A stretch of 64,000 nucleotides of DNA. Source: an uncultured Acidimicrobiia bacterium (lineage in GTDB: Bacteria > Acidobacteriota > Terriglobia > Versatilivoradales > Versatilivoraceae). The notes below the pieces were generated by a model, which saw nothing but the letters and a program-made list of their open reading frames with translations, was not told where the DNA came from and made no database searches. The DNA is taken from assembly GCA_963786955.1 (NCBI GenBank), contig CAWBAT010000008.1, positions 512,001-576,000 on the forward strand. Direction: 5' to 3'. Below, piece by piece: positions 1-64,000 of this stretch (position 1 is its first letter; every line of letters begins with the position of its first letter). The position numbers were made by a program, and so were the translations under genes.

Positions 1-504
1 ATCGCTCCTGCAGCCAGGGCGGCTCTGGCCCTATTTCCCGGGGGGATGATGTTTGAACTCGGATGTCATCTAATCGACAGGATGGTAGACCTCCTGGGGC
101 GTCCTTCCAAGGTCTCCCCGTTCCTTCGTCATGACAGCTCCTACAAAGACAAGCTTGAAGACAGCACACTGGCTGTTTACGAATATGATCGTGCCCTGGC
201 AGAAATTTACAGCACGGCACAGCAACCCTCAGGGGGGAATCACAGGCTCCTTCAGATTCAGGGAACGAACGGAACTGTAACACTTCAGCCTATTGAACCT
301 CCGTCCCTTGAATTTGATTTGAAATCTGCTGCAGGACCCTACCGGACAGGTTGGCAGAAGGTTGAAATACCCAGTGGAGCCAGATACGTTGCCGATTTTC
401 GAGAAATGGCCCAGATAGTCCGCAAGCAACGATCTCCGTCATTTTCTTCCAAGCACGACTTGATCGTACAGGAGACTTTGTTGCGATCCTGTGGCGTTCT
501 TTGA
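1..504 (+). CDS. Gfo/Idh/MocA family oxidoreductase, C-terminal part (5'-truncated by window edge)
   Basis: Frame is open from base 1 (IAPAARAALALFPGGMMFELGCHLID). GGxxxExxCHxxD motif and 'IQGTNGT' C-terminal domain are present. Confidence 0.85.
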   Translation: MAPAARAALALFPGGMMFELGCHLIDRMVDLLGRPSKVSPFLRHDSSYKDKLEDSTLAVYEYDRALAEIYSTAQQPSGGNHRLLQIQGTNGTVTLQPIEPPSLEFDLKSAAGPYRTGWQKVEIPSGARYVADFREMAQIVRKQRSPSFSSKHDLIVQETLLRSCGVL

Positions 505-506
505 AG
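382..506 (+). repeat. 125-bp direct repeat, copy 1 (3' end of the Gfo/Idh/MocA gene)
   Basis: Matches 3499-3623 with 6 mismatches in 125 nt (manual alignment). Confidence 0.95.
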
Positions 507-598
507 AAAACAAGAACAAAGGGCAGGGGAGTGTCCGGCAGATACAGTGGATTCTCTTATGTCCTACCGAACCAATCGACAAAGATAACATTAAGTGA

Positions 599-856
599 AC
601 CTGGTCTGGTTGGGAGGCTGAAACGCCATTTCGCACCGGAGTAGAATTGCAGCTCAGAGGTGCTGTGAGTCGAGAGGCGCTTGAGGGAAGTCCCTGGCAG
701 GGATCTGGTGGTGAAGAGACCTACGATTTTGTGTCTGGCGCCACCTTAAACAGGCCCAAAGGAACCGGAGCTTGGATTCACTACAAAGCGACGTTAATCA
801 GCCCGGATACTATAAACACACCAGGACTACAAGTTGTTTCACTGGATTACCGATAG
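599..856 (+). pseudogene. Orphan C-terminal fragment of a large secreted FG-GAP/VCBS-type protein
   Basis: In-frame WEAETPFRTGVELQLRGA...WQG...WIHYKATLISPDTINTPGL resembles the C-terminal beta-domain of such proteins. It follows a stop codon and has no ATG or RBS. Confidence 0.5.
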
Positions 857-903
857 AGTCCAGTCCAGCGGGATTCCATTCGTTAACCATTCTACCGAAG
901 ATC

Positions 904-2085
904 ATGAGTCTGGCCTGCACGGAAGCACCATCAACACTGAGCACAGTCGGGGAATCATTTCGGCTTTCTGCTTATCTGCAAATCAGCGCGTTGGTCAGTC
1001 TTTCCATATGGATGCTCTTGCTGCTACCTGGCTTCCTTTTCCAAAAAGGCTGGACGTCACAAAGAATCGGTTGGGCCATGGGATCTTACTTTAGCGTCTA
1101 TCTCCTGGTGCAGATTCTGGCTGGACAGTTTGCCGACCGCTACGGAAATATTACGACTGCCTTGATTGGTGCCTCCCTGGGTATTATGGGAGGCCTGACC
1201 TACCTGCTGGCGGTAAAGTGGGCCAATTTCATTTTTGTGGCGCGAACGCTCCATGGTTCTGGCGCTGCAATGGTTACTGCAGGTGCACTCTTTCACTTGG
1301 TCGATTCAGTTCCTTCCCACCTGAAGGGCCGCATGATCGGGTACTTTGGTCTCCCCGGATTTGTCATGTTGGCAGGAGGACCGTTACTAGCCGAGCTCCT
1401 TGAGAAGTATGGCGGGTTTCGTGGACCATTTGTGGCAATTACGGTCATTTTCGGGAGTATACTCTGGCTTGTTCGCCGACTGCCCGAATCCCTCCAGAGG
1501 CAGGATCTTCCTGCCGAGTCTTTTGCGCACGGCTTCAGGCAGAATTTCTTCAAGTTGAAAGGGATTCTGGCGTTCTCTTTGGTCTTCGGATTTTGCTTCT
1601 CAGCATGGCAAAGCTTTCTCGCACCTGCCGCTAACTCTCTAGGAGTCGGCGCTGTATCTTCTTTCGGTTTTGGATACGGTGCCGGCGCAGTGGTCACGCG
1701 CTTAGGAATCAGCCAGCGACTCGAAACCCAACGCAGGCGAATAGTGGCCATCGCAGGCCTGATTGTTTACGGAGCGTGTCTGGCTCTTATCCCTCATGCA
1801 CTCACTGTGTGGCAGCTAGGGATCCTGGGGTTTTTGAGCGGGATGGGGCACGGTGTCTATTACCCTGCTCTGACTTCGATTGCCGCAGAGCGCTTCCATT
1901 CTTCGGGGACAGGGAGTGCAATGAGCCTTTACATTTCGGCTTCGAGTCTGGGCCTGTTTGTTGGACCTCCTTTCTGGGGTTTCCTGGCCGACCGAACAGG
2001 ATACGGTTGTGTTTTCGCTAGCGCCGGCGCAACCCTCGCGGGGGCGACGCTGCTCTTCATCATTCTTGAAACTAGGGGCCAATGA
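904..2085 (+). CDS. MFS transporter
   Basis: About 12 hydrophobic segments and an MFS motif A-like GQFADRYG. ATG at 904 chosen as start. Confidence 0.85.
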   Translation: MSLACTEAPSTLSTVGESFRLSAYLQISALVSLSIWMLLLLPGFLFQKGWTSQRIGWAMGSYFSVYLLVQILAGQFADRYGNITTALIGASLGIMGGLTYLLAVKWANFIFVARTLHGSGAAMVTAGALFHLVDSVPSHLKGRMIGYFGLPGFVMLAGGPLLAELLEKYGGFRGPFVAITVIFGSILWLVRRLPESLQRQDLPAESFAHGFRQNFFKLKGILAFSLVFGFCFSAWQSFLAPAANSLGVGAVSSFGFGYGAGAVVTRLGISQRLETQRRRIVAIAGLIVYGACLALIPHALTVWQLGILGFLSGMGHGVYYPALTSIAAERFHSSGTGSAMSLYISASSLGLFVGPPFWGFLADRTGYGCVFASAGATLAGATLLFIILETRGQ

Positions 2086-2398
2086 GATTGGAAAAGCGGC
2101 CCAACCCGGCGTGAGCTCGTTGGGATTCTGACGGCATTCCTGGAAAATCAACACACCAGAAGAAATGTTCTCATTGCGCCTCTCATTAAGGGACGTCTCC
2201 GCGCGAGTCATCTTCAGAGCTTTTTGGGAAGGAGTGCAGGCGTTTATTGCGGACAGCTTGACTTGGTCGATGAGAGCAGTCATCCGAATCTCAAACGCAC
2301 CCGAAAGGAGAGAAATTGGCGAATGACTCAGAGAAGTTCCTGGATTTTGATTTCATCACGCTCTTCCTGAGCCAGAAAGCCATCGAGGAGGATTCAAT

Positions 2399-3490
2399 AT
2401 GGAAAATTCATTGACGAACAACGCCAGTCGCGTCCGGGTCATTAAGGCGCTGAATTTCGAAAAGCCCGATCGGATTCCCCATCACGACGACTTTTGGCGA
2501 CAGTTTGTAGACCGGTGGAGGATGGAAAAAAGTCTGGGAGCGGAGGCGGACATTGAGGACTACTACGACGTGGACATCCGAATCTCGACTCCCGCGGAAG
2601 AAGGATGGCCCAGCCAGGCTGGGGTTGTGAAAGAGGAGGAAGGTTACGTCATTTACCGCAATGGTTGGGGTATGTTGCAACGCCAGTTGGCTCACTCCTT
2701 CGGAGAAATGCGCCACGGCTTTTTCGGACAGGAGTTGCAGGTGGTCTGTCAGGAAAAAATCGATCCAGACAAGCTGGAATTTGAATCTCCCCACGACGAT
2801 GGTCGTTATGAGTGGACAAGCCGGTTCGTCCGCAGAAACGCCGATCGGTTTGCGATTTTCGGGAAGGTGGGCGGACCCTACATGCGGACCGGTCAGCTTC
2901 GAGGAACTGAACAATGGTTAATGGATCTGGCCGAAGATCCCGAATATGCTCGCGACCTGGCCTCCAAAGTCGCGGATCATCTGATTCAGATCGGTTTGGA
3001 ACAACTTCGGCGCGACAATCTGAGCACGACTGGACTGTGGATCTTCGATGATATTGCGGGCAATCAGGGAATGGTTATGAGTCCCCGCAGCTACGAGAAA
3101 ATCTTTTACCCATCTCTGGTCAAAATGGTCAAGACCTGGAAGGCGGCGGGTGCGGCAAAAGTTCTGATGCACTCCGACGGCAACATCGAAGCTGTGTTGG
3201 ATCTGTTCGTCGCAGCCGGAATCGACGCAGTCAATCCTGTCGAGCCGAAGGCGGGCATGAATCTCGAGCGGCTGCGGAAGAAATACGACGGGAAGCTGGC
3301 CTTTATTGGGGGAATGTGTAATGCACGAGTTTTGCCTCAAGGTTCTCGGGAGGAGATTGTCAGACACGTCCAAAGTATTCTCGAATTAGGAAAAGAGGGA
3401 GGCGTTGTCTTAGCAGCTCATTCTATTGGCTCCGACATCTCAATCGAACATTTCGATTGGGCCATGGAGGCCTATTACAAGTACCGCTGA
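2399..3490 (+). CDS. Uroporphyrinogen decarboxylase / MtaA-CmuA-like family protein
   Basis: PDRIP N-terminus, LRG-E, FDD, 'MHSDG', NPVEP, AFIGG and GGVVLAAHS motifs. GAGGAG RBS. Confidence 0.85.
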   Translation: MENSLTNNASRVRVIKALNFEKPDRIPHHDDFWRQFVDRWRMEKSLGAEADIEDYYDVDIRISTPAEEGWPSQAGVVKEEEGYVIYRNGWGMLQRQLAHSFGEMRHGFFGQELQVVCQEKIDPDKLEFESPHDDGRYEWTSRFVRRNADRFAIFGKVGGPYMRTGQLRGTEQWLMDLAEDPEYARDLASKVADHLIQIGLEQLRRDNLSTTGLWIFDDIAGNQGMVMSPRSYEKIFYPSLVKMVKTWKAAGAAKVLMHSDGNIEAVLDLFVAAGIDAVNPVEPKAGMNLERLRKKYDGKLAFIGGMCNARVLPQGSREEIVRHVQSILELGKEGGVVLAAHSIGSDISIEHFDWAMEAYYKYR

Positions 3491-3498
3491 GGCCCTGG

Positions 3499-3623
3499 AG
3501 ATACGTTGCCAATTTTCGAGAAATGGCGCAGATAATCCGCAAGCAACGATCTTCGTCATTTTCTTCCAAGCACGACTTGATCGTGCAGGAGACTTTGTTG
3601 CGATCCAGTGGCGTTCTTTGAAG
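3499..3623 (+). repeat. 125-bp direct repeat, copy 2 (duplicated 3' end of the Gfo/Idh/MocA gene)
   Basis: About 95% identical to 382-506, including the stop codon. Confidence 0.95.
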
Positions 3624-3653
3624 GAGACAAAACCAAAAAGGTAACTGAAGAAT

Positions 3654-4475
3654 ATGTCCAATCAGAATCGACTACGACAGGGGCTCGGCTGCAGCTTGTT
3701 AGGCCTCGTTTTCTCCTCTAGCTTGCTGGGGGCGGAGACTGGAACCGTTCCTGGCATTCAGGTTTTCAAAGTGACTGACGGGGTGCCCTTCAGGATGGGT
3801 AAAGTGGACTCACGGCGGATTCTTCATCCGGATATGGGCGCCAGGAAACTCACATTGAATTATGCCGTTTCGCAACCCGGGCATGAATTTCCGCAGCACG
3901 TCCACGATTACTCTGATGACACATTTCTCGTTTTACAGGGACAAGTGGACGTGCGCCAGGGAGATTCCCGGCTGCCGTTATACACTGGACAGGCAGCCTT
4001 TGTCCCCTCGGGTCAGATTCACGGCACCATTACCACGGGGACGGGAACAGCCATTCTGATCAGCTTCCAGTGTCCGCCCGATAGGGCGCTTTACTCAGGA
4101 GATCGGGACTCTTCCCGGCCGGGAGCCACTCCGCCCAAAGGCACGATTACACCAGGTGCAGTAAAGCTATTGGATTTTTCCAACCAGAACGGCTTCTTCG
4201 TATATCCAGCAATGGGCTCAAAGCGAGTTGCCGTGGCGCATCGAAAGCTGAAACCTGGCGAGAAGTTCTCGACAGACGTAGCGGAGGACGAGGAACAGAT
4301 GCTGTTCGTATGGAAAGGTGGTCTCACAGTAAGATCACAGCAAGGGATCTATGAGGTTGGGGAGAGAGAAACGGTATTCATCTCGGGCAGAAACAGCTTG
4401 GAGGTCCAAAACAACTCCTCTGTTCAAGCTATCGTCATTCAGGTCCAGGCCCCACCACATTCTGGTTGGAAGTAG
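3654..4475 (+). CDS. Secreted bicupin-domain protein
   Basis: Signal-peptide-like N-terminus. Cupin metal motif PQHVH...F.VLQG...VPSGQIH, followed by a second degenerate cupin (EQMLFVWKG). Confidence 0.75.
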   Translation: MSNQNRLRQGLGCSLLGLVFSSSLLGAETGTVPGIQVFKVTDGVPFRMGKVDSRRILHPDMGARKLTLNYAVSQPGHEFPQHVHDYSDDTFLVLQGQVDVRQGDSRLPLYTGQAAFVPSGQIHGTITTGTGTAILISFQCPPDRALYSGDRDSSRPGATPPKGTITPGAVKLLDFSNQNGFFVYPAMGSKRVAVAHRKLKPGEKFSTDVAEDEEQMLFVWKGGLTVRSQQGIYEVGERETVFISGRNSLEVQNNSSVQAIVIQVQAPPHSGWK

Positions 4476-4477
4476 GC

Positions 4478-4640
4478 ATCAGTGGCATGTTCTGATTCAA
4501 AAGGAAGACGAGTCGGTCGTGGCTGAAGTGCCGTTGACTAAACAAAAAGCCAACAATGACGTCGAAAAGTTGACGATCAAGCTTGAGAAGCAAGGCAAAC
4601 GCACTACCAAATGGTGCTTTTGGAAAGGAACGCATCCTAC
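4478..4640 (+). pseudogene. Gene remnant resembling the C-terminus of a DUF2911-like protein
   Basis: QWHVLIQK...VAEVPLTK...VEKLTIKLEK...W reads like a beta-rich C-terminal fragment. No start codon. Confidence 0.3.
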
Positions 4641-5038
4641 TTCTTGAAATAGGCTGCGGCGGCTTCGCGAACGAACCGGGCACATCGATGAGCCTTAAAG
4701 TCTTGTTCCAATATGTCAGCCAGCTTTTCCAACTCGACCTGACTGGCTCGCCCAGGCCGGAGCGCATTGTAAATCAGCAGGATTCGTTCTTCTGGCAGCT
4801 CGGCGAGTTCTGCGGCACGTCTGAAATTCTCGGCCAGTTGCGGTCTGCCAGCGGTTGCGGCCAGTTGAGCTTGAAGCTCCAGCGCCTCTGCCGTAACCCG
4901 CAAGTCTGACATGGCCACCTTTCCTTCAAGAACTGCCTCTAACGTGACATCCTGAAACGCCTGACCTGAAGGCGTTCTCAATCGCTCGGGCTGTTTCTCA
5001 GATAGCGGATAATTCGGGACAATCGGTTTCTCTTTCAT
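4637..5038 (-). CDS. pduE: B12-dependent diol/glycerol dehydratase small (gamma) subunit
   Basis: YPL..K.P..LRTPSG, DLR, LAENFRRAAEL, IYNALRP.R, A.FVREAA..Y. Overlaps the upstream gene by 4 bp (ATGA). Confidence 0.95.
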   Translation of the reverse strand: MKEKPIVPNYPLSEKQPERLRTPSGQAFQDVTLEAVLEGKVAMSDLRVTAEALELQAQLAATAGRPQLAENFRRAAELAELPEERILLIYNALRPGRASQVELEKLADILEQDFKAHRCARFVREAAAAYFKK

Positions 5039-7332
5039 GTGCGGACACGAAGCTCTTGAGGCGGTTTGTTTGGATCCACTTGCTCGGTCTCAAATAAGTG
5101 GAGCAGCGTTGTTTTCACGATATATTTCAGCCGGGCCATATTGTCGATTTCGATGGGCACGGGAAGCACCGGCTCTCCCTTGGCGTATTTAGAGGCATTG
5201 CGGCCAATCACTCGATAAGACTGCAACGTGAGGTTGGGAGCCTGGGGAAATAGTTCCAAATTGTTCAGCGGCTCAAGGTCTTTACGGTGAATTACGGTGG
5301 TCCCTTTCGATTGAATTCCAATGCTGACCCCGGAGCCGCTTAACTGAGCGCCGGCGTGGCCGATGAAGCCGCAATCGGAGGTGGAGTAAATTTTGACGAC
5401 TCGCGCCGTCATCCCCTCCTCCTCGATTCCTCGGATGATGGCTTTCAAAACCTCCTCATGAGGCAGACCCAGGAGCGTGGCGTCCAAAGCGGATCCAAAA
5501 GCCGGCCCCACCGCCACGACGATTTCTTCAATTTGGCGGCTGGCGGCGGCCTGACCAATCTCTTCCAAGAGACCCTGGAGTTGGTCGCGGCTCGCCCTGC
5601 CGATCTGTCTCGGATCCTTGGCCTGCGGGATGCCAGCCAATTCCTGCCAACGTTCTCCGCTCAGCCGGTATCCGGTTCCGGGCCCCTGATAGTCATTCGC
5701 ATCATTGAGCGCGCTAAGGACTCGTAAGTGAATCGAGGAGTTATTCTGTTGGCTGATGGAATCTTCGAAACCATTGACCGAGCCGGCCCCCTCGGCTTCC
5801 GCCAAGAGCACAGCAGAAGTTTGAAGGTAATCCCCCGAGATTCGAAGTTTTTGAATCTGTAATATCTTTTCGGCAATATCGCGAAATCCACGCCTCGCCA
5901 GGGCTCGAATCACATCCAGACCGTTCCGGCCCTGCAGCAGGAAATTCTCCGCGGCCGCGAGATCGGCCACGACCTCTCGATCGGGCATGTCGGCACTGCT
6001 GCGGGCAACCACTGCGGCCTGAACCTCCGCAGCGGTGATCGCCGGCAGTCCCAGGTCTGCAAAGACCGCTTGAATGGCCTGCGCCGCACGTCTTCGGACG
6101 TCCATCACTTCTGTTTCGCGAACCGGGCGAACTCCACCGTCCACCTGCATGTCGCGCTGCAAGATGTTATAGTCATCCAGGTCATCTGAGTCGAAATTGC
6201 CGCCACCGAAAAGATTGTCTTCTCTCGGCATGGAACTGTATCCCGAAAAGATGAAATCGGTCCCCGGCAAGAACTGCAACATCAGCTTCGAAGCCTTTCG
6301 AATCTGAGAATGAGATGCCATGGCATCATTGCCTGAGGCGATTTCCAGGTCAAGAAGGGCAGCGATGAGGTTTTCAGCCAAGACGCCGCGAACTCCTCCG
6401 GGCAGCGACTCAGGAAGAGCAATGCAACTGATTGAACCGTTCTGCACTCCCTGAGAGCCAGCGCCTTTGATGGCGACCAGACATCGTGTCTCCAGGTACA
6501 GCATCGATTTGCCTTCGGCATGACCCATCAGTGCTTCAGAGCCCGAACCTGAAGTAAATCGCACTTTGATACCCCGAGAGGCATAGGCAGATGCCAGGAA
6601 GGCTTTGGACCAGGGTGTGTCGTCCCCATCGCGAAAGGCCGGTTCTGTTCCATACACCGAGAGCGTCTCTGCATAGGTCGTGAGTCCCAGCCAGGCCAGT
6701 TTCAAGCTGAGAGCTTCTTCAACGGCGCATTGAGTGAGAGCCGTTCCCCTCCCGGTCTGGGAGCCGATTAAGACAGCCATGGCATTGAATGGCGCATAGC
6801 GGGACACACCTACGGTGGTTTCCAACTCCGAAAACCCCCTCTCTACAGCCTCAGCCGCATCCGCCGCGAGTAACGCGGGATTTTCCTTTCGGTTGGTGAC
6901 GTGGGCCTGATTCGAAGGAGTTCTCCGTGCCCGCATTTTCTGCAAAGCCATCATCATCTCGACCACATTGAGATGGTTCACCACTTCCATGATTTTTGCC
7001 GGAGTCAGCCCGCTGAAGACTTTCACCACTTCCTCGCGAGGGCTCTGGAAGTCCACAAGTTTGCGGGCGATGGCGAGGGGATTCATGGCCATGCTCTTTC
7101 TGGCTCTCGAGGGGTCAATGGCATAACGGGCGATGAATCGATCGATCACATCGAATTCTGCTTCGGTCTTGCCATCCAACTCGGTGATTCTTCCATCGAC
7201 AACACGGATCTGAGGCTTGGGATCACCCGGGCTGTTGAACACAATGAGCCCGGTCTCGGGCCATTCGTGGATAAAGCTGTCTTTGTTAATGTCTCGCTGA
7301 GATCGAGATTGGAAGCGCTTGGAGCGATTCAT
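5035..7332 (-). CDS. pduC: B12-dependent diol/glycerol dehydratase, fused large (alpha) + medium (beta) subunits
   Basis: Alpha motifs RSKRF, QAHVTN, ETTV, YAETLSVYGT, DGDDTPWSK, QNGS, FLPGTDF and NDYQGPGTGYR are followed in frame by beta motifs GPAFG, GIEEEG, SGSG.SIGIQSKGT and NLELFPQAP. Start taken at ATG 7332. Confidence 0.95.
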   Translation of the reverse strand: MNRSKRFQSRSQRDINKDSFIHEWPETGLIVFNSPGDPKPQIRVVDGRITELDGKTEAEFDVIDRFIARYAIDPSRARKSMAMNPLAIARKLVDFQSPREEVVKVFSGLTPAKIMEVVNHLNVVEMMMALQKMRARRTPSNQAHVTNRKENPALLAADAAEAVERGFSELETTVGVSRYAPFNAMAVLIGSQTGRGTALTQCAVEEALSLKLAWLGLTTYAETLSVYGTEPAFRDGDDTPWSKAFLASAYASRGIKVRFTSGSGSEALMGHAEGKSMLYLETRCLVAIKGAGSQGVQNGSISCIALPESLPGGVRGVLAENLIAALLDLEIASGNDAMASHSQIRKASKLMLQFLPGTDFIFSGYSSMPREDNLFGGGNFDSDDLDDYNILQRDMQVDGGVRPVRETEVMDVRRRAAQAIQAVFADLGLPAITAAEVQAAVVARSSADMPDREVVADLAAAENFLLQGRNGLDVIRALARRGFRDIAEKILQIQKLRISGDYLQTSAVLLAEAEGAGSVNGFEDSISQQNNSSIHLRVLSALNDANDYQGPGTGYRLSGERWQELAGIPQAKDPRQIGRASRDQLQGLLEEIGQAAASRQIEEIVVAVGPAFGSALDATLLGLPHEEVLKAIIRGIEEEGMTARVVKIYSTSDCGFIGHAGAQLSGSGVSIGIQSKGTTVIHRKDLEPLNNLELFPQAPNLTLQSYRVIGRNASKYAKGEPVLPVPIEIDNMARLKYIVKTTLLHLFETEQVDPNKPPQELRVRT

Positions 7333-7637
7333 AATCAGGTAGCTCCGGCAAAGCTGGAGGCTTAGTCTTGCAAAACTAAAAGTGGCCGACTTCGAGATTC
7401 CCCCTTTGCAGGGGCGCACCGTCGGCTGCGGGGGATGTCTTGCTCGAATAGAACTTAGCTATAGGCTGCGCGGGCATCCCTTTGCACCCCGAAGACTCTT
7501 TCAAAGATCTCGATCTTCGCAGTCATAATACATTCGAACTGGCCGATGGGAGAAGCCAGTGGGATGCTCCCTTCGCTCGCGACTTGGAACCTTTACAGAT
7601 TAGCGGGTTTCTCATACCAAAGGATTATCACTCAGCA

Positions 7638-8609
7638 TTACCGGGGGAAGATCGGTGCAATGCCCGAAGCATGGACCATCAGCGTTTTCTCTTCATCCAG
7701 CTGAATTGGCTCAAATGTCTGCGCCACGTCCATAGCCAGGCGGAAGTACTTCTCGTCTCCTGGCGGGAGCGCTGCTGTAATGGGTTGTGAAAGCGTCCAG
7801 CGCAGCCCAAGGGTGGCTTCGTCTGGGAAAGCTGCAGGTTGATACCAGCACTGGGGATTGGGGCGCTCACTTTCCTTCATGGCTTTGGGCCATTTGGTCT
7901 TTGCCATCGCTTTAAGTGCCAGGATACCCACTCGTTTCTGGCGCGCCCTTTCCACGACCTGCGGTCCGAAGTTTCCTTGTGAATAGAGGACGAAATTAAT
8001 TGGGAAAAGTATCGTATCGAACTCATAACGGTCAAGGCACGCATATGCAGCCTCGACAGAGTGAGCCGAAAACCCGATCAAACGCACTTTCCCTGCCTTC
8101 CTGGCAGCCTGATAGGCTTCCATCGCCCCGTCAGGACCAAACACCGCATTCACTTCATCTATCGTCGTTAGAGCATGAAACTGGTAAAGGTCGATATGAT
8201 CCGTGCGCAGCTGTCGAAGAGATTCTTCAAGCTCTTTTGCAGCCCCACTTTTGGTCCGATTCCCACTCTTGCATGCGAGAAATGAACGATTGCGATAAGG
8301 CGCAAGCGCAGGCCCTAGACGCTCCTGAGCGTTGCCGTATGTTGGAGCGACGTCGAAATAATTGATGCCCCGATCGTACGCCTCGGCGACTATGTTATTG
8401 GCAAAGGACTGTTCAGTACCCCTGACGGCGACCCCCCCGAAGCCGACAATGGAAAGTTCTATACCCGTCTTACCCAGGGGCCGCCTGGGAACCGGCGGTA
8501 GTCTACCCGCCGAGTCATTGGCTTTAGCCAGCGGTTCGACGACCTTGTTCGAAACCATACAGCCAGCAACCGCAGCCGTACCCTTTTTTAAAAAGATTCG
8601 TCGGTCCAT
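7638..8609 (-). CDS. Aldo/keto reductase with Tat signal
   Basis: MDRRIFLK twin-arginine signal; RRPLGKTG, GINYFDVAPTYG, SLRQLRTDHIDLYQFH. Confidence 0.9.
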   Translation of the reverse strand: MDRRIFLKKGTAAVAGCMVSNKVVEPLAKANDSAGRLPPVPRRPLGKTGIELSIVGFGGVAVRGTEQSFANNIVAEAYDRGINYFDVAPTYGNAQERLGPALAPYRNRSFLACKSGNRTKSGAAKELEESLRQLRTDHIDLYQFHALTTIDEVNAVFGPDGAMEAYQAARKAGKVRLIGFSAHSVEAAYACLDRYEFDTILFPINFVLYSQGNFGPQVVERARQKRVGILALKAMAKTKWPKAMKESERPNPQCWYQPAAFPDEATLGLRWTLSQPITAALPPGDEKYFRLAMDVAQTFEPIQLDEEKTLMVHASGIAPIFPR

Positions 8610-9103
8610 AACTACCTATTCTAATTGAAATCTTTCATTCCAAATGTATCTTTTGTGAAAAACTTTATCTCATTCATTCTCACGCTCGTAGCCAAATCAT
8701 CGACACGAACACCCGACTCATGTGTGGAGCAAAACTTCAGAAAACAGTAATTGGGGGCGCGAATGAAAATACCCGTCTCAAACCGTGTGATTAAAATAAA
8801 GCGTGTCCTAAAAGGAATCTCCATATTGAACACCAAGCCGAAAGAATTTGGTAGGCAATCGTCGAGAAGGACCGCTAAGTCACTGGGCGGTTGCTTTGCG
8901 AGTCACAATGAGTCTGACAAAGTCTCAAAGAAGGATCCTGAGCCTTTCCATACTCTATGATCGCCAGGAGCAAAAAGGCTCCACATTATTTCGAGGATGC
9001 TAGAATTCAATACCCATCAGTTCTTTCGGGTAGAAGTATTCCTTTACAACAGGATTAATTGCCAAGAGTAAGACGGCTGTCCTTAAAGGCAGCGTGACAA
9101 GAT

Positions 9104-10435
9104 CTATTTCGACTTGTCGGATTCCCACACATGAAGTTGTGCCAGAATGCTCTTGCTGATTTTCGCCACGACGTGCTGCTGCGGGTCAACAATTTCCGCA
9201 ATGTCGTAGCGGATTCCCGTACCCAACACAATTGCGAGTTCAGCGGAGTTCAACTGGTAATCGCTTTCGAGCCATTTCATAAGTTCGGATGTAGCCAACT
9301 GCATTGCGTCGGTCAACGAGCCGCCTATTCCCATCGCCATCAGAAAATCATCGTTTTCCGCGCGAGGGGATTTGCTCGACTTGTCCGGCACGAGTTCCAC
9401 AGTGAACTCCACATCGAAAGAGGTTTCCAGCGCTGCCAGCTCACCGTCTCCCTCGGCAGCGTGTCCATCCCCAAAGAAGAGCAGAGCACCAGGATGGAAC
9501 ACAGGGAGGTATACCGTCGTACCCTCACGAAGCTGGTTGTAGTCTAAGTTTCCACCGAAGTCCCCCAATAAATGGGCAGACCACGATTGCTGGTCTCTAG
9601 GCGCCACACCAATGCATCCAAGAGTCGGATGCAAAGGGACGACGTAGTCCTTAAGGGCTGGCGTCGGGTTGGCTAATTTAGCCACATTATGTTCCCGGTC
9701 GAGATTCCAATGGCTATCAAAATTCTCAATCGATCTGATCTGTGAGATGTAATCGGGAGCAACCACTGCGGGATTAATCTTGTGGCCGCTTATGGCCGAA
9801 TCACGGTTGAGCCGAATACGGGAGAAATGAACAACTAGAGTGTCACCCGGCAATGCGCCTTCCACATAAAACGGTCCAGTCAGCGGATTGCCCTCATTTC
9901 CTCGCCGCACCAGGTTCTCGTCGAGCCCCAGTGCATCGATGGTTTTCGTTCGGACAGTATCCCCCGGAAAAATTCGCAACGCTGGGGGAAAAGCATAAGA
10001 AAAGGCGAGGTAATAGTTGTGAGGTTGGAAGTCATGAGTGTGCGACGCCCCAGGGGGGCGGGCACTTGGACGCCGTGCGGTCCATTTACTTTCCCCGCCA
10101 GCAACTCTTCCTTCGCCAGCCATTTCTCCGTGTTGCAGTCTCCCTGCGAACTCTCCATAAACTTCTCCATTCGGGCGCCGAACCTGGAACTCCACTGTCT
10201 TGTCGTTGAAACTTCCCTTAACACTCATGCCGCCGGTATGGCCGACGATACGGTCCCCCGTAAGGTCAAGCCTTAAGCGGCAAACATTCTCTACTCCAAA
10301 AGTCACAACCGTCATTTCCCACACACCAGCAATTTCATTGGTCTGTGGCGTTTGGGTGGACTGGCCAGCGTTAACGACTGGATTTCCGCTTGAACACAAG
10401 GCAGCCAATGCGATGGTGCTAGTAAAACGCTTCAT
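9104..10435 (-). CDS. Acetamidase/formamidase (FmdA/AmdA) family protein with signal peptide and extra N-terminal domain
   Basis: NPLTGPFYVEGA.PGD, GGNLD, GALLFFGDGHAAEGDGE motifs. Confidence 0.85.
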   Translation of the reverse strand: MKRFTSTIALAALCSSGNPVVNAGQSTQTPQTNEIAGVWEMTVVTFGVENVCRLRLDLTGDRIVGHTGGMSVKGSFNDKTVEFQVRRPNGEVYGEFAGRLQHGEMAGEGRVAGGESKWTARRPSARPPGASHTHDFQPHNYYLAFSYAFPPALRIFPGDTVRTKTIDALGLDENLVRRGNEGNPLTGPFYVEGALPGDTLVVHFSRIRLNRDSAISGHKINPAVVAPDYISQIRSIENFDSHWNLDREHNVAKLANPTPALKDYVVPLHPTLGCIGVAPRDQQSWSAHLLGDFGGNLDYNQLREGTTVYLPVFHPGALLFFGDGHAAEGDGELAALETSFDVEFTVELVPDKSSKSPRAENDDFLMAMGIGGSLTDAMQLATSELMKWLESDYQLNSAELAIVLGTGIRYDIAEIVDPQQHVVAKISKSILAQLHVWESDKSK

Positions 10436-10631
10436 GTTTATTTCACCTCATAGAAGATTGCGGTTGTTTCCAGACCTATTTCTGTTTAAGACAAAGGGAA
10501 CTAAATTGTCAAGTTTGAACGCTCCTTTTACAATGCCATTGGTCTCATCTGTTCGTCCTCGCAAGTTCCCTAGGCTGAAATAATAGAACCTATTGGGTGG
10601 GGGAATAATCTCGCGAACGATTTAGACAGCT

Positions 10632-10700
10632 GGATTCATTTTTGAAGTATATATAGAGTCTATTGGTCGTCAATGGCATTCTTACTTCTAAGATGAAACA
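10632..10700. promoter_or_regulatory. Two copies of a putative 18-bp palindromic operator (TACTTCA-N4-TGAAGTA consensus)
   Basis: GGATTCA-TTTT-TGAAGTA (10632-10649) and TACTTCT-AAGA-TGAAACA (10683-10700). Similar sites occur at 22230 and 47001. Confidence 0.45.
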
Positions 10701-10705
10701 AATAC

Positions 10706-10738
10706 TTGACACAAATCCTCTAGGAAGATATATATAAT
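10706..10738 (+). promoter_or_regulatory. Putative sigma70 promoter for the dehydratase-lactonase operon
   Basis: TTGACA at 10706, then 17 nt, then TATATA(TAAT), in an AT-rich divergent intergenic region. Confidence 0.55.
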
Positions 10739-10887
10739 TTCAACTTTATCTCTTTGCTTTTGTTTGATTGAAAATGGCTGATATCGATCCTCTTGATAAG
10801 GAATTGACCTTTAGAGGTGGCGCCAAGATTGTGTCATAAGGATTTAATCAGAACAGTGTCGGCTGTAAGGCATTCCAAGGGGGGGGC

Positions 10888-12612
10888 ATGACAAAGGTCT
10901 TGCGTAGTTCTCGCTGGTTCGCTCGGAACGATGAAAATGCCCTCAAGAGCCGGGCGGCGTTGCGGTGTGAAGGATTTACTTCGCGAGCCTTTGAGGGCAG
11001 GCCTGTAGTGGGTATCTGCAATTCGTGGAGTGAATTCAATAATTGTAATGCTCACCTGCGTGCGGTTGCAGAGGCCGTAAAGCGGGGAGTGTGGGCGGCA
11101 GGCGGGTTCCCACTGGAGTTTATGACGATATCGCTGGGCGAAGAGCTCATGATGCCCACGGCCATGCTCTATCGAAACCTAATGGCTATGGATATAGAGG
11201 AAATGATTCGTTCGAACCCAATGGACGGCGTCGTTCTGCTTTGCGGCTGCGACAAAACCACTCCTGCCCAACTCATGGGGGCGGCAAGCATGGATATTCC
11301 CGCGATCATGATTCCAGGGGGGCCTATGCTTAGTGGCATGTGGAGGAATCAACCTCTGGGATCTGGGACTGACCTTTGGAAGTACTGGGATGAACGGCGT
11401 GCCGGCCGTATGAGTGATACGGAGTGGCAAGAATTTGAGGGCGCCATGGCGCGTGGTCCCGGGCACTGTAATACGATGGGCACCGCAAGTACGATGACGA
11501 GCTTGGCCGAGGCTTTGGGGATGACCCTTCCAGGTTGCGCCAACATTCCCGCCGTCGATTCGCAACGCTATGCTATTGCTGAGACAAGTGGGCGCCGAAT
11601 TGTGGAGCTGATAAAAGAGGACATTCGACCATCGCGCGTCATGACCTCCGCAGCAATTGAGAATGCCATTTGCGTCGCTGCGGCGATAGGAGGATCCACA
11701 AACGCGGTGATCCATCTTATCGCGATCGCAGGACGATTAGGCATAACTTTGTCGCTCGAGAAATTCGACGCAATTTCTCGCACAACACCTGTCATTGCCA
11801 GCGTTCAACCGTCGGGGAAATACCTGATGGACCAATTCTACCATGCAGGGGGCCTCCCCGCTTTGATGCGGGAGATCCTGCCGCTTTTGCACGGGGACCA
11901 GCTCACCGTCAATGGCCGAACGATCGCTGAAAATGTGGAATGCGCGCAGTGCTATGACCGTGACGTGATTCGTCAGCTTGATAACCCCGTGCACCCGAAA
12001 GGTTCGCTTGCTGTGCTTTATGGCAACCTCGCCCCGAACGGTGCGGTCATCAAGACGTCAGCGGCTTCCAAGCACCTCCTTCAGCACACCGGCCCTGCCC
12101 TGGTCTTTGAAAACTACGAGGAAATGACCGAGCGAATCGATGATCCTTGCCTGAATGTCAATGAGAAGAATGTGCTTTTGCTGAAAAATGCGGGTCCTGT
12201 CGGCGGACCGGGGATGCCCGAGTGGGGCCAAATTCCAATACCTGCCCAGCTTCTAAAGCGCGGGGTCGTGGACATGGTCCGGATCAGCGACTCACGAATG
12301 AGTGGGACTAGCTATGGTACGGTTATTCTTCACGTCGCGCCTGAGTCCGCCGTGGGTGGCCCCCTCGCGATCGTGCAAAACGGGGATCTGATTCAATTAG
12401 ATGTTGAAAATCGGCGCTTGGACCTGTTGATTCCGAAAGAGGAATTTCAGCGCAGAATGAGTGCCTGGCTTCCTTCTCCGCGGAAATACAGGCGGGGCTA
12501 TTACACCCTGTTCTTAGATCACGTTCTTCAAGCGGATAAGGGATGCGACTTTGATTTTCTTCCTGCTGAGCCGGGCGAAGAACCCTACGAACCCATGATT
12601 GGCCGCACGTGA
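10888..12612 (+). CDS. IlvD/Edd family sugar-acid dehydratase (L-arabonate/D-xylonate dehydratase-like)
   Basis: CN.H, GCDKT, GHCNTMGTAST, GGSTNA, GPGMPE, SD.RMSGTSYG, QAD.GCDFDFL motifs. Confidence 0.9.
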   Translation: MTKVLRSSRWFARNDENALKSRAALRCEGFTSRAFEGRPVVGICNSWSEFNNCNAHLRAVAEAVKRGVWAAGGFPLEFMTISLGEELMMPTAMLYRNLMAMDIEEMIRSNPMDGVVLLCGCDKTTPAQLMGAASMDIPAIMIPGGPMLSGMWRNQPLGSGTDLWKYWDERRAGRMSDTEWQEFEGAMARGPGHCNTMGTASTMTSLAEALGMTLPGCANIPAVDSQRYAIAETSGRRIVELIKEDIRPSRVMTSAAIENAICVAAAIGGSTNAVIHLIAIAGRLGITLSLEKFDAISRTTPVIASVQPSGKYLMDQFYHAGGLPALMREILPLLHGDQLTVNGRTIAENVECAQCYDRDVIRQLDNPVHPKGSLAVLYGNLAPNGAVIKTSAASKHLLQHTGPALVFENYEEMTERIDDPCLNVNEKNVLLLKNAGPVGGPGMPEWGQIPIPAQLLKRGVVDMVRISDSRMSGTSYGTVILHVAPESAVGGPLAIVQNGDLIQLDVENRRLDLLIPKEEFQRRMSAWLPSPRKYRRGYYTLFLDHVLQADKGCDFDFLPAEPGEEPYEPMIGRT

Positions 12613-12742
12613 TGCCATCTACCAAGTTGCAAGCAAATGGATACATAAGGGCGAGCTAGCTTCTCTAGCGGGGGCGAACCGGAACAAGTACCCTTGGCGG
12701 AAGGGAAGGAAGGCGTCAACCTTCAGGAGTAAGTCCTTCCCG

Positions 12743-12843
12743 TTTGCAGCAGTGCTATTTGTCATTGGTCAATTTCCGTTTACCATCTTTCATTTAATCT
12801 TCTCAATGGAAAATGAGAAATGAACAGTGAACAATGACAAATA
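12743..12843. repeat. Heptamer-periodic (AATGANA-like) imperfect hairpin repeat element
   Basis: TATTTGTCATTG (12756) / CAATGACAAATA (12832) inverted arms. 12743-12809 recurs inverted at 36559-36625. Confidence 0.75.
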
Positions 12844-12886
12844 AGTCTCCTTTGGAAGACCTCGTGCTCTCGGAGGAGCGCTGACC

Positions 12887-13789
12887 ATGGGTGAAATCGA
12901 GATTGCAGCTGACTTCGGCGACCTCGTCGGCGAAGGACCGGTTTGGGATGCCGACACCGGGGTTCTGTATTGGACGGACCTGGTCGGCCACAAGTTCTGC
13001 CAGCTGACCTGGCTCTCGAAGAAGGCCCAGGTCTTGCGGAATGGAGTTGAAGTGACCGGATTTGCCTTAAACCGTACCGGTGGGTTTGTGGTTGCAAATA
13101 CTCATGGCATTTGGCTGTGGGATGGCGAAGGGAAGATGAGCCTGGTTGTGGCCGAGGTCGATGGCATGATTTGCCGGATGAATGATGCCACCGCCGATCC
13201 TATGGGACGTTTTCTGGCTGGCTCCTGCTTTTACGAGTCGAGCGGGGACTATACGCTTGGGTGCCTGATTTCGCTGAATACAGACGGCCTCGCCACGGTC
13301 ATTGACGAAGGCATTCACCTTTCGAACGGGCTAGGGTTTTCGCCCGATACGGCACAGCTTTATTATACGGATTCGGCGGCGCGGTGCATTTACCGATACG
13401 ATTACAACGCTCGGACAGGTCAGGTCCGTAATCGCTCTGTTCTCGTGCGTGTGCCTGATGATGAAGGCATACCTGATGGGCTTGCCGTGGATGCCGAGGG
13501 GTTTCTCTGGTCTGCCCAGTGGTACGGCAGTTGTGTGGTTCGATACGACCCTGATGGAAAAATCGAACGCCGAATTCCCACTCCGGCCAAACAAACTTCG
13601 TCGGTGGCATTTGGAGGACCGGATCTCACAGACCTGTTCATCACGTCCGCTGCTAGGACATATCCCTCGCCACTCATGCCTCCCGGATATGACCCTCACG
13701 CAGGTTTCATCGGAGGTCCGCTCTATCACCTGAACCTTGGCATTCAGGGGAAGTTGGCCTTCAAGGCAAACGTAAAGCTAACGAAGTGA
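12887..13789 (+). CDS. SMP-30/gluconolactonase family sugar lactonase
   Basis: GEGPVW, RMND, SNGLGFSPD, PDGLAVDAEG, AFGGPDL motifs. Confidence 0.92.
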   Translation: MGEIEIAADFGDLVGEGPVWDADTGVLYWTDLVGHKFCQLTWLSKKAQVLRNGVEVTGFALNRTGGFVVANTHGIWLWDGEGKMSLVVAEVDGMICRMNDATADPMGRFLAGSCFYESSGDYTLGCLISLNTDGLATVIDEGIHLSNGLGFSPDTAQLYYTDSAARCIYRYDYNARTGQVRNRSVLVRVPDDEGIPDGLAVDAEGFLWSAQWYGSCVVRYDPDGKIERRIPTPAKQTSSVAFGGPDLTDLFITSAARTYPSPLMPPGYDPHAGFIGGPLYHLNLGIQGKLAFKANVKLTK

Positions 13790-13819
13790 GGGATTGGAAC
13801 TCACGAGGTGGAGTCGCCA

Positions 13820-14536
13820 TTACAAATTTGGCGGTGGCTGCGAAGGCCATATTTCAATGCGGTTGACGAGTGCCCTGGCAGGAAGCTTGTAGAGATCGAT
13901 CACGACCTTGGCGATATCCTCGACGGCCAATTTCCAGGGCTCATACCCTCTGCTTTCCACCGAGACGCTCCCCGTAACAATCTCGCTGACGCGGATGCCA
14001 TCGTGGCGAAGATCTTTCATCATCGTCTCGCTGAATCCACTCAGTCCAGTCTTGGAAGCATTGTAAGCGCTCCCACCAGGGAATAGGACAACCACAGCCA
14101 CACTCGATATATTGAAAATGTATCCACCGCCTTGTTTGCGCATGAGCGGGATGGCTTCGTGGCTGCAGTAAAACACCCCAGAGAGGTTGGTCCCAATCGT
14201 GGTGTCCCACACTTCTGGAGTAATCTGATCAACGGGCTTATAGATGTGACCCACACCAGCGTTATTCACCAAAATGTCAAGACGACCAAATCTTTCTGCG
14301 GCTGCTCGGATTAGGTTGCGGCACACCTCATAGCCCCGGACATCTGCGACCATGCCGTCTATGCACTGCTTGCCGTCCTGCCCAAGCCGGTTGAGAGCCG
14401 TCTTTAATTGCCCTTGGTCGCGGCCACAGATGAAAACTTTTGCCCCTTCAGTCAGAAGTGCTTGGGCGATACCGTAGCCAATTCCTCTTGTACCTCCCGT
14501 GACGATGGCAACCTTGTCCTTCAGCTCCAAACTCAT
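13820..14536 (-). CDS. SDR family oxidoreductase
   Basis: TGGTRGIG, NNAG, YNASK. AGGAGG RBS before ATG 14536. Confidence 0.9.
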   Translation of the reverse strand: MSLELKDKVAIVTGGTRGIGYGIAQALLTEGAKVFICGRDQGQLKTALNRLGQDGKQCIDGMVADVRGYEVCRNLIRAAAERFGRLDILVNNAGVGHIYKPVDQITPEVWDTTIGTNLSGVFYCSHEAIPLMRKQGGGYIFNISSVAVVVLFPGGSAYNASKTGLSGFSETMMKDLRHDGIRVSEIVTGSVSVESRGYEPWKLAVEDIAKVVIDLYKLPARALVNRIEIWPSQPPPNL

Positions 14537-14608
14537 CTGGATTCCTCCTATGGCGCATCTGATTGCGCTCAAGAAACCCTTCCAGCTCCGAAAAACGACC
14601 TTAATTTC

Positions 14609-15856
14609 TTAATTTATAATCTGTCGTTGATTTGTCCGCTCTCGTAAGTACCATTCGAGAGCGATGATGGACATTCCCAAGCTAAATAGCGGCATCAACC
14701 AAATACTCGTTTCTATACCGAGACGCTTTCCCAAAAAGCCGACAACGTATGAACCTGTACCCCCGCCAATGTACCCGATTGCGGTCATCATGGAGAAGGC
14801 AGTTACAGCTTGGGCAGAGAAGCGCACGCCTGCGTAGGAACTGAGCGAAGGTGCATCTCCTGAACCGAAGATCCCAGCGACACCAAATGCGATCAGTCCC
14901 CATGAATAGCTTGGGGAAACAATGGCCACGACATAGCCCACCGTTTCCACGGCGGCGCAAGTGGCCAGGACCACGAGCTCAGGGATCCGCCAATGCGACG
15001 TAATCCAACTCAGTAATAACCGCCCTGATAAGAATCCTCCGGTAAGGGCGCTGAGAAAGTAAGCCGCGTGAGCGGCGTCAATTCCCAGCTTCTTCTGATA
15101 CAACTGTCCCACAAAGAAGACCATACCTCCGTTGCTGATTCCATGGAGAACATTAAGTGCGCCTAGGCAATACATCGCAGGGTTTCGTAAGAGATGTTGG
15201 ATCTCTGAAAGGCCTCTGGGCGTGGGGAGTGCCTTCGCACCTTTTCCGGAGTGAGCCCCGACTCGAAGCCCTAACGGCAAGGGAATCATGAATATGATGA
15301 CGATAGCAGTCAGGTAATAAGCTGAGCGCCAGCTCCCCCCGAGGCGTTCCGAATGAATCAACCACCAGCCAATGGCAGCAGGGACGACAACGCCGCCAGC
15401 AGAACCGATCAACCACTGAAGCGAAAAGAGGCTCTGGCGTATCCGGCTATAATCCTCGGTAACGATGGTGCTGATGATCACCACGATGGATAGATTACCC
15501 AGCCCTAAGCAAAATGCTCCTACGAGTATGACTGAAAAGCCCTGGGCGCTGCCAATCACGATGAGCGCTCCTGCAATCAGCGCTAGTGTTGATGCAAGAG
15601 CGCGCCTTTGTCCCAAACGTCCGACGATTTCTCCGCCCACCATGCTAAATAGAAGCGCGCTCATATAATAAAGAAGCGCGATGCGGCCTAACTGTTCCAA
15701 GTTTGAGCTGAAGACGTGCTTGAAAATGGGGAAGGTTGCAGGGATAAATGTGAGAAGTCCTCCTGATGCGAAAGAAAGAGCCAGCACCAGCCCGATCACA
15801 GGATCTTTCCAGAGAGGGCCAGCTTTTAAAGGCAAGGTTGTCTTTCCGGGAATCAT
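14609..15856 (-). CDS. MFS transporter (paralogue of 34136-35371)
   Basis: 12-TM pattern. Shares PA.FPIFK, SWR..YY, FVGQLYQ.KL.IDAAHAA and W..PEL with the second copy. Confidence 0.85.
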   Translation of the reverse strand: MIPGKTTLPLKAGPLWKDPVIGLVLALSFASGGLLTFIPATFPIFKHVFSSNLEQLGRIALLYYMSALLFSMVGGEIVGRLGQRRALASTLALIAGALIVIGSAQGFSVILVGAFCLGLGNLSIVVIISTIVTEDYSRIRQSLFSLQWLIGSAGGVVVPAAIGWWLIHSERLGGSWRSAYYLTAIVIIFMIPLPLGLRVGAHSGKGAKALPTPRGLSEIQHLLRNPAMYCLGALNVLHGISNGGMVFFVGQLYQKKLGIDAAHAAYFLSALTGGFLSGRLLLSWITSHWRIPELVVLATCAAVETVGYVVAIVSPSYSWGLIAFGVAGIFGSGDAPSLSSYAGVRFSAQAVTAFSMMTAIGYIGGGTGSYVVGFLGKRLGIETSIWLMPLFSLGMSIIALEWYLRERTNQRQIIN

Positions 15857-15899
15857 CGATTCACATCCGCGCTGTGTGCGACACTGTGGGCATTAGGCA

Positions 15900-16868
15900 T
15901 TACTTGAATGAGATCGGTTCAGTCCCGGCCGCCCGTGCAAATAAATGCTGTTTCTCCTCTTCGCTTAAGGGTCCGAATCGCTGTGCCACGTCCATGGCGA
16001 GACGGAAATAGCGCTCCTCGCCAGGAGGCACCGCGGCCGTGATCGGTTGTGACAAGGTCCAACGCAACGCCAGGGAAGCTTCTTCCGGAAAAACGCACGG
16101 CTCATACCAACAATTGGGATAGGGGCGCGCTTCCAGTTTCAGGGATTCAGGCCACTTGGTCATGGCCATTGCTTTTAGCGCGAGAATTCCCACCCCTTTT
16201 TCCTGTGCTCGGGCGAGCACCTGAGGCCCGAAGTTGGCCTGCGAGAAAAGAACAAAGTTGATAGGAAATAGAATACTGTCAAAGTCGAACCGGTCTAACG
16301 CAGCAAGCGCTGTTTCAACTGAATGCGCGGAAAAACCGATGAACCGGATTTTCCCCGCACGACGCGCTGCACTGAAGGTCTCCATCGCTCCACTCGGACC
16401 CAAAACCTTTTCGAGTTCATCTAGTTTGGTCAGTGCGTGAAATTGATAAAGATCCAGATGGTCGGTGCGGAGGAGGCGGAGAGACTCCTCAAGATGCGCA
16501 GCCGAGCCTTCTTTGTCCCGTTTATCCGTTTTACACGCAAGAAAGACGCGCTGCCTATAGGGCTCGAGTGCGGGTCCCAGACGTTCCTGAGCGTTGCCGT
16601 AGGTGGGAGCGACGTCGAAGTAGTTGATGCCTCGATCGTATGCTTCGGCGACGAGATCGTTGGCAAAAGACTGTTCGACACCCCTCACGGCGACTCCTGC
16701 GAAGCCGATGATGGAAAGCTCCTCTCCGGTCTTGCCGAGCGGACGCCTGGAAAGCGGAGCCAGTCCAATAGTCGCGCCCAGGGTATTGGGTTGCGGCTCG
16801 ACAGCCTTGTTCGAACCCAAAGGGGCAGTGACCGCTGCTTTTTTCATGAATGGATCTCGATGCTTCAT
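15900..16868 (-). CDS. Aldo/keto reductase (close paralogue of 7638-8609, degenerate Tat signal)
   Basis: Long identical blocks with 7638-8609 (e.g. VAEAYDRGINYFDVAPTYGNAQERLGPAL). N-terminus MKHRDPFMKK lacks RR. Confidence 0.9.
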   Translation of the reverse strand: MKHRDPFMKKAAVTAPLGSNKAVEPQPNTLGATIGLAPLSRRPLGKTGEELSIIGFAGVAVRGVEQSFANDLVAEAYDRGINYFDVAPTYGNAQERLGPALEPYRQRVFLACKTDKRDKEGSAAHLEESLRLLRTDHLDLYQFHALTKLDELEKVLGPSGAMETFSAARRAGKIRFIGFSAHSVETALAALDRFDFDSILFPINFVLFSQANFGPQVLARAQEKGVGILALKAMAMTKWPESLKLEARPYPNCWYEPCVFPEEASLALRWTLSQPITAAVPPGEERYFRLAMDVAQRFGPLSEEEKQHLFARAAGTEPISFK

Positions 16869-17042
16869 CTTTCTCCTCCGGTTAAGGTTCTTTTCATGTC
16901 AATAACTTTTAGGCTTGAGGCAGCTCTAGCGTTCTTTCTCTCTGCACTTTGCAAAAAATCACCTTGGAGAAGGGGACATCAGCCGGGACAGCATTTCTTG
17001 CTAGCAATGGACGCCGACAGAAATGAGCGCGGCCGACTTCAT

Positions 17043-17864
17043 TCAGTAAACCTGTTTGAGCACCGATTCGTCCCGCCACTGTTTGAAGTGCTTCCTCAAC
17101 TCGAAAGCTTTTTGAGATAGACAGCTACAATTTTGCGCGAGCACTTCGAAGATGCGATTCGCAATGACTCGATGGCCGAGATTGTTGGCGTGCACCCCAT
17201 CAGAATCGATCATCCAGGTCGCCATGCCCTCCGCTGCAAATACGTCGGCATACAATGCGTCGCATTCTTCCGCGAGCTGCTTCAAGCCACAGTTATAGCC
17301 CATAAATGTGGCGATGTTGGCATTGTTGAGGTTGTACGCCTCATATAAATCAAAGCCTGTCATGAAGTAGGCGTTTACGATCACGATCAGGGCTCCAGTT
17401 TGATCTTTGATGTCCAAGATGATATGTCGAAGGTCTTCAAGGAACTGCGCCAGCGGAGTTCCTCCCCGCGCATCGTTGAGACCGAAGGAAACCAGGACCA
17501 AGTCAGGGTGGTGATCGATAACGTGTCTCTTGTACCGTTCCATCGCGCTGGGCTTGCCTGATTGATCGTACTGCGGACTTCGTGGGGAGACGCAATTTGC
17601 TCCGATCCCGCTATTGATCATCGTGACCGGCTCCAATTGTGACTCGTCAATCAAATTCGCCAGGCGGCTTACCCATGTCAATTCCCGGCTGGTCGCCGTG
17701 CCTCCAGCCGTGGTGCTTTCCCCCAACGCGACCGAGACGCAAAACGGCTTGCTATAGTAGTCTCGCTTCCGAGGTTGCGCCGATGGATCATTCGATTTGG
17801 CGGTCGGAGGGGAACTGAGCTCTGCGCCTCGGCGCGGATGCTTTGTCGGTGTAGTCTTTTTCAT
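17043..17864 (-). CDS. SGNH/GDSL hydrolase family protein (paralogue 1)
   Basis: VALGESTT, NSGIG, FGLND, DGVH blocks. Confidence 0.85.
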   Translation of the reverse strand: MKKTTPTKHPRRGAELSSPPTAKSNDPSAQPRKRDYYSKPFCVSVALGESTTAGGTATSRELTWVSRLANLIDESQLEPVTMINSGIGANCVSPRSPQYDQSGKPSAMERYKRHVIDHHPDLVLVSFGLNDARGGTPLAQFLEDLRHIILDIKDQTGALIVIVNAYFMTGFDLYEAYNLNNANIATFMGYNCGLKQLAEECDALYADVFAAEGMATWMIDSDGVHANNLGHRVIANRIFEVLAQNCSCLSQKAFELRKHFKQWRDESVLKQVY

Positions 17865-18117
17865 AGGGTTGTTGCGGTATTCCTCAATGGGGTGAACATC
17901 CTGATGTATTGGAGACGAGCGAGTTGAAATATCTTTGAGTCGATTGCAATTGTCCGGCAAGAAGAAGTATTAAGCAGCCGCCGCGCGAAAGACCACCTCC
18001 GTAATCGGGTGGCGCACATAACGCTTTTGGGGATGTCTGCGTTCTGGTTCGCACACATGGAAGACAGCGCCACGTGTGCGCCACCCAGGAGGTCTCATAA
18101 GACTTAACACTGTAATA

Positions 18118-19203
18118 CTAGTAGCGCTCGGCGTCGTTCTTCGGTGCCCTGGGATTTACAGGGAAGCTCTCGGAGTTGATCCTTGTCCCGCCGTAGCCGA
18201 ACACCCCGATGTTGGCGAGGGCCTCGGCCGGCCAATTGAGTGTTGGCCGCGAAGCCTCGTCAAGCGCCGCGAGGTGTTCCGGCCGCAGTTGCAGGTCGAG
18301 TGCCCCTATGTTTTCCTCGAGCTGTGACACCGTGGTTGCTCCCATGATCACTGAACGGACGCCGGGTCGCGAGCGCACCCAGGCATGCGCAACTTGGGGT
18401 ACCGTGGCGCCGAGTTGGCCCGCCACATCAATGAGGATGTCAATCACGCCCAAGGCCTGCTCGTTGAGAGCTTTCCCGAGCGATGCGCCGCGACGAGGCT
18501 GGGCCTGGGCAGCGTTTGCGCGCGTGAACTTGCCGCTCAAGAGTCCAGCTTTCAGTGGCGCGAATGGGGTGACGCCCAAACCGAGTTCACGCGCCATCGG
18601 AATCAACTCGCCCTCGACGGTGCGCTCCAGCAGCGAGTACTCGATCTGCAGCGCAATGAGCGGCGTCCATCCTCGAAGACAAGCCGTTACATGCGCCTCG
18701 GCGACCTTCCATGCAGGTGTGTCGGAAAAACCAAGGTAACGAACCTTGCCTGCAGTGACGAGGTCGTCGAGCGTGCGCATCGTCTCTTCGACGGGCGTAA
18801 ACTTGTCCCAGCAGTGCAGCCAGTACAGATCGATATAGTCAGTCTGGAGACGCCGGAGCGAGTGCTCACAGGCGGCCATAATGGCCTTGCGACTGGCGCC
18901 GCCGTCGTTGGGATCACCTTGATACAGGTTGGCAAAGAACTTCGTGGCGATGACGACGCGGTCGCGGCGGGCCGGGTGACGGCCAATGTGATCGCCGATG
19001 ATATTCTCCGAGTGGCCGCGTGTGTACACGTTTGAGGTGTCGATGAAGTTGCCACCGTGCTCGAGGAATCGATCGAGGATCTGCTGCGAGGTCTCTACGT
19101 TCGAGCCAACCCCCCACTCTTCACCAAAAGTCATGCCGCCAAGGCAGAAAGGACTCACACGGAGCCCGGAACGACCGAGTGTGACAAAATCATTGAGGGG
19201 CAT
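18118..19203 (-). CDS. Aldo/keto reductase (aryl-alcohol dehydrogenase-like subfamily)
   Basis: LGRSGLRVS..CLG.MTFG, GGNFIDT, SLRRLQTDYIDLY, QIEYSLLER. Confidence 0.9.
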   Translation of the reverse strand: MPLNDFVTLGRSGLRVSPFCLGGMTFGEEWGVGSNVETSQQILDRFLEHGGNFIDTSNVYTRGHSENIIGDHIGRHPARRDRVVIATKFFANLYQGDPNDGGASRKAIMAACEHSLRRLQTDYIDLYWLHCWDKFTPVEETMRTLDDLVTAGKVRYLGFSDTPAWKVAEAHVTACLRGWTPLIALQIEYSLLERTVEGELIPMARELGLGVTPFAPLKAGLLSGKFTRANAAQAQPRRGASLGKALNEQALGVIDILIDVAGQLGATVPQVAHAWVRSRPGVRSVIMGATTVSQLEENIGALDLQLRPEHLAALDEASRPTLNWPAEALANIGVFGYGGTRINSESFPVNPRAPKNDAERY

Positions 19204-19308
19204 CTTGATCTCCTTTGCAATTTCTCAGCAGGGATTTCCTTTTTGTCGTTCCGGGGTGCTGGCAGTGTACGCTTTATCAAAAGGCGCGTCACCTGAGGGG
19301 AGGTAGTC

Positions 19309-20139
19309 TTAGTTCGTCAGAGTCAGCTTTTTGTGAAATTCTTTCTGCAATTCCGTTTCACGCTGCCGCCAAGGCTTCATCGTCTTCCGCAGCTCGAAGG
19401 CCCTCTGTGAGAGACAACTGCAATTTTGTGCCAGGACACCGAAAATCCGATCCGCGATAACGCGATGACCAAGGTTGTTCGGGTGCACGCCATTTTCAGG
19501 ATCGATCATCCAATGTGCCATGCCCTGACTGGCAAACACATCGGCGTACAACACGTCACATTCTTCGGCCATTCTCCTGAGGGCACAGTTGAACCCCATG
19601 AAAGTAGCCAGGTTCGCGCGGTCATAAGGGGGCCATCGATCGTAAGCGGTCATAAAGTATGCGTCTACTACGACTATAAGCGCACCGGTCTGTTCCTTAA
19701 TATCCAGAACAATTTGCTGTTCGTCGGCTAGAAACTGGGCCAATGGCATCCCGCCTCGGGCATCATTGAGGCCATAGGAAATCAAAGCCAGGTCCGGGCG
19801 ATAGGCGATGACATGTTCATAGTAACGTTCTATCGCGCTAGGTCCTCGGGAAGGGTTATATGCCGGGCTTCTCTGCGAAATGACATTGGCACCCATCCCG
19901 TTGTTGACCATCTTTACCGGTTCCGATTGTGACTCGTTAATCGCGTCAGCCAGGCGACTGACCCAACACAGATCCGGGCTCGTTGCATCCCCTCCAGCCG
20001 TGATGGCGTCTCCCACCGCTACCGCTACACGGAACGGCTGACTGCGATAGTCTTGTTTTTGAGGATGCACGAATGGTTTTGTGGGTCTGGGTATCGACGA
20101 AGAACCGCTCTGTGTCCTTTTGGGTTTCTCTCTCACCAA
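19309..20139 (-). CDS. SGNH/GDSL family protein (paralogue 2) with substituted catalytic residues
   Basis: Same blocks as the paralogues, but GDAIT (Ser->Ala) and ENGVH (Asp->Asn). Confidence 0.85.
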   Translation of the reverse strand: MVREKPKRTQSGSSSIPRPTKPFVHPQKQDYRSQPFRVAVAVGDAITAGGDATSPDLCWVSRLADAINESQSEPVKMVNNGMGANVISQRSPAYNPSRGPSAIERYYEHVIAYRPDLALISYGLNDARGGMPLAQFLADEQQIVLDIKEQTGALIVVVDAYFMTAYDRWPPYDRANLATFMGFNCALRRMAEECDVLYADVFASQGMAHWMIDPENGVHPNNLGHRVIADRIFGVLAQNCSCLSQRAFELRKTMKPWRQRETELQKEFHKKLTLTN

Positions 20140-20165
20140 TGCTCCATAGGCGATGGCACCGCTTT

Positions 20166-20942
20166 CTATTTTGCTGTTATGGTGCGGAACTCACGAACGA
20201 CACTCTGGGCCCCTTGACTGATCAGATCCAATTCGCTGACCGTTTCAAAAAAGGTGACACCCTTACTAAACCAGGCTCTCGCCGCGTCTGAGTTCGGAAC
20301 ATACATGCCGACAACCTTCTTGTACTTGCGGGCGGAAGTGATGACACGCTCCACGCCAGCGACTAGGTTCGGATTCTGAAAATTGCCCGCTTGCCCGAAA
20401 CTAACCGACAAGTCATACATCCCCAGGAAAACGATGTCCACATGCGGGTTCGAGAGAATCGTATCGGCATTTTCCACTCCACGACGAGTCTCGATGTGGG
20501 CCAAAATTATCGTCTCACGATTAGCCTCTTCGATAAACTCTGGCCCGTCCACATGGGGGTCGTAATCGCAATTGCCGAAGCATGGAGCTGCAGCCCGAAT
20601 TCCAATCGGCGGGAACTTCACGTAGGAGACAAGCCGCTCAATTTGCTCCTGGGTTTCCGTCCAGGGTAACTGGATTCCGGTTACACCACAATCCAGTAGT
20701 TTCGCGACGTGAGTCCGGGTGCACTCCGGAACCTTCGCAACAACTGGAAGTCCTTCGGACCGACACGACAGAACAAAGCTGGCGAGTTCCGCTTCGTTGA
20801 AGAAGCCATGTTCGTATTCTATATATACAAAGTCGCAGCCGCTGTACTTCCAAAGTTTTGCCAGCCATGGATGTGTCACGTGCTGGGTGGTCAGACCAAC
20901 AATGAGTTGTGACTGATGAAGCATGCTTTTCAGGGATTTCAT
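20166..20942 (-). CDS. HpcH/HpaI class II aldolase family protein
   Basis: DFVYIEYEHG, LLD.G..G, FPP.G.R, IET, G.YDLS motifs. Confidence 0.88.
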   Translation of the reverse strand: MKSLKSMLHQSQLIVGLTTQHVTHPWLAKLWKYSGCDFVYIEYEHGFFNEAELASFVLSCRSEGLPVVAKVPECTRTHVAKLLDCGVTGIQLPWTETQEQIERLVSYVKFPPIGIRAAAPCFGNCDYDPHVDGPEFIEEANRETIILAHIETRRGVENADTILSNPHVDIVFLGMYDLSVSFGQAGNFQNPNLVAGVERVITSARKYKKVVGMYVPNSDAARAWFSKGVTFFETVSELDLISQGAQSVVREFRTITAK

Positions 20943-21060
20943 GATCGGGAGAGCCTCCTAACTATAATCAATCCACAAGTACGTAAATCTGTTTGATTCC
21001 CTATCAAGCTGCTAGTCGGGCTCCCAAATCCCCCCGTTTGGTTATCACGACGCGCAATCT

Positions 21061-22020
21061 TCAGCTCTTTTTGATCGTCAGCAGCCTTTTCGGATTTTCG
21101 ACCATCATCTTTTTGATCGAGATTTCTGGAACTCCAGCCTGGCGGAGCATTGGCAGGAATGTCCCAAGCACAAAAGAAAATCCATTCCCACCCAGATAAT
21201 GGAGATGCTGAGTTTTGCAAACATCCTGTGAAAGTAATATTTGGTCAGCGTAGCCGCGATTCAGGAGTTCAAGAAGAATTCGGAGCGCGCGGTCATCAAG
21301 CTGAGGGGTCTTGTTCCCGAGAGTATCGAACTGGACATTTGCGCCACGTTTGAGGATTTCGAGATGATAGTCGAGAAAAAGGTTAAAAGGGTGGTCACAA
21401 TGACCAATGATAACGCGCCGGGGGTCGACTCCTTCGTCTTCGAAAATAGCCAATTCTGTTAAACCCACCGGCTTTCCGATCGAGTGGGTCGTCAGTGCCA
21501 GGCCCGTTACTAGATGGGCTCTCGCAGCCGCGCGGTGCACCCGCTCTTCCTGTGCTGAAACCCAAGACTTGTCTGTCCCGATCTCGCCGATGATTCCTGG
21601 TCTGATGCCGGTACTCCCCACCCCCTCGTTGATTTCCAGAATGATTTCATTGGCCAAGTTGTCAACGGTACGACGGTCGATGAGATCTTCGGCCGGATAG
21701 TAGGGCTCGCGGTACCAACCGCATCCCATCACAATATTGATGCCGGTCTGCTGGGACATCCGCCGGAGCCTTTCAGGGCTGCGACCAATCCCTCGAACGG
21801 TACAATCAACGATGCTCTGGCCGCCCAGTTTCTTAAACGCGAGTATCTCTTCCCGTAAGACCTCCTCGTCTTCCAATTGCCCGGCGTAATCGTTACGCCC
21901 GGAGATCTCCCATATTTGGATGTAAATATGTTCATGGGCTAGCGTGATTCCAAGCTGGTCAGGCTGGATAGGGCCTTCTACCGTTTGGATGACATTCTCG
22001 TGAGTAGGAGTAGATGACAT
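21061..22020 (-). CDS. Phosphotriesterase-homology (Php-like) amidohydrolase, possible lactonase
   Basis: G.TL.HEH, VDCT..GIGR, GIIGEIG, TH, GHCD, LLSQD metal ligands. Confidence 0.88.
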   Translation of the reverse strand: MSSTPTHENVIQTVEGPIQPDQLGITLAHEHIYIQIWEISGRNDYAGQLEDEEVLREEILAFKKLGGQSIVDCTVRGIGRSPERLRRMSQQTGINIVMGCGWYREPYYPAEDLIDRRTVDNLANEIILEINEGVGSTGIRPGIIGEIGTDKSWVSAQEERVHRAAARAHLVTGLALTTHSIGKPVGLTELAIFEDEGVDPRRVIIGHCDHPFNLFLDYHLEILKRGANVQFDTLGNKTPQLDDRALRILLELLNRGYADQILLSQDVCKTQHLHYLGGNGFSFVLGTFLPMLRQAGVPEISIKKMMVENPKRLLTIKKS

Positions 22021-22229
22021 TGGATACCTGTTGGCCTCTCCAGCTATACAGATTGCGCTTGTTCCACCGCTGAGGGACTAATCTTCAGCACGATTCACCG
22101 CTAACCCACCAGCTTTGGGGTTTCACCTCAGCTCAATTGAATTAAATGCTTTTGTCGATCGATCCGATTAAATCCGATTTGGAGTGAAACATTGTGCCGA
22201 TGTTCTTTTGCCTGTTCAATGAGTCCATT

Positions 22230-22334
22230 TAGTTTATACATGAAGTATCTTAAGAGTAAAAGCCTAAATATTGTCGATTTTATTGCTTGTTTTAAAAAAA
22301 AAGCTTGACAGGGTAAATAATCCTATCCTAGAGT
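22230..22334 (+). promoter_or_regulatory. Divergent promoter region: putative operator (22230-22247) and sigma70 promoter for the TonB receptor
   Basis: TAGTTTA-TACA-TGAAGTA; TTGACA(22305)-N18-TAGAGT. Confidence 0.5.
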
Positions 22335-22477
22335 CACTTTAGTTAACTTTTAAAACTATATAACTGACCTAGTGACGCCCAGTGGGTGCATTGCAACATA
22401 ACTAGGAAAAATGGCGCTGGAAGCAAGGTTGGTTCACTCACGCAAAACAAACTAAGCGGGAAGAGGAGGAACATTCA

Positions 22478-25400
22478 ATGAAACCTAAGACTCTATGCTT
22501 AAGAGCGTTCATCGGGTACTTGCTTTGCTATATGTCGCTGGCCGGGAATCTGCATTCGCAAGGATTAACTGCAACCCTCACGGGTCGAATTCTCGACCAG
22601 TCGGGCGGTTCAATCGCAGGAACTCGTATTGTGGCTACCCATGCGGATACTGGCTACACAAAAGAAGTCACGACAAGCGAAAGCGGCTCCTACAGTCTGA
22701 CTGCCTTACCCGTTGGAGTTTACTCAATTGAGGCAAGTATGAAGGGCTTCAAGACATTGAAGAAGACTCCTGTCACTCTGAACGCCAATCAACAGCTTGC
22801 TCTGGATTTTACGCTTTCTCCGGGCAGTGTTGAACAATCTATCGAGGTCAATTCCGATGTGCAGTATATCCAGACTCAAGATGCGACAGTCAACGCGAAG
22901 GTCTACATTGATCAGGCTCAAAACCTGCCTTTGAACAGCCGGAGCCCATTTGAACTGGCCCTCTTGAGCCCCTCGATTTCGGTTTCCAAGCAGCAGAGCG
23001 GCCCCGCCATGCAATTCAATATTAATGGCTCGAATGCAAACGGCTATAAGCTCAGTTTTGATGGGATGGAGGCCGGTATCGGTGGCGATGCGCAGTACTG
23101 GGCCGGTAACAACTTTAATTTGTCCATCACAAGCCTGGATGCCATCCAAGAGTACGACATTGCAACCAGTAACTACTCGGCGGATATCAAGGGCTCGAGC
23201 GGCTATGTGAATATTGTTTCAAAGACCGGGACAAACCAAATCCATGGCAGCTTCTATGACTTTTATCGCAACGGTGCGCTTGATGCACGCAACTTTTTTG
23301 AGGCAAAAGCAGGGAGCTTAAAACTCAATGATTTTGGCGGAACCATAGGGGGCCCCATCAAGAAAGACAAAATCTTCTACATGGTCAGCTACGAAGGCCA
23401 GCGAATCCATGTTCCATTCGCTGGATTTTCGCGGGTTCCGACTGCAGCTTTTCGGGCCATCGTCGATCCGCGCATGCAACCCTTCCTCAACCTGACTCCC
23501 CTTCCCACCGAGGCCATCCCTGGAGACCCTGTCATTGGGATTTGGAGAGGTAACCCTTTATCCATCGCTTCGCAAAACCTCGTGACCGGTCGAATGGATT
23601 TCATTTTCGGGCAGAAAGATCGGCTTTTTGTGCAGTACACCTTCAATGATGGAGATCTCTCAGGTGCGACTTTAGATCCACGCGTTTCTCAACAGAACGT
23701 TCAAACCATCTACCCAGGCTATGCCACTCTTCAGCCAGAAAGGCACCAGAGCGCTACATTAGGCTGGACTCGCACCTTTTCGCCTACATTCGTGAATGAC
23801 CTCAGGGTTGGAGTCAATCGGTTTCTGCAAGGACGAGTTAGGGGGCCAACCGACCCGGCCTATTTTGACGTACCCGTCATTTCCGTCCCCGGGCTGGTCA
23901 TCGGAGGGGGTGGAAATAAAAAGAAGCTTGGCAATACCCAGCCCCAGTTGTCTGACAAGGCTACTTGGGTCAAAGGGAGAAGCACGTTTTCGTTTGGAGG
24001 GAATTACGCTTTCCTAATGAGTGGGCAGAACTCATTCTCCGTAATGTCAATGGCATTTGTTAACGCTGCCGGTTTCGCTGCTGATAAGCCTAGCAGTGTT
24101 AGCAGTACGTATGGGACAAGCCTTACGCAACTGGGAGAACACCTTAGTTACAACCAAGTGGGGCTCTTCGTCCAGGAAGACTTCCGGTGGAAGCCCAACC
24201 TAACAGTGAACATTGGTCTTCGTTACGACAACTTTGGGGTGTTTAGCGACTCGACATGCAATGCGAAGAACGTGATCAGTACGCCTTTCGATCCATTTCG
24301 TCCGCCTTGTGATCAACTGTATGACGGGAACAACGACTTTGGACCGCGGTTTGGATTTGCTTGGACACCACTCTCTGGGAAACCGTTTGTCTTGCGGGGC
24401 GGATTTGGCATATTTTACGGGACACACGTAAGCGGCCAAATGGGCGACGTCCTCGGCATCAATAATTCCCTGCCGTTCTCGGCGACGGCAACCGATTTCC
24501 CAAATCTATCCTATCCGTTTTCTCCAGGGCTCTTTGCTAACGTCACGGCCAAACCGGGCCGGTTTGTTCTCAATCCCACCACACCGGATCTTTATTCGGA
24601 GCAATGGAACCTCACGGCCGAATACCAGTTCACTAATTCCATGATTTTCAGCTTGGCTTATGTGGGGAATCATGGATTACACGTCCCGGTGACTCAACGC
24701 CCGAACACATACTATCCTATCGTCGGATCGCGTCCGAGTACGAGTTTCGGTGATATCAGAATGGTAGCAAACGAAGGCTACATGTTTTACAACGGGTTGC
24801 AAGCTACTCTGAGACGCCGACTCTCTAATAATCTTGCTTTTGATGTGAACTACGCTTGGTCACATGCGACTGGTTTTACGAGCGGCAATCTGGATATCAG
24901 TGCTGCTGTTTCTTTCAGTGATGACCAAGTGCAGACCGTCCTGAACACAAACCTTTCGCGGGGGACTTTGCCTACCGATGTAACCCATAACTTTTCGGGT
25001 GATTTCATCTACCAACTGCCCAAACTAGCCAATTCAAGCAAGTGGGTCAGAGCTTTTCTCGGCGATTGGACTACGTCTGGGCTCATGAAGATATCGAGCG
25101 GGCTTCCCTTCAATCTTACTACTGGACTAGACGCCGGCGACCAACGTTTCACTCAAAGACCCAATATTGTTCCGGGCGTGTCCTTCACCAAATCTGGTGT
25201 TTCACCAGCCGATGGGATTCTCAACCGGGCGGCATTCACGGTACCCACATATGTTTATCCGACCTATGGACTGAAATTGGGAGACATGGCCAACAATAGT
25301 GTGAGAATGCCTGTCACTTTTTATGCTGATTGGATGGTCCAGAAGCGAGTGTTCACTACGGAAAAGATATGGCTCGACTTTCGTACCGAGTTCTTTAACG

Positions 25401-25519
25401 TATTTAACCACCCGGTCTTTGCTTTACCGGTGACCAGCATGGCGTCATCATCTTTTGGAAAGAGCTCGAGTGCTGACCCTGGGAGACAGATCCAGTTCAT
25501 GCTGAAGTTCAGCTTCTGA
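22478..25519 (+). CDS. TonB-dependent receptor with N-terminal carboxypeptidase-like domain (Acidobacteria type)
   Basis: Signal peptide, G.ILDQSG, LPLNSR, HGS.Y.F.RN.ALDARNFF, FGGTIGGPIKKDK, GLRYD, PRFGFAW, EFFNVFNH, terminal RQIQFMLKFSF. Confidence 0.95.
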   Translation: MKPKTLCLRAFIGYLLCYMSLAGNLHSQGLTATLTGRILDQSGGSIAGTRIVATHADTGYTKEVTTSESGSYSLTALPVGVYSIEASMKGFKTLKKTPVTLNANQQLALDFTLSPGSVEQSIEVNSDVQYIQTQDATVNAKVYIDQAQNLPLNSRSPFELALLSPSISVSKQQSGPAMQFNINGSNANGYKLSFDGMEAGIGGDAQYWAGNNFNLSITSLDAIQEYDIATSNYSADIKGSSGYVNIVSKTGTNQIHGSFYDFYRNGALDARNFFEAKAGSLKLNDFGGTIGGPIKKDKIFYMVSYEGQRIHVPFAGFSRVPTAAFRAIVDPRMQPFLNLTPLPTEAIPGDPVIGIWRGNPLSIASQNLVTGRMDFIFGQKDRLFVQYTFNDGDLSGATLDPRVSQQNVQTIYPGYATLQPERHQSATLGWTRTFSPTFVNDLRVGVNRFLQGRVRGPTDPAYFDVPVISVPGLVIGGGGNKKKLGNTQPQLSDKATWVKGRSTFSFGGNYAFLMSGQNSFSVMSMAFVNAAGFAADKPSSVSSTYGTSLTQLGEHLSYNQVGLFVQEDFRWKPNLTVNIGLRYDNFGVFSDSTCNAKNVISTPFDPFRPPCDQLYDGNNDFGPRFGFAWTPLSGKPFVLRGGFGIFYGTHVSGQMGDVLGINNSLPFSATATDFPNLSYPFSPGLFANVTAKPGRFVLNPTTPDLYSEQWNLTAEYQFTNSMIFSLAYVGNHGLHVPVTQRPNTYYPIVGSRPSTSFGDIRMVANEGYMFYNGLQATLRRRLSNNLAFDVNYAWSHATGFTSGNLDISAAVSFSDDQVQTVLNTNLSRGTLPTDVTHNFSGDFIYQLPKLANSSKWVRAFLGDWTTSGLMKISSGLPFNLTTGLDAGDQRFTQRPNIVPGVSFTKSGVSPADGILNRAAFTVPTYVYPTYGLKLGDMANNSVRMPVTFYADWMVQKRVFTTEKIWLDFRTEFFNVFNHPVFALPVTSMASSSFGKSSSADPGRQIQFMLKFSF

Positions 25520-25548
25520 GTCAAAAAGCCTCCGGCAAAGCGGGAGGC

Positions 25549-25817
25549 CTGGAGTTTGGACATTTGTGCAGGCCAGAGGCCCACACCACAACCTTGTGGT
25601 GCTGGCGTCCCCGCCTGCCCCCCAACGCTCTATGATTTCCGTCTTCGAGGGTAAAGTTGCAGGCCGGAGTCACCGACCCGGCGCTGGAGTTTGGACATTT
25701 GTGCGGCCAGAGGCCAACACCACAACATTGTGGGGCAGGCGTCCCCGCCTGCCCCCCAACGCTCTATAATTCCCGTCTTCACGGGTAAAGTTTCAGGCCG
25801 GAGTCACCGACCCGGCG
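25549..25817 (+). repeat. Tandem duplication of a ~135-bp REP/MITE-like unit
   Basis: Copies at 25549-25683 and 25684-25817. Each starts CTGGAGTTTGGACATTTGTGC and contains a GCAGGCG-TCCC-CGCCTGC-type palindrome. Confidence 0.9.
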
Positions 25818-26078
25818 TTAACGGCCACCATAATTGCGAATCGCAGCACTTAGCCTGAGCTATTGGCGCTAGATGACCGCGTGATATGGCTCGAAATTGA
25901 TAATAGATGCATCCCACCTTTGAGTTTCTTCCTGAGAGAATCGCTATGTGAAGCGGTTTAAATGCGGTCTTCTGCGTTGCCTTCGGGACTGGAGACAGCC
26001 TTGACACTCCCGAGCAAGTCTCGCATTGATTTACACTTTATTCACAACACAAAAAGATACACCGTCGGAAGTCAGAGC

Positions 26079-28305
26079 ATGAATCGTCGTAGCTTCTTGG
26101 ACAATGCGCTAGATCTGGCAAGATCTCTGGCCATCGCAAACATTATGCCTGCGGGCGTATTGGCGAAGACTCCGCCCATCACTTTGGCCTCAACGTCGCA
26201 GGGTGCGCCGGCGGAGGGTACGAAGCCAGCCCACCCAGTGGCCAGGCCAGGTCTACCGTCGCTCCTTGGTTGATATTCATGTACCGGACTGGGATCCAGT
26301 CTTTTTGAGTCATTTTGACGTTGTGGATTACGTTGGGACGATCGCACGGGCTGGCTTCCAGAGTTTGATGCAATACGCCATTTCTTGCGCAGGGCTCTGC
26401 CTGTGGCGTACGAAGATAGGCCAAATGCACGCGGGCATGAGGGGCCGGGACTACTTCGGAGAGGTCATGGATGAGTGCAAGCGTCATGGCCTTCACAGAG
26501 TGGCTTACTTCCACGTCGTCTACGATAACCTTGGATTTGAGAAACACCCTGACTGGAGATTCCAGCCGGCTGAAGGCCTTGATAAGATTCTGGCAGGACG
26601 CTATGGCTTTACCTGCATCAACAGCCCGGCCCGAGATTATTATCTTGCTTTAGCTCGCGAACTGGTCCGCAGTTATGATTTTGAGTGCATTTTTAATGAC
26701 ATGATCCAGTGGCCGGGGGTTTGCTATTGCCGGCATTGCACGGCGCGTTACTGGAAAGAAGAGAATTCCGAGCCCCCGCGAGTTGTGGATTGGGACGACC
26801 CCCAATGGAGAACATTCCAGGCCGCCCGGCAACGGTGGCTGCTCGAGTTTGCTCAGGCCTTTACCGATGCGGTAAAAAGCGTTCGTCCGATCGATGTTCA
26901 ATATCAGTGTGGCGCCGTCTTCGAGAAGTGGTGGTACGGTGTGCCGCTGGAGGTGGCGACGCAAACATGCGATTTTGTTGGCGCGCATTTGGCTAAAGGC
27001 CCGGACGAGTACTCGCTGGCCTGCAAGGCGCTCAATGCCTTGAGCCGAACTCGTCCATTCGAGTTTATGACCTCGGTAACCAACAACCTGCGCGACCATG
27101 TATCAGTGAAGCCGTTGGACAAGTTCCGAATTGAATCATTTGTCCCCACAATCCATTCTGGGGCGATGCTCCCGATCGACGCGATCAACCCCGATGGGAC
27201 TCTCAACCACATGGTGTACGAGTATCTTCGCAAGATCAATGAAGAGAGGGCTCCTTTTGAGCCATTCCTTGGCGGCAGTTTATTAGCGGATGTGGCGGTC
27301 TACTGCGACAAGGAATCGATGTACAACCCGGACGAAAAAGGCATACGGGTCGACCAGTTGAAGGAAATGGACAAGATGCCGCACATTGCAGGTGTTCGGG
27401 GGGTCGCTCGGATTCTGCGAGAAGCTCACATTCCCTATGGTGTTCTCACGAACGTTACCCTGGATCAACTGAATAGCTATCGGGCGGTCATTATGCCGAG
27501 TGTTCTCGAGTTGACGGCCGTGCAGGCCGACCAGTTCCGGGTCTTCGTTGAGCAGGGTGGGGTTCTGTTTGCGAGCGGGTCAACATCACTGGACCGGTTT
27601 GACAAATCGGGGCCTCGCTACCTGCTTGAAGATTTGTTTGGAGTGCGCTACTTGGGGAAGCTGGGCACACGCGTGACTTATTTAACAGCCAAGGACGAGG
27701 AAATGAAGAAGGTTATCTGGCCGCAGAACGAGATTATTTTCCGGGGACCCATGGTTAGGGCCGAAGTACTGCGTGATGCCAATGTTTTGGCAACCGTCAC
27801 GCTGCCATATGTTCCTCCGGAGTCTGGACACTCCATCGGGAGCCGCTTTGCCTCGATCCAGAGCGACCCTCCTGCGGAATTGCCCGGAACTGACCCGGGG
27901 CTGGTGATCACTTCGTTTGGGCGGGGGAAGGTCGTCTGGGTAGCCGCTTCGATTGAGTCTGGAACGAACGCTGTGAACGGCAGGCTTGTTATTTCGGTTT
28001 TGCGACGTGTTCTGCCAGCACCCTACTCCTTCGAGGTGGATACCCACCCGTCAGTTGAGATGACCCTGTACCACCAACCTGAGAATCGGAGGTTGCTGGC
28101 GGGACTATTGAATATGCAACGGGATCTGCCACCGATTCCGGTGGGGGCGGTGGTGAGGGTACAAGTGCCTGCCGACCGCCGAGCCACGGCTGTGCTACGG
28201 GTGCCAGATCGGAAGGCGCTGGCGTTTGAAAAGGCAGGACCCTACTTGCAATTTCGGCTCGAACCCTTCCCCGTCATTGCCATGGCGCTGGTCGAGTACC
28301 AATAG
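26079..28305 (+). CDS. Tat-exported GHL6/GH151-like glycoside hydrolase with GH42-type trimerisation domain (frameshift at ~26230)
   Basis: The MNRRSFL signal (ATG 26079) is in another frame. Removing one C from CCC 26230-26232 joins it to QWPGQVYRRSLVDIHVPDW. Motifs RDYFGE, CINSP, CYCRHC, VAVY and class-I-GAT-like domain. Confidence 0.7.
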
Positions 28306-28406
28306 CCGCCGCAATAATACCACCGAACTGGAAAGTCAGAGAAAAGAAGCCCAGGAATCCAAACGGAAAAAGCATTCGCTGAAGCACTCTGCTCAGAGGT
28401 CAAAGT

Positions 28407-30113
28407 ATGAATCGCCGTCACTTTATGGCTGGCGTTTCAGGTCTGGCCACTCAAATGGCTTGGGGATTTCAGACGGCGAGAGGCGACAACTCGATGACGC
28501 AGCGGTTGAAATCTCTACCCCCCAAGTACGGCCGTCTCAACAACGTGAATACCACCGACATCCTGGACGCTATTCGCCTGGGGTGCAATACGATGCAGAA
28601 CATTTTCAATGCCGATGACGACAACCTGCCATTCATGCTTGCACAGGTTCGGCCGGATGTCTCCCTCGCCTTCAGCGCCGGGCACAGCGATGCGCATCTT
28701 CCAGGTCGCCATTTGAACGCATTGCTCTACGCTGAAGCCGCTGCGGGCATTACTCTCAATGAAGAAGCGGTTGAAAGGCATCGACGGGCTGCGTTTCTCT
28801 CATTTAGCGGACCAGTGGCCTTGCCCCTGAATCGGACCTCTGTAGGCGGGCCGCGGATCAATTTTGCGGCGCATAACCTGCGCGAAGGGCTCCACGCCCT
28901 GTACCCATTAGTCAAATACCGCGACGACGAGAAGGCGCGACGGATCGCGGAAACTTGTATTGCAGCGATTTTCGATTTGTGGGATCCCACGCGTGGTTGG
29001 GATTCTGAAAAGTTGAGAAGGTATGGAATCATTCACATGGATCGGAATGCGAATTTTGTTCGAACGCTCCCCCGCATCCTCGGGCCCCTCGTCAAATACT
29101 ATCGCGCGACCGGCTATGGCCCTGCTTTGGAGTTAGCCGTCATCTTGAAAGACAAACTGCTGGCAGAACATTTCGCTGAAGATGGTGCATACAGCATCAC
29201 GGTTCAGGGCACCCACGGTCACTCAATAGCCTGTGTCTTGTCCTCTCTTGCCCAGATGGCAGAACTGACGCAAGATTTAGTTCTGCTCAACCGTGTTAAG
29301 AAGTTCTTTGACAACGGCATGTGGACACTCCGTGATCAAGTAGGCTGGGTTGTGGAAAAGACAGGGGACTCGGCCGTCCAGCGTCCGGATGTGGGTGAGG
29401 GTAATTCAAGTGGCGACTTGGTCGAAACGGCCTTGATTCTCGGGCGCCTCGGCTACTCGCAATATTTTGAGGATGCGGAACGGATTATTCGTTGTCATAT
29501 CCTGCCGTCGCAACTGCGGGACATCGGTTTCATTACAGCGCCGCCCAATCCCAGAAACGAAGACGGCAAACGCGATGTGGCTCGTCGTCTTCAAGGGGCC
29601 TGGGGCCACCCGGCGCCTTATGGGCACGAGCCTTTGGAACTCGAGGGATTCCCCGGAGTCCTATTCACCCTTGACATTGTCGGCGGTGTCGTTGCTTCGC
29701 TTTGCGAGGCATTTTGTAATGTGGCTACCTTCGACCTGACAGGGCATCACGTAAACCTGTTATTTGATTATGAAAATGCCAGGATCAAGGTCGAATCGAT
29801 TTACACTCATCCACATTTGCGGGTCACGTTGAAAAAGCCGGGGGCACTATGGATACGCATGCCATCGTGGGTGGAACCGCGGCGAGTGGTTGTTGAGGGG
29901 ACCACCGCTGTACCGCGTTTCACAGCATCGTACTTGCTGGTTAACGATCAACCCGTTGGGCACCCTGTGACCGTCAGATATGATCTGCCGGCCCGTACGA
30001 TTGTGCTTAAACACCGGACCCGCAATATACGGACACGACTGCGTGGCGATCAGGTTGCGGCGATGGATAATTTCGATGCGGATCTCACATTCTTCGATTC
30101 CTTAGAGAACTAA
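28407..30113 (+). CDS. Tat-exported GH127-like (alpha/alpha)6 protein lacking the canonical cysteines
   Basis: MNRRHFM signal; GR.L.AL, THGHS, EGNSSGD, Y.EDAER..R, C-terminal beta-domain VNLL...LWIRMPSW typical of the GH127/146 architecture. Confidence 0.55.
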   Translation: MNRRHFMAGVSGLATQMAWGFQTARGDNSMTQRLKSLPPKYGRLNNVNTTDILDAIRLGCNTMQNIFNADDDNLPFMLAQVRPDVSLAFSAGHSDAHLPGRHLNALLYAEAAAGITLNEEAVERHRRAAFLSFSGPVALPLNRTSVGGPRINFAAHNLREGLHALYPLVKYRDDEKARRIAETCIAAIFDLWDPTRGWDSEKLRRYGIIHMDRNANFVRTLPRILGPLVKYYRATGYGPALELAVILKDKLLAEHFAEDGAYSITVQGTHGHSIACVLSSLAQMAELTQDLVLLNRVKKFFDNGMWTLRDQVGWVVEKTGDSAVQRPDVGEGNSSGDLVETALILGRLGYSQYFEDAERIIRCHILPSQLRDIGFITAPPNPRNEDGKRDVARRLQGAWGHPAPYGHEPLELEGFPGVLFTLDIVGGVVASLCEAFCNVATFDLTGHHVNLLFDYENARIKVESIYTHPHLRVTLKKPGALWIRMPSWVEPRRVVVEGTTAVPRFTASYLLVNDQPVGHPVTVRYDLPARTIVLKHRTRNIRTRLRGDQVAAMDNFDADLTFFDSLEN

Positions 30114-30273
30114 AGGCCTCGAGGTTCACTTGCTGTCGGCGAGGTTGAAAGTTGGGTCACAATTGACTTCCTTGCGGTGCACGCTCAAGAGGGCAAATTG
30201 AACTACCCGGCTAGATAATTGCCTGAGTGTTGATTGCATTGGACGGAAATCTCAACGGTTAGGGAAGTGCGCG

Positions 30274-31554
30274 GTGAGCAAGATAGGTATATCACGACGA
30301 GAATTTCTGGTGTCCGCGGGAGCAGCGTCCGGCGGAGTCGGTTCGCTCTCTAACGTCCAGCACGCAGGGACCCCAAAGCCTGAGTTATCCGGAGACCCGG
30401 GACTCGATGCCACAGACACATTTGAGGATTGGGTACCGGGGTCTAATTACAGACCCGGTTCGATCGTCAGGACCCAGTATGGGAATGTTCTTATTGGTGA
30501 TTTCGAGGAGGTGCTTTCCATTCCGGGGCGATATTTGAATGACCACTGTTTAGTGAGGAAGGGTGACGAATGGCATTTTTTCGGTATTGTTGGCTATACA
30601 CCCTCGAGTGTGAGAGATGAGGAGACCCGGCGGGCTGGAAGTGAGATATCGTTCGCCCACGCCACTAGTTTCAACCTGACAGATTGGAAAGTGCACCCTG
30701 ATGTCATCCAGTGTACCCACACTTGGCCAGAAAATAGTCATGTCTTTGCTCCTTATGTCATGGAGCATGATGGTCTTTTCTATATGCTGTACGCCGTTAG
30801 TGACCAGGAGACTATGCAGCGGATCTGCTTGGCCACGTCACGTGATCTCTTCGAGTGGCAGCGCTATGGGGGGAATCCGGTGATCGTCCCTTCGGTGTTT
30901 TGGTCCAAATGGCCAGGCTTTGGCCTGGGCGCCCGAGATGATGGGAGTTACGGCGGTTGCCGTGACCCGAACATCATCAGGCTTGATGACGGCCGATTTG
31001 TTGCCTACTGGGCGTCGCGGTTACAGGAAAAGTTCGGGAGAAATCTAGTCTGCATTGCAGCATCATTTTCCAATGACCTGGTTCACTGGCAGGAAATCGG
31101 CCCGGTTTTCAGCGTCAAGGCGTGGCACCAACAGCTGACGCTCGAAGCGGAATCCCCTTGTGTTGTGTTCAAAGATGGCTGTTACTGGTTGTTTTTCAAG
31201 AATGGGTGGTGGACCCACGTTGTACGTAGCAATTCGCCTTTTGATTTCTTTGGATACCACCCTGTTCGGCTGGGCTATAGTCACGCCTCCAAAGTATTTT
31301 TTTGGCGGGAAACTTGGTGGATCACGCACTGCAAGACATATCCTGATGATTTCTCGCAAGAACGAATCCAGAGAGCTTGGAACAATCCAAGTCTTACCCT
31401 CGGGCTTCTCGCCAATAGTCTTAGGGGTCTCTACTTGGGGAAACTCGATTGGCCACAAGGAAAGTTTCCGAGTTTTGCGAATCTCCCAAAGCTCCACAGC
31501 CACGGGGGAGACCGATGGACTTCGTCCTCAGGGGCTGCCAGTGCCAAATTATGA
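30274..31554 (+). CDS. Tat-exported five-bladed beta-propeller glycoside hydrolase (GH32/43-like)
   Basis: ISRREFL signal; NDH, RDP and ESP acidic-triad motifs; HATS..L..W, FAP.V, LATS.DL..W. Confidence 0.75.
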   Translation: MSKIGISRREFLVSAGAASGGVGSLSNVQHAGTPKPELSGDPGLDATDTFEDWVPGSNYRPGSIVRTQYGNVLIGDFEEVLSIPGRYLNDHCLVRKGDEWHFFGIVGYTPSSVRDEETRRAGSEISFAHATSFNLTDWKVHPDVIQCTHTWPENSHVFAPYVMEHDGLFYMLYAVSDQETMQRICLATSRDLFEWQRYGGNPVIVPSVFWSKWPGFGLGARDDGSYGGCRDPNIIRLDDGRFVAYWASRLQEKFGRNLVCIAASFSNDLVHWQEIGPVFSVKAWHQQLTLEAESPCVVFKDGCYWLFFKNGWWTHVVRSNSPFDFFGYHPVRLGYSHASKVFFWRETWWITHCKTYPDDFSQERIQRAWNNPSLTLGLLANSLRGLYLGKLDWPQGKFPSFANLPKLHSHGGDRWTSSSGAASAKL

Positions 31555-31612
31555 TTGGGCAAATACGACGTGAATATGCCCGGACTTCTAAAGAAAGCTT
31601 CAACAAGCGAAT

Positions 31613-34078
31613 GTGAGCTCTACATCTATGATTAAGCATAATGAAGTACTAAAAGGGGCTCCAGACGGATTGACCTTTGATCAGGTGCAGAGGGCCCACC
31701 ATGAGGTCACTTATGAGGAAGTCGCAAAACATTACGGCGGTCCCATGTCGAAACATCCGGTAATCAGCGTCAAGGCTCATCCTGAAGTCATCTGGGTGCG
31801 GCCTGATATGGGAGTCGGAATGGTCGCTAATCCTTTCGCATTTGCTGTGGGTGATGCTCCCACGCCAATTCCATGGCGAGAGGTTAGGCGCTCCTTAAAG
31901 AACAGATACCTCCCCATTGTGATAAGCACGTGGTATGAGGCTCCACTACTTTATAAACAGCTGGCTTTCGCAACCCTCTTAGGGGCGCGCGAAGTCCGAA
32001 CAGGCCATGAGAAACAGGTGGCTATGGTAGAGATGAGCATCGTTAACACAGACTTTTCTGAAAACCGGTCCGGAAATTTGTGGGCTTTTGTCCCTGGCGT
32101 TTCCGCTGCCAAAGGGGTTCCTCCTTTTCCTTATAACACCTACGATCTGTTCGAAGTCGTGGGATCACTGCCAACGGTCACTGGTAATCCCCTCGTACCG
32201 GAAGACGATATCCTTCGAGATGGCTCGGTTCTACTGGGAATTCACTCCGAGGACAGCGGAATCAGGACGACGGCCTTTGGCAGGGTGTTTAACTTTAAAG
32301 TTGATCTACGGCCGGGGGAGAAAAAGAATATCCGTTTCGCTGTCTGCAGCAGCAAAGCGGGACTCTCGGCGGCGGAGATTCGGGAGCTTCGCAAGATCGA
32401 TTTTCTCTCCGCCTTGGACCGGCATACTCTCGAGCTAGAGAACATCCTGAAACAGGGAACTCAAATTTCTGTTCCCGAGGATGTGGTCAATAGCATCTAT
32501 AAGGCGCAAATCCTCTATAACCAAACACAAATGGTGCAAGCAGCCGACCGCGATTATTATTTGCCAGTTCAAGGGCTCCAGGGAGTGTGGCCTTGGGAAG
32601 CCATGAAAACGCTCACCCATCTTGACGGGATAGGTCACCACGAGGACGTCAGAAAGTGTCTCAATTACTTTTTGGAAATCCAGGGCAGGTTCCTTCCCCA
32701 AGGGGAATTTAAGACGAAAGATGGCGTCTTCGGCGGGACTATCGCGTTCGAAGAAAGTGGGTGGGAGGGTGACCCGCACTCAACCGTGTACGGGCAACTC
32801 GCCATGCTCAATGCCGGGAAGGAAAAGGAATTCCCGAATTGGATGAACGGCACGGGAGCAATGCTTTACACCTTTGCCACGCATTACCACTATACGAAGG
32901 ACCGTGCATGGTTAGAGCAATTTGCTCCGGCTCTCGTGCAAGCCTGTGACTGGATCATTAAAGAGCGTGAACAGACAAAGCAAAAGGATGTCCAAGGACA
33001 AAAAGTTGTTCATTTCGGATTGTTGCCGGTCGGCAGAGCCTACGACACTGCCGATGAGGCAATCCGACAACTGGTAGCTGAGGGCGCGTTGCTGAATGGT
33101 CAAATGAATGAGGGCCAGTTTCCGGGGCTCACGTACTATCCGTGTTGGACGGACAGTTACAGCAGTCAAGGACTAAGCCGAGTTGCTGAAGCCCTAGCGG
33201 AAATTGGCCATCCGGAGGGCATCCGCTTGATTAAAGAAGCAGAGGACTACCGGCGGGACATTTTGGAGGTTATGCGTCGAGCATATAACGAGGATCCAAA
33301 TCTTCCGCCGTATCCTGAGAGACTCGATCGACCTCCAGGTTGGGCTGAATTTGCGACAGGAGCTTTGGCCCTTGTGGACACAGGGTTCCTGCCCCCCCAG
33401 GAAGCAGCTTTTGACCAGTTGGAAAACTTCATGAAGAAGAATTGGAACCGCGGTGTGGTGGGTCTCACGGGAGGCCTCCAGAAAGACGGCGACCCCCACG
33501 GATCGAACGCTTACTACGTGAACTTCTCAGAGGATATCTGGCATCGCTCCTGGATTTTGCGCGGGGAGATTGAGAAGGCGTTGCTTGCTTTCTACTCGAT
33601 GCTTGCTTACGGCGTTGACAAAGAAACTTTCGGTTCGGTTGAGAGATTTCATCTCTTCGATCAGCGGTACGCGCCTTTCTTTATGGATACATCGGGCAGC
33701 TCCCGAATTTGTGGCTTAATCCGCCAAGCACTTTTGTTGGCAGAGGGGAAAGTAATCTACCTGCTGCCAGGGGCTCCGCGGCGGTGGCTTGAAGCGGAAA
33801 AAGAAATAGAAGTCAAAGATGGCGTGACGCCTCTCGCAAGACTGAGCCTGACTGTGAAGTCCCAGGCGGACAAAGGAAAGATTCTGATTGAACTTGTCTT
33901 ATCAGAGTTGCCTGCGCAAGGCGCGGAGAAAATTCTCCTCCGAGTGCCCCATCCGGAACGACAGCCAATGAAGAAAGTATTGTTGAACGGGAAGCCGTGG
34001 AATGGATTCAGTGCTCAAAACGAGGTCATCGAACTGAAGCCGATCTCTGGCCGACACGAAGTCATAGTAATATATTGA
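31613..34078 (+). CDS. Uncharacterised six-hairpin (alpha/alpha)6 glycosidase-like protein
   Basis: YLPIV..W, VWPWE, HY.YTKD..WL, ACDWI, GLLP, LLPGAPRRWL, LRVPHP pattern. Confidence 0.65.
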   Translation: MSSTSMIKHNEVLKGAPDGLTFDQVQRAHHEVTYEEVAKHYGGPMSKHPVISVKAHPEVIWVRPDMGVGMVANPFAFAVGDAPTPIPWREVRRSLKNRYLPIVISTWYEAPLLYKQLAFATLLGAREVRTGHEKQVAMVEMSIVNTDFSENRSGNLWAFVPGVSAAKGVPPFPYNTYDLFEVVGSLPTVTGNPLVPEDDILRDGSVLLGIHSEDSGIRTTAFGRVFNFKVDLRPGEKKNIRFAVCSSKAGLSAAEIRELRKIDFLSALDRHTLELENILKQGTQISVPEDVVNSIYKAQILYNQTQMVQAADRDYYLPVQGLQGVWPWEAMKTLTHLDGIGHHEDVRKCLNYFLEIQGRFLPQGEFKTKDGVFGGTIAFEESGWEGDPHSTVYGQLAMLNAGKEKEFPNWMNGTGAMLYTFATHYHYTKDRAWLEQFAPALVQACDWIIKEREQTKQKDVQGQKVVHFGLLPVGRAYDTADEAIRQLVAEGALLNGQMNEGQFPGLTYYPCWTDSYSSQGLSRVAEALAEIGHPEGIRLIKEAEDYRRDILEVMRRAYNEDPNLPPYPERLDRPPGWAEFATGALALVDTGFLPPQEAAFDQLENFMKKNWNRGVVGLTGGLQKDGDPHGSNAYYVNFSEDIWHRSWILRGEIEKALLAFYSMLAYGVDKETFGSVERFHLFDQRYAPFFMDTSGSSRICGLIRQALLLAEGKVIYLLPGAPRRWLEAEKEIEVKDGVTPLARLSLTVKSQADKGKILIELVLSELPAQGAEKILLRVPHPERQPMKKVLLNGKPWNGFSAQNEVIELKPISGRHEVIVIY

Positions 34079-34135
34079 TTTGGGACAATTCCTAAAGACG
34101 GTTAGAAGCCCCCCAGCATTGCAGGAGTTGAACTT

Positions 34136-35371
34136 TTGATGATCAAAGAAAATACCCAAGCGCTCGAATCTGAAGCCAACTCAGTCTGGACGGATTCAGT
34201 ATTCTGGTTTGTTATGGTTTTGGGTCTGGGCTATGGAGCAGTTTTCAATTTCCTGCCGGCTTCCTTTCCGATTTTCAAACGCGAGTTTGGCGCCACCTTG
34301 GAACAAATGGGGCAGAGCCAATTCCTCTATTTTGTGAGCAGCCTCGTGTTCAGCTTAATCGGCGGGGCCATGATTGGCCGCCTCGGGCTAAAACGCTCAG
34401 CGATGGTCGCGCTCTCGATTGCGGGTGCGGCCCTGATTTTGATTGGTGGGGCGAGCAAATTCAGCCTCGTGCTTTTCAGTGTGGTTTTTTTCGGGCTTGC
34501 CATAGCTGCTCTGGTTGTCATCGGGAGTTCGATCATCAGCGGTCATTTCGGGAAGAACCGGCAAAGCGTCTTTTTCCTGGCAGGCCTCAGCGATGCGGGC
34601 GGCTCGATGGTCGGCCCGGCTCTCCTGGGATGGTGGTTTGTACAAGCGGATCATTGGAATATGAGCTGGCGAACGGGCTACTACGCGGGTGCTGGAGCAA
34701 TGGGTCTGCTGCTACTCTGGGCCTTGTTCGTTCGATCCAATAGTTTGCCGCGGGAAAGCTTGGAGTCAGGGGTGGGAGAACCTGCTCTTTCGATCATGAG
34801 AGAAGTTCTGCGCAGCCCTATTATTTACGTGGCTTCACTGCTGGGGTTCTTTCATGGACTCGCGCAGGCCGGGATGCTCTCTTTTGTCGGCCAGTTGTAT
34901 CAGAGCAAGCTTCATATCGACGCTGCTCACGCCGCTTTTTTTCTCAGCGTGAATGCTGGCGGGGTACTGGGTGGGCGCCTATTGTTTGGTGGGATCACTT
35001 CACGATGGAAGGTCCCGGAGTTGATGGTGATAACCGTTTGCGCGGCCGGTGAGACAGGGGCTTTTTTGGGCACGATTCTCTCGCCGAGCTACATTTTAGG
35101 GATCCTATTGTTTGCTCTCTCCGGAGTTATGGTTTCGACGATCGGTCCATCACTTAGTTCCTATTTGGGCGGAAGGTTTATCGGTCGAACTGCAACGGCA
35201 TTCTCTCTCTTTGCAGGCTTGTCTAACGTCGGGGCCGCGGTGGGTTCCTATTTTGTCGGGGCCATCGGGAACCGCCTGGGGGTTGAAAGAGGAATTTTTT
35301 TAGCTCCCGGATTTAGTGCTGCACTTTGTATGCTCGCATTCGTCCGCTTTCTTAGGGAAAGAGGACATTAG
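34136..35371 (+). CDS. MFS transporter (paralogue of 14609-15856)
   Basis: 12-TM pattern and motifs shared with the first copy. Confidence 0.85.
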   Translation: MMIKENTQALESEANSVWTDSVFWFVMVLGLGYGAVFNFLPASFPIFKREFGATLEQMGQSQFLYFVSSLVFSLIGGAMIGRLGLKRSAMVALSIAGAALILIGGASKFSLVLFSVVFFGLAIAALVVIGSSIISGHFGKNRQSVFFLAGLSDAGGSMVGPALLGWWFVQADHWNMSWRTGYYAGAGAMGLLLLWALFVRSNSLPRESLESGVGEPALSIMREVLRSPIIYVASLLGFFHGLAQAGMLSFVGQLYQSKLHIDAAHAAFFLSVNAGGVLGGRLLFGGITSRWKVPELMVITVCAAGETGAFLGTILSPSYILGILLFALSGVMVSTIGPSLSSYLGGRFIGRTATAFSLFAGLSNVGAAVGSYFVGAIGNRLGVERGIFLAPGFSAALCMLAFVRFLRERGH

Positions 35372-35565
35372 CATAGGCGAAGAGACGACCCCTTTACAAA
35401 ACGACTCGATAATAGGGTTTGCGCTGGCACTTGTTTGGCTTGAAATCAAACGGATAAGGAGGGGATTGCGGTGGCCGACGAGTATGCATTTCACAGCCTG
35501 CAGGTCTGGGCCTGGCACATGCGGGCGTGGGGCTTCTAGTCACAGATTCCCATCGCAGCTTAATC

Positions 35566-36498
35566 ATGACAACTCGACGCAGATTTCTTGAATCTGTCGC
35601 AATGGCAACACCACTTGCAGGATTACTCGGCCGAAAGGCGATGGCCGCCATAATGTCATTGCAAAACGCAATAACTGTCAGACCGTACAAATGGGAAGGG
35701 CCGTATTCGGACCACCGTGTCAGCCACAAGGCTTTTCACGATTGGCGTCTCTGTGCCGAGGTGAAGGGTAACTGGCCTGGGCAGTGTGAACGGATTATCA
35801 TTCGTACCAGTGAGGTTGTCGGATATGAAAAGGGATTTCTCTACGATGACCACTTCCCTCCTTCAGAACCAGATGGGCGAGGCAGGGACTACCACCACAT
35901 TCCCTTTCAGTGGAAAGTAGTCAAACCCGAACAGGAGCTTTTTGCGGACTGCGTCGTGCCGAACAAGGGAAGATTCTGGCTGAGATTGAGTGCCAGGGAA
36001 GATTGCGTCGAAATCGGATTAGGCGTTCGCAATGACATGCAACAGCCGATGGAGAATTTTGACTGGGCATTCTGCGCGGTGGCGTTCGAGTCCCCTTCGA
36101 TCGCAGATTCTGAGGATACTCGGACTTACCTGTTCAATGGAGATCGGTTGCAGACACTAGCGGAAATTAGAGGACGCGACATGACAATCCACAAGGTGGT
36201 GGGTGCGGGTGGGTATGTCCCACCCGGACATCGCCATATTCCGGTAGGGGCAGTAGAGGCAAAAGCGTCCTTAGTGATTGTAGAAGGTGTGGACGGAAAA
36301 CATTCGGCGGCTCTGGGATTCCAGCAGGCGAACTCCATTTACGGCGACACGAAGGGCAATAGGTGCTTCCACGCAGACCCTTATTTTGGCCCGCTTATCA
36401 AGACCGGAGAAGAGCGTTCGATGCAGGGCAAGCTCTACCTGATGAAGGGAAATGCTCAAAAGGTGCTGGAGCGTTATAGGCGAGACTTTCCGGGCTAA
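35566..36498 (+). CDS. Tat-exported hypothetical protein (beta-rich, possibly mutarotase-like fold)
   Basis: MTTRRRFLES signal; CFHADP.FG motif near the C-terminus. Confidence 0.65.
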   Translation: MTTRRRFLESVAMATPLAGLLGRKAMAAIMSLQNAITVRPYKWEGPYSDHRVSHKAFHDWRLCAEVKGNWPGQCERIIIRTSEVVGYEKGFLYDDHFPPSEPDGRGRDYHHIPFQWKVVKPEQELFADCVVPNKGRFWLRLSAREDCVEIGLGVRNDMQQPMENFDWAFCAVAFESPSIADSEDTRTYLFNGDRLQTLAEIRGRDMTIHKVVGAGGYVPPGHRHIPVGAVEAKASLVIVEGVDGKHSAALGFQQANSIYGDTKGNRCFHADPYFGPLIKTGEERSMQGKLYLMKGNAQKVLERYRRDFPG

Positions 36499-36558
36499 CG
36501 TCTGTTTCCTCGAAACAAGTTTTTGCTCAGATGAGTTGGAGATGCGGATGTGCTCTGA

Positions 36559-36625
36559 CCATTGAGAAGCTTAAATGAAAAATGGCAAATGGGAATTGAG
36601 CAATGACAAATAGAATTGTTACAAA
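36559..36625. repeat. Inverted second copy of the 12743-12809 heptamer-periodic repeat
   Basis: CCATTGAGAAG.TTAAATGAAA.ATGG.AAA.GG.AATTGA.CAATGACAAATAG matches the reverse complement of 12743-12809. Confidence 0.8.
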
Positions 36626-36807
36626 TAAAATACGCCCGCAGGCTGCGGTATGAACGCTCCTCAAGTCTTCACTTCGGATTGGACATTATTTTGAGAAATA
36701 GAGTGACGCGGCAGGAGCCGACGGCATCGCCCTCGGGCTATTCTATGTCGTCCTTACAGGGCTCTCGATGGTTGTGATTGCTTAGTTCAAAAAGGAGGAA
36801 GGTTCCG

Positions 36808-37680
36808 ATGAAAACTCGCCGCAATTTTCTAATGTCAGCGTTGGCTCTTGCAACAAGCGCACGGGCCGACTTTTCGGCTTCCACGTCAACGGGAGATGCG
36901 AGCCCCTCTACGCTGCCACTGAAGAGAGATTATCGTGATCAGCCATTCCGAGTGGCCGTGGCGTTTGGAGCGAGCATCACCGCAGGTGGAGAGGCTACCA
37001 CCCCCGAATTGGGCTGGGTGAGTCTTCTCACAAGCTTGATTAACGAGTCGCAAATCGAGCCCATTAAGATGTACAACAATGGGATCGGTGCAAACGTAAT
37101 TTCACCCCGGAGCGCCCACTACAGCGAGTCAAACAAGCCCAGCGCAATGGAGCGGTATCAGGATCATGTCATTGCCTATCATCCTGACCTTGTCCTCATG
37201 GCTGGCGACTTCGGAACGAACAGCGCACGAGGAGGGACTCCGCTGGCTCAATTCCTTGAGGATGAGCGGCAAATGATTCTGGACATTAAAAAACAGACAG
37301 GAGCCTTGGTCGTCGTATCTAATTTAACCTTCTTGACTGCTTTTGAGCGATACGCCCCTTTCAACCAGGCGGATCTTTCGGCTCTGATCGGATTCAATTC
37401 CGGCCTCAAACAGATGGCTTTAGAGTGCGATTCGCTTTATGCCGACGTATTTGCAGCTCAAGATATGGCGAGCTGGACCGTAGATCCCAAGGATGGAGTG
37501 CATCTCAATAACCTTGGACACCGCCTTGTGGCTAACAGAATCTTCGAGGTTCTGGGGCAGAACTGCAGCTGTCTCTCCCAGAAGGCAATGATGCTAAGGA
37601 AAGCCATGGAGAAGGAATGGCGCCCAACCCGCGAGCGTCAGTTACGTGACGAGTTTCTTGAGAAGAAGAAGGATCGGTAA
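36808..37680 (+). CDS. Tat-exported SGNH/GDSL hydrolase (paralogue 3)
   Basis: MKTRRNFL signal; VAFGASIT, NNGIG, GTNS, DGVH. AGGAGG upstream. Confidence 0.85.
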   Translation: MKTRRNFLMSALALATSARADFSASTSTGDASPSTLPLKRDYRDQPFRVAVAFGASITAGGEATTPELGWVSLLTSLINESQIEPIKMYNNGIGANVISPRSAHYSESNKPSAMERYQDHVIAYHPDLVLMAGDFGTNSARGGTPLAQFLEDERQMILDIKKQTGALVVVSNLTFLTAFERYAPFNQADLSALIGFNSGLKQMALECDSLYADVFAAQDMASWTVDPKDGVHLNNLGHRLVANRIFEVLGQNCSCLSQKAMMLRKAMEKEWRPTRERQLRDEFLEKKKDR

Positions 37681-37873
37681 GGAGGAACTATTCATGAAGC
37701 GCTCCCATGGAATTGACTTCTAGGGGCGCCTATCCTAAATATATGTCGCTGTATTGATGTAAAGCAGTACTAAGAGCCTGTGATTCGACCTTCTGATGTT
37801 CCCAGAAATCGAGCCGAGTTCTTGGTCCGCATCTTCTCCACTGCTCAAACGCGAAACCTCGCACCCAGAGACT

Positions 37874-39097
37874 TTAGGGACTTTGAAGGTAAATCCTTTC
37901 AATCGATTTTTCGGCTGCCATCCGTGCGGCGCCCAAGGCTCCGGATTCCCCCCCTAACTCGGACACCATCAGTTGGACTTCGTTGGCTGCCTTCTCCAAA
38001 GCACGTTGTTTGATCACGCGTTGGATCGGTTCCAGCACAAAGTGCGGGTTTGTCTGGAAAAGTGGACCTCCGAAGACGACGACTGCCGGGTTCAGGAGAT
38101 TGACAACGTCGGCCAGTGCCACACCAATATGCATCGCAGAATCATTGAGGACTCGAAAGGCCAACGAATCATTCTCCATTGCGGCCTGGATGATCATTTC
38201 GATGTTGATGCGATCCAGATCGTCCTCGACCATCTCTTGCACTCTTGAATGAACTCCCTTCCGGATGGCATCAGTCATCGACTGCATGATTGCACTGCAC
38301 GAAGCCAGGGCTGATAGACAACCGTAATTTCCGCAGCAGCAGAGCGGACCATCCTCATCAACGGTCATATGGCCAAATTCTCCAGCACTTCCTCCGGCCC
38401 CTCGATAAGGTTTGCCATTTACGAAAATACATGCCCCGATGCCCATCCCGATTCCGATATACACGAAGTCCGAAAAGTTGCTGGCCACGCCTAGCTGTTT
38501 TTCCGCTAGTGCCGCCATTCGCACGCTGTCCTCAACAAAGCATGGAACTTTAAATTTCTCTTCTAGCATTTCGCGCAGAGGAACGTTTCTCCACTCTGCC
38601 ATCTGACCGGGCCGCGGAAAGGAAAGAACAATTCCCCGGTCGCTGTCAGTTACACCGGAATGTGCCACCCCAATTGCTGTAATCGCTCCTTTTGGCAGGC
38701 CACACGCTTCCACTGCCTTGGAAATACTCTCGAAGCATCTCTCCATGACGTGTGCCATCCCTTTATTGAGCATCGTTAGTGTTTCCAGCTTATGACAGAC
38801 ATTACCAGCTAGGTCGATGACGATGACCCGCAAGTGGTACGTCCCAATCTCAACCCCGACCGTGTAAGCCGCTTCGGCTTTCAGCTTCAGAGTAATGCGT
38901 CGTCGGCCGAGCTTGGTGGGCTCAAGGCCTGACTCCACAGCAAGACTGCGCGTAATGAGCCGGCGTACGATGGCTGAGATGAGACCGGCACTGAGCCCCG
39001 TCAACTTAACTAGCTCAGCCCGAGATAAGGTGACACGGGCGTGGATTAGGCGAAGAACCTCAACCTCTTTCTCAGAATTCTTAAAATTGGTTCTCAT
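37874..39097 (-). CDS. ROK family transcriptional regulator (NagC/XylR-like)
   Basis: N-terminal HTH (SRAEL...TGLS), GIGA, G.AGEFGH, C.CG..GCL Zn motif. Confidence 0.92.
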   Translation of the reverse strand: MRTNFKNSEKEVEVLRLIHARVTLSRAELVKLTGLSAGLISAIVRRLITRSLAVESGLEPTKLGRRRITLKLKAEAAYTVGVEIGTYHLRVIVIDLAGNVCHKLETLTMLNKGMAHVMERCFESISKAVEACGLPKGAITAIGVAHSGVTDSDRGIVLSFPRPGQMAEWRNVPLREMLEEKFKVPCFVEDSVRMAALAEKQLGVASNFSDFVYIGIGMGIGACIFVNGKPYRGAGGSAGEFGHMTVDEDGPLCCCGNYGCLSALASCSAIMQSMTDAIRKGVHSRVQEMVEDDLDRINIEMIIQAAMENDSLAFRVLNDSAMHIGVALADVVNLLNPAVVVFGGPLFQTNPHFVLEPIQRVIKQRALEKAANEVQLMVSELGGESGALGAARMAAEKSIERIYLQSP

Positions 39098-39422
39098 TTT
39101 TTGCTGGAACTATTCAATACTCATCAACCGATGATTTCAATTATCGGATCCAACAAAATGATAGGAGGGCAGTTTATTAATTAAGGCATTATTTAACAGG
39201 CAAAATAAATCCTTAAGTCCCTATCCTAACAGCGCTTCTCAGCTGGCAGGAATCCCCGGCTGGATCGGCCAACTTCAAGCCCCCAATTGAGCCCTAATTA
39301 ACTGAATCCAAAGGGACTGGGTTAATGAAAATACTTCCCTCGTCGTTGGGACTATATCTCATCCGGGGATAGGGATGGTAGGACTCTTTAACGGAGCCAA
39401 GTCTTTCTGAATGATATCGAAA

Positions 39423-40991
39423 TTATTGGCCATTAATTGTCAATGAATAAAGCTCCACGTTATCCATGTAGAAACGGAATTTTCGGTAGCGTTCGAATTC
39501 CGGATTCGGGTAATAAGCCTTGTGCGTACTGACCGGCGGCAACTCCGTCTTTCCTTTCCAGGAAAACACATGCCGGACCGCGTCGCCCTTGAAGACGTCG
39601 CACTCTTGACGCGAGTAGCCGGGAAAAACCTCATCGCGCAGGTTGACCACTTCGGCGGCCATCGATCCGCCCTCGCGGCACCGCGCATTGACCACCAGCT
39701 GCATGCCTTCCGAGATCAGGGGCCGCGTGATCAGGATGCCGCGTCTGGGCGCTCTCGCATCAAGCGAGACAAAGCCGTCGAGACGCAGCTTGGCCAACCC
39801 CAATGCGTAGTTTACGTTCTTTCCATCCAACACTTCTGGAACCTGCAGCTTTTCGCGATCACCGGTAATCCACCAGTCATGGTGGTTGCTCGCCCCGCCG
39901 AAATAAATGTACAGCTCGTCACCCACCTCGATGGGACCGTGGGAAAGCGTGACCATATACGAATCCCATTTGCCTTCGCCCCGCGGGGTCAGGAACGGTT
40001 GGCGCTTGTTCAAGTGATGCCAGTTCTTGCCATCACGGCTGTACACGAGCCTCACGACCATCTCGTTGGATACGTAATCCAGAATCGGAAGGAACCCCAT
40101 CATCACACTGCCGAGCGGAAACTGGCAGAAGCCGTAGAACGTCTCGTCGAGGTTATCCTCGCCGTCTTCGGGAGTGAGAATGGAGTAGGGCTCTGACCAA
40201 TGCATCAAATCCGCACTCTCGCTCTGCCACACCCGCCGCTTGTTAGCCCTGACCCAGTCCAAGGGATAGTACGGCGGACAGATGCACCACTCTTCTACAA
40301 CGGGATTATTGAGATTTACCGGAATCGCCTGGATGTCGTAATGACGCATGTTTAACACGTAGAGCCTGCCTGCCGGGTCGTAGTGAAGCCCATTCGAGTC
40401 GCCCATGCGAGCTCCCGAGCGGCCAAAAACCGGCAGTTCAGGCAGGCTGGTCCAATGGATCAAATCGCCAGAAACTGCAGCCACGGCATGGTCCGGGTCG
40501 GGTCCCTTGCGGGGCCGGTAACTCAGGTAGATGGCTTTGAAGCGTTGCGACTCGTCTCGCTCGTGGGGATTCAGCACGTAGGAGATTCCCAGCGCGTTTG
40601 GGATCACGACGTTTGTCGGCTCTCCATTCACCTTGTGGAGTTCGAAAAGTGGCTTGCGCCAGTGAATTCCGTCCTCCGATTCAGCATACAAAAGGTGATG
40701 GGCATTCGTGCCAAGCGGGGAGTCGCCGGCCCGAGGGGAGTGTTCCCAGGTCTGGTAGACACACTTAAACAACCCATCCTTCGGATCTCGAATCACACGA
40801 GAGCCGTTGAAGGTAAAATAGGCGATATGCTCCCAAGGTTTGTCCTTGATGATGACTGGGGAGTCACCTGCTCGTACAGGCTGATGCCAGCTACGGCAAA
40901 CGTTCTCGACCGATTCGATGATGAGGTCGTCGACAAAGACTTGCTTGTCCCGGCCAATGTCCAGCATTGTAGCGTCATATTTATTAGGCAT
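39423..40991 (-). CDS. Uncharacterised BNR/beta-propeller glycoside-hydrolase-like protein
   Basis: QVFVDD, YAES.DG..W.KP, S.DL..W, SRDG..W Asp-box-like repeats, LRLDGFVSL, C-terminal beta-domain. Confidence 0.7.
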   Translation of the reverse strand: MPNKYDATMLDIGRDKQVFVDDLIIESVENVCRSWHQPVRAGDSPVIIKDKPWEHIAYFTFNGSRVIRDPKDGLFKCVYQTWEHSPRAGDSPLGTNAHHLLYAESEDGIHWRKPLFELHKVNGEPTNVVIPNALGISYVLNPHERDESQRFKAIYLSYRPRKGPDPDHAVAAVSGDLIHWTSLPELPVFGRSGARMGDSNGLHYDPAGRLYVLNMRHYDIQAIPVNLNNPVVEEWCICPPYYPLDWVRANKRRVWQSESADLMHWSEPYSILTPEDGEDNLDETFYGFCQFPLGSVMMGFLPILDYVSNEMVVRLVYSRDGKNWHHLNKRQPFLTPRGEGKWDSYMVTLSHGPIEVGDELYIYFGGASNHHDWWITGDREKLQVPEVLDGKNVNYALGLAKLRLDGFVSLDARAPRRGILITRPLISEGMQLVVNARCREGGSMAAEVVNLRDEVFPGYSRQECDVFKGDAVRHVFSWKGKTELPPVSTHKAYYPNPEFERYRKFRFYMDNVELYSLTINGQ

Positions 40992-41089
40992 ATGAACCCC
41001 ACCTTTCATTTTTCTATTTGTTCCATTCAATAGAGAAGGCTTGCGCTCCGAATGAAAATCGCGCCGCCTGAAATGGCTGTTGAAGCCAG

Positions 41090-41854
41090 TTAGATTGCCG
41101 TCATTCCTCCATCGATGATTAATGGCGCCCCTGTCATATACTTCGATTCATCCGACGCAAGGTAAAGGGCTGCGTAGGCGATATCTTCCTCCGAGCCCAA
41201 CCCGAGCGGATGAGCATCCTTGACCGATTGCTCCACTTCAGCCCTGTTGTGCACCGCAGCCAGGAATTCGTCGTAAAGCGGCGTGGGGATCGTGCCGGGA
41301 CAGATGCAGTTCACCCGGATTTTATCGGGCGCGTGGCCGGTGGCCATGGAGCGCGTGAGATTGATGACGGCGCCCTTCGAGGCGCAATAGGCTGGGCTCA
41401 TCGGGTAACCGATCAGACCCGACTCAGAGGCCATGTTGATAATTACGCCGCCCCCCTGTGCCCGCATGACCGGGATAACGTATTTTGAACAGAGGAAAAT
41501 ACTCTTAACGTTCACGTCGAAGATCGTGTCCCAGTCCGCTTCAGAAAAATCTTCCAGCTTACCTCGAATGGCAGTCCCGGCGTTGTTGAAAAGGACATCG
41601 ATTCGCCCAAACGTTGAGCAGGTCACCTTGGTCAGATTTTCGGTGTCAGATGAGCAGGTTACATTGCAGTGCACATACTTGGCCTTGCCTCCCTCATCTC
41701 GGATCTCCCTCGCTGTTTTTTCTCCAAGGTCGTCTTTTACATCTGCCAGAACCACGGAGGCGCCTTCACGCGCAAAGATTCTAGCCGTCGCAGCACCGAT
41801 GCCACGGGCCGCGCCGGTGATGATGCAAATCTTTTCCCTCAACCGATTTCCCAT
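41090..41854 (-). CDS. SDR family oxidoreductase
   Basis: TGAARGIG, NNAG, YCASK, IRVNCICPG, IDGG. Confidence 0.92.
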   Translation of the reverse strand: MGNRLREKICIITGAARGIGAATARIFAREGASVVLADVKDDLGEKTAREIRDEGGKAKYVHCNVTCSSDTENLTKVTCSTFGRIDVLFNNAGTAIRGKLEDFSEADWDTIFDVNVKSIFLCSKYVIPVMRAQGGGVIINMASESGLIGYPMSPAYCASKGAVINLTRSMATGHAPDKIRVNCICPGTIPTPLYDEFLAAVHNRAEVEQSVKDAHPLGLGSEEDIAYAALYLASDESKYMTGAPLIIDGGMTAI

Positions 41855-42141
41855 GGGATAGTCCTCCTTAATAGGCCCGAATCTGCAAATTAACAGCTGG
41901 CCGAGTCAGATGTCTTGGAAGCCCCAACGTTCTCTTTGCCTATTCTTTCGGGACAACAAGCGTAATCGCTTACGCTCTGCCTTCGCTGCAGCTTGTCAAA
42001 GTGGACGCGCTTTCCGGAAATGTTTGAAAACCCTACTTGTCCGGATGCCACAGAGGGTATTCGTCAATCTCGCACTTCATGGCGGCAACAATTAACGGGG
42101 TTTCGTTCAAACGAATAGTAGACGCTCATCTTTCACAGGCC

Positions 42142-43269
42142 TCAGCGGACACCGCTCTCAGCTACGATAAATTCACGTACGCAATCTTCATTGAGTGTCA
42201 CGCCCAGCCCCGGTCGGTCGGGTACGGTGATTAAACCATCCGACTCCGCCTGAAAGCGCTCCAGAGAGAGTTCGTGCCGCAGCGGGGAATCCTCTACGCA
42301 ATCCTCGAAGAGAAACGCCGATGGCGCTGTGGAGAGCCAGTGAACGCAGGCTGCCACACTCACCGGCGTCTTGTAGCAATGATTGACTACCCGCCCACCC
42401 GCATCCTCTACCTGCCGGCGGATCACTTGGCCGTCTGTAAAACCGTTTCTTCCGAGGTCGACCTGGTAGATGTCCAGGGCATGCCGTCTGATCCATGGCT
42501 CGAAGGCCCAACGCCCGCACTCACCTTCGCCAGCGGCGATGGGCACCGGCGAACGGTCACGCAGCCATACATAGCCGTCAAGATCATCTTGAGAGAGAGG
42601 CTCCTCCAGCCAGCCGATGTCGAAGTCGGCAAACTGGTGGGCGCGTCGCAGCGCTGTGCGTGCATCCCAAACACAGCCGGCATCGATAAGTACCGCGTGT
42701 TTACCGCAGCCGGTACGCGCGCCGCGCACCAAGTCCAAATCCACAGACTCTGAAGTCCCCATGGGCTCCCAGCCGAATTTGACAGCCGTGTAGCCAGCTT
42801 CGATCCAGCGCCGCCCGATCTCAGCGGTTTCCGCTCCGTCCCGGCCGAAAAGGATGGATGCATAGGCACGGATGCGGTCATGGCGTTTGCCACCAAGTAG
42901 TTGATAAACGGGGGCTCCAAAATGCTTGCCCTTCAGGTCCCAGAGGGCCATGTCGAGGCCGGCCATGGCGGTGATGGCGACGCCGCGGCGTCCGAAATAG
43001 ATGGAACCACGGTACATCTTGTCCCAGAGCCTTTCGGTATCTAGGGGGTCTTCACCAATCAACAGCTTGCGCAGGCCGCACGCGACATTATGGCTAAAGG
43101 GTGCATCGATAACCGCCTTAGCCACTTCTGGGCTGGAGTCGACTTCGCCGATACCCTCAAGCCCGGAGTCTGTTTGAATGCGGACGAGCAGTGTGTCTTG
43201 GGTACCCGCGGTTTTCGCATTTACATGAGGCAGTCGCAATATCTGGGCAATCACGTGTTCAATCTTCAT
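42142..43269 (-). CDS. Mandelate racemase/muconate lactonising (enolase superfamily) enzyme, probable sugar-acid dehydratase
   Basis: DMALWDLKGK, PVYQLLGG, YAS, K.G, IDAG, WLEEP, IAAGE, H, PGLGV. Confidence 0.9.
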   Translation of the reverse strand: MKIEHVIAQILRLPHVNAKTAGTQDTLLVRIQTDSGLEGIGEVDSSPEVAKAVIDAPFSHNVACGLRKLLIGEDPLDTERLWDKMYRGSIYFGRRGVAITAMAGLDMALWDLKGKHFGAPVYQLLGGKRHDRIRAYASILFGRDGAETAEIGRRWIEAGYTAVKFGWEPMGTSESVDLDLVRGARTGCGKHAVLIDAGCVWDARTALRRAHQFADFDIGWLEEPLSQDDLDGYVWLRDRSPVPIAAGEGECGRWAFEPWIRRHALDIYQVDLGRNGFTDGQVIRRQVEDAGGRVVNHCYKTPVSVAACVHWLSTAPSAFLFEDCVEDSPLRHELSLERFQAESDGLITVPDRPGLGVTLNEDCVREFIVAESGVR

Positions 43270-43456
43270 TTTGTTTGTTTAAGGGCGATTCCCCCCTCCT
43301 GAGGTCATAAAATGTGATCGCTATTCCAGCAAGAATCCTACCGTTCCTCAAAATGTGACGAAAGAAATTACTCAAATAGTACTCTGAATGGACTTTGTGA
43401 TCCCAGTGCCGTGTCGGACCTGAGTTACGAAAACAGGAGGTCCGCAGAGATTTAGC

Positions 43457-44486
43457 TCACCCGTGTCCGGATACTAACTTCCGGATAACGGAAACAATCC
43501 GGTCTTTGCTGGGTACATAATACTGTTCCAGCGGCGGTGAAAACGGTACTGGCGTGTGGGGCGCGGTGATCATCTGTGGAGGGGCATTCAGATAATCAAA
43601 TGCCTTCGACGCCACCAGGGCAACGATGTCTGTCGCCATTGAGCAGCGAGGGTTATCTTCATCGACCACGACAAGGTGCTCAGTCTTGCGCACAGACTCG
43701 AGGATAATGTCTTCATCCAACGGTGATATCGAACGTGGATCAACCACCTCAACGCTAATCCCCTCTTTGGCCAGCACCTGTGCAGCTTCCAATGCAATGC
43801 CCACCATGCGCGAGAAGGCAATCACTGTGACATTGTTGCCTTCTGCAACAACGCGACCCTTGCCGAGCGGCACGATATGTTCGCCAACCGGCACTGGCCC
43901 CTTCATGTCGTACAACACCTTATTTTCAAAGACAATCACAGGATCATCGTCGCGAATCGCTGCTTTCAAAAGCCCCTTGGCGTCGGCTGGGTTCGAAAGG
44001 TACTACGCATTTTAGGCCTGGAAAATGGGCGAACATTGAGTAATTGATATCGGAATGCTGCGCGGCTGCTCCCGCGCCAGCCCCGATCGTTGTGCGAATT
44101 GTCAAGGGCACTTTGGCCTTGCCACCAAACATGTACCGCAACTTGGCTGCCTGGTTGACAATCTGATCCAGACAGACGCCAGCAAAACTAACGAACATCA
44201 GTTCCGCAACGGGTCTCAAGCCTGTCGCCGCCGCCCCCGTTGCCGCCCCGATAATGGCGGATTCCGAGATGGGCGTGTCTAAGACCCGCTCTTTGCCGAA
44301 ACGACCAATTAATCCCTTGGTAACCCCTAACACGCCACCCCAGGCGTCTAGCATTGCAGGGTCGTTTGACTGCGGCGCTCCCGCAACATCTTCACCGATG
44401 ATAATGACTTTCTCGTCTCGCTCCATTTCTTCAACGAGCGCTTCGTTGAGTGCTTCTCGATAAGTCATCGTTCGATCGGGCATCAT
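43457..44486 (-). CDS. acoB: Acetoin dehydrogenase-like E1 beta subunit (frameshift at 43996-43998)
   Basis: DAWGGVLGVTKGL, DTPISE, AAQHS. One extra base in CCTTTCG splits KCVVP|SNPADAKGLLKAAIRDDDPV. Confidence 0.85.
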
Positions 44487-44499
44487 CTTCTCTTCAAGT

Positions 44500-45501
44500 T
44501 TAGTAACGAACGTAAACGTCGGTGAGACAATCTTCTGGTTGTGGCAGAGGGGACGATCTCGCAAACTCGACCGCGTCTCGGACCCGATGTTCAACCTGCA
44601 GATTAATCGCTTGTAAATCTTCAGGACTGATCTGCACCTGGGGTGCGATTTGAGATACAAATATTTTCAATGGATCACGTTGGCGATAGCTGTCCACTTC
44701 CTCATTAGTACGGTACTTCATGGAATCGCCTTCAAAGTGACCGTAGTAACGATATGTCTTGGCTTCAATTAAGGTGGGTCCGCTCCCCGTGCGAGCCCGT
44801 CTCACGGCCTGCTCCGCTGCGGCATAGACCTCAAGCACGTCCTGTCCATCAACAATCACCCCCGGGATGTTGTAGCTTACCGAACGATCTGCAATATTCT
44901 CCGTCCTCATTGAATACTTGGGTGAGGTAGTTTCGGCGTACTGGTTATTTTCACATACGAATATGCAAGGCAGGTCCCAGATCGACGCCATATTGATGGA
45001 TTCATGAAATGTCCCTTGGTTGCTAGCGCCATCAGAGAAGAAGCTGACGCATACTTGGCCACTCTTACGAACCTTGGCGGATAAAGCGGCTCCAACCGCA
45101 AGAGGCAATCCGGCACCAACAATGCCATTGGCTCCAAGCATGCCTTTGGAAAGGTCCGCGATATGCATGGATCCGCCCTTGCCCTTGCAGATGCCGGTCA
45201 TGCGACCGTAGATTTCGGCGAGCATCGCTTTGAGATCAACGCCCTTGGCGATACAGTGGCCGTGTCCGCGGTGGGTAGAGGTGATATAGTCATCCGGGCC
45301 CAGCGCATTCATCACACCGACCGCAACGGCTTCTTGCCCTGCATAGAGGTGCACGAATCCTGGGATGTCGCCAGCTGCAAATAAATCATGCAGCTTGTCC
45401 TCGAAGGTTCGGATTGTCCGCATCCCTTCGTACATCGTTAAGAGGCGCTGACGGTCCAGCGCTTCGGGTAGTACTGAAACTTCGACAGTATTTGTGTTCA
45501 T
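44500..45501 (-). CDS. acoA: Acetoin dehydrogenase-like ThDP-dependent E1 alpha subunit
   Basis: IPGFVHLYAGQEA, STHRGHGH, GKGGSMHIAD, DGASNQG...ENN, TYRYYGHFEGD. Confidence 0.9.
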   Translation of the reverse strand: MNTNTVEVSVLPEALDRQRLLTMYEGMRTIRTFEDKLHDLFAAGDIPGFVHLYAGQEAVAVGVMNALGPDDYITSTHRGHGHCIAKGVDLKAMLAEIYGRMTGICKGKGGSMHIADLSKGMLGANGIVGAGLPLAVGAALSAKVRKSGQVCVSFFSDGASNQGTFHESINMASIWDLPCIFVCENNQYAETTSPKYSMRTENIADRSVSYNIPGVIVDGQDVLEVYAAAEQAVRRARTGSGPTLIEAKTYRYYGHFEGDSMKYRTNEEVDSYRQRDPLKIFVSQIAPQVQISPEDLQAINLQVEHRVRDAVEFARSSPLPQPEDCLTDVYVRY

Positions 45502-45502
45502 A

Positions 45503-46681
45503 TTACGTTCCTTCAGTGGTGATGGTTTCGATTCGATTGATAAAGTCTTTCAGAAAGGCTGCACCAGCCGCGCCATCTGCCACGCGGTGATCCAGCGTCA
45601 AACCGAATTCGACTATTGGCTGAAATTTGACTGCACTTTCATCGACCGGACAGGCTACTTGCCGAATACGGCCGATTGATAAAATGGCTGCCTGAGGGGG
45701 GCTGAGCAGAGCCTCAAAGCGATCAATCGGGTACATTCCGAGATTGGTTAAGGTGAATGTCCCCCCCAGAGTGTCTTCCTCTTTGATCTGACGCGAGCGC
45801 ACGCAATTTACTAGGCGGCTACGCTCGGCGCTGATCTGATTTATTGTTAATCGCGTACAGTCACGGATCACGGGGATAATCAGTCCCTGATCCACAGCCA
45901 CGACGACCCCAATATTCACCTGTTTGTGAAGTCGGATACCGTTATCTTCGAAAGACGCGTTGAGATACCGATGATCCACGAGTGTCCGGGCAACGCACCA
46001 AACAATCATGTCATCAAATGCGATTGCTTTTTCTCGCTGACGGACCTCTTGGAGCGCCGAGGCGTCGGCGTGTGCATAAAGCACTATTTGTGGAATGACA
46101 ACAGACCTCGTTACATGCCGGACAATGGCTTTGCGCATCGACGACAATGGTACAATTTCACTCGAAGGGTCCTTGTTCGTGAGCTCAGCTTGCCGCTGGG
46201 TTGCCTGCAGAACATCTTCCTTGGTGATGCGCCCGTCGGGACCTGTACCGGTGACAGTCGTTAGATCAACACCCAAATCTTTTGCAACGCGTCGCGCCGC
46301 TGGTGAAATGGCGACGCGAGAGGGCTTTGACGGGGGCATCGCCGGTTCAGATTGCGATACCTCGCGTTCTTGTTTTAAGAGGACTTCCACAGTCTCTACC
46401 GCACTATCACCAGATACCCGAGGAATATCCTGTCTTGACTCACCTTCCAGTAGAACCCAGCCCATCGTATCAGAGACTGAAGCAGTGGCTCCCTCTTCAA
46501 TAATGATAATGGCCAGCGTACCACTAGCGGGGGACACAAGCTCATTAGTGGCTTTGTCCGTCTCGATCTCTACCAATGATTGATCTTTCTCGATATGCTC
46601 GCCTACCTCGGCCAACCAGCGAACGACTGTGCCTTCGGCCATCATCATTCCGAACTTGGGCATCGTGATAGGTACAGGCAT
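45503..46681 (-). CDS. acoC: Dihydrolipoamide acyltransferase E2
   Basis: Lipoyl motif ETDKA, E3-binding SPAARR...GTGPDGRI, catalytic DHRVADG. Confidence 0.88.
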   Translation of the reverse strand: MPVPITMPKFGMMMAEGTVVRWLAEVGEHIEKDQSLVEIETDKATNELVSPASGTLAIIIIEEGATASVSDTMGWVLLEGESRQDIPRVSGDSAVETVEVLLKQEREVSQSEPAMPPSKPSRVAISPAARRVAKDLGVDLTTVTGTGPDGRITKEDVLQATQRQAELTNKDPSSEIVPLSSMRKAIVRHVTRSVVIPQIVLYAHADASALQEVRQREKAIAFDDMIVWCVARTLVDHRYLNASFEDNGIRLHKQVNIGVVVAVDQGLIIPVIRDCTRLTINQISAERSRLVNCVRSRQIKEEDTLGGTFTLTNLGMYPIDRFEALLSPPQAAILSIGRIRQVACPVDESAVKFQPIVEFGLTLDHRVADGAAGAAFLKDFINRIETITTEGT

Positions 46682-46916
46682 AATTGGTAGATTCTCGCTA
46701 GTTGTGGCAAGCAACCTCATAGAACGAGTGAGTGAGTGGTTTTGCCAACCAGCCGCCCAACCGTTAGCTGTCAAGGACTATAACTAAAATCGCTCCAGTA
46801 TTGACTTGCGCCACAGAACCTATATTAATATTTCGAAACAATTTCTTACCGCCAAAGTATCTTGAATGGAACTGCTGAAGCCTTAACTTCAGAGGGAAAT
46901 ATTGTTAGATATTAAA

Positions 46917-46946
46917 AACATAGGTCGAGGAACGAGCGCTTGTCAA
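46917..46946 (-). promoter_or_regulatory. Putative sigma70 promoter for the acoC-A-B operon
   Basis: Minus-strand TTGACA-N18-TATGTT. A putative operator lies nearby at 47001-47018. Confidence 0.4.
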
Positions 46947-47240
46947 GTTTTTTCTAGAATGCATTAATGTCAAGGAAATAGGCCTTATATTTTGCATAGT
47001 TACTTCAAATACAAAGTCAATGGCCTAAAAACCTCAAAACGAATTTTCTGATATCCTCGAGAGAGTAATAAAGTCGAATATCAAGAAACGATATATTGGT
47101 TAAGATTGCCAATTTATCCAAAGCCCGTATTGTTGAAGGTGTCCCTCAGCAAAATTTTATCGGCTTGAAAACAATTAATTATTAAGCCTGTTCCCTCCAC
47201 ACTCCTGCCCGTGATAGAAACACGTTGATGGGTAGGAATT

Positions 47241-47732
47241 TCAATGTTGCAGGAGTGAGAGAGCGACGAAACCTACCTCTAGTTTGGGAGTGCTTAAGAG
47301 GAAGATGTCCCGGGACCCAAGCGGAAATTTAGAGTGTTTTGGGTTCGGTTTCAGCTTCATCTGCTGCAGTAGTTTGGTAGCGAGTACCTCCCTAGAATTC
47401 TTGAGCGTTTCCTCGGTGAGATGGAAGTAGACCTTTTTGCCGTAGGCAAGCAAATCGGGCGCAAAGTCTGTCACGGCGCGGTGTTCAATGCGAGCTTCAC
47501 CAGTGAAGTAGGCTGCGGTTGCGCGAATCCGGTCCCCTTGGAAACGCTTAAGCAGGAAGGCGAGGTACTTTATGCCGCCCGCAATATTAGCCGCTGAATC
47601 GAAGCGATTGCTGACACCAAAGCGCCTTGCCGTTCCGGGCAACGTCTGGATCAACCCTCCAGGCCCCAAGGAGCCAGAGTGATGGATCGCTACACTAAAT
47701 TCTCCCAGCAGCTGTCTCAAAATCATTGACAC
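47241..47732 (-). pseudogene. Lytic transglycosylase (SLT) remnant
   Basis: GLIQTLPGTARRFG, NI.GG..YL, AAY..GE motifs are present, but the catalytic ES motif region is degraded and there is no good start. Confidence 0.65.
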
Positions 47733-47748
47733 GTTCCGTCCGAGGAAA

Positions 47749-47830
47749 CTGGGAACAAACTAGGAACAAGATTGGGAACAAATCGCGAACAGAACACCGT
47801 AGAACAAGATAGAAAACCGTGGAACAAGGT
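47749..47830 (+). repeat. Cluster of short direct repeats (GGAACAA/GAACA), putative integrase arm-type sites
   Basis: CTGGGAACAAA, CTAGGAACAAG, TTGGGAACAAA, CCGTAGAACAAG and CCGTGGAACAAG lie 45-125 bp left of the tRNA fragment. Confidence 0.65.
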
Positions 47831-47874
47831 GGAGCTAAATCAATGAAAAGCAAAGACGGGAGATTGTTTATTTT

Positions 47875-47921
47875 GGCTCATAACCCAAAGGTCGCGGGTT
47901 CAAATCCCGCCCCCGCAACCA
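47875..47921 (+). mobile_element. 3' half of initiator tRNA-fMet(CAT), putative attR attachment site
   Basis: GGCTCATAACCCAAAGGTCGCGGGTTCAAATCCCGCCCCCGCAACCA gives anticodon arm, T-arm, acceptor 3' strand and CCA. The upstream sequence cannot form the 5' half or D-arm. Confidence 0.85.
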
Positions 47922-48249
47922 ACTTCCCACCTTTTTATCTACCTCTAATTCCTGACTGGTCTTAACCTTAGCTTTTAATGTACTCTCGCCTTCTTTCCCT
48001 CCTCAGAGTCGCCGATCTCTCCGTTTTCTAACATTCTTCTAACAATTGGCTGTCTAAGGATGAAGATGTTCAGCCCTAGTTTCAGAATTCCACGTTTAAC
48101 CGACCCATCCTGGGGAGAAGCGTTTTCTAGTTGACAAAGCCTTTTAATGGGAGACCATACGCGATAGTGATCCACCCGCAAACGCGGTGGTCAATTGAGG
48201 GCACAATCGATACCTCCCCCTTAATGCTTAAGAGTTGAGCTCAAGAACA

Positions 48250-49935
48250 ATGCCGCGAAACTTGCTGGATCGCCTGGACAGCTGGAAGAGCCGCTTTGAA
48301 ACACCCGACGCCCGTCAACTTGAACGGATGCTGTCGGCTGTGGCGTCGCGACGGCTTCGCGATGCGAACGGTTTAATCCGACTGCACGAAACCCTGCTGT
48401 TTCTGCGCGCCTATCCGTACACTCCAGAAGTGGCGCGGCTGGCAGACTCCATTCTCTTCTCATTTGCAGACCGCATCAGGGAGTTGCGGGCGGCGAGTCC
48501 GGATCTTTCCGCCTTCGAGGAACCGGAAATATCGGGTATCGCAGGCACGTCGCTCTCGGCGGTTTTTAGCTATGAGGTGGCTCGGCGCCTCGCGCTCCGC
48601 TATCCGCGAACCTTGGAGATTGCATGGGACCGCTACGACGAAATTGACCGACTCGGTCCAGTCATCTCGCGGTTCTTGCCCCTACTCCAGGAGGATTGGC
48701 CGGTTGAAGCCCATGTTCCTTTTCGCGAGTGGCTCTCGGCGGCCCGGCGCCGGGGCCAAAGCGATTTAGCCTGGTTGCTTGAGCACATGCGCACTTTGCC
48801 GCTCACACCCCGCGGGCTGGCGGAACTTTACGACGCGCTGCAACTGCCACTGACCTGGAACATGGGCACTACGCGTACGTCCCGATCACGCCTGCGGCTA
48901 TCCAACCGCAAGCTGTACTGTCACCGCGAACCACTGCTGCGGCGGAGCGACATTTCGCTTGAGCATGAGTTGAAAGGCCCGCCATTTCGGGTGAGGCGTC
49001 TGTCCCGTCCGGAAGCGCGTAAGATGCTGGATCTCATTCTCGACACCTCGGCAATGCGCTGCCGCGAGCTCTATGGCTTTAGCCACCCCGACGAGACCGG
49101 AGTTTTTCGCGCGGATGCGGGTCGGGGCGTCGAAATCTTCTTCTTCGGCGTGCCGCCCGAGTGGCGGTTGCCGGTTCGGGCCTACCATGCGGGAATGTTC
49201 TTCAAGAACGGCGTACCAGCCGGCTATGTGGAACTGCTTTCACTGTTTGAACGGGCCGAGGTGGGCTTCAATATGTACTACACGTTTCGAGAGGGCGAAT
49301 CCGCGTGGCTGTATGCGCAGCTTCTCCGCCTTTTCCGCCAGGTCTTGGGCGTGAAGTGCTTTTCAGTGGATCCCTATCAGATCGGCTTGGAGAATTCGGA
49401 AGCTATCGTTTCGGGGGCGTTCTGGTTCTACCGAAAGCTGGGGTTCCGTCCACTGGAGCCGGAAGTTGCAAGGCTGGTGGAGCGGGAGGAACGCAGAATA
49501 CGGCAAACCCCGGGGTACCGGAGTTCGCCAACGACCCTGGAAAAACTGGCCAAAGGTTATATCATTTTTGAGGGTCCATCGGCCGAAGCGGGCGCCTGGG
49601 ACAAGTTCCGGGTTCGCAATCTCGGGCTGGCGGTTCAGCGAGCGATGGCGGACCGTTTCGAGGGGGATTCGGAAAGGACCCGGCGCGCGGCGAGGCTGCA
49701 TGCCGTCCAGCACCTCGGGGTCGAGTCTTCCATCGGCTTATCCTTTGTTCTTAGTCTGATTCCGGAGTTGCCGCGTTGGACGAAAGAAGAGAAACTCGCT
49801 GCTGCGAAGATTCTTCAAGCTAAGCAAATAGCCGACGAAGCGCGATACCTCCATCTGATGCAACGCCATCCGCGCCTGCGCGCCGCGATCCTGAAACTCG
49901 GGTCAGTCGTGCCAGTAGATAGTGAGCGTCAGTAA
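48250..49935 (+). CDS. Hypothetical protein with possible C-terminal GNAT-like motif
   Basis: Long GC-rich ORF; FKNGVP.GY and SGAFWFYRKLGF (resembles GNAT motif B). Confidence 0.7.
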   Translation: MPRNLLDRLDSWKSRFETPDARQLERMLSAVASRRLRDANGLIRLHETLLFLRAYPYTPEVARLADSILFSFADRIRELRAASPDLSAFEEPEISGIAGTSLSAVFSYEVARRLALRYPRTLEIAWDRYDEIDRLGPVISRFLPLLQEDWPVEAHVPFREWLSAARRRGQSDLAWLLEHMRTLPLTPRGLAELYDALQLPLTWNMGTTRTSRSRLRLSNRKLYCHREPLLRRSDISLEHELKGPPFRVRRLSRPEARKMLDLILDTSAMRCRELYGFSHPDETGVFRADAGRGVEIFFFGVPPEWRLPVRAYHAGMFFKNGVPAGYVELLSLFERAEVGFNMYYTFREGESAWLYAQLLRLFRQVLGVKCFSVDPYQIGLENSEAIVSGAFWFYRKLGFRPLEPEVARLVEREERRIRQTPGYRSSPTTLEKLAKGYIIFEGPSAEAGAWDKFRVRNLGLAVQRAMADRFEGDSERTRRAARLHAVQHLGVESSIGLSFVLSLIPELPRWTKEEKLAAAKILQAKQIADEARYLHLMQRHPRLRAAILKLGSVVPVDSERQ

Positions 49936-50410
49936 TGTGCGTGAAGAGGCTGATGTAGCAGAGAAAAACTAGTTGGCGATGTGCCACCTTTCAACCGAGG
50001 ACCTAAATTGTGTCAATAGGCTTAAAGTGAGGATAGTGCACGTTTGCGGGCCAATCAAAAGCAGAAAGGTGCCGCGTTTGGTAGCAATTCCTGATTACCT
50101 GGTAGATACGGCACCCCAGTATTCTTATCATCCCACGGCCAACGAGCTCATTTTCCAGGGCGCGCTGGCTCCGCCATCACTTACGCGGAGCGCCGAGGGT
50201 GTCTATGGCGAATTGATATATTGACCGATTCTACCGGTGACCGTGCTGCCCAAGTGAGGCGAGTTACATTGGCGGAGAGCAGTTGGTGGCAGCGGCAAGA
50301 TCAGATCAGCCAACCGTGAAGTGTCTACAAACTTAAAGAGCGAGTGATTTCTAGACGTTTAGCCGTGCCGAATTCACACCCGACAACAGAGGCGAAAAAT
50401 CTTTGGAGAA

Positions 50411-51493
50411 TCAGGCAGCCATCGGTGTGTGATGAAGGCCTCGGCAGTGAGGTTGCCATCGGTAGCAATTTAGATCTGCGACGGTCGTGGCGCCCTCGTG
50501 TCCTGATGGGCGTTCGCCCCTCCCGGGAGGTATGCGTGCGATGATCGTTGAAGTAGGTTCTGAAATCGAGCAGCTTGTTTTCGATGCGCTCGTCCAGAAC
50601 AACATGCGATCTAAACACTCCCGCCTTATCGTTCCGATCAGCCGCTCCACAAACGGATGGGACAGGGGAACGTAGGGGACGGTCTTGATTTCGGTCACTT
50701 CCACTATGCGCAGATTGGCTTGCCATTGGAGGAACCTATAAAGCGGATCATGGTCGGAGCTGAGGTGTTTTGGCATCGAGCCGTGGCCTCGAAGGGCGCG
50801 GTTGAACATCCGACAAAGTGCGACACCATTGACCGTTTCGGCATGGACGCCGAATCCAATGATTCGGCGCGTGTATTGATCCATGACGACCAGAACCCAG
50901 TGGGTTCGCAACGTGGCCGATTCGCACCTGAACAGATCGATACTCCAGATGCTGTCCTTCATGTGGCCCAGGAAGGTTAGCCAAGATGGACCACCGGAGT
51001 TCTGTTCTGGCCGATAGTGACTGGCGAGAATCCTTCGAACAACGTCTTTGTCGATTGGGATGTCGAAAGCCAAGGCGATCTGCTGAGCGATTCGCGGACA
51101 GCCCCAGGCGGGATTGCGTTACTTCATCTGGACGATGGCTTCAATCAGTGCTTTGCTGGGTCCCTTTGGCCCGGGATTACCTCGGCGCTTGGATGAGAAG
51201 AGCAGGCGATATTTTCGGTTTCTCAGAGCCTGGTGGAGGCTCAAGAGAGTCGAAGGTTTCAAGGCAATTGCTGAACGGATCAGCCGGGCGGGGCGAATGA
51301 GGAGCGCACACAAACCAGAGACGAGGCGATCTGAGGTGCGTAAATTCGGTGACCGCTGCCGTGAACGATTGAGGATCAGCAGTTGCTGTTTGACAAGAAC
51401 CGACTCCGCGACGACAGAACGCATGCCGCCAGGACCAAGGAGGCGGCCGAGCGTCGCAATGACATGAATAAAAAGGATAAACAGATCGCGCAT
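50411..51493 (-). mobile_element. Decayed integrase-core (rve) transposase pseudogene
   Basis: KPSTLL, NP.WG..RI, W..FL, D.F, DQYTRRI, SD.D, P....FVERLIGTIRRECLD. In-frame stop at 51119-51121 and a frameshift near the 3' end. Confidence 0.85.
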
Positions 51494-51634
51494 CTGCTCA
51501 TTCTAACAAAACCTGGAATCGCCCGAGGTTATGTCACGAATTAGCAATTCGCCAGGGACACCATCAATTCATAGCATCCATAGCCATCCGAATTCCGCAC
51601 CCCTAGAGCAATGCGGCATCCCAAGAGAAGGTCT

Positions 51635-54600
51635 CTACTTCAAAGTGGGTACCAATTTCAGGGTTTCGATGGCATAGTGCCCCACTTTCATATCGAAGGA
51701 CTGCCCCTTTACCGGCAGGGATTTTCCTTCCTCTTCAATGATATTAGTCCATTCTGCACTTGAGAACGGCACAAAGGAATTAAAGACCGCCGGAGTGTCC
51801 TGTCCCTCCAACTCGTAACAACGAAGGACTACGTTTTCGTCATCCTCCGCCTTTTTGATCGTGCTGATCAATACATTCCCTGAAGAAACTGCGAAGAAGC
51901 TCTTCTCTTCGGGCAAACTGGCATTGACGGCTGGCACTCCACCCTCAAGGACAATAAGCGGGTGATTGGCTTGAATCCCGAAACGATAGCCACTCCGCCA
52001 CCCGGGTGCGTGCGAGGAAATGGAGAACTGATAGTGGTGATCACCCGGCTGCAGATACCAATTCCCTTCTCCGTGGCAACTCTTGCGGGATGCCAGCAAA
52101 ATTGGCGATACGACAGGATAGTCCACGGGATTGGTGGTCGGATCCTGATAATCAAACGTCACCACGCTGGAACTCATCGTGACTCCAATTCCGCTGTCGC
52201 TGACATTGATAAAGTTCTGTACCTCCCGCGGACGGATCTTGGAGCATTGTTCATGATATTCGAGAGATCCCCACATATTCTTGTAAGCTGTGCCGCCAGT
52301 CGTCGGAATTTCGTCTTTCCCGACCTCCACAATGCCCATCGGGACTTCGTACGCCACCGTGCCCGCGCTCACATTCACAGGCAATGCCATGCGGAATTCG
52401 CGGTACTTTTGTCCGTTCCAGTTGAGAATGGATAATTCACAGTCGAATTGTTTGATCTGCTGATAGACCAACAACCGTTGCCGGATCGTGCAGGTAGGTA
52501 GAACCTGCTCCATGGCAAAGACCGTCCGCACAGGCCCGGACTCAACCTGTTTCCACTCCGGTTTGTGGTTGCTCAACTTGTCAAATCCCTTCATGGTCGG
52601 TTGCTGGACGGCGGGAAATTCACCGGCGCCGTTGCCCTCAGATTGCATGGTGTAGACTTCAGCTCCCAGGAATTTTTCGGTTTTCAGCAATTCTTTGTTG
52701 TATTCCTTGTCATGAATACTTTGAATACCGCCGGGAACCAGTTTTATCCGATAGAAATTGTTTTCGAAAACCTGGGGCACAGCAACCTCCTGGGGAATGG
52801 GCTTCTTCAAAGTGCCCTGGCTTGGGACAAGGTAGTACGTCTTGTATCCAATTGAAGGGACATCACTGGCTACAAAGAGGAGATGTTGCCGCTTGAGAGT
52901 GTTTTTGGAAAAAGCTTCCACTTCAAAGATCCTGGCCTGATCATTGGTTCGGGCTGAGCCCCGGGCAACAAAGAGACGCAGGAATTGGAATTTCCTGGGC
53001 GTGAAAATGTGCGTGGTCAGGACCGCACTGTTGCCATTTATGGTTGGAACTAAATCTTTCCAGGGACCGGCAGCCGCATTTGCCCATTGCAGATTGAAAT
53101 CAACGGTGTTGAATTGTTCTTCATCCTGGTAGGCCCCCAGACTCCCCTCATGGCGAATCACCACTTTGTGGATGTCACGCGGCTGCCCGAAGTCGATCAG
53201 CAACCAATGCGGAGCTTTTGCATCGGCAGAAGAGACCCATCGATCGGTGTTCAGGTTGGACCATTTGCCATCGATGGCTTTTTCTGCCCCATAATTGAGA
53301 CCCATGGCAGAACTGGCTTGGGCCTTGGCACCCATCCGCGCCGAGGCCACGTTGACCTCGTCCGGTTCGTTGAGGCTGGTCAACTGGAATGGAACCTCAT
53401 GCCCCTCTGCATCCACCAGCTTGTTAGGCCCCGCCGCCTCAGTATCGACGTTCACCAAGACCGGCCCCGAGCGCTTCCAGGAAAGGGCGTTGAACACATG
53501 AAGAGGCTTCCCTTTTTGGGGTAGAGTCTTGATTCTCCCGGCAATGTTATGCAATGCCTGATCTAGCATCTTTTGCCCTTCTGCGCGGGCAAATTGCGTC
53601 TTGCTTTTAAAGAGTTCGTCCGTAATGTGGCCGTTCTTGCCGCCCCAACCATGATCGGGGTAGATCTCCTCCATCCAGGCCTTGGACAGCTCAGCGGCTG
53701 GGTATTTTTTGAAACTGCCGGAAAGCAGAGAGTCCACAGTATTGAAGATTTCAGCAGCAGGAAGAAGCACCGCTGCTTCTCGCTTGGCCGAAAAAGCTTC
53801 ATGGTGTGTAGCCCCGGTGATGTAAAGCCAGATATCGGGGCGTTCTCCCATCAGAACATCCGGCTTGCCTGGCCCTTTCGCAAGCTGATCGAAGAATCCC
53901 TTGGCGGAAGAATACTGCATCGTAGCCGGCTTCCATGCCGCACGATTTGCCTCCCCAACACCGGCAGGCGCACTCTGTGAATTCCACAGGCTGATGAGCG
54001 CATTGAAATCAGTTGGGCGCGAAAAATCCTGGGAGTTAAGGAGACAGTAGACAGGGGGGAGCTGGCGCTTCTGGTAATAGGTCTCTTGTTCCCCCAATTT
54101 CTTCGCAATCGCCTGGACGCCTTCGGCTGGTGGAGCCGTTAACATAAAGAGAGGATTCCCATAGTGCCCCGGTGTATAGGCAATGACGCTGCTGCCGTCG
54201 GGACTCAGCCAACGATACAGCCCCTCATGGTACCGGCTGATAATCAAATAAGGGATCCCTGCCTTGCTGAGGATTTGCTGCATCTGCAGAGATCGCCCGG
54301 GAACATCCGGGTTAAAAGCCACCTTGGCGTCACATCCAGGGAAGTTCTTCTTCAACCACCGTCGACCAAAATAAGTTTCTCGGATCAATTCTTCGCCTGA
54401 AATCGAGGATTCGTAGGGTTGATTAAAAGTCGCCCCCCATTCCAGCCGCCCTTCCCGAGTCAAGCGCTCGATTTCTCCCTTTTTTTCCGGGTGGACTTCC
54501 AAAAACTCCATCAGGTTCAACATGTTTTCCATGACAAAACTATAATTCTTATTCTTTGCCATGAGTTCCAGTGCCGGTGTGATGCAATTGTCCACACGGA

Positions 54601-54808
54601 AAAGCATGCAGGCATGCGGATCATCCATCCAGGCAATATCCTGGTGGCTGGAAGAGACAATATTTAAGGTTCCCCCATTGCTAAAGTAATTCCCCGACGT
54701 AGTAACCGGTTCTTCAGCCATCAGCCCCAATACACTGCCAATAAGCACACTGAGGATTATGAAACCGACTGTACCCGAGAACCCTTTCTTGAAGCCTGTT
54801 CGATCCAT
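51635..54808 (-). CDS. GH38 alpha-mannosidase with inserted F5/8 type C (CBM32-like) domain
   Basis: SHQDIAW, DVPG, PDHGWGG, FNALSWKR, internal NVA...AIDG...W.S...LIDFG...EVE discoidin domain, VPSIGY, KKAED, R.YE. Confidence 0.85.
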   Translation of the reverse strand: MDRTGFKKGFSGTVGFIILSVLIGSVLGLMAEEPVTTSGNYFSNGGTLNIVSSSHQDIAWMDDPHACMLFRVDNCITPALELMAKNKNYSFVMENMLNLMEFLEVHPEKKGEIERLTREGRLEWGATFNQPYESSISGEELIRETYFGRRWLKKNFPGCDAKVAFNPDVPGRSLQMQQILSKAGIPYLIISRYHEGLYRWLSPDGSSVIAYTPGHYGNPLFMLTAPPAEGVQAIAKKLGEQETYYQKRQLPPVYCLLNSQDFSRPTDFNALISLWNSQSAPAGVGEANRAAWKPATMQYSSAKGFFDQLAKGPGKPDVLMGERPDIWLYITGATHHEAFSAKREAAVLLPAAEIFNTVDSLLSGSFKKYPAAELSKAWMEEIYPDHGWGGKNGHITDELFKSKTQFARAEGQKMLDQALHNIAGRIKTLPQKGKPLHVFNALSWKRSGPVLVNVDTEAAGPNKLVDAEGHEVPFQLTSLNEPDEVNVASARMGAKAQASSAMGLNYGAEKAIDGKWSNLNTDRWVSSADAKAPHWLLIDFGQPRDIHKVVIRHEGSLGAYQDEEQFNTVDFNLQWANAAAGPWKDLVPTINGNSAVLTTHIFTPRKFQFLRLFVARGSARTNDQARIFEVEAFSKNTLKRQHLLFVASDVPSIGYKTYYLVPSQGTLKKPIPQEVAVPQVFENNFYRIKLVPGGIQSIHDKEYNKELLKTEKFLGAEVYTMQSEGNGAGEFPAVQQPTMKGFDKLSNHKPEWKQVESGPVRTVFAMEQVLPTCTIRQRLLVYQQIKQFDCELSILNWNGQKYREFRMALPVNVSAGTVAYEVPMGIVEVGKDEIPTTGGTAYKNMWGSLEYHEQCSKIRPREVQNFINVSDSGIGVTMSSSVVTFDYQDPTTNPVDYPVVSPILLASRKSCHGEGNWYLQPGDHHYQFSISSHAPGWRSGYRFGIQANHPLIVLEGGVPAVNASLPEEKSFFAVSSGNVLISTIKKAEDDENVVLRCYELEGQDTPAVFNSFVPFSSAEWTNIIEEEGKSLPVKGQSFDMKVGHYAIETLKLVPTLK

Positions 54809-55094
54809 TTGGCTGATCTCCTCGCTTATTCTTTTTTCAATATGGAAAGCTGGTATATTCGATGGAAGGCCTGACAACAACCATGCTTGAACGCTGAATT
54901 TCCGCTTACTTCGCAACCACTCAGCATCCCGGGAGGAAACGCCCAGCGCCAGAAGTCGCTAACCCCTGCAACACTTGCGGGCGCGACGTGCTCTTCGCTC
55001 TGCCCCATCTTCTCATGCGCTGCCGAGGGAGAAAGACCGAAGTTCTGAATCACTGTCTTTTTGAAACTCCGTGGATTGATGCAAAGAGGTTAAT

Positions 55095-56150
55095 CTAAGA
55101 TCGGGCAATCAAAAAATTCCCATATCCAATCAGGACCATGGCAATAATCATCAACAACAGGCTGCATCCCATGATCCGGACGGGCTGTTTCCCCGAATTC
55201 TTCCACTCGCCTGTAACAAATCCGCCGATATTGGAACTGATTACCATGCTGCCGATGAACAGCGCCCATCCAATGGAGGGGCCGAGTTTGCCCAGCATCG
55301 GTTCGGAGATGGCCACGCCCCATAAGGCGACACTGCCGGAGTACATCACTCCTGTAAAAAGAATCATGAGCCAATAAGTACGGGAGAAGGGGTGCCAGTA
55401 ACGATTCATGGTGTTATTCTTCTTCAAGAGATAAAGACAATAAGCAACATTTGGGATAGCTCCGCCCAGCAGGACGAGCGCTAAAACCGCATTGGAGGCC
55501 GACGAAGAGCTTGCCTTTCCGAACTGAATAGCAGCATTGCGGATCGACACGGCCCACTCCATGTTCATTCCCAGAGAGAGAAATCCCGAAAGAACACCAC
55601 CCGCAATCGCCAATACCATCCCAGTCAAAGCCGATTTCTTCACTTGGTCGCCAATTCCCGTTGTATTCAGGCCCGCTTGAGCTTTTTCCTTGAGCCGTCC
55701 AGCTTTCACGCTCAAAATCAGAGTGGCCAACAGGGAGACCACACCGGCCACAATCAAATTTCCCCCGCTGGTGCCTAATGTTTGAGGATTAAAAAGGGCA
55801 ATGGGTAGGAATACTCCTACTACGCTCATACTGCCTACCAACAACGCAAAGCTGAGCGCGGTTCCAATGTACCCAAGCGAAATGCCGAACATTAGAGAAC
55901 CGCTGTACGCAGCGGCTCCCCATACCAAGGCCAGAATCAAGTGCTCCGGAGCAACCGTCGAAAAGGCCAACTTTAAATCCGGCACACTCAGGAAAGCAAT
56001 CAACCAGGGGAATATGACCAGCGATAGCAAGCTGAACGAAAGCCAGTTATTCTCCCAGGCCCAGCGCCTATTGATCTTCATGGGCAAAGCAAACAATCCA
56101 TTAATGGCTCCCGCCAGGACGGCTAGCGCAAGTCCAGTTCCTAGATTCAT
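55095..56150 (-). CDS. rhaT: RhaT family sugar/proton symporter
   Basis: F.LP.K...WAWEN.W, YC.YLL.KN, IGW, SN..G..TGEWK motifs. Confidence 0.85.
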   Translation of the reverse strand: MNLGTGLALAVLAGAINGLFALPMKINRRWAWENNWLSFSLLSLVIFPWLIAFLSVPDLKLAFSTVAPEHLILALVWGAAAYSGSLMFGISLGYIGTALSFALLVGSMSVVGVFLPIALFNPQTLGTSGGNLIVAGVVSLLATLILSVKAGRLKEKAQAGLNTTGIGDQVKKSALTGMVLAIAGGVLSGFLSLGMNMEWAVSIRNAAIQFGKASSSSASNAVLALVLLGGAIPNVAYCLYLLKKNNTMNRYWHPFSRTYWLMILFTGVMYSGSVALWGVAISEPMLGKLGPSIGWALFIGSMVISSNIGGFVTGEWKNSGKQPVRIMGCSLLLMIIAMVLIGYGNFLIARS

Positions 56151-56791
56151 CTAATCCCCCATCCGCATGGGCGGCCTTGTAGTTTGAGTTCGCTTCAAAA
56201 AGAGTTTTCGAAGCCATCGGCATACAGCGTACTTCTTTATCATTTTCGGCCTTCAAATCTAAAGGCGATCCAGGTTTGTGTTCAAGTGGATATTTCCCGA
56301 AAACAAATGTCACTCCATGAAATGGTTCGGGGCTGGAAAGACAAGTAGAATTAACTCACCATAGCTTACACCCATCCTTCTTCTCCCTCAAATGACCTTT
56401 TCTCGTTCTCTAATACCCTCTACACGTTCGACGCGATTAGGTCGTTTGAGCGCGGGCGGAAAGGAATGAACCGGGCCCGATTGTTGAACAGAGCTAAGAC
56501 TTGTTCCGATGTAACGTAGTCGGAATTTGGCCGAGCCCAATTGCGGGTCACCAAAAGCGCGAGACCGTAAGCTGTGGCGTCGCCGCCCTTTCAACCTTCT
56601 TTCCATTCGAGGGAGGGGCGGCTCCTGGGTAGTGGGGCGCTTCGTTCGAACACGCCGATGTTTTCGAGGTGTCAACCCGTTGAGAATGCCCTGCTCCGGT
56701 TACTGGCGCCACACGATCTGTACTGGAGTCTCATGGGTGGTTTAAGGCACAATGGGGTGCTGTTGCAGAGATCAAGGAAAGGAGAAATTTA

Positions 56792-57583
56792 ATGTTTTTC
56801 AGAATCATCGTGGTATTGTTTGCCAGCGTTGCGCTCGCGCAGGCCCAGACGCCGAGCGAAAAGGCCTGGAAGATTCTTCAAGAAGGGGCGGCCGACAAGA
56901 GTTCCGAAAAACGCACTAAGGTCATGAACGCCCTTGCCCTGTTGACGGATAACGAAAAGGCGCGTCAGATGGCGGAGACCGGCCTCACGGATGAGAAACC
57001 CGAGGTGCGAGCTGCGGCAGCCTTAGCCTTAGGACAACAGGGATCGGCCAAATCTATTCCCAAACTAAAGAAAGCTCTTAAAGATACGCAAGCCGAAGTA
57101 GTTTTTGCCGCGACGAACGCCCTGTTTCTTCTCAAGGATCCCGTTGCTTTCCAAATCTATTACGCGGTCCTGATGGGCGAAAGGAAGACTGGTGAAGGGC
57201 TGGTGGAGTCTCAAATGAAGATGCTAAAAGACCCAAAGGCCATGTCCAAGTTGGGTGTGGAAGTGGGGATCGGGTTTATCCCATTCGGCGGGGTTGGCTA
57301 TAAAGTTTTTAAGACTACGACTCGTGACGACACATCCCCCGTTCGGGCGGCTGCGGCCCAAAAGCTGGCCAAGGATCCCGACCCGAGAAGCGGAGAAGCA
57401 TTGGCCAAGACAACAGCAGATCCCAAGTGGCTCGTGCGCGCGGCCGTAGTCAATGCGATCGCAAAGAGGGACGATCCGGCTCTGCTCAGCGCGGTGACTC
57501 CGTTGTTGGATGACGAAAATGACACCGTCAAGAATGTTGCGGCCGCCGCAGTCATCCGGTTGAGCACCAAGCGTAAGCGATAG
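56792..57583 (+). CDS. Secreted HEAT-repeat protein
   Basis: Signal peptide; repeated D....VRAAAA.AL units. Confidence 0.85.
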   Translation: MFFRIIVVLFASVALAQAQTPSEKAWKILQEGAADKSSEKRTKVMNALALLTDNEKARQMAETGLTDEKPEVRAAAALALGQQGSAKSIPKLKKALKDTQAEVVFAATNALFLLKDPVAFQIYYAVLMGERKTGEGLVESQMKMLKDPKAMSKLGVEVGIGFIPFGGVGYKVFKTTTRDDTSPVRAAAAQKLAKDPDPRSGEALAKTTADPKWLVRAAVVNAIAKRDDPALLSAVTPLLDDENDTVKNVAAAAVIRLSTKRKR

Positions 57584-57664
57584 AGACCAGGAATCGAAGA
57601 AGTTCAAATAAGTCGAACTGTCTTTCTTTTGACATCCTAAGACACAGTTTTGTGGGAGTAGACA

Positions 57665-59944
57665 ATGAAACACCTTATTCTGATTCTTGTAACACTTGCA
57701 ATGTCGGGAAAGATCCTCTCAGACAGTCCAAGAAGTTCATCCAACCTGGCGGACCTTCCTGACCCGCTGGTGGGCACGGATTCGAAGTACGAATTGTCTC
57801 ACGGGAATACATTCCCGGCCGTCTTTATTCCGTTTGGCATGTCCAATTGGACGCCCGAAACAGGGGAGGGAGGCTGGCCGTATCAGTATTCGAAGAATGT
57901 GATTCGCGGGATCCGCTCGACGCATCGACCATCCGCCTGGATGACGGACTACGGCCCATTTTCTCTGATGCCGGTCACCGGGAAACTGAAGGTCTTGCCG
58001 GAAAAGCGCGCGTCTCGGTTTCAGCATCAAGACGAAGATGCGCGCGCGTATCGATACAGCGTTTTCCTTCAAGACTACCAGGTTCGCGCGGAAGTGACGC
58101 CGTCGGTCCATGGCGGGATGTTACGCTTTACTTTTCCGAAGACCGATCAAGCCTACGTTATTCTCGATGCGAATCCGGGCGGTAGTTCCATCCAGATTCA
58201 TCCGGAAAGCAATACCATTACCGGCAGGAATTCCCATACATCAAAAGGAACGGCATCGAATTTCGCGTTGTATTTCGTCGCCGCTTTCGATCGCAAGTTC
58301 ACTACCCAAGGGACCTGGGACGAATCCGGCGCCACAGACAACAACCGTGAACGTTCCGGTAATCATGTTGGAGCCTACGTAGGCTTCTCGACTCGCGAAG
58401 GAGAGGCGGTGTCGGTCCGGGTCGGAACTTCGCTGATCAGCTTGGAGCAGGCCGAGCGAAACTTACAATCAGAAATTCCTGAGCCTGATTTTGACGGGCT
58501 CGTGGCCCGCGCTCGGGCAGAATGGGAGCGCGAACTTAGCAGGATCGAGATTCGGGGTGGTTCGGAGGCCCAAAGGAGAACTTTCTATACAGCCCTGTAT
58601 CACGCATTCCAATTCCCGAGGATGCTGACGGAAACGGATGCGAACGGAATGGCTGTCCATTACAGTCCCTATGACGGAAAAGTTCATCCCGGTCCGATGT
58701 TTTCGGATACGGGATTCTGGGATACCTTCCGAGCGGAGTTTCCTCTGCTCACAATCGTGCAGCCCAAGAAAGATGCCGAAATTATCCGGGCAATGCTGAA
58801 TGTCTATGACGAGGGCGGCTGGATTTCGAAGTGGGCGAACCCGGCGGAAACCAACGTGATGATTGGTACGCATGGCGATTCGGTAATTGCAGACGCCTAC
58901 ATCAAGGGAATTCGGGATTATGATGTCCATAAGGCCTACGCGGCAATCCGGAAGAATGCGACGGAGAAGGGGACCGGGATATTCGACGCCCGTACCGGCA
59001 TTGAAGATTATCTGAGGCTCGGCTATGTTCCTGCGGACAAAGTGAAAGAATCCGCGGCTTCAACGCTGGAGTATGCATACGACGATTATTGTGTTGCACA
59101 GATGGCGCGAGCCCTCGGAAAGCAAGATGACTATGCTACTTTCCTCCAGCACTCAAAAAACTACCGCAATCTTTTTGACGCTTCAACCGGCTTCATGCGA
59201 GGTCGCAACAGCGACGGCAAATGGGTGGAGCCTTTCGATCCGTTGGCATGGGGCGGCGTTTACACCGAGGGCAATGCCTGGCAGTGGCTCTGGTCGGTAC
59301 AGCAGGACATTCCTGGGTTGATCCAGCTCCTCGGGGGCAGAGACGGCTTTATCCAGAAACTGGATACTCTCTTCAGTACGACCAATGAGTTCAAGGTAGG
59401 GGGGTATGGTCAGGTTATTCACGAAATGACCGAAGCGAAAATGCAGAACATGGGGCAGTATGCGCACATCAATGAGCCCGTGCATCATGTGATCTATTTA
59501 TACGACTACGTCGGCCAGCCCTGGAAAACGCAGAAGTGGGCACACGAGGTAATGGACAAGCTCTACAAGCCAGGACCGGACGGCTGGCTGGGTGATGAGG
59601 ACAACGGTCAAACCTCTTCCTGGTACATCTTCAGCGCTCTGGGATTGTATCCCGTGACGCCTGGACAACCGGTCTATGCGCTCGGCAGCCCGCTCTTCGA
59701 TCGCGCTACTCTTCATCTGGAGAATGGGAAGACGTTTACCGTAGAGGCAGCCAAAGACAGCCCCACAGACATTTATGTTCAGTCTGTAAGCCTCAACGGG
59801 CAAGCCTTGGATAGACCTTGGATCACACACTTCGAGATCATGAATGGAGGAGTCTTACGCTTCCGCTTGGGACCGTTACCCAACAAGTCTTGGGGGGTAT
59901 CAGGAATGCCTTCTCCGGACCAGCCATTTACGCCACATGGGTAG
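57665..59944 (+). CDS. GH92 alpha-1,2-mannosidase
   Basis: GNTFP....PFG, H.PS.W..DYG, FYTALY, WDTFR, MIG.H, TLEYAYDD, TEGNAW, QYAH.NEP, GDEDNGQ.S.W. Confidence 0.95.
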   Translation: MKHLILILVTLAMSGKILSDSPRSSSNLADLPDPLVGTDSKYELSHGNTFPAVFIPFGMSNWTPETGEGGWPYQYSKNVIRGIRSTHRPSAWMTDYGPFSLMPVTGKLKVLPEKRASRFQHQDEDARAYRYSVFLQDYQVRAEVTPSVHGGMLRFTFPKTDQAYVILDANPGGSSIQIHPESNTITGRNSHTSKGTASNFALYFVAAFDRKFTTQGTWDESGATDNNRERSGNHVGAYVGFSTREGEAVSVRVGTSLISLEQAERNLQSEIPEPDFDGLVARARAEWERELSRIEIRGGSEAQRRTFYTALYHAFQFPRMLTETDANGMAVHYSPYDGKVHPGPMFSDTGFWDTFRAEFPLLTIVQPKKDAEIIRAMLNVYDEGGWISKWANPAETNVMIGTHGDSVIADAYIKGIRDYDVHKAYAAIRKNATEKGTGIFDARTGIEDYLRLGYVPADKVKESAASTLEYAYDDYCVAQMARALGKQDDYATFLQHSKNYRNLFDASTGFMRGRNSDGKWVEPFDPLAWGGVYTEGNAWQWLWSVQQDIPGLIQLLGGRDGFIQKLDTLFSTTNEFKVGGYGQVIHEMTEAKMQNMGQYAHINEPVHHVIYLYDYVGQPWKTQKWAHEVMDKLYKPGPDGWLGDEDNGQTSSWYIFSALGLYPVTPGQPVYALGSPLFDRATLHLENGKTFTVEAAKDSPTDIYVQSVSLNGQALDRPWITHFEIMNGGVLRFRLGPLPNKSWGVSGMPSPDQPFTPHG

Positions 59945-60351
59945 GAAGTAAAGAGCCCGAACGACTTGAACTGCCATAGCTTACACTCGTCAATCTTCTC
60001 CCGCAAATTACCATTGCTTATCCTGTCTGTGGCGAATTGATACGGTGATCAATTCTGCTGCTCACAACCTTACGAAAGGGTGGGAATGGCCGCATTGCAG
60101 GCCGTCGGAACTGCTAAAAAATAAAGAGGACACACGAGCAGGGAATCGGGTGTATAGTGTGATGCACATGGGTTGAGAAAATTGAAATACTGGTTGCTAC
60201 GGCGCGGAGTCGCTATTGATCTCCAGGATGAGTTGCATCAACTTGTTGAGATCAATATCGATTCGCCATTTTTGAACCAGTCTTTCATCCGCTCAAGGAA
60301 GCCTTATCCGCCAATTTTGGCGAAAGAACAACTTAAACTCAATTACGGAGG

Positions 60352-61188
60352 ATGAAAATCATGAAAAGGAAATCGGGCAGGGTTCTCACAGGGCTGTGCG
60401 CACTCGCGCTGGCCGCCTTCTGGGCTGCGCCGGCGTGCGGGCAAATGGCAGAGGTAAAGGAAAAACCACCAATGTACTCGTATGTCGGCTATTGGAATAT
60501 TCCCCGTTCGCAGTGGGCGGAGATTGAAAAGTCAAACGCTGCCAACAAGAATATCCTGGATAAGGCCATCGCCAACGGGACCCTTGTGGGATATGGCTTC
60601 GATATGAATTTAGTTCACCAGATCGACGGTTCGACTCACGACGATTGGTGGTCGGCAATGTCCATGGCCGGCGTACTCAACGTGCTGGACCAGTTCTACA
60701 AGTCCGGTAGTCCCACTTCTCCTGTTCTTGCCAGTGCCACGAAACACATGGACTGCATTTTCGTCAGCCGGTATTACAACTGGCATTCTGGATCCTGGAA
60801 AGATTTATACACGCACGGAGCGTCTTTTAAAATAAAGCCGAATGCGCCAGATAACGCGCTGGATGTGCTCAGCAAGAACCTGTTCGTACCGATGATGGAG
60901 AAACTGCTTGCCGACGGCACGATTCACGAGTACGAAATCGACACAGAAGCGATCCACACTGAAGCGCCTGGCTCGTTTTGGCTTTTTTACCTGGCTGCGA
61001 ACGCGGAAGGCTTAGACAAGGTTGCTGCGGCCATCCAGGGTGCCATGAAGACAAATCCACTGAGCGGCCCGGCATTTGATACCTTAGTAGACTTTACGGC
61101 GCATCGCGATATTCTGGCTCGCACAACGCCACATACAAATAAATCCCTAGGCTGTCTTCCCTCTCTGCGGGCGACCCGAGCATTGTAG
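60352..61188 (+). CDS. Secreted hypothetical protein with two related alpha/beta domains (true stop may be 61142)
   Basis: Signal peptide and an internal two-fold repeat (..A.GT...Y..D....H). Adding one A at 61125-61126 would give the ending RTNATYK*. Confidence 0.75.
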   Translation: MKIMKRKSGRVLTGLCALALAAFWAAPACGQMAEVKEKPPMYSYVGYWNIPRSQWAEIEKSNAANKNILDKAIANGTLVGYGFDMNLVHQIDGSTHDDWWSAMSMAGVLNVLDQFYKSGSPTSPVLASATKHMDCIFVSRYYNWHSGSWKDLYTHGASFKIKPNAPDNALDVLSKNLFVPMMEKLLADGTIHEYEIDTEAIHTEAPGSFWLFYLAANAEGLDKVAAAIQGAMKTNPLSGPAFDTLVDFTAHRDILARTTPHTNKSLGCLPSLRATRAL

Positions 61189-61685
61189 GGCCGCGCGCAG
61201 ACTGCTCTGTGCTTTCCGGCATGGAGGAGCAAGACTCCGCAAAAAACCGTAATAGCTAAATCATCGAATTTCACGCGCCCGTGTGGAACTCTGCTCCACG
61301 CTAACCCGGGTTTCTCACCACCGGGGGAAAACAGACACAGTAGAGTAGCGAAACCATTCGAATTCAGAGCTCCTCGGTAACGGGGGGGCACGCTGCGGCG
61401 AGCGTTTCCTACAAACAGTTCAACAATTTCTTATCCCCCCTTTTTCCCCCTTTACAATGTCACTCTGAACTTCACTTGATTTCCAGGTAGCTTGCTCCCG
61501 TCTAGCCCTCTTCTTCCGCCGAGAACTTCCTGCACAATCTCGCAAAGATGATGCGGCGCAATTATTACAGCTCGTCAGGGCAAGAAAAGGGAACCCAAGA
61601 GATGTCGTCCTGTTGACAGCGACGCGGAGAAGGCAAATAATAAAGCATAGTAAGACAATTAAGATAGATCAAGCGGGAGGTGTCT

Positions 61686-62174
61686 ATGTTCTCCGGCAAA
61701 TTGGTTGATACTATTGTCAAGCATTCCGACGACATCATGCGGCTCGTCATCAAGCGTATCAGGGAGGATCCTGACCTGAAGTACATCGGCTCTCTCTCTG
61801 ATGCGGAACTCCTGGAGCGGGGGCACCATATCCTGGAAAGGATGGAGATGTGGCTGAATCCGGCTAAACGAAAAGTGCTGGAGAGGGATTACGAGGAACT
61901 GGGAAGACGGCGCTTCGAACAGTCGGTTCCTTTACACGAATCGGTGCGGGCATTGCTTCTGATCAGAAGTCAGGCCATCGAATACGTCTTCCAGCAGGGT
62001 TTTGACCAGAGTTCATTGGAAATCCATGCTGAGCGTGAATTGGAACACTGGCTGGCCAATTTTTTCGATTTCCTGGTCTACCATCTGGTCAAAGGCTACG
62101 AAGCCGCACTTCGTGAGTTGCCGTCGGTTCCTTCAACACCCCATCACGAACCTTATCCTTTCTGGGTGCCGTAA
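61686..62174 (+). CDS. Hypothetical alpha-helical protein (RsbRD-N / HisK-N sensor-like)
   Basis: LV..I..H.D.I, Y..LG.RR..Q..PL.E, FFD..VY....GYE pattern. GGAGG RBS. Confidence 0.65.
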   Translation: MFSGKLVDTIVKHSDDIMRLVIKRIREDPDLKYIGSLSDAELLERGHHILERMEMWLNPAKRKVLERDYEELGRRRFEQSVPLHESVRALLLIRSQAIEYVFQQGFDQSSLEIHAERELEHWLANFFDFLVYHLVKGYEAALRELPSVPSTPHHEPYPFWVP

Positions 62175-62255
62175 GTCAGGACTGCGATATCAGAAATTTG
62201 ATGATGTATCGCAAGAAGCGGCGCCGCGTGAGGTTGGGGCATTGAGAAAGCCCCC

Positions 62256-63056
62256 TGGAGTTTGGACGTTTTGGAGTGCAGTAGCTTGCTACCGCTTTCT
62301 GGATCACAGCACGCGTAGCGCAGACGCGAAGTCCCCCTTCGAAGGGGGTGCCGCTTTGCGGCGGGGGATGTAAAGGGTAAGTGGCATTGAATATTGCAGG
62401 TCTCATACTGCAGCTTTTAAAGCCGCAGAGGCAGAAAGCACCTCTGCGCTACGACCTCTACTGCACCCAATCTATTCTGACCATGAATTCCCTAGCCAGT
62501 TTCTGTCGCGAAGTTCGGCAATAACGTTCCCCTCCTTGGTTAAGGAGGGGCAGCCGCAGCTACAGGCAACGGCGGGGTGGTTCGAACAATCCTGGAAAGG
62601 CCAAGCAATTATCGGTATTGCGAGAACGCGCAGCGCGCCTGCCGCACGGCGCGCCACAACCCCTCCTCAGCCGAGGAGGGGAGTATTCATGCAACCCTGC
62701 AGTTTCGCGACAAAAGCTAGTTACAGGGATTCAATTTCTCTATTTGATAGTTAAGTGTCGGATTCCCCATTTGTGTGACAGCGCGGGGGAGATTAGTTCT
62801 TGGTAGACTGCTGCGTTGTCCGTTTCCAGAATTCGCAACTGAGCAGCGTTCTCCGCACTGGCTCCTAACTCACAATTCTCATCACGAATTGGATTTCCTG
62901 GGAGCGCGGGCGTCCCGCCCGCAGTGGCGCCCTTTTAGGCCGCTTGGGGGCAGGTGAGGACGCCTGCACTACAAGTTCGTAGTACCGCCTTCAGGCGGTG
63001 ATGTTCCGGACCGGCTAAAGCCGGGACTACAAACGTGCACAAATGTCCAAACTCCA
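62256..63056. repeat. Nest of REP/REPIN- and MITE-like palindromic elements
   Basis: Bounded by inverted TGGAGTTTGGAC / GTCCAAACTCCA. Contains the CCCCTCCTTGGTTAAGGAGGGG pair, GCGGGCGTCCCGCCCGC, and GTAGTACCGCCTTCAGGCGG...CCGGCTAAAGCCGGGACTAC. Confidence 0.75.
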
Positions 63057-63211
63057 AGCGCAGGCTTCCAGCCTGCGTCTTGCCGCATTTAACCCGACCT
63101 GCTACGAGCAACGGGAAGGGACAGAGCCGGCAAGATGCCGGCGTTCTCAGGGGATGCCAGTCGTTGATTGTGCCGGGACTATGCTGCGGGTTTTTAGAGA
63201 ATTGATTGAGG

Positions 63212-63237
63212 AGAAGGGGGCTGTGAAGCCCCCTTCT
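63212..63237. terminator. Perfect 11-bp hairpin downstream of the last gene (terminator-like)
   Basis: AGAAGGGGGCT-GTGA-AGCCCCCTTCT. No strong U-tract. Confidence 0.4.
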
Positions 63238-63307
63238 GCCGATGTGATAGGCGATTTCGATTTAAGTCGTGTGTCCCGGAATTACGGCGCTCGCAGCGGG
63301 TTAACCC

Positions 63308-64000
63308 TTACGGCTTGGTGACCGTAATCTTGAACGGCATCTTGTATTTGCCATATACGTAGGTCGTGCCGCCATTTGGAGTGTTGAGGAGATCGGCCCA
63401 CTCGCCGTTGCCAAGTGAATAATCAAAATCTCCACTCGGCGTCGTATAGTCGGAGAAAATGTAGGCTTGGTCGTCGGGTTCGAGTATCCACGTGTTCGCG
63501 TTGGGGTGATAAACCTTTATGAGAGCAGTGTCGTTCGCGAGTTGGCTCGATCCATCTACAGGTGAGTTCTGGAATCGGAGGCCATAGCTCCCAGCCAATC
63601 CAAAGCCGACATTCCTTCTGGCGAAGTACCCCCCACCATCCGAACTGCAAGGGGCGTAATTATCTTGTCGGTTACCATCTGAATTTAGCGCCACAATTTT
63701 GCCGTCTGTGCTCCTCACCACGCCTCCATTGCACCAGTTGGTATAAGCTGTACCTCCATCCGTAACGGGCACGCTGGCAATCCGATCGAAGTTGAAATCC
63801 CAGGCAGTCGTAGTCCCTATCGGAAGACCGATGACGTTGATTTTGCGATTCGAGGCACCAGTACCCAGGTTCATCACAAGGTCGTAGGTACAGTTGCTAA
63901 CCTGGAACGCAAGACTGGTTTTGCTAGTATTAACGTATGGGCCTTTCCCGTCAGAGAGGATGCTGTTGCCAGCGGAACCATCGATGGTAACCGTTAGGCT
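63308..64000 (-). CDS. Hypothetical, probably secreted beta-rich protein (5' end beyond window)
   Basis: Frame is open to base 64000 (SLTVTIDGSAGNSILSDGKGPY...). Rich in G/S/T/N with several cysteines. Confidence 0.7.
   Translation of the reverse strand, partial: SLTVTIDGSAGNSILSDGKGPYVNTSKTSLAFQVSNCTYDLVMNLGTGASNRKINVIGLPIGTTTAWDFNFDRIASVPVTDGGTAYTNWCNGGVVRSTDGKIVALNSDGNRQDNYAPCSSDGGGYFARRNVGFGLAGSYGLRFQNSPVDGSSQLANDTALIKVYHPNANTWILEPDDQAYIFSDYTTPSGDFDYSLGNGEWADLLNTPNGGTTYVYGKYKMPFKITVTKP

Follow-up and report, generated by a model that had tools for sequence, protein, structure and literature searches.

The window analysed here, a stretch of 64,000 nucleotides, holds an AdoCbl diol/glycerol dehydratase whose large and medium subunits are encoded by one open reading frame, with a small-subunit gene directly behind it. 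The genes and parts of genes considered below are the following:

5035..7332, minus strand: fused pduC-pduD (765 aa plus stop, ATG at 7332), large and medium subunit of AdoCbl diol/glycerol dehydratase
5602..7332, minus strand: alpha (large-subunit) part, residues 1-577; 1dio_A 2-553 aligns with query 3-577
6316..6330, minus strand: motif N335-D336-A337-M338-A339, replacing the canonical NDQTF (HMMER alignment)
5581..5601, minus strand: junction from the alpha C-terminus to the beta core, residues 578-584; 1dio_A ends at query 577
5035..5580, minus strand: beta (medium-subunit) part, residues 585-765 plus stop codon; 1dio_B 44-222 aligns with query 585-763
4637..5038, minus strand: pduE-like small (gamma) subunit, 133 aa, overlapping pduCD by 4 nt; 1dio_G 40-165
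7638..8609, minus strand: aldo/keto reductase, 305 nt upstream of the fused gene on the same strand
2399..3490, plus strand: URO-D/MtaA-like gene, convergent with pduE

The sequence-only reading had described pduC and pduD as a single reading frame, and the frame indeed carries both domains: Pfam Dehydratase_LU (PF02286) at residues 3-575 (E 1e-262, 872.8 bits against a cut-off of 25) and Dehydratase_MU (PF02288) at residues 610-722 (E 2e-31, 108.4 bits against a cut-off of 27). It also exceeds the NCBIfam cut-offs for the large subunit (NF011979, 866.6 vs 788 bits) and the medium subunit (NF011616, 257.3 vs 248 bits). PduE matches Pfam Dehydratase_SU (PF02287; E 3e-47, 160.7 bits, cut-off 25) and stays under every curated NCBIfam small-subunit cut-off (best 160 bits, cut-off 183). 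Identity to the solved Klebsiella enzymes is 57-58% over the full length. The N-terminal extensions had been reported as lacking, which the alignments bear out, since the beta part begins at residue 44 of 1dio_B and PduE at residue 40 of 1dio_G; the 7-residue junction stands where the beta extension of about 43 residues would be in the alignment to 1dio_B. A GGAG lies 9 nt ahead of the fused-gene ATG, and 44 of the 49 fused loci have a small-subunit gene behind the fusion. The Rfam scan of the window yielded no family at the gathering score and thus no cobalamin riboswitch near the gene, and a promoter/terminator scan of 4300-9100 gave counts at the level of shuffled sequence.

An insertion of about 20 aa near the alpha C-terminus (~5722-5808), noted in the earlier reading, is present as 23 low-complexity residues (approximately residues 513-535, ~5728-5796, minus strand) after the LQTSAV helix. 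It is common only to the window gene and its closest relative (L006), where the inserted sequence itself is not conserved, and is best regarded as a lineage quirk. The fold model of the fused protein, computed with a 24-sequence alignment, has a mean pLDDT of 64 and a pTM of 0.46, values that do not permit a reading of the pocket, with the insertion at low confidence.

The fused gene is under purifying selection, with dN/dS of 0.04-0.10 against relatives in the four of six pairs for which it is computable (dS is saturated in the other two). That the gene is decaying or inactive is hardly credible: one fragmented MCM-family gene and the lack of an adenosyltransferase in the assembly speak for it, but the reading frame is intact, the dN/dS is low, all catalytic residues are kept, and independent metagenome contigs match (four runs; the pieces of one run are at least 99% identical with no indels listed, none of them spanning the whole gene).

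The HMMER alignment to the Klebsiella glycerol and diol dehydratase chains sets query residue n against K. oxytoca residue n-1, and Ala337, encoded by GCC at 6322-6324, is therefore position 336, a Gln in K. oxytoca. The change from NDQTF to NDAMA had been proposed from the letters alone, and the alignment to the solved enzymes leaves the Ala at 336 and nowhere else. After Asp335 the window gene thus reads Ala-Met-Ala in place of the canonical Gln336-Thr/Ser/Ala-Phe, while Gln occupies position 336 in 30 of 32 unfused ORFs. We take Q141, H143, E170, E221, Q296, D335, and S362 (K. oxytoca numbering) to be the catalytic and Ca2+/substrate residues; all seven are present, including H143, E170, E221, Q296, D335, and S362 which had been listed before, and T222, S301, and F374 are kept as well. 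PMC7674605 gives part of this list. Across the 123 NDA-type ORFs in the comparison, 43 of acidobacterial type and 80 from Gaiellales, the catalytic residues and Ser301 are kept without exception.

The window gene falls in a fused, monophyletic clade whose signature is ND-A-[M/L/I/V]-[A/S]. In a tree of 64 rows and 503 columns, the 27 NDA rows form one branch with an SH-aLRT of 100, and the support is 99.5 when the motif columns are removed and two fragmentary rows dropped. The hosts of this clade are Bryobacterales-type Acidobacteriota, Gaiellales, and Chloroflexota; the host of the window gene is a soil acidobacterium. Comparing 125 NDA rows with 30 canonical rows, we found 14 positions at which each group is conserved to 90% or more but the two groups differ (K. 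oxytoca 9, 149, 153, 154, 212, 266, 304, 336, 338, 345, 348, 369, 375, and 377), several of which flank S301, D335, and F374. The dehydratase is present in 23 of the 31 genomes of the order and absent from eight. Clustered at 90%, the scored relatives in soil and sediment metagenomes number 7,990; the best 120 of them are all fused forms with 72-100% identity. Natural fusion without a reactivase has already been published (2010, 2016), and the pocket signature is what is new here; our literature search found no biochemically characterised member of the NDA clade.

For the loss of Gln336 there is an engineered precedent in the K. oxytoca variants Q336A and S301A/Q336A (Yamanishi et al. 2012; values from the table of PMC7674605). 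According to these values, Q336A lowers the kinact with glycerol 14-fold (from 1.15 to 0.081 per min), but the kcat is also lower (109 vs 304 per s) and the kcat/kinact for 1,2-propanediol is worse (0.11 vs 0.73), so the single change is not simply beneficial. The earlier statement that Q336A reduces glycerol inactivation stands, whereas its second half, a preference for longer 1,2-diols, is not supported: as far as the accessible part of PMC9850924 shows, Q336A alone improves selectivity for 1,2-propanediol over 1,2-butanediol and 1,2-hexanediol, and only S301A/Q336A favours longer diols and 1,2,4-butanetriol. With Ser301 kept in the window enzyme, the step from Q336A to larger diols loses its footing.

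A pocket adapted to diols of C4 and above, butanetriol, tetritols, or other sugar-derived polyols, and not to propanediol or glycerol, is nevertheless an explanation to be weighed, although we consider it rather improbable. Five of the 14 clade changes introduce smaller residues near the pocket (Q336A, F338A, V266A, A375G, and S377G), the window lies within a sugar/sugar-acid oxidation island, the separate alpha-proteobacterial fused clade, also devoid of Gln336, lies inside clusters of sugar-type ABC transporter and kinase genes, and S301A/Q336A does accept the longer substrates. Yet this combination is foreign to the NDA-type ORFs with their invariant Ser301, T337M and G304A add bulk (the former right beside the lost Gln336), and the acidobacterial fused genes have no conserved sugar or polyol genes next to them.

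The gene neighbourhood is a poor guide to the substrate. Within 22 kb there are a GFO/IDH/MocA oxidoreductase, lactonases, an arabinonate-dehydratase-like enzyme, an HpcH/HpaI aldolase, and three AKRs. The aldo/keto reductase upstream of the fused gene is a possible aldehyde-to-diol or aldehyde-to-alcohol partner; its adjacency is not conserved, with no counterpart at a strict threshold in the 49 fused loci, none of which shares the AKR, aldolase-island, or cupin genes of the window at the threshold used. Among 34 acidobacterial loci no neighbour cluster except pduE occurs in more than five. When 117 of the 125 flanking ORFs (all but the eight longest) were tallied by Pfam family, the commonest, URO-D, was found in six ORFs only. 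Since the neighbourhood is not conserved, inference of the substrate from the window is weak. In the sister Gaiellales genes, an aldehyde dehydrogenase adjoins in 30 of 35 loci sampled out of 80.

The absence of a reactivase, first noted for the window, extends well beyond it. The profile search of the whole genome (93% complete) for the DDR reactivase domain (PF08841) gave no match, in the window or outside, and the best tblastn hit for a reactivase had an E of 0.26, so that on the genomic side nothing points to a reactivase encoded elsewhere. EutA was not found either, and the genome's only Dehydratase_MU match is inside the fused gene, which means that there is no free PduH-like protein. 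No reactivase passed the Pfam cut-off in the 31 genomes of the order (its own and 30 relatives), seven of which, among the 23 bearing the dehydratase, are single-contig and rated 100% complete. The same negative result was obtained for 401 Acidobacteriota (its own genome and 400 others) and for two closed NDA-type chromosomes, and the positive control recovered the reactivase in three of three canonical genomes. In the first locus set, one of 45 fused ORFs, a Firmicutes paralogue (L061) that is not NDA-type, has a PduG-like ORF in its flank, vs 30 of the 32 unfused ORFs. Such ORFs are likewise missing from the flanks of 80 Gaiellales and 80 alpha-clade fused ORFs. Given the lower kinact of Q336A with glycerol, it is plausible that the window enzyme has less need for reactivation. 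Fusion, loss of Gln336, and absence of a reactivase have each changed about three times in evolution, too few for a test of the link between these traits.

Ordinary kinetics and inactivation would also fit if the damaged cofactor were replaced by a hidden exchange factor, such as a PduO-type adenosyltransferase acting as an escort or the URO-D/MtaA-like neighbour, or if the enzyme were resynthesised; we regard this as unlikely. No recognised cobalamin adenosyltransferase was found in the own assembly, while the PduO-type enzyme occurs in 30 of 30 relatives, which shows that at least one relevant gene is missing from the assembly; the presence in the relatives also speaks for the escort. The URO-D/MtaA-like gene recurs, though not universally, within the flanks of seven other acidobacterial loci, and the same option was raised in 2016 for Mesorhizobium (PMC4777399). 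However, only pduE is conserved beside the fused gene across the acidobacterial loci, the Gaiellales and alpha-clade loci have no URO-D-like gene, and a pocket signature so strictly conserved throughout a deep clade speaks for a function of the signature itself.

As to the microcompartment, the earlier claim that there is none is right for the window and for the targeting peptides and wrong for the genome. The N-terminal extensions of PduD and PduE target these proteins to the microcompartment; the medium and small subunits encoded here have no such encapsulation extensions, and no shell genes adjoin them as would be usual for Pdu cargo. The window contains no BMC domain, and the four matches in the genome lie at three other places, the nearest shell gene being 126 kb from the window:

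C5:889k: BMC-H, EutN, and class II aldolase
C8:386k (the nearest): BMC-H and aldehyde dehydrogenase
C6:374k: tandem-BMC protein, PduS-like protein, and aldehyde dehydrogenase

These scattered shell genes, together with BMC domains in 30 of the 31 genomes of the order, could mean that the enzyme is cargo of a PVM-like microcompartment. We think this very unlikely, because the beta and gamma targeting extensions are missing, the flanks of the fused loci (44 NDA-type acidobacterial, 80 from Gaiellales) hold no shell gene, and shell genes are near-universal whether or not a genome has the dehydratase (eight of 31 lack it), which leaves no signal of co-occurrence.

We propose that the locus encodes a working cytosolic AdoCbl diol dehydratase, built of an alpha-beta fusion and a gamma subunit, with low inactivation and no need for a reactivase, a reading to which we give an even chance. 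The enzyme would consist of two proteins, presumably arranged as a dimer like the solved enzymes, and would represent a distinct NDA subfamily characterised by fusion, Gln336->Ala, Thr337->Met/Leu/Ile/Val, Phe338->Ala/Ser, and about 11 further fixed changes. Its catalytic machinery, comprising Ca2+ ligands, substrate ligands, and the radical chemistry, is intact, so that the enzyme should convert a short vicinal diol into an aldehyde. As substrate, 1,2-propanediol, ethylene glycol, or glycerol is the most likely; the diol could stem from lactaldehyde or glycolaldehyde that the oxidative sugar-acid genes nearby provide and that the neighbouring aldo/keto reductases then reduce.

The proposed dehydratase would run without DdrAB, PduGH, or GdrAB and outside a microcompartment. 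Its remodelled pocket, and perhaps the tethered beta part too, may lower substrate-induced suicide inactivation, in which case ATP-driven cofactor exchange would not be needed. For an engineered alpha-beta fusion, slower inactivation in lysate is mentioned in PMC7674605. For the NDA clade as a whole we suggest, tentatively and as a somewhat doubtful generalisation, that the tethered beta and the pocket changes (Q336A, T337M, F338A, and others) are a natural answer to the main weakness of B12 diol dehydratases and confer enough resistance to suicide inactivation, and possibly to oxygen, for the enzyme to run in the cytosol of aerobic soil bacteria with neither an ATP-driven reactivase nor a microcompartment. 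Fusion and reactivase loss might then be mechanistically linked, because a tied beta cannot join the proposed repair by beta-subunit swap.

B12 glycerol/diol dehydratases are workhorses for the production of 1,3-propanediol, 3-hydroxypropionate, propanol, and butanediol. Two things restrict how they can be used: suicide inactivation, and the requirement for a reactivase, ATP, and extra B12. Here, a large conserved natural lineage combines one engineered substitution that lowers inactivation with the fused topology that engineers have built, and does so without a reactivase. The NDA enzymes are thus ready-made candidates for repair-free dehydratases, and with them the question asked in 2016, whether reactivation is dispensable, becomes testable. 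The commonness of the gene in metagenomes of soil and sediment points to a route of diol turnover, as yet unstudied, in Acidobacteriota, Gaiellales, and Chloroflexota.

Among known systems, Salmonella and Citrobacter PduCDE share the enzyme family and chemistry with the window enzyme, which differs in having no encapsulation peptides, adjoining shell genes, PduGH, PduO/S, PduP, or PduQ. These features all go with the unfused genes of the comparison loci, of which 29 of 31 have PduG and 27 of 31 a BMC shell gene. The fold and the catalytic and Ca2+ ligands are the same as in K. oxytoca PddABC (1DIO) and K. pneumoniae glycerol dehydratase (1IWP/1MMF), whose whole alpha, beta core, and gamma core align to the window proteins (alpha E 5e-223, beta E 1e-58). 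The Klebsiella enzymes differ in that their three subunits are separate proteins (beta and gamma being extended at the N-terminus in the diol dehydratase), in having Gln336-Thr-Phe, and in depending on a DdrAB/GdrAB reactivase encoded next door.

Closer in organisation are the fused dehydratases without reactivase of Mesorhizobium loti, Hyphomicrobium, and Mycobacterium smegmatis described by Martins-Pinheiro et al. (2016; PMC4777399, see also PMC7674605), a type reported in 2010 by Liu et al., as cited in the same two papers. As in the window, the large and medium subunits form one gene followed by the small-subunit gene, dhaFG/ddrAB genes are absent, and the hosts are not classic fermenters. 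The M. loti-type enzymes, too, have an active site that is “slightly different” (in these two papers' account of Liu et al.), and they, too, are not characterised biochemically. In the tree, the Rhizobiales/Hyphomicrobium type is set apart from the window gene as a deep clade of its own (14 rows, support 100). The alpha-proteobacterial fused clade has Ser301->Asp in 80 of 80 ORFs, whereas the window's clade keeps Ser301; its position 336 is A in 48, T in 26, C in 5, and V in 1 of the 80, and position 337 is mostly Arg/Lys, against A-[M/L/I/V]-[A/S] in the window's clade.

The engineered enzymes provide the remaining parallels. Q336A and S301A/Q336A have the same change at position 336, which in the window is natural, leaves Ser301 unchanged, and is accompanied by 13 other fixed substitutions. 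The K. pneumoniae alpha-beta fusions (PDB 9VIG series), the best PDB matches of the window protein (E 2.5e-272), have the same head-to-tail topology, and such fusions are credited in reviews to Wang 2009, Maddock 2017, and Gibson 2013. They place a designed linker onto a full-length beta subunit, whereas the natural fusion in the window passes through its 7-residue junction directly onto beta residue 44.

The predicted diol dehydratase is encoded by two overlapping genes:

7332 (ATG) to 5035 (stop), minus strand: pduCD, fused alpha-beta ORF, 765 residues
4637-5038, minus strand: pduE, small subunit, 133 aa, overlapping pduCD by 4 nt

An alternative GTG start at 7419 would lengthen pduCD on paper only; the Klebsiella alignment starts at Met1 (MNRSKRF vs. 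MKRSKRF), and a GGAG lies 9 nt 5' of the ATG. The protein carries the Pfam large-subunit domain at residues 3-575 (E 1e-262) and the medium-subunit domain at 610-722 (E 2e-31), and exceeds the NCBIfam curated cut-offs for both subunit subfamilies; PduE is above the Pfam cut-off and under the NCBIfam ones. Pieces of pduCD are matched at 99% or more by contigs of an independent public run, with no indels listed. Of six pairs with relatives, four allow dN/dS to be computed and give 0.04-0.10 (dS is saturated in the other two).

Among solved structures, the top matches to pduCD are engineered alpha-beta fusions of the K. pneumoniae glycerol dehydratase (9VIG series, E 2.5e-272), followed by K. oxytoca 1DIO, in which chain A residues 2-553 correspond to query residues 3-577 and chain B residues 44-222 to 585-763, so that the alpha-beta junction is 7 residues long. 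PduE aligned to residues 40-165 of 1DIO chain G. Since the alignments with chains B and G start at 44 and 40, the N-terminal extensions of the beta and gamma subunits are both absent, which bears out the sequence-only reading. Window residue numbers equal the K. oxytoca numbers plus one: Ala337 (codon GCC, 6322-6324) occupies position 336, NDAMA replacing the canonical NDQTF, while Q141, H143, E170, E221, T222, Q296, S301, D335, S362 and F374 (K. oxytoca numbering) are kept. The coordinates, the alanine and the retained catalytic residues had thus been read correctly, and the earlier observation was confirmed in nearly every detail. An insertion of 23 extra residues at about 513-535 (window about 5728-5796) is limited to the window and its closest relative, with equal length and differing sequence, and is therefore not a clade feature.

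A locus scan with one genome per species returned 80 loci. A single fused ORF is present in 49, which come from Solibacteraceae/Bryobacteraceae-type Acidobacteriota (69-83% identity), three Anaerolineales, one Arenicellales and one Syntrophales; pduC and pduD are separate in 31 (Firmicutes, Actinomycetota, Aeromonas and others), two of which also have an extra fused paralogue. A PduG-like reactivase ORF, sought with queries from the Levilactobacillus and Aeromonas loci, is present in 29 of 31 unfused and 0 of 49 fused loci; for a BMC shell gene the counts are 27 and 0. Further fused lineages emerged from 50%-identity representatives: a Gaiellales/Thermoleophilia group (57% identity; 80 of the 423 relatives found were compared) and an alpha-proteobacterial group including Shinella, Ancylobacter, Hyphomicrobium, Mesorhizobium and Agrobacterium (43-46% identity; 80 of at least 533 relatives compared). 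Counted by ORF, a PduG-like neighbour accompanies 1 of 45 fused ORFs in the first set, 0 of 80 in Gaiellales and 0 of 80 in the alpha-proteobacterial group, and 30 of 32 unfused ORFs. The sole fused exception is a paralogue in the Firmicutes locus L061.

The whole-assembly profile search of the window's own genome (nine contigs, 5.65 Mb, 93% completeness) gave no DDR domain and no second Dehydratase_MU domain, which might represent a PduH-like subunit; tblastn with PduG gave no match there better than E 0.26, and EutA was not found in it. The absence of a reactivase, proposed from the window, therefore holds genome-wide, as none encoded elsewhere in this assembly was found. Within the order, 23 of 31 genomes carry the dehydratase, seven of these carriers being single-contig genomes rated 100% complete, and DDR is above the cut-off in none of the 31 (two matches at E about 1e-3 fall short). 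Both DDR and the dehydratase were absent from a further 400 Acidobacteriota genomes; among the genomes searched, the enzyme is thus confined within the phylum to the window's family. Because this search gave no matches at all, a positive control was run, and it detected DDR in all three of the genomes from which canonical loci had come; DDR was found in neither of two closed chromosomes behind NDA-type loci (one Terriglobia, one Gaiellaceae). The presence of the dehydratase in 22 of 30 relatives from the window's family versus 0 of 400 in the rest of the phylum, and its absence from both genomes of the window's own genus, fit acquisition by transfer, with Gaiellales and Chloroflexota as the nearest clades, followed by patchy loss.

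The B12-related features of the window's genome include one cobalamin riboswitch and two intact MCM-family genes, and one MCM-family gene is in five frame pieces (C6:188935-190471). Neither the PduO-type (PF01923) nor the CobA-type (PF02572) adenosyltransferase was found in the assembly; PF01923 is present in all 30 relatives of the order, so its absence here is probably an assembly gap. More generally, the missing adenosyltransferase and the broken MCM gene may be caused by assembly gaps, indel errors or real decay.

The claim that no microcompartment is involved stood only in part: the targeting extensions are indeed missing, but the genome has shell genes at three sites (handles L250-L252). 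These combine BMC-H, EutN and a class II aldolase (C5:887-890 kb), BMC-H and an aldehyde dehydrogenase (C8:385-387 kb), and a tandem-BMC protein, a PduS-like flavoprotein and an aldehyde dehydrogenase (C6:372-376 kb), a set which presumably resembles the aldolase-containing planctomycete/verrucomicrobial microcompartment type. Of the order's 31 genomes, 30 encode BMC domains, with or without the dehydratase, so this co-occurrence shows no link, and the lack of targeting extensions argues for a cytosolic dehydratase.

The sequence around position 336 is strictly conserved in the NDA groups: D-A-[M/L]-[A/S] in 43 of 43 acidobacterial-type fused ORFs and D-A-[I/V]-[A/S] in 80 of 80 Gaiellales ORFs, with Ser301 kept in both. 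D-Q-[T/S/A]-F is found in 30 of 32 unfused ORFs, the exceptions being an NDA-type ORF cut off at a contig end and a Firmicutes paralogue with N301/T336, and both Firmicutes fused paralogues retain DQTF. In a tree of 64 rows and 503 large-subunit columns (IQ-TREE quick search, LG+G4), the 27 NDA rows form a single clade (SH-aLRT 100; 99.5 after dropping the motif columns and two fragmentary rows) containing an acidobacterial subclade of 12 (support 99), the alpha-proteobacterial genes branch deeply as a clade of their own (support 100), and the Firmicutes fused paralogues are placed among canonical genes. The fusion of the L061 paralogue had an origin separate from that of the NDA clade. On the tree, only three changes each are needed to account for fusion, for the loss of Gln336 and for the missing reactivase neighbour, which puts their association beyond statistical test.

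L061 (Firmicutes bacterium UBA5559) holds three diol dehydratase copies (2718-4985, 9947-12259 and 12671-14908), one being the fused paralogue retaining NDQTF and another the unfused one with N301/T336; L082 1941-4187 was noted alongside them.

Fourteen positions are at least 90% conserved within, and different between, 125 NDA rows and 30 canonical rows: L9R, D149E, Q153L, I154L, G212A, V266A, G304A, Q336A, F338A, R345K, R348K, N369R, A375G and S377G (K. oxytoca numbering). Several adjoin S301, D335 and F374 in sequence, so the pocket region has been remodelled in concert. The changes are mixed in size, some side chains shrinking while T337M and G304A add bulk; the cavity of the NDA clade may be larger.

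In the alpha-proteobacterial clade, all 80 ORFs carry Asp at 301, and position 336 is A (48), T (26), C (5) or V (1), mostly followed by Arg or Lys. Its members (L166, on Shinella plasmid NZ_CP132313.1, and L170-L249) show Ser301->Asp and Thr337->Arg/Lys, and are surrounded by genes for sugar-type ABC transporters, an SDR, a class-III aminotransferase and an APH-family kinase; the Shinella locus adds an FGGY kinase and a DeoR regulator. This suggests a charged or amino-polyol substrate. A BMC gene is nearby in 3 of 80 loci.

For the engineered K. oxytoca enzyme, the kinetic data in PMC7674605 show that with Q336A kcat on 1,2-propanediol falls (304 to 109 per s), Km rises (0.06 to 0.57 mM) and inactivation with glycerol slows (kinact 1.15 to 0.081 per min); kcat/kinact improves for glycerol (0.009 to 0.022) and worsens for 1,2-propanediol (0.73 to 0.11). 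The sequence-only reading took Q336A to favour longer diols; the mutant comparison in PMC9850924 speaks against this, as Q336A alone made the enzyme more selective for 1,2-propanediol relative to longer diols, and these and 1,2,4-butanetriol were favoured only by S301A/Q336A, with or without V300M. As Ser301 does not vary within the NDA clade, published data back less inactivation better than larger substrates.

Positions 1-22020 of the window hold a sugar/sugar-acid oxidation island, given here with its receptor gene and with a URO-D/MtaA-like gene, a bicupin and an acetamidase-family protein from the same stretch:

2399-3490, plus strand: URO-D/MtaA-like gene
first 22 kb: three aldo/keto reductases (AKR), one of them co-oriented with pduCD and 305 nt upstream of it
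first 22 kb: GFO/IDH/MocA oxidoreductase
first 22 kb: two MFS transporters
first 22 kb: bicupin
first 22 kb: acetamidase-family protein
first 22 kb: ILVD/EDD enzyme, L-arabinonate-dehydratase-like (874 bits vs. model cut-off 882)
first 22 kb: SMP-30 and PTE-family lactonases, one SDR, two GDSL esterases
first 22 kb: HpcH/HpaI aldolase
22478-25519: TonB-dependent receptor

The island enzymes could oxidise sugars to 2-keto-3-deoxy acids, which would be split into pyruvate and glycolaldehyde or lactaldehyde, and an AKR would reduce these aldehydes to ethylene glycol or 1,2-propanediol, classic substrates of the diol dehydratase family. From this one locus, sugar acids could supply diols to pduCD. 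At the threshold applied, the 49 fused loci share none of these neighbour genes with the window, and no neighbour cluster apart from pduE exceeds 5 of 34 acidobacterial loci. An aldehyde dehydrogenase gene adjoins the dehydratase in 30 of 35 sampled Gaiellales loci, which fits a route from diol through aldehyde to acid.

The URO-D/MtaA-like gene lies near pduCD-pduE in the window and seven acidobacterial loci (L020, L021, L022, L023, L025, L032 and L034), mostly convergent and just past pduE; none of the Gaiellales, alpha-proteobacterial or unfused loci has it. It is weakly similar to methylcobamide methyltransferases, far under their cut-offs, and its product may handle cobalamin.

The general phenomenon of natural fusion, missing reactivase and deviant active site is already known. 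Liu et al. (2010), as cited in PMC7674605, described alpha-gamma enzymes of M. loti and M. smegmatis into which the beta part is fused; PMC4777399 added Hyphomicrobium, noted that dhaF and dhaG are missing and that the hosts are aerobic, quoted Liu on a "slightly different" active site, and proposed that reactivation may be non-existent or proceed by another route. According to PMC4881515 and PMC8088520, M. smegmatis has three "large subunit" genes and no medium-subunit gene. Our literature search found no report characterising a natural fused enzyme or tying the enzyme to Acidobacteriota, Bryobacter, Solibacter or Gaiella. What appears to be new is a deep, strictly conserved NDA subfamily spanning Acidobacteriota, Gaiellales and Chloroflexota, for which we found no published description, and whose signature includes a substitution that engineers chose for slower inactivation.
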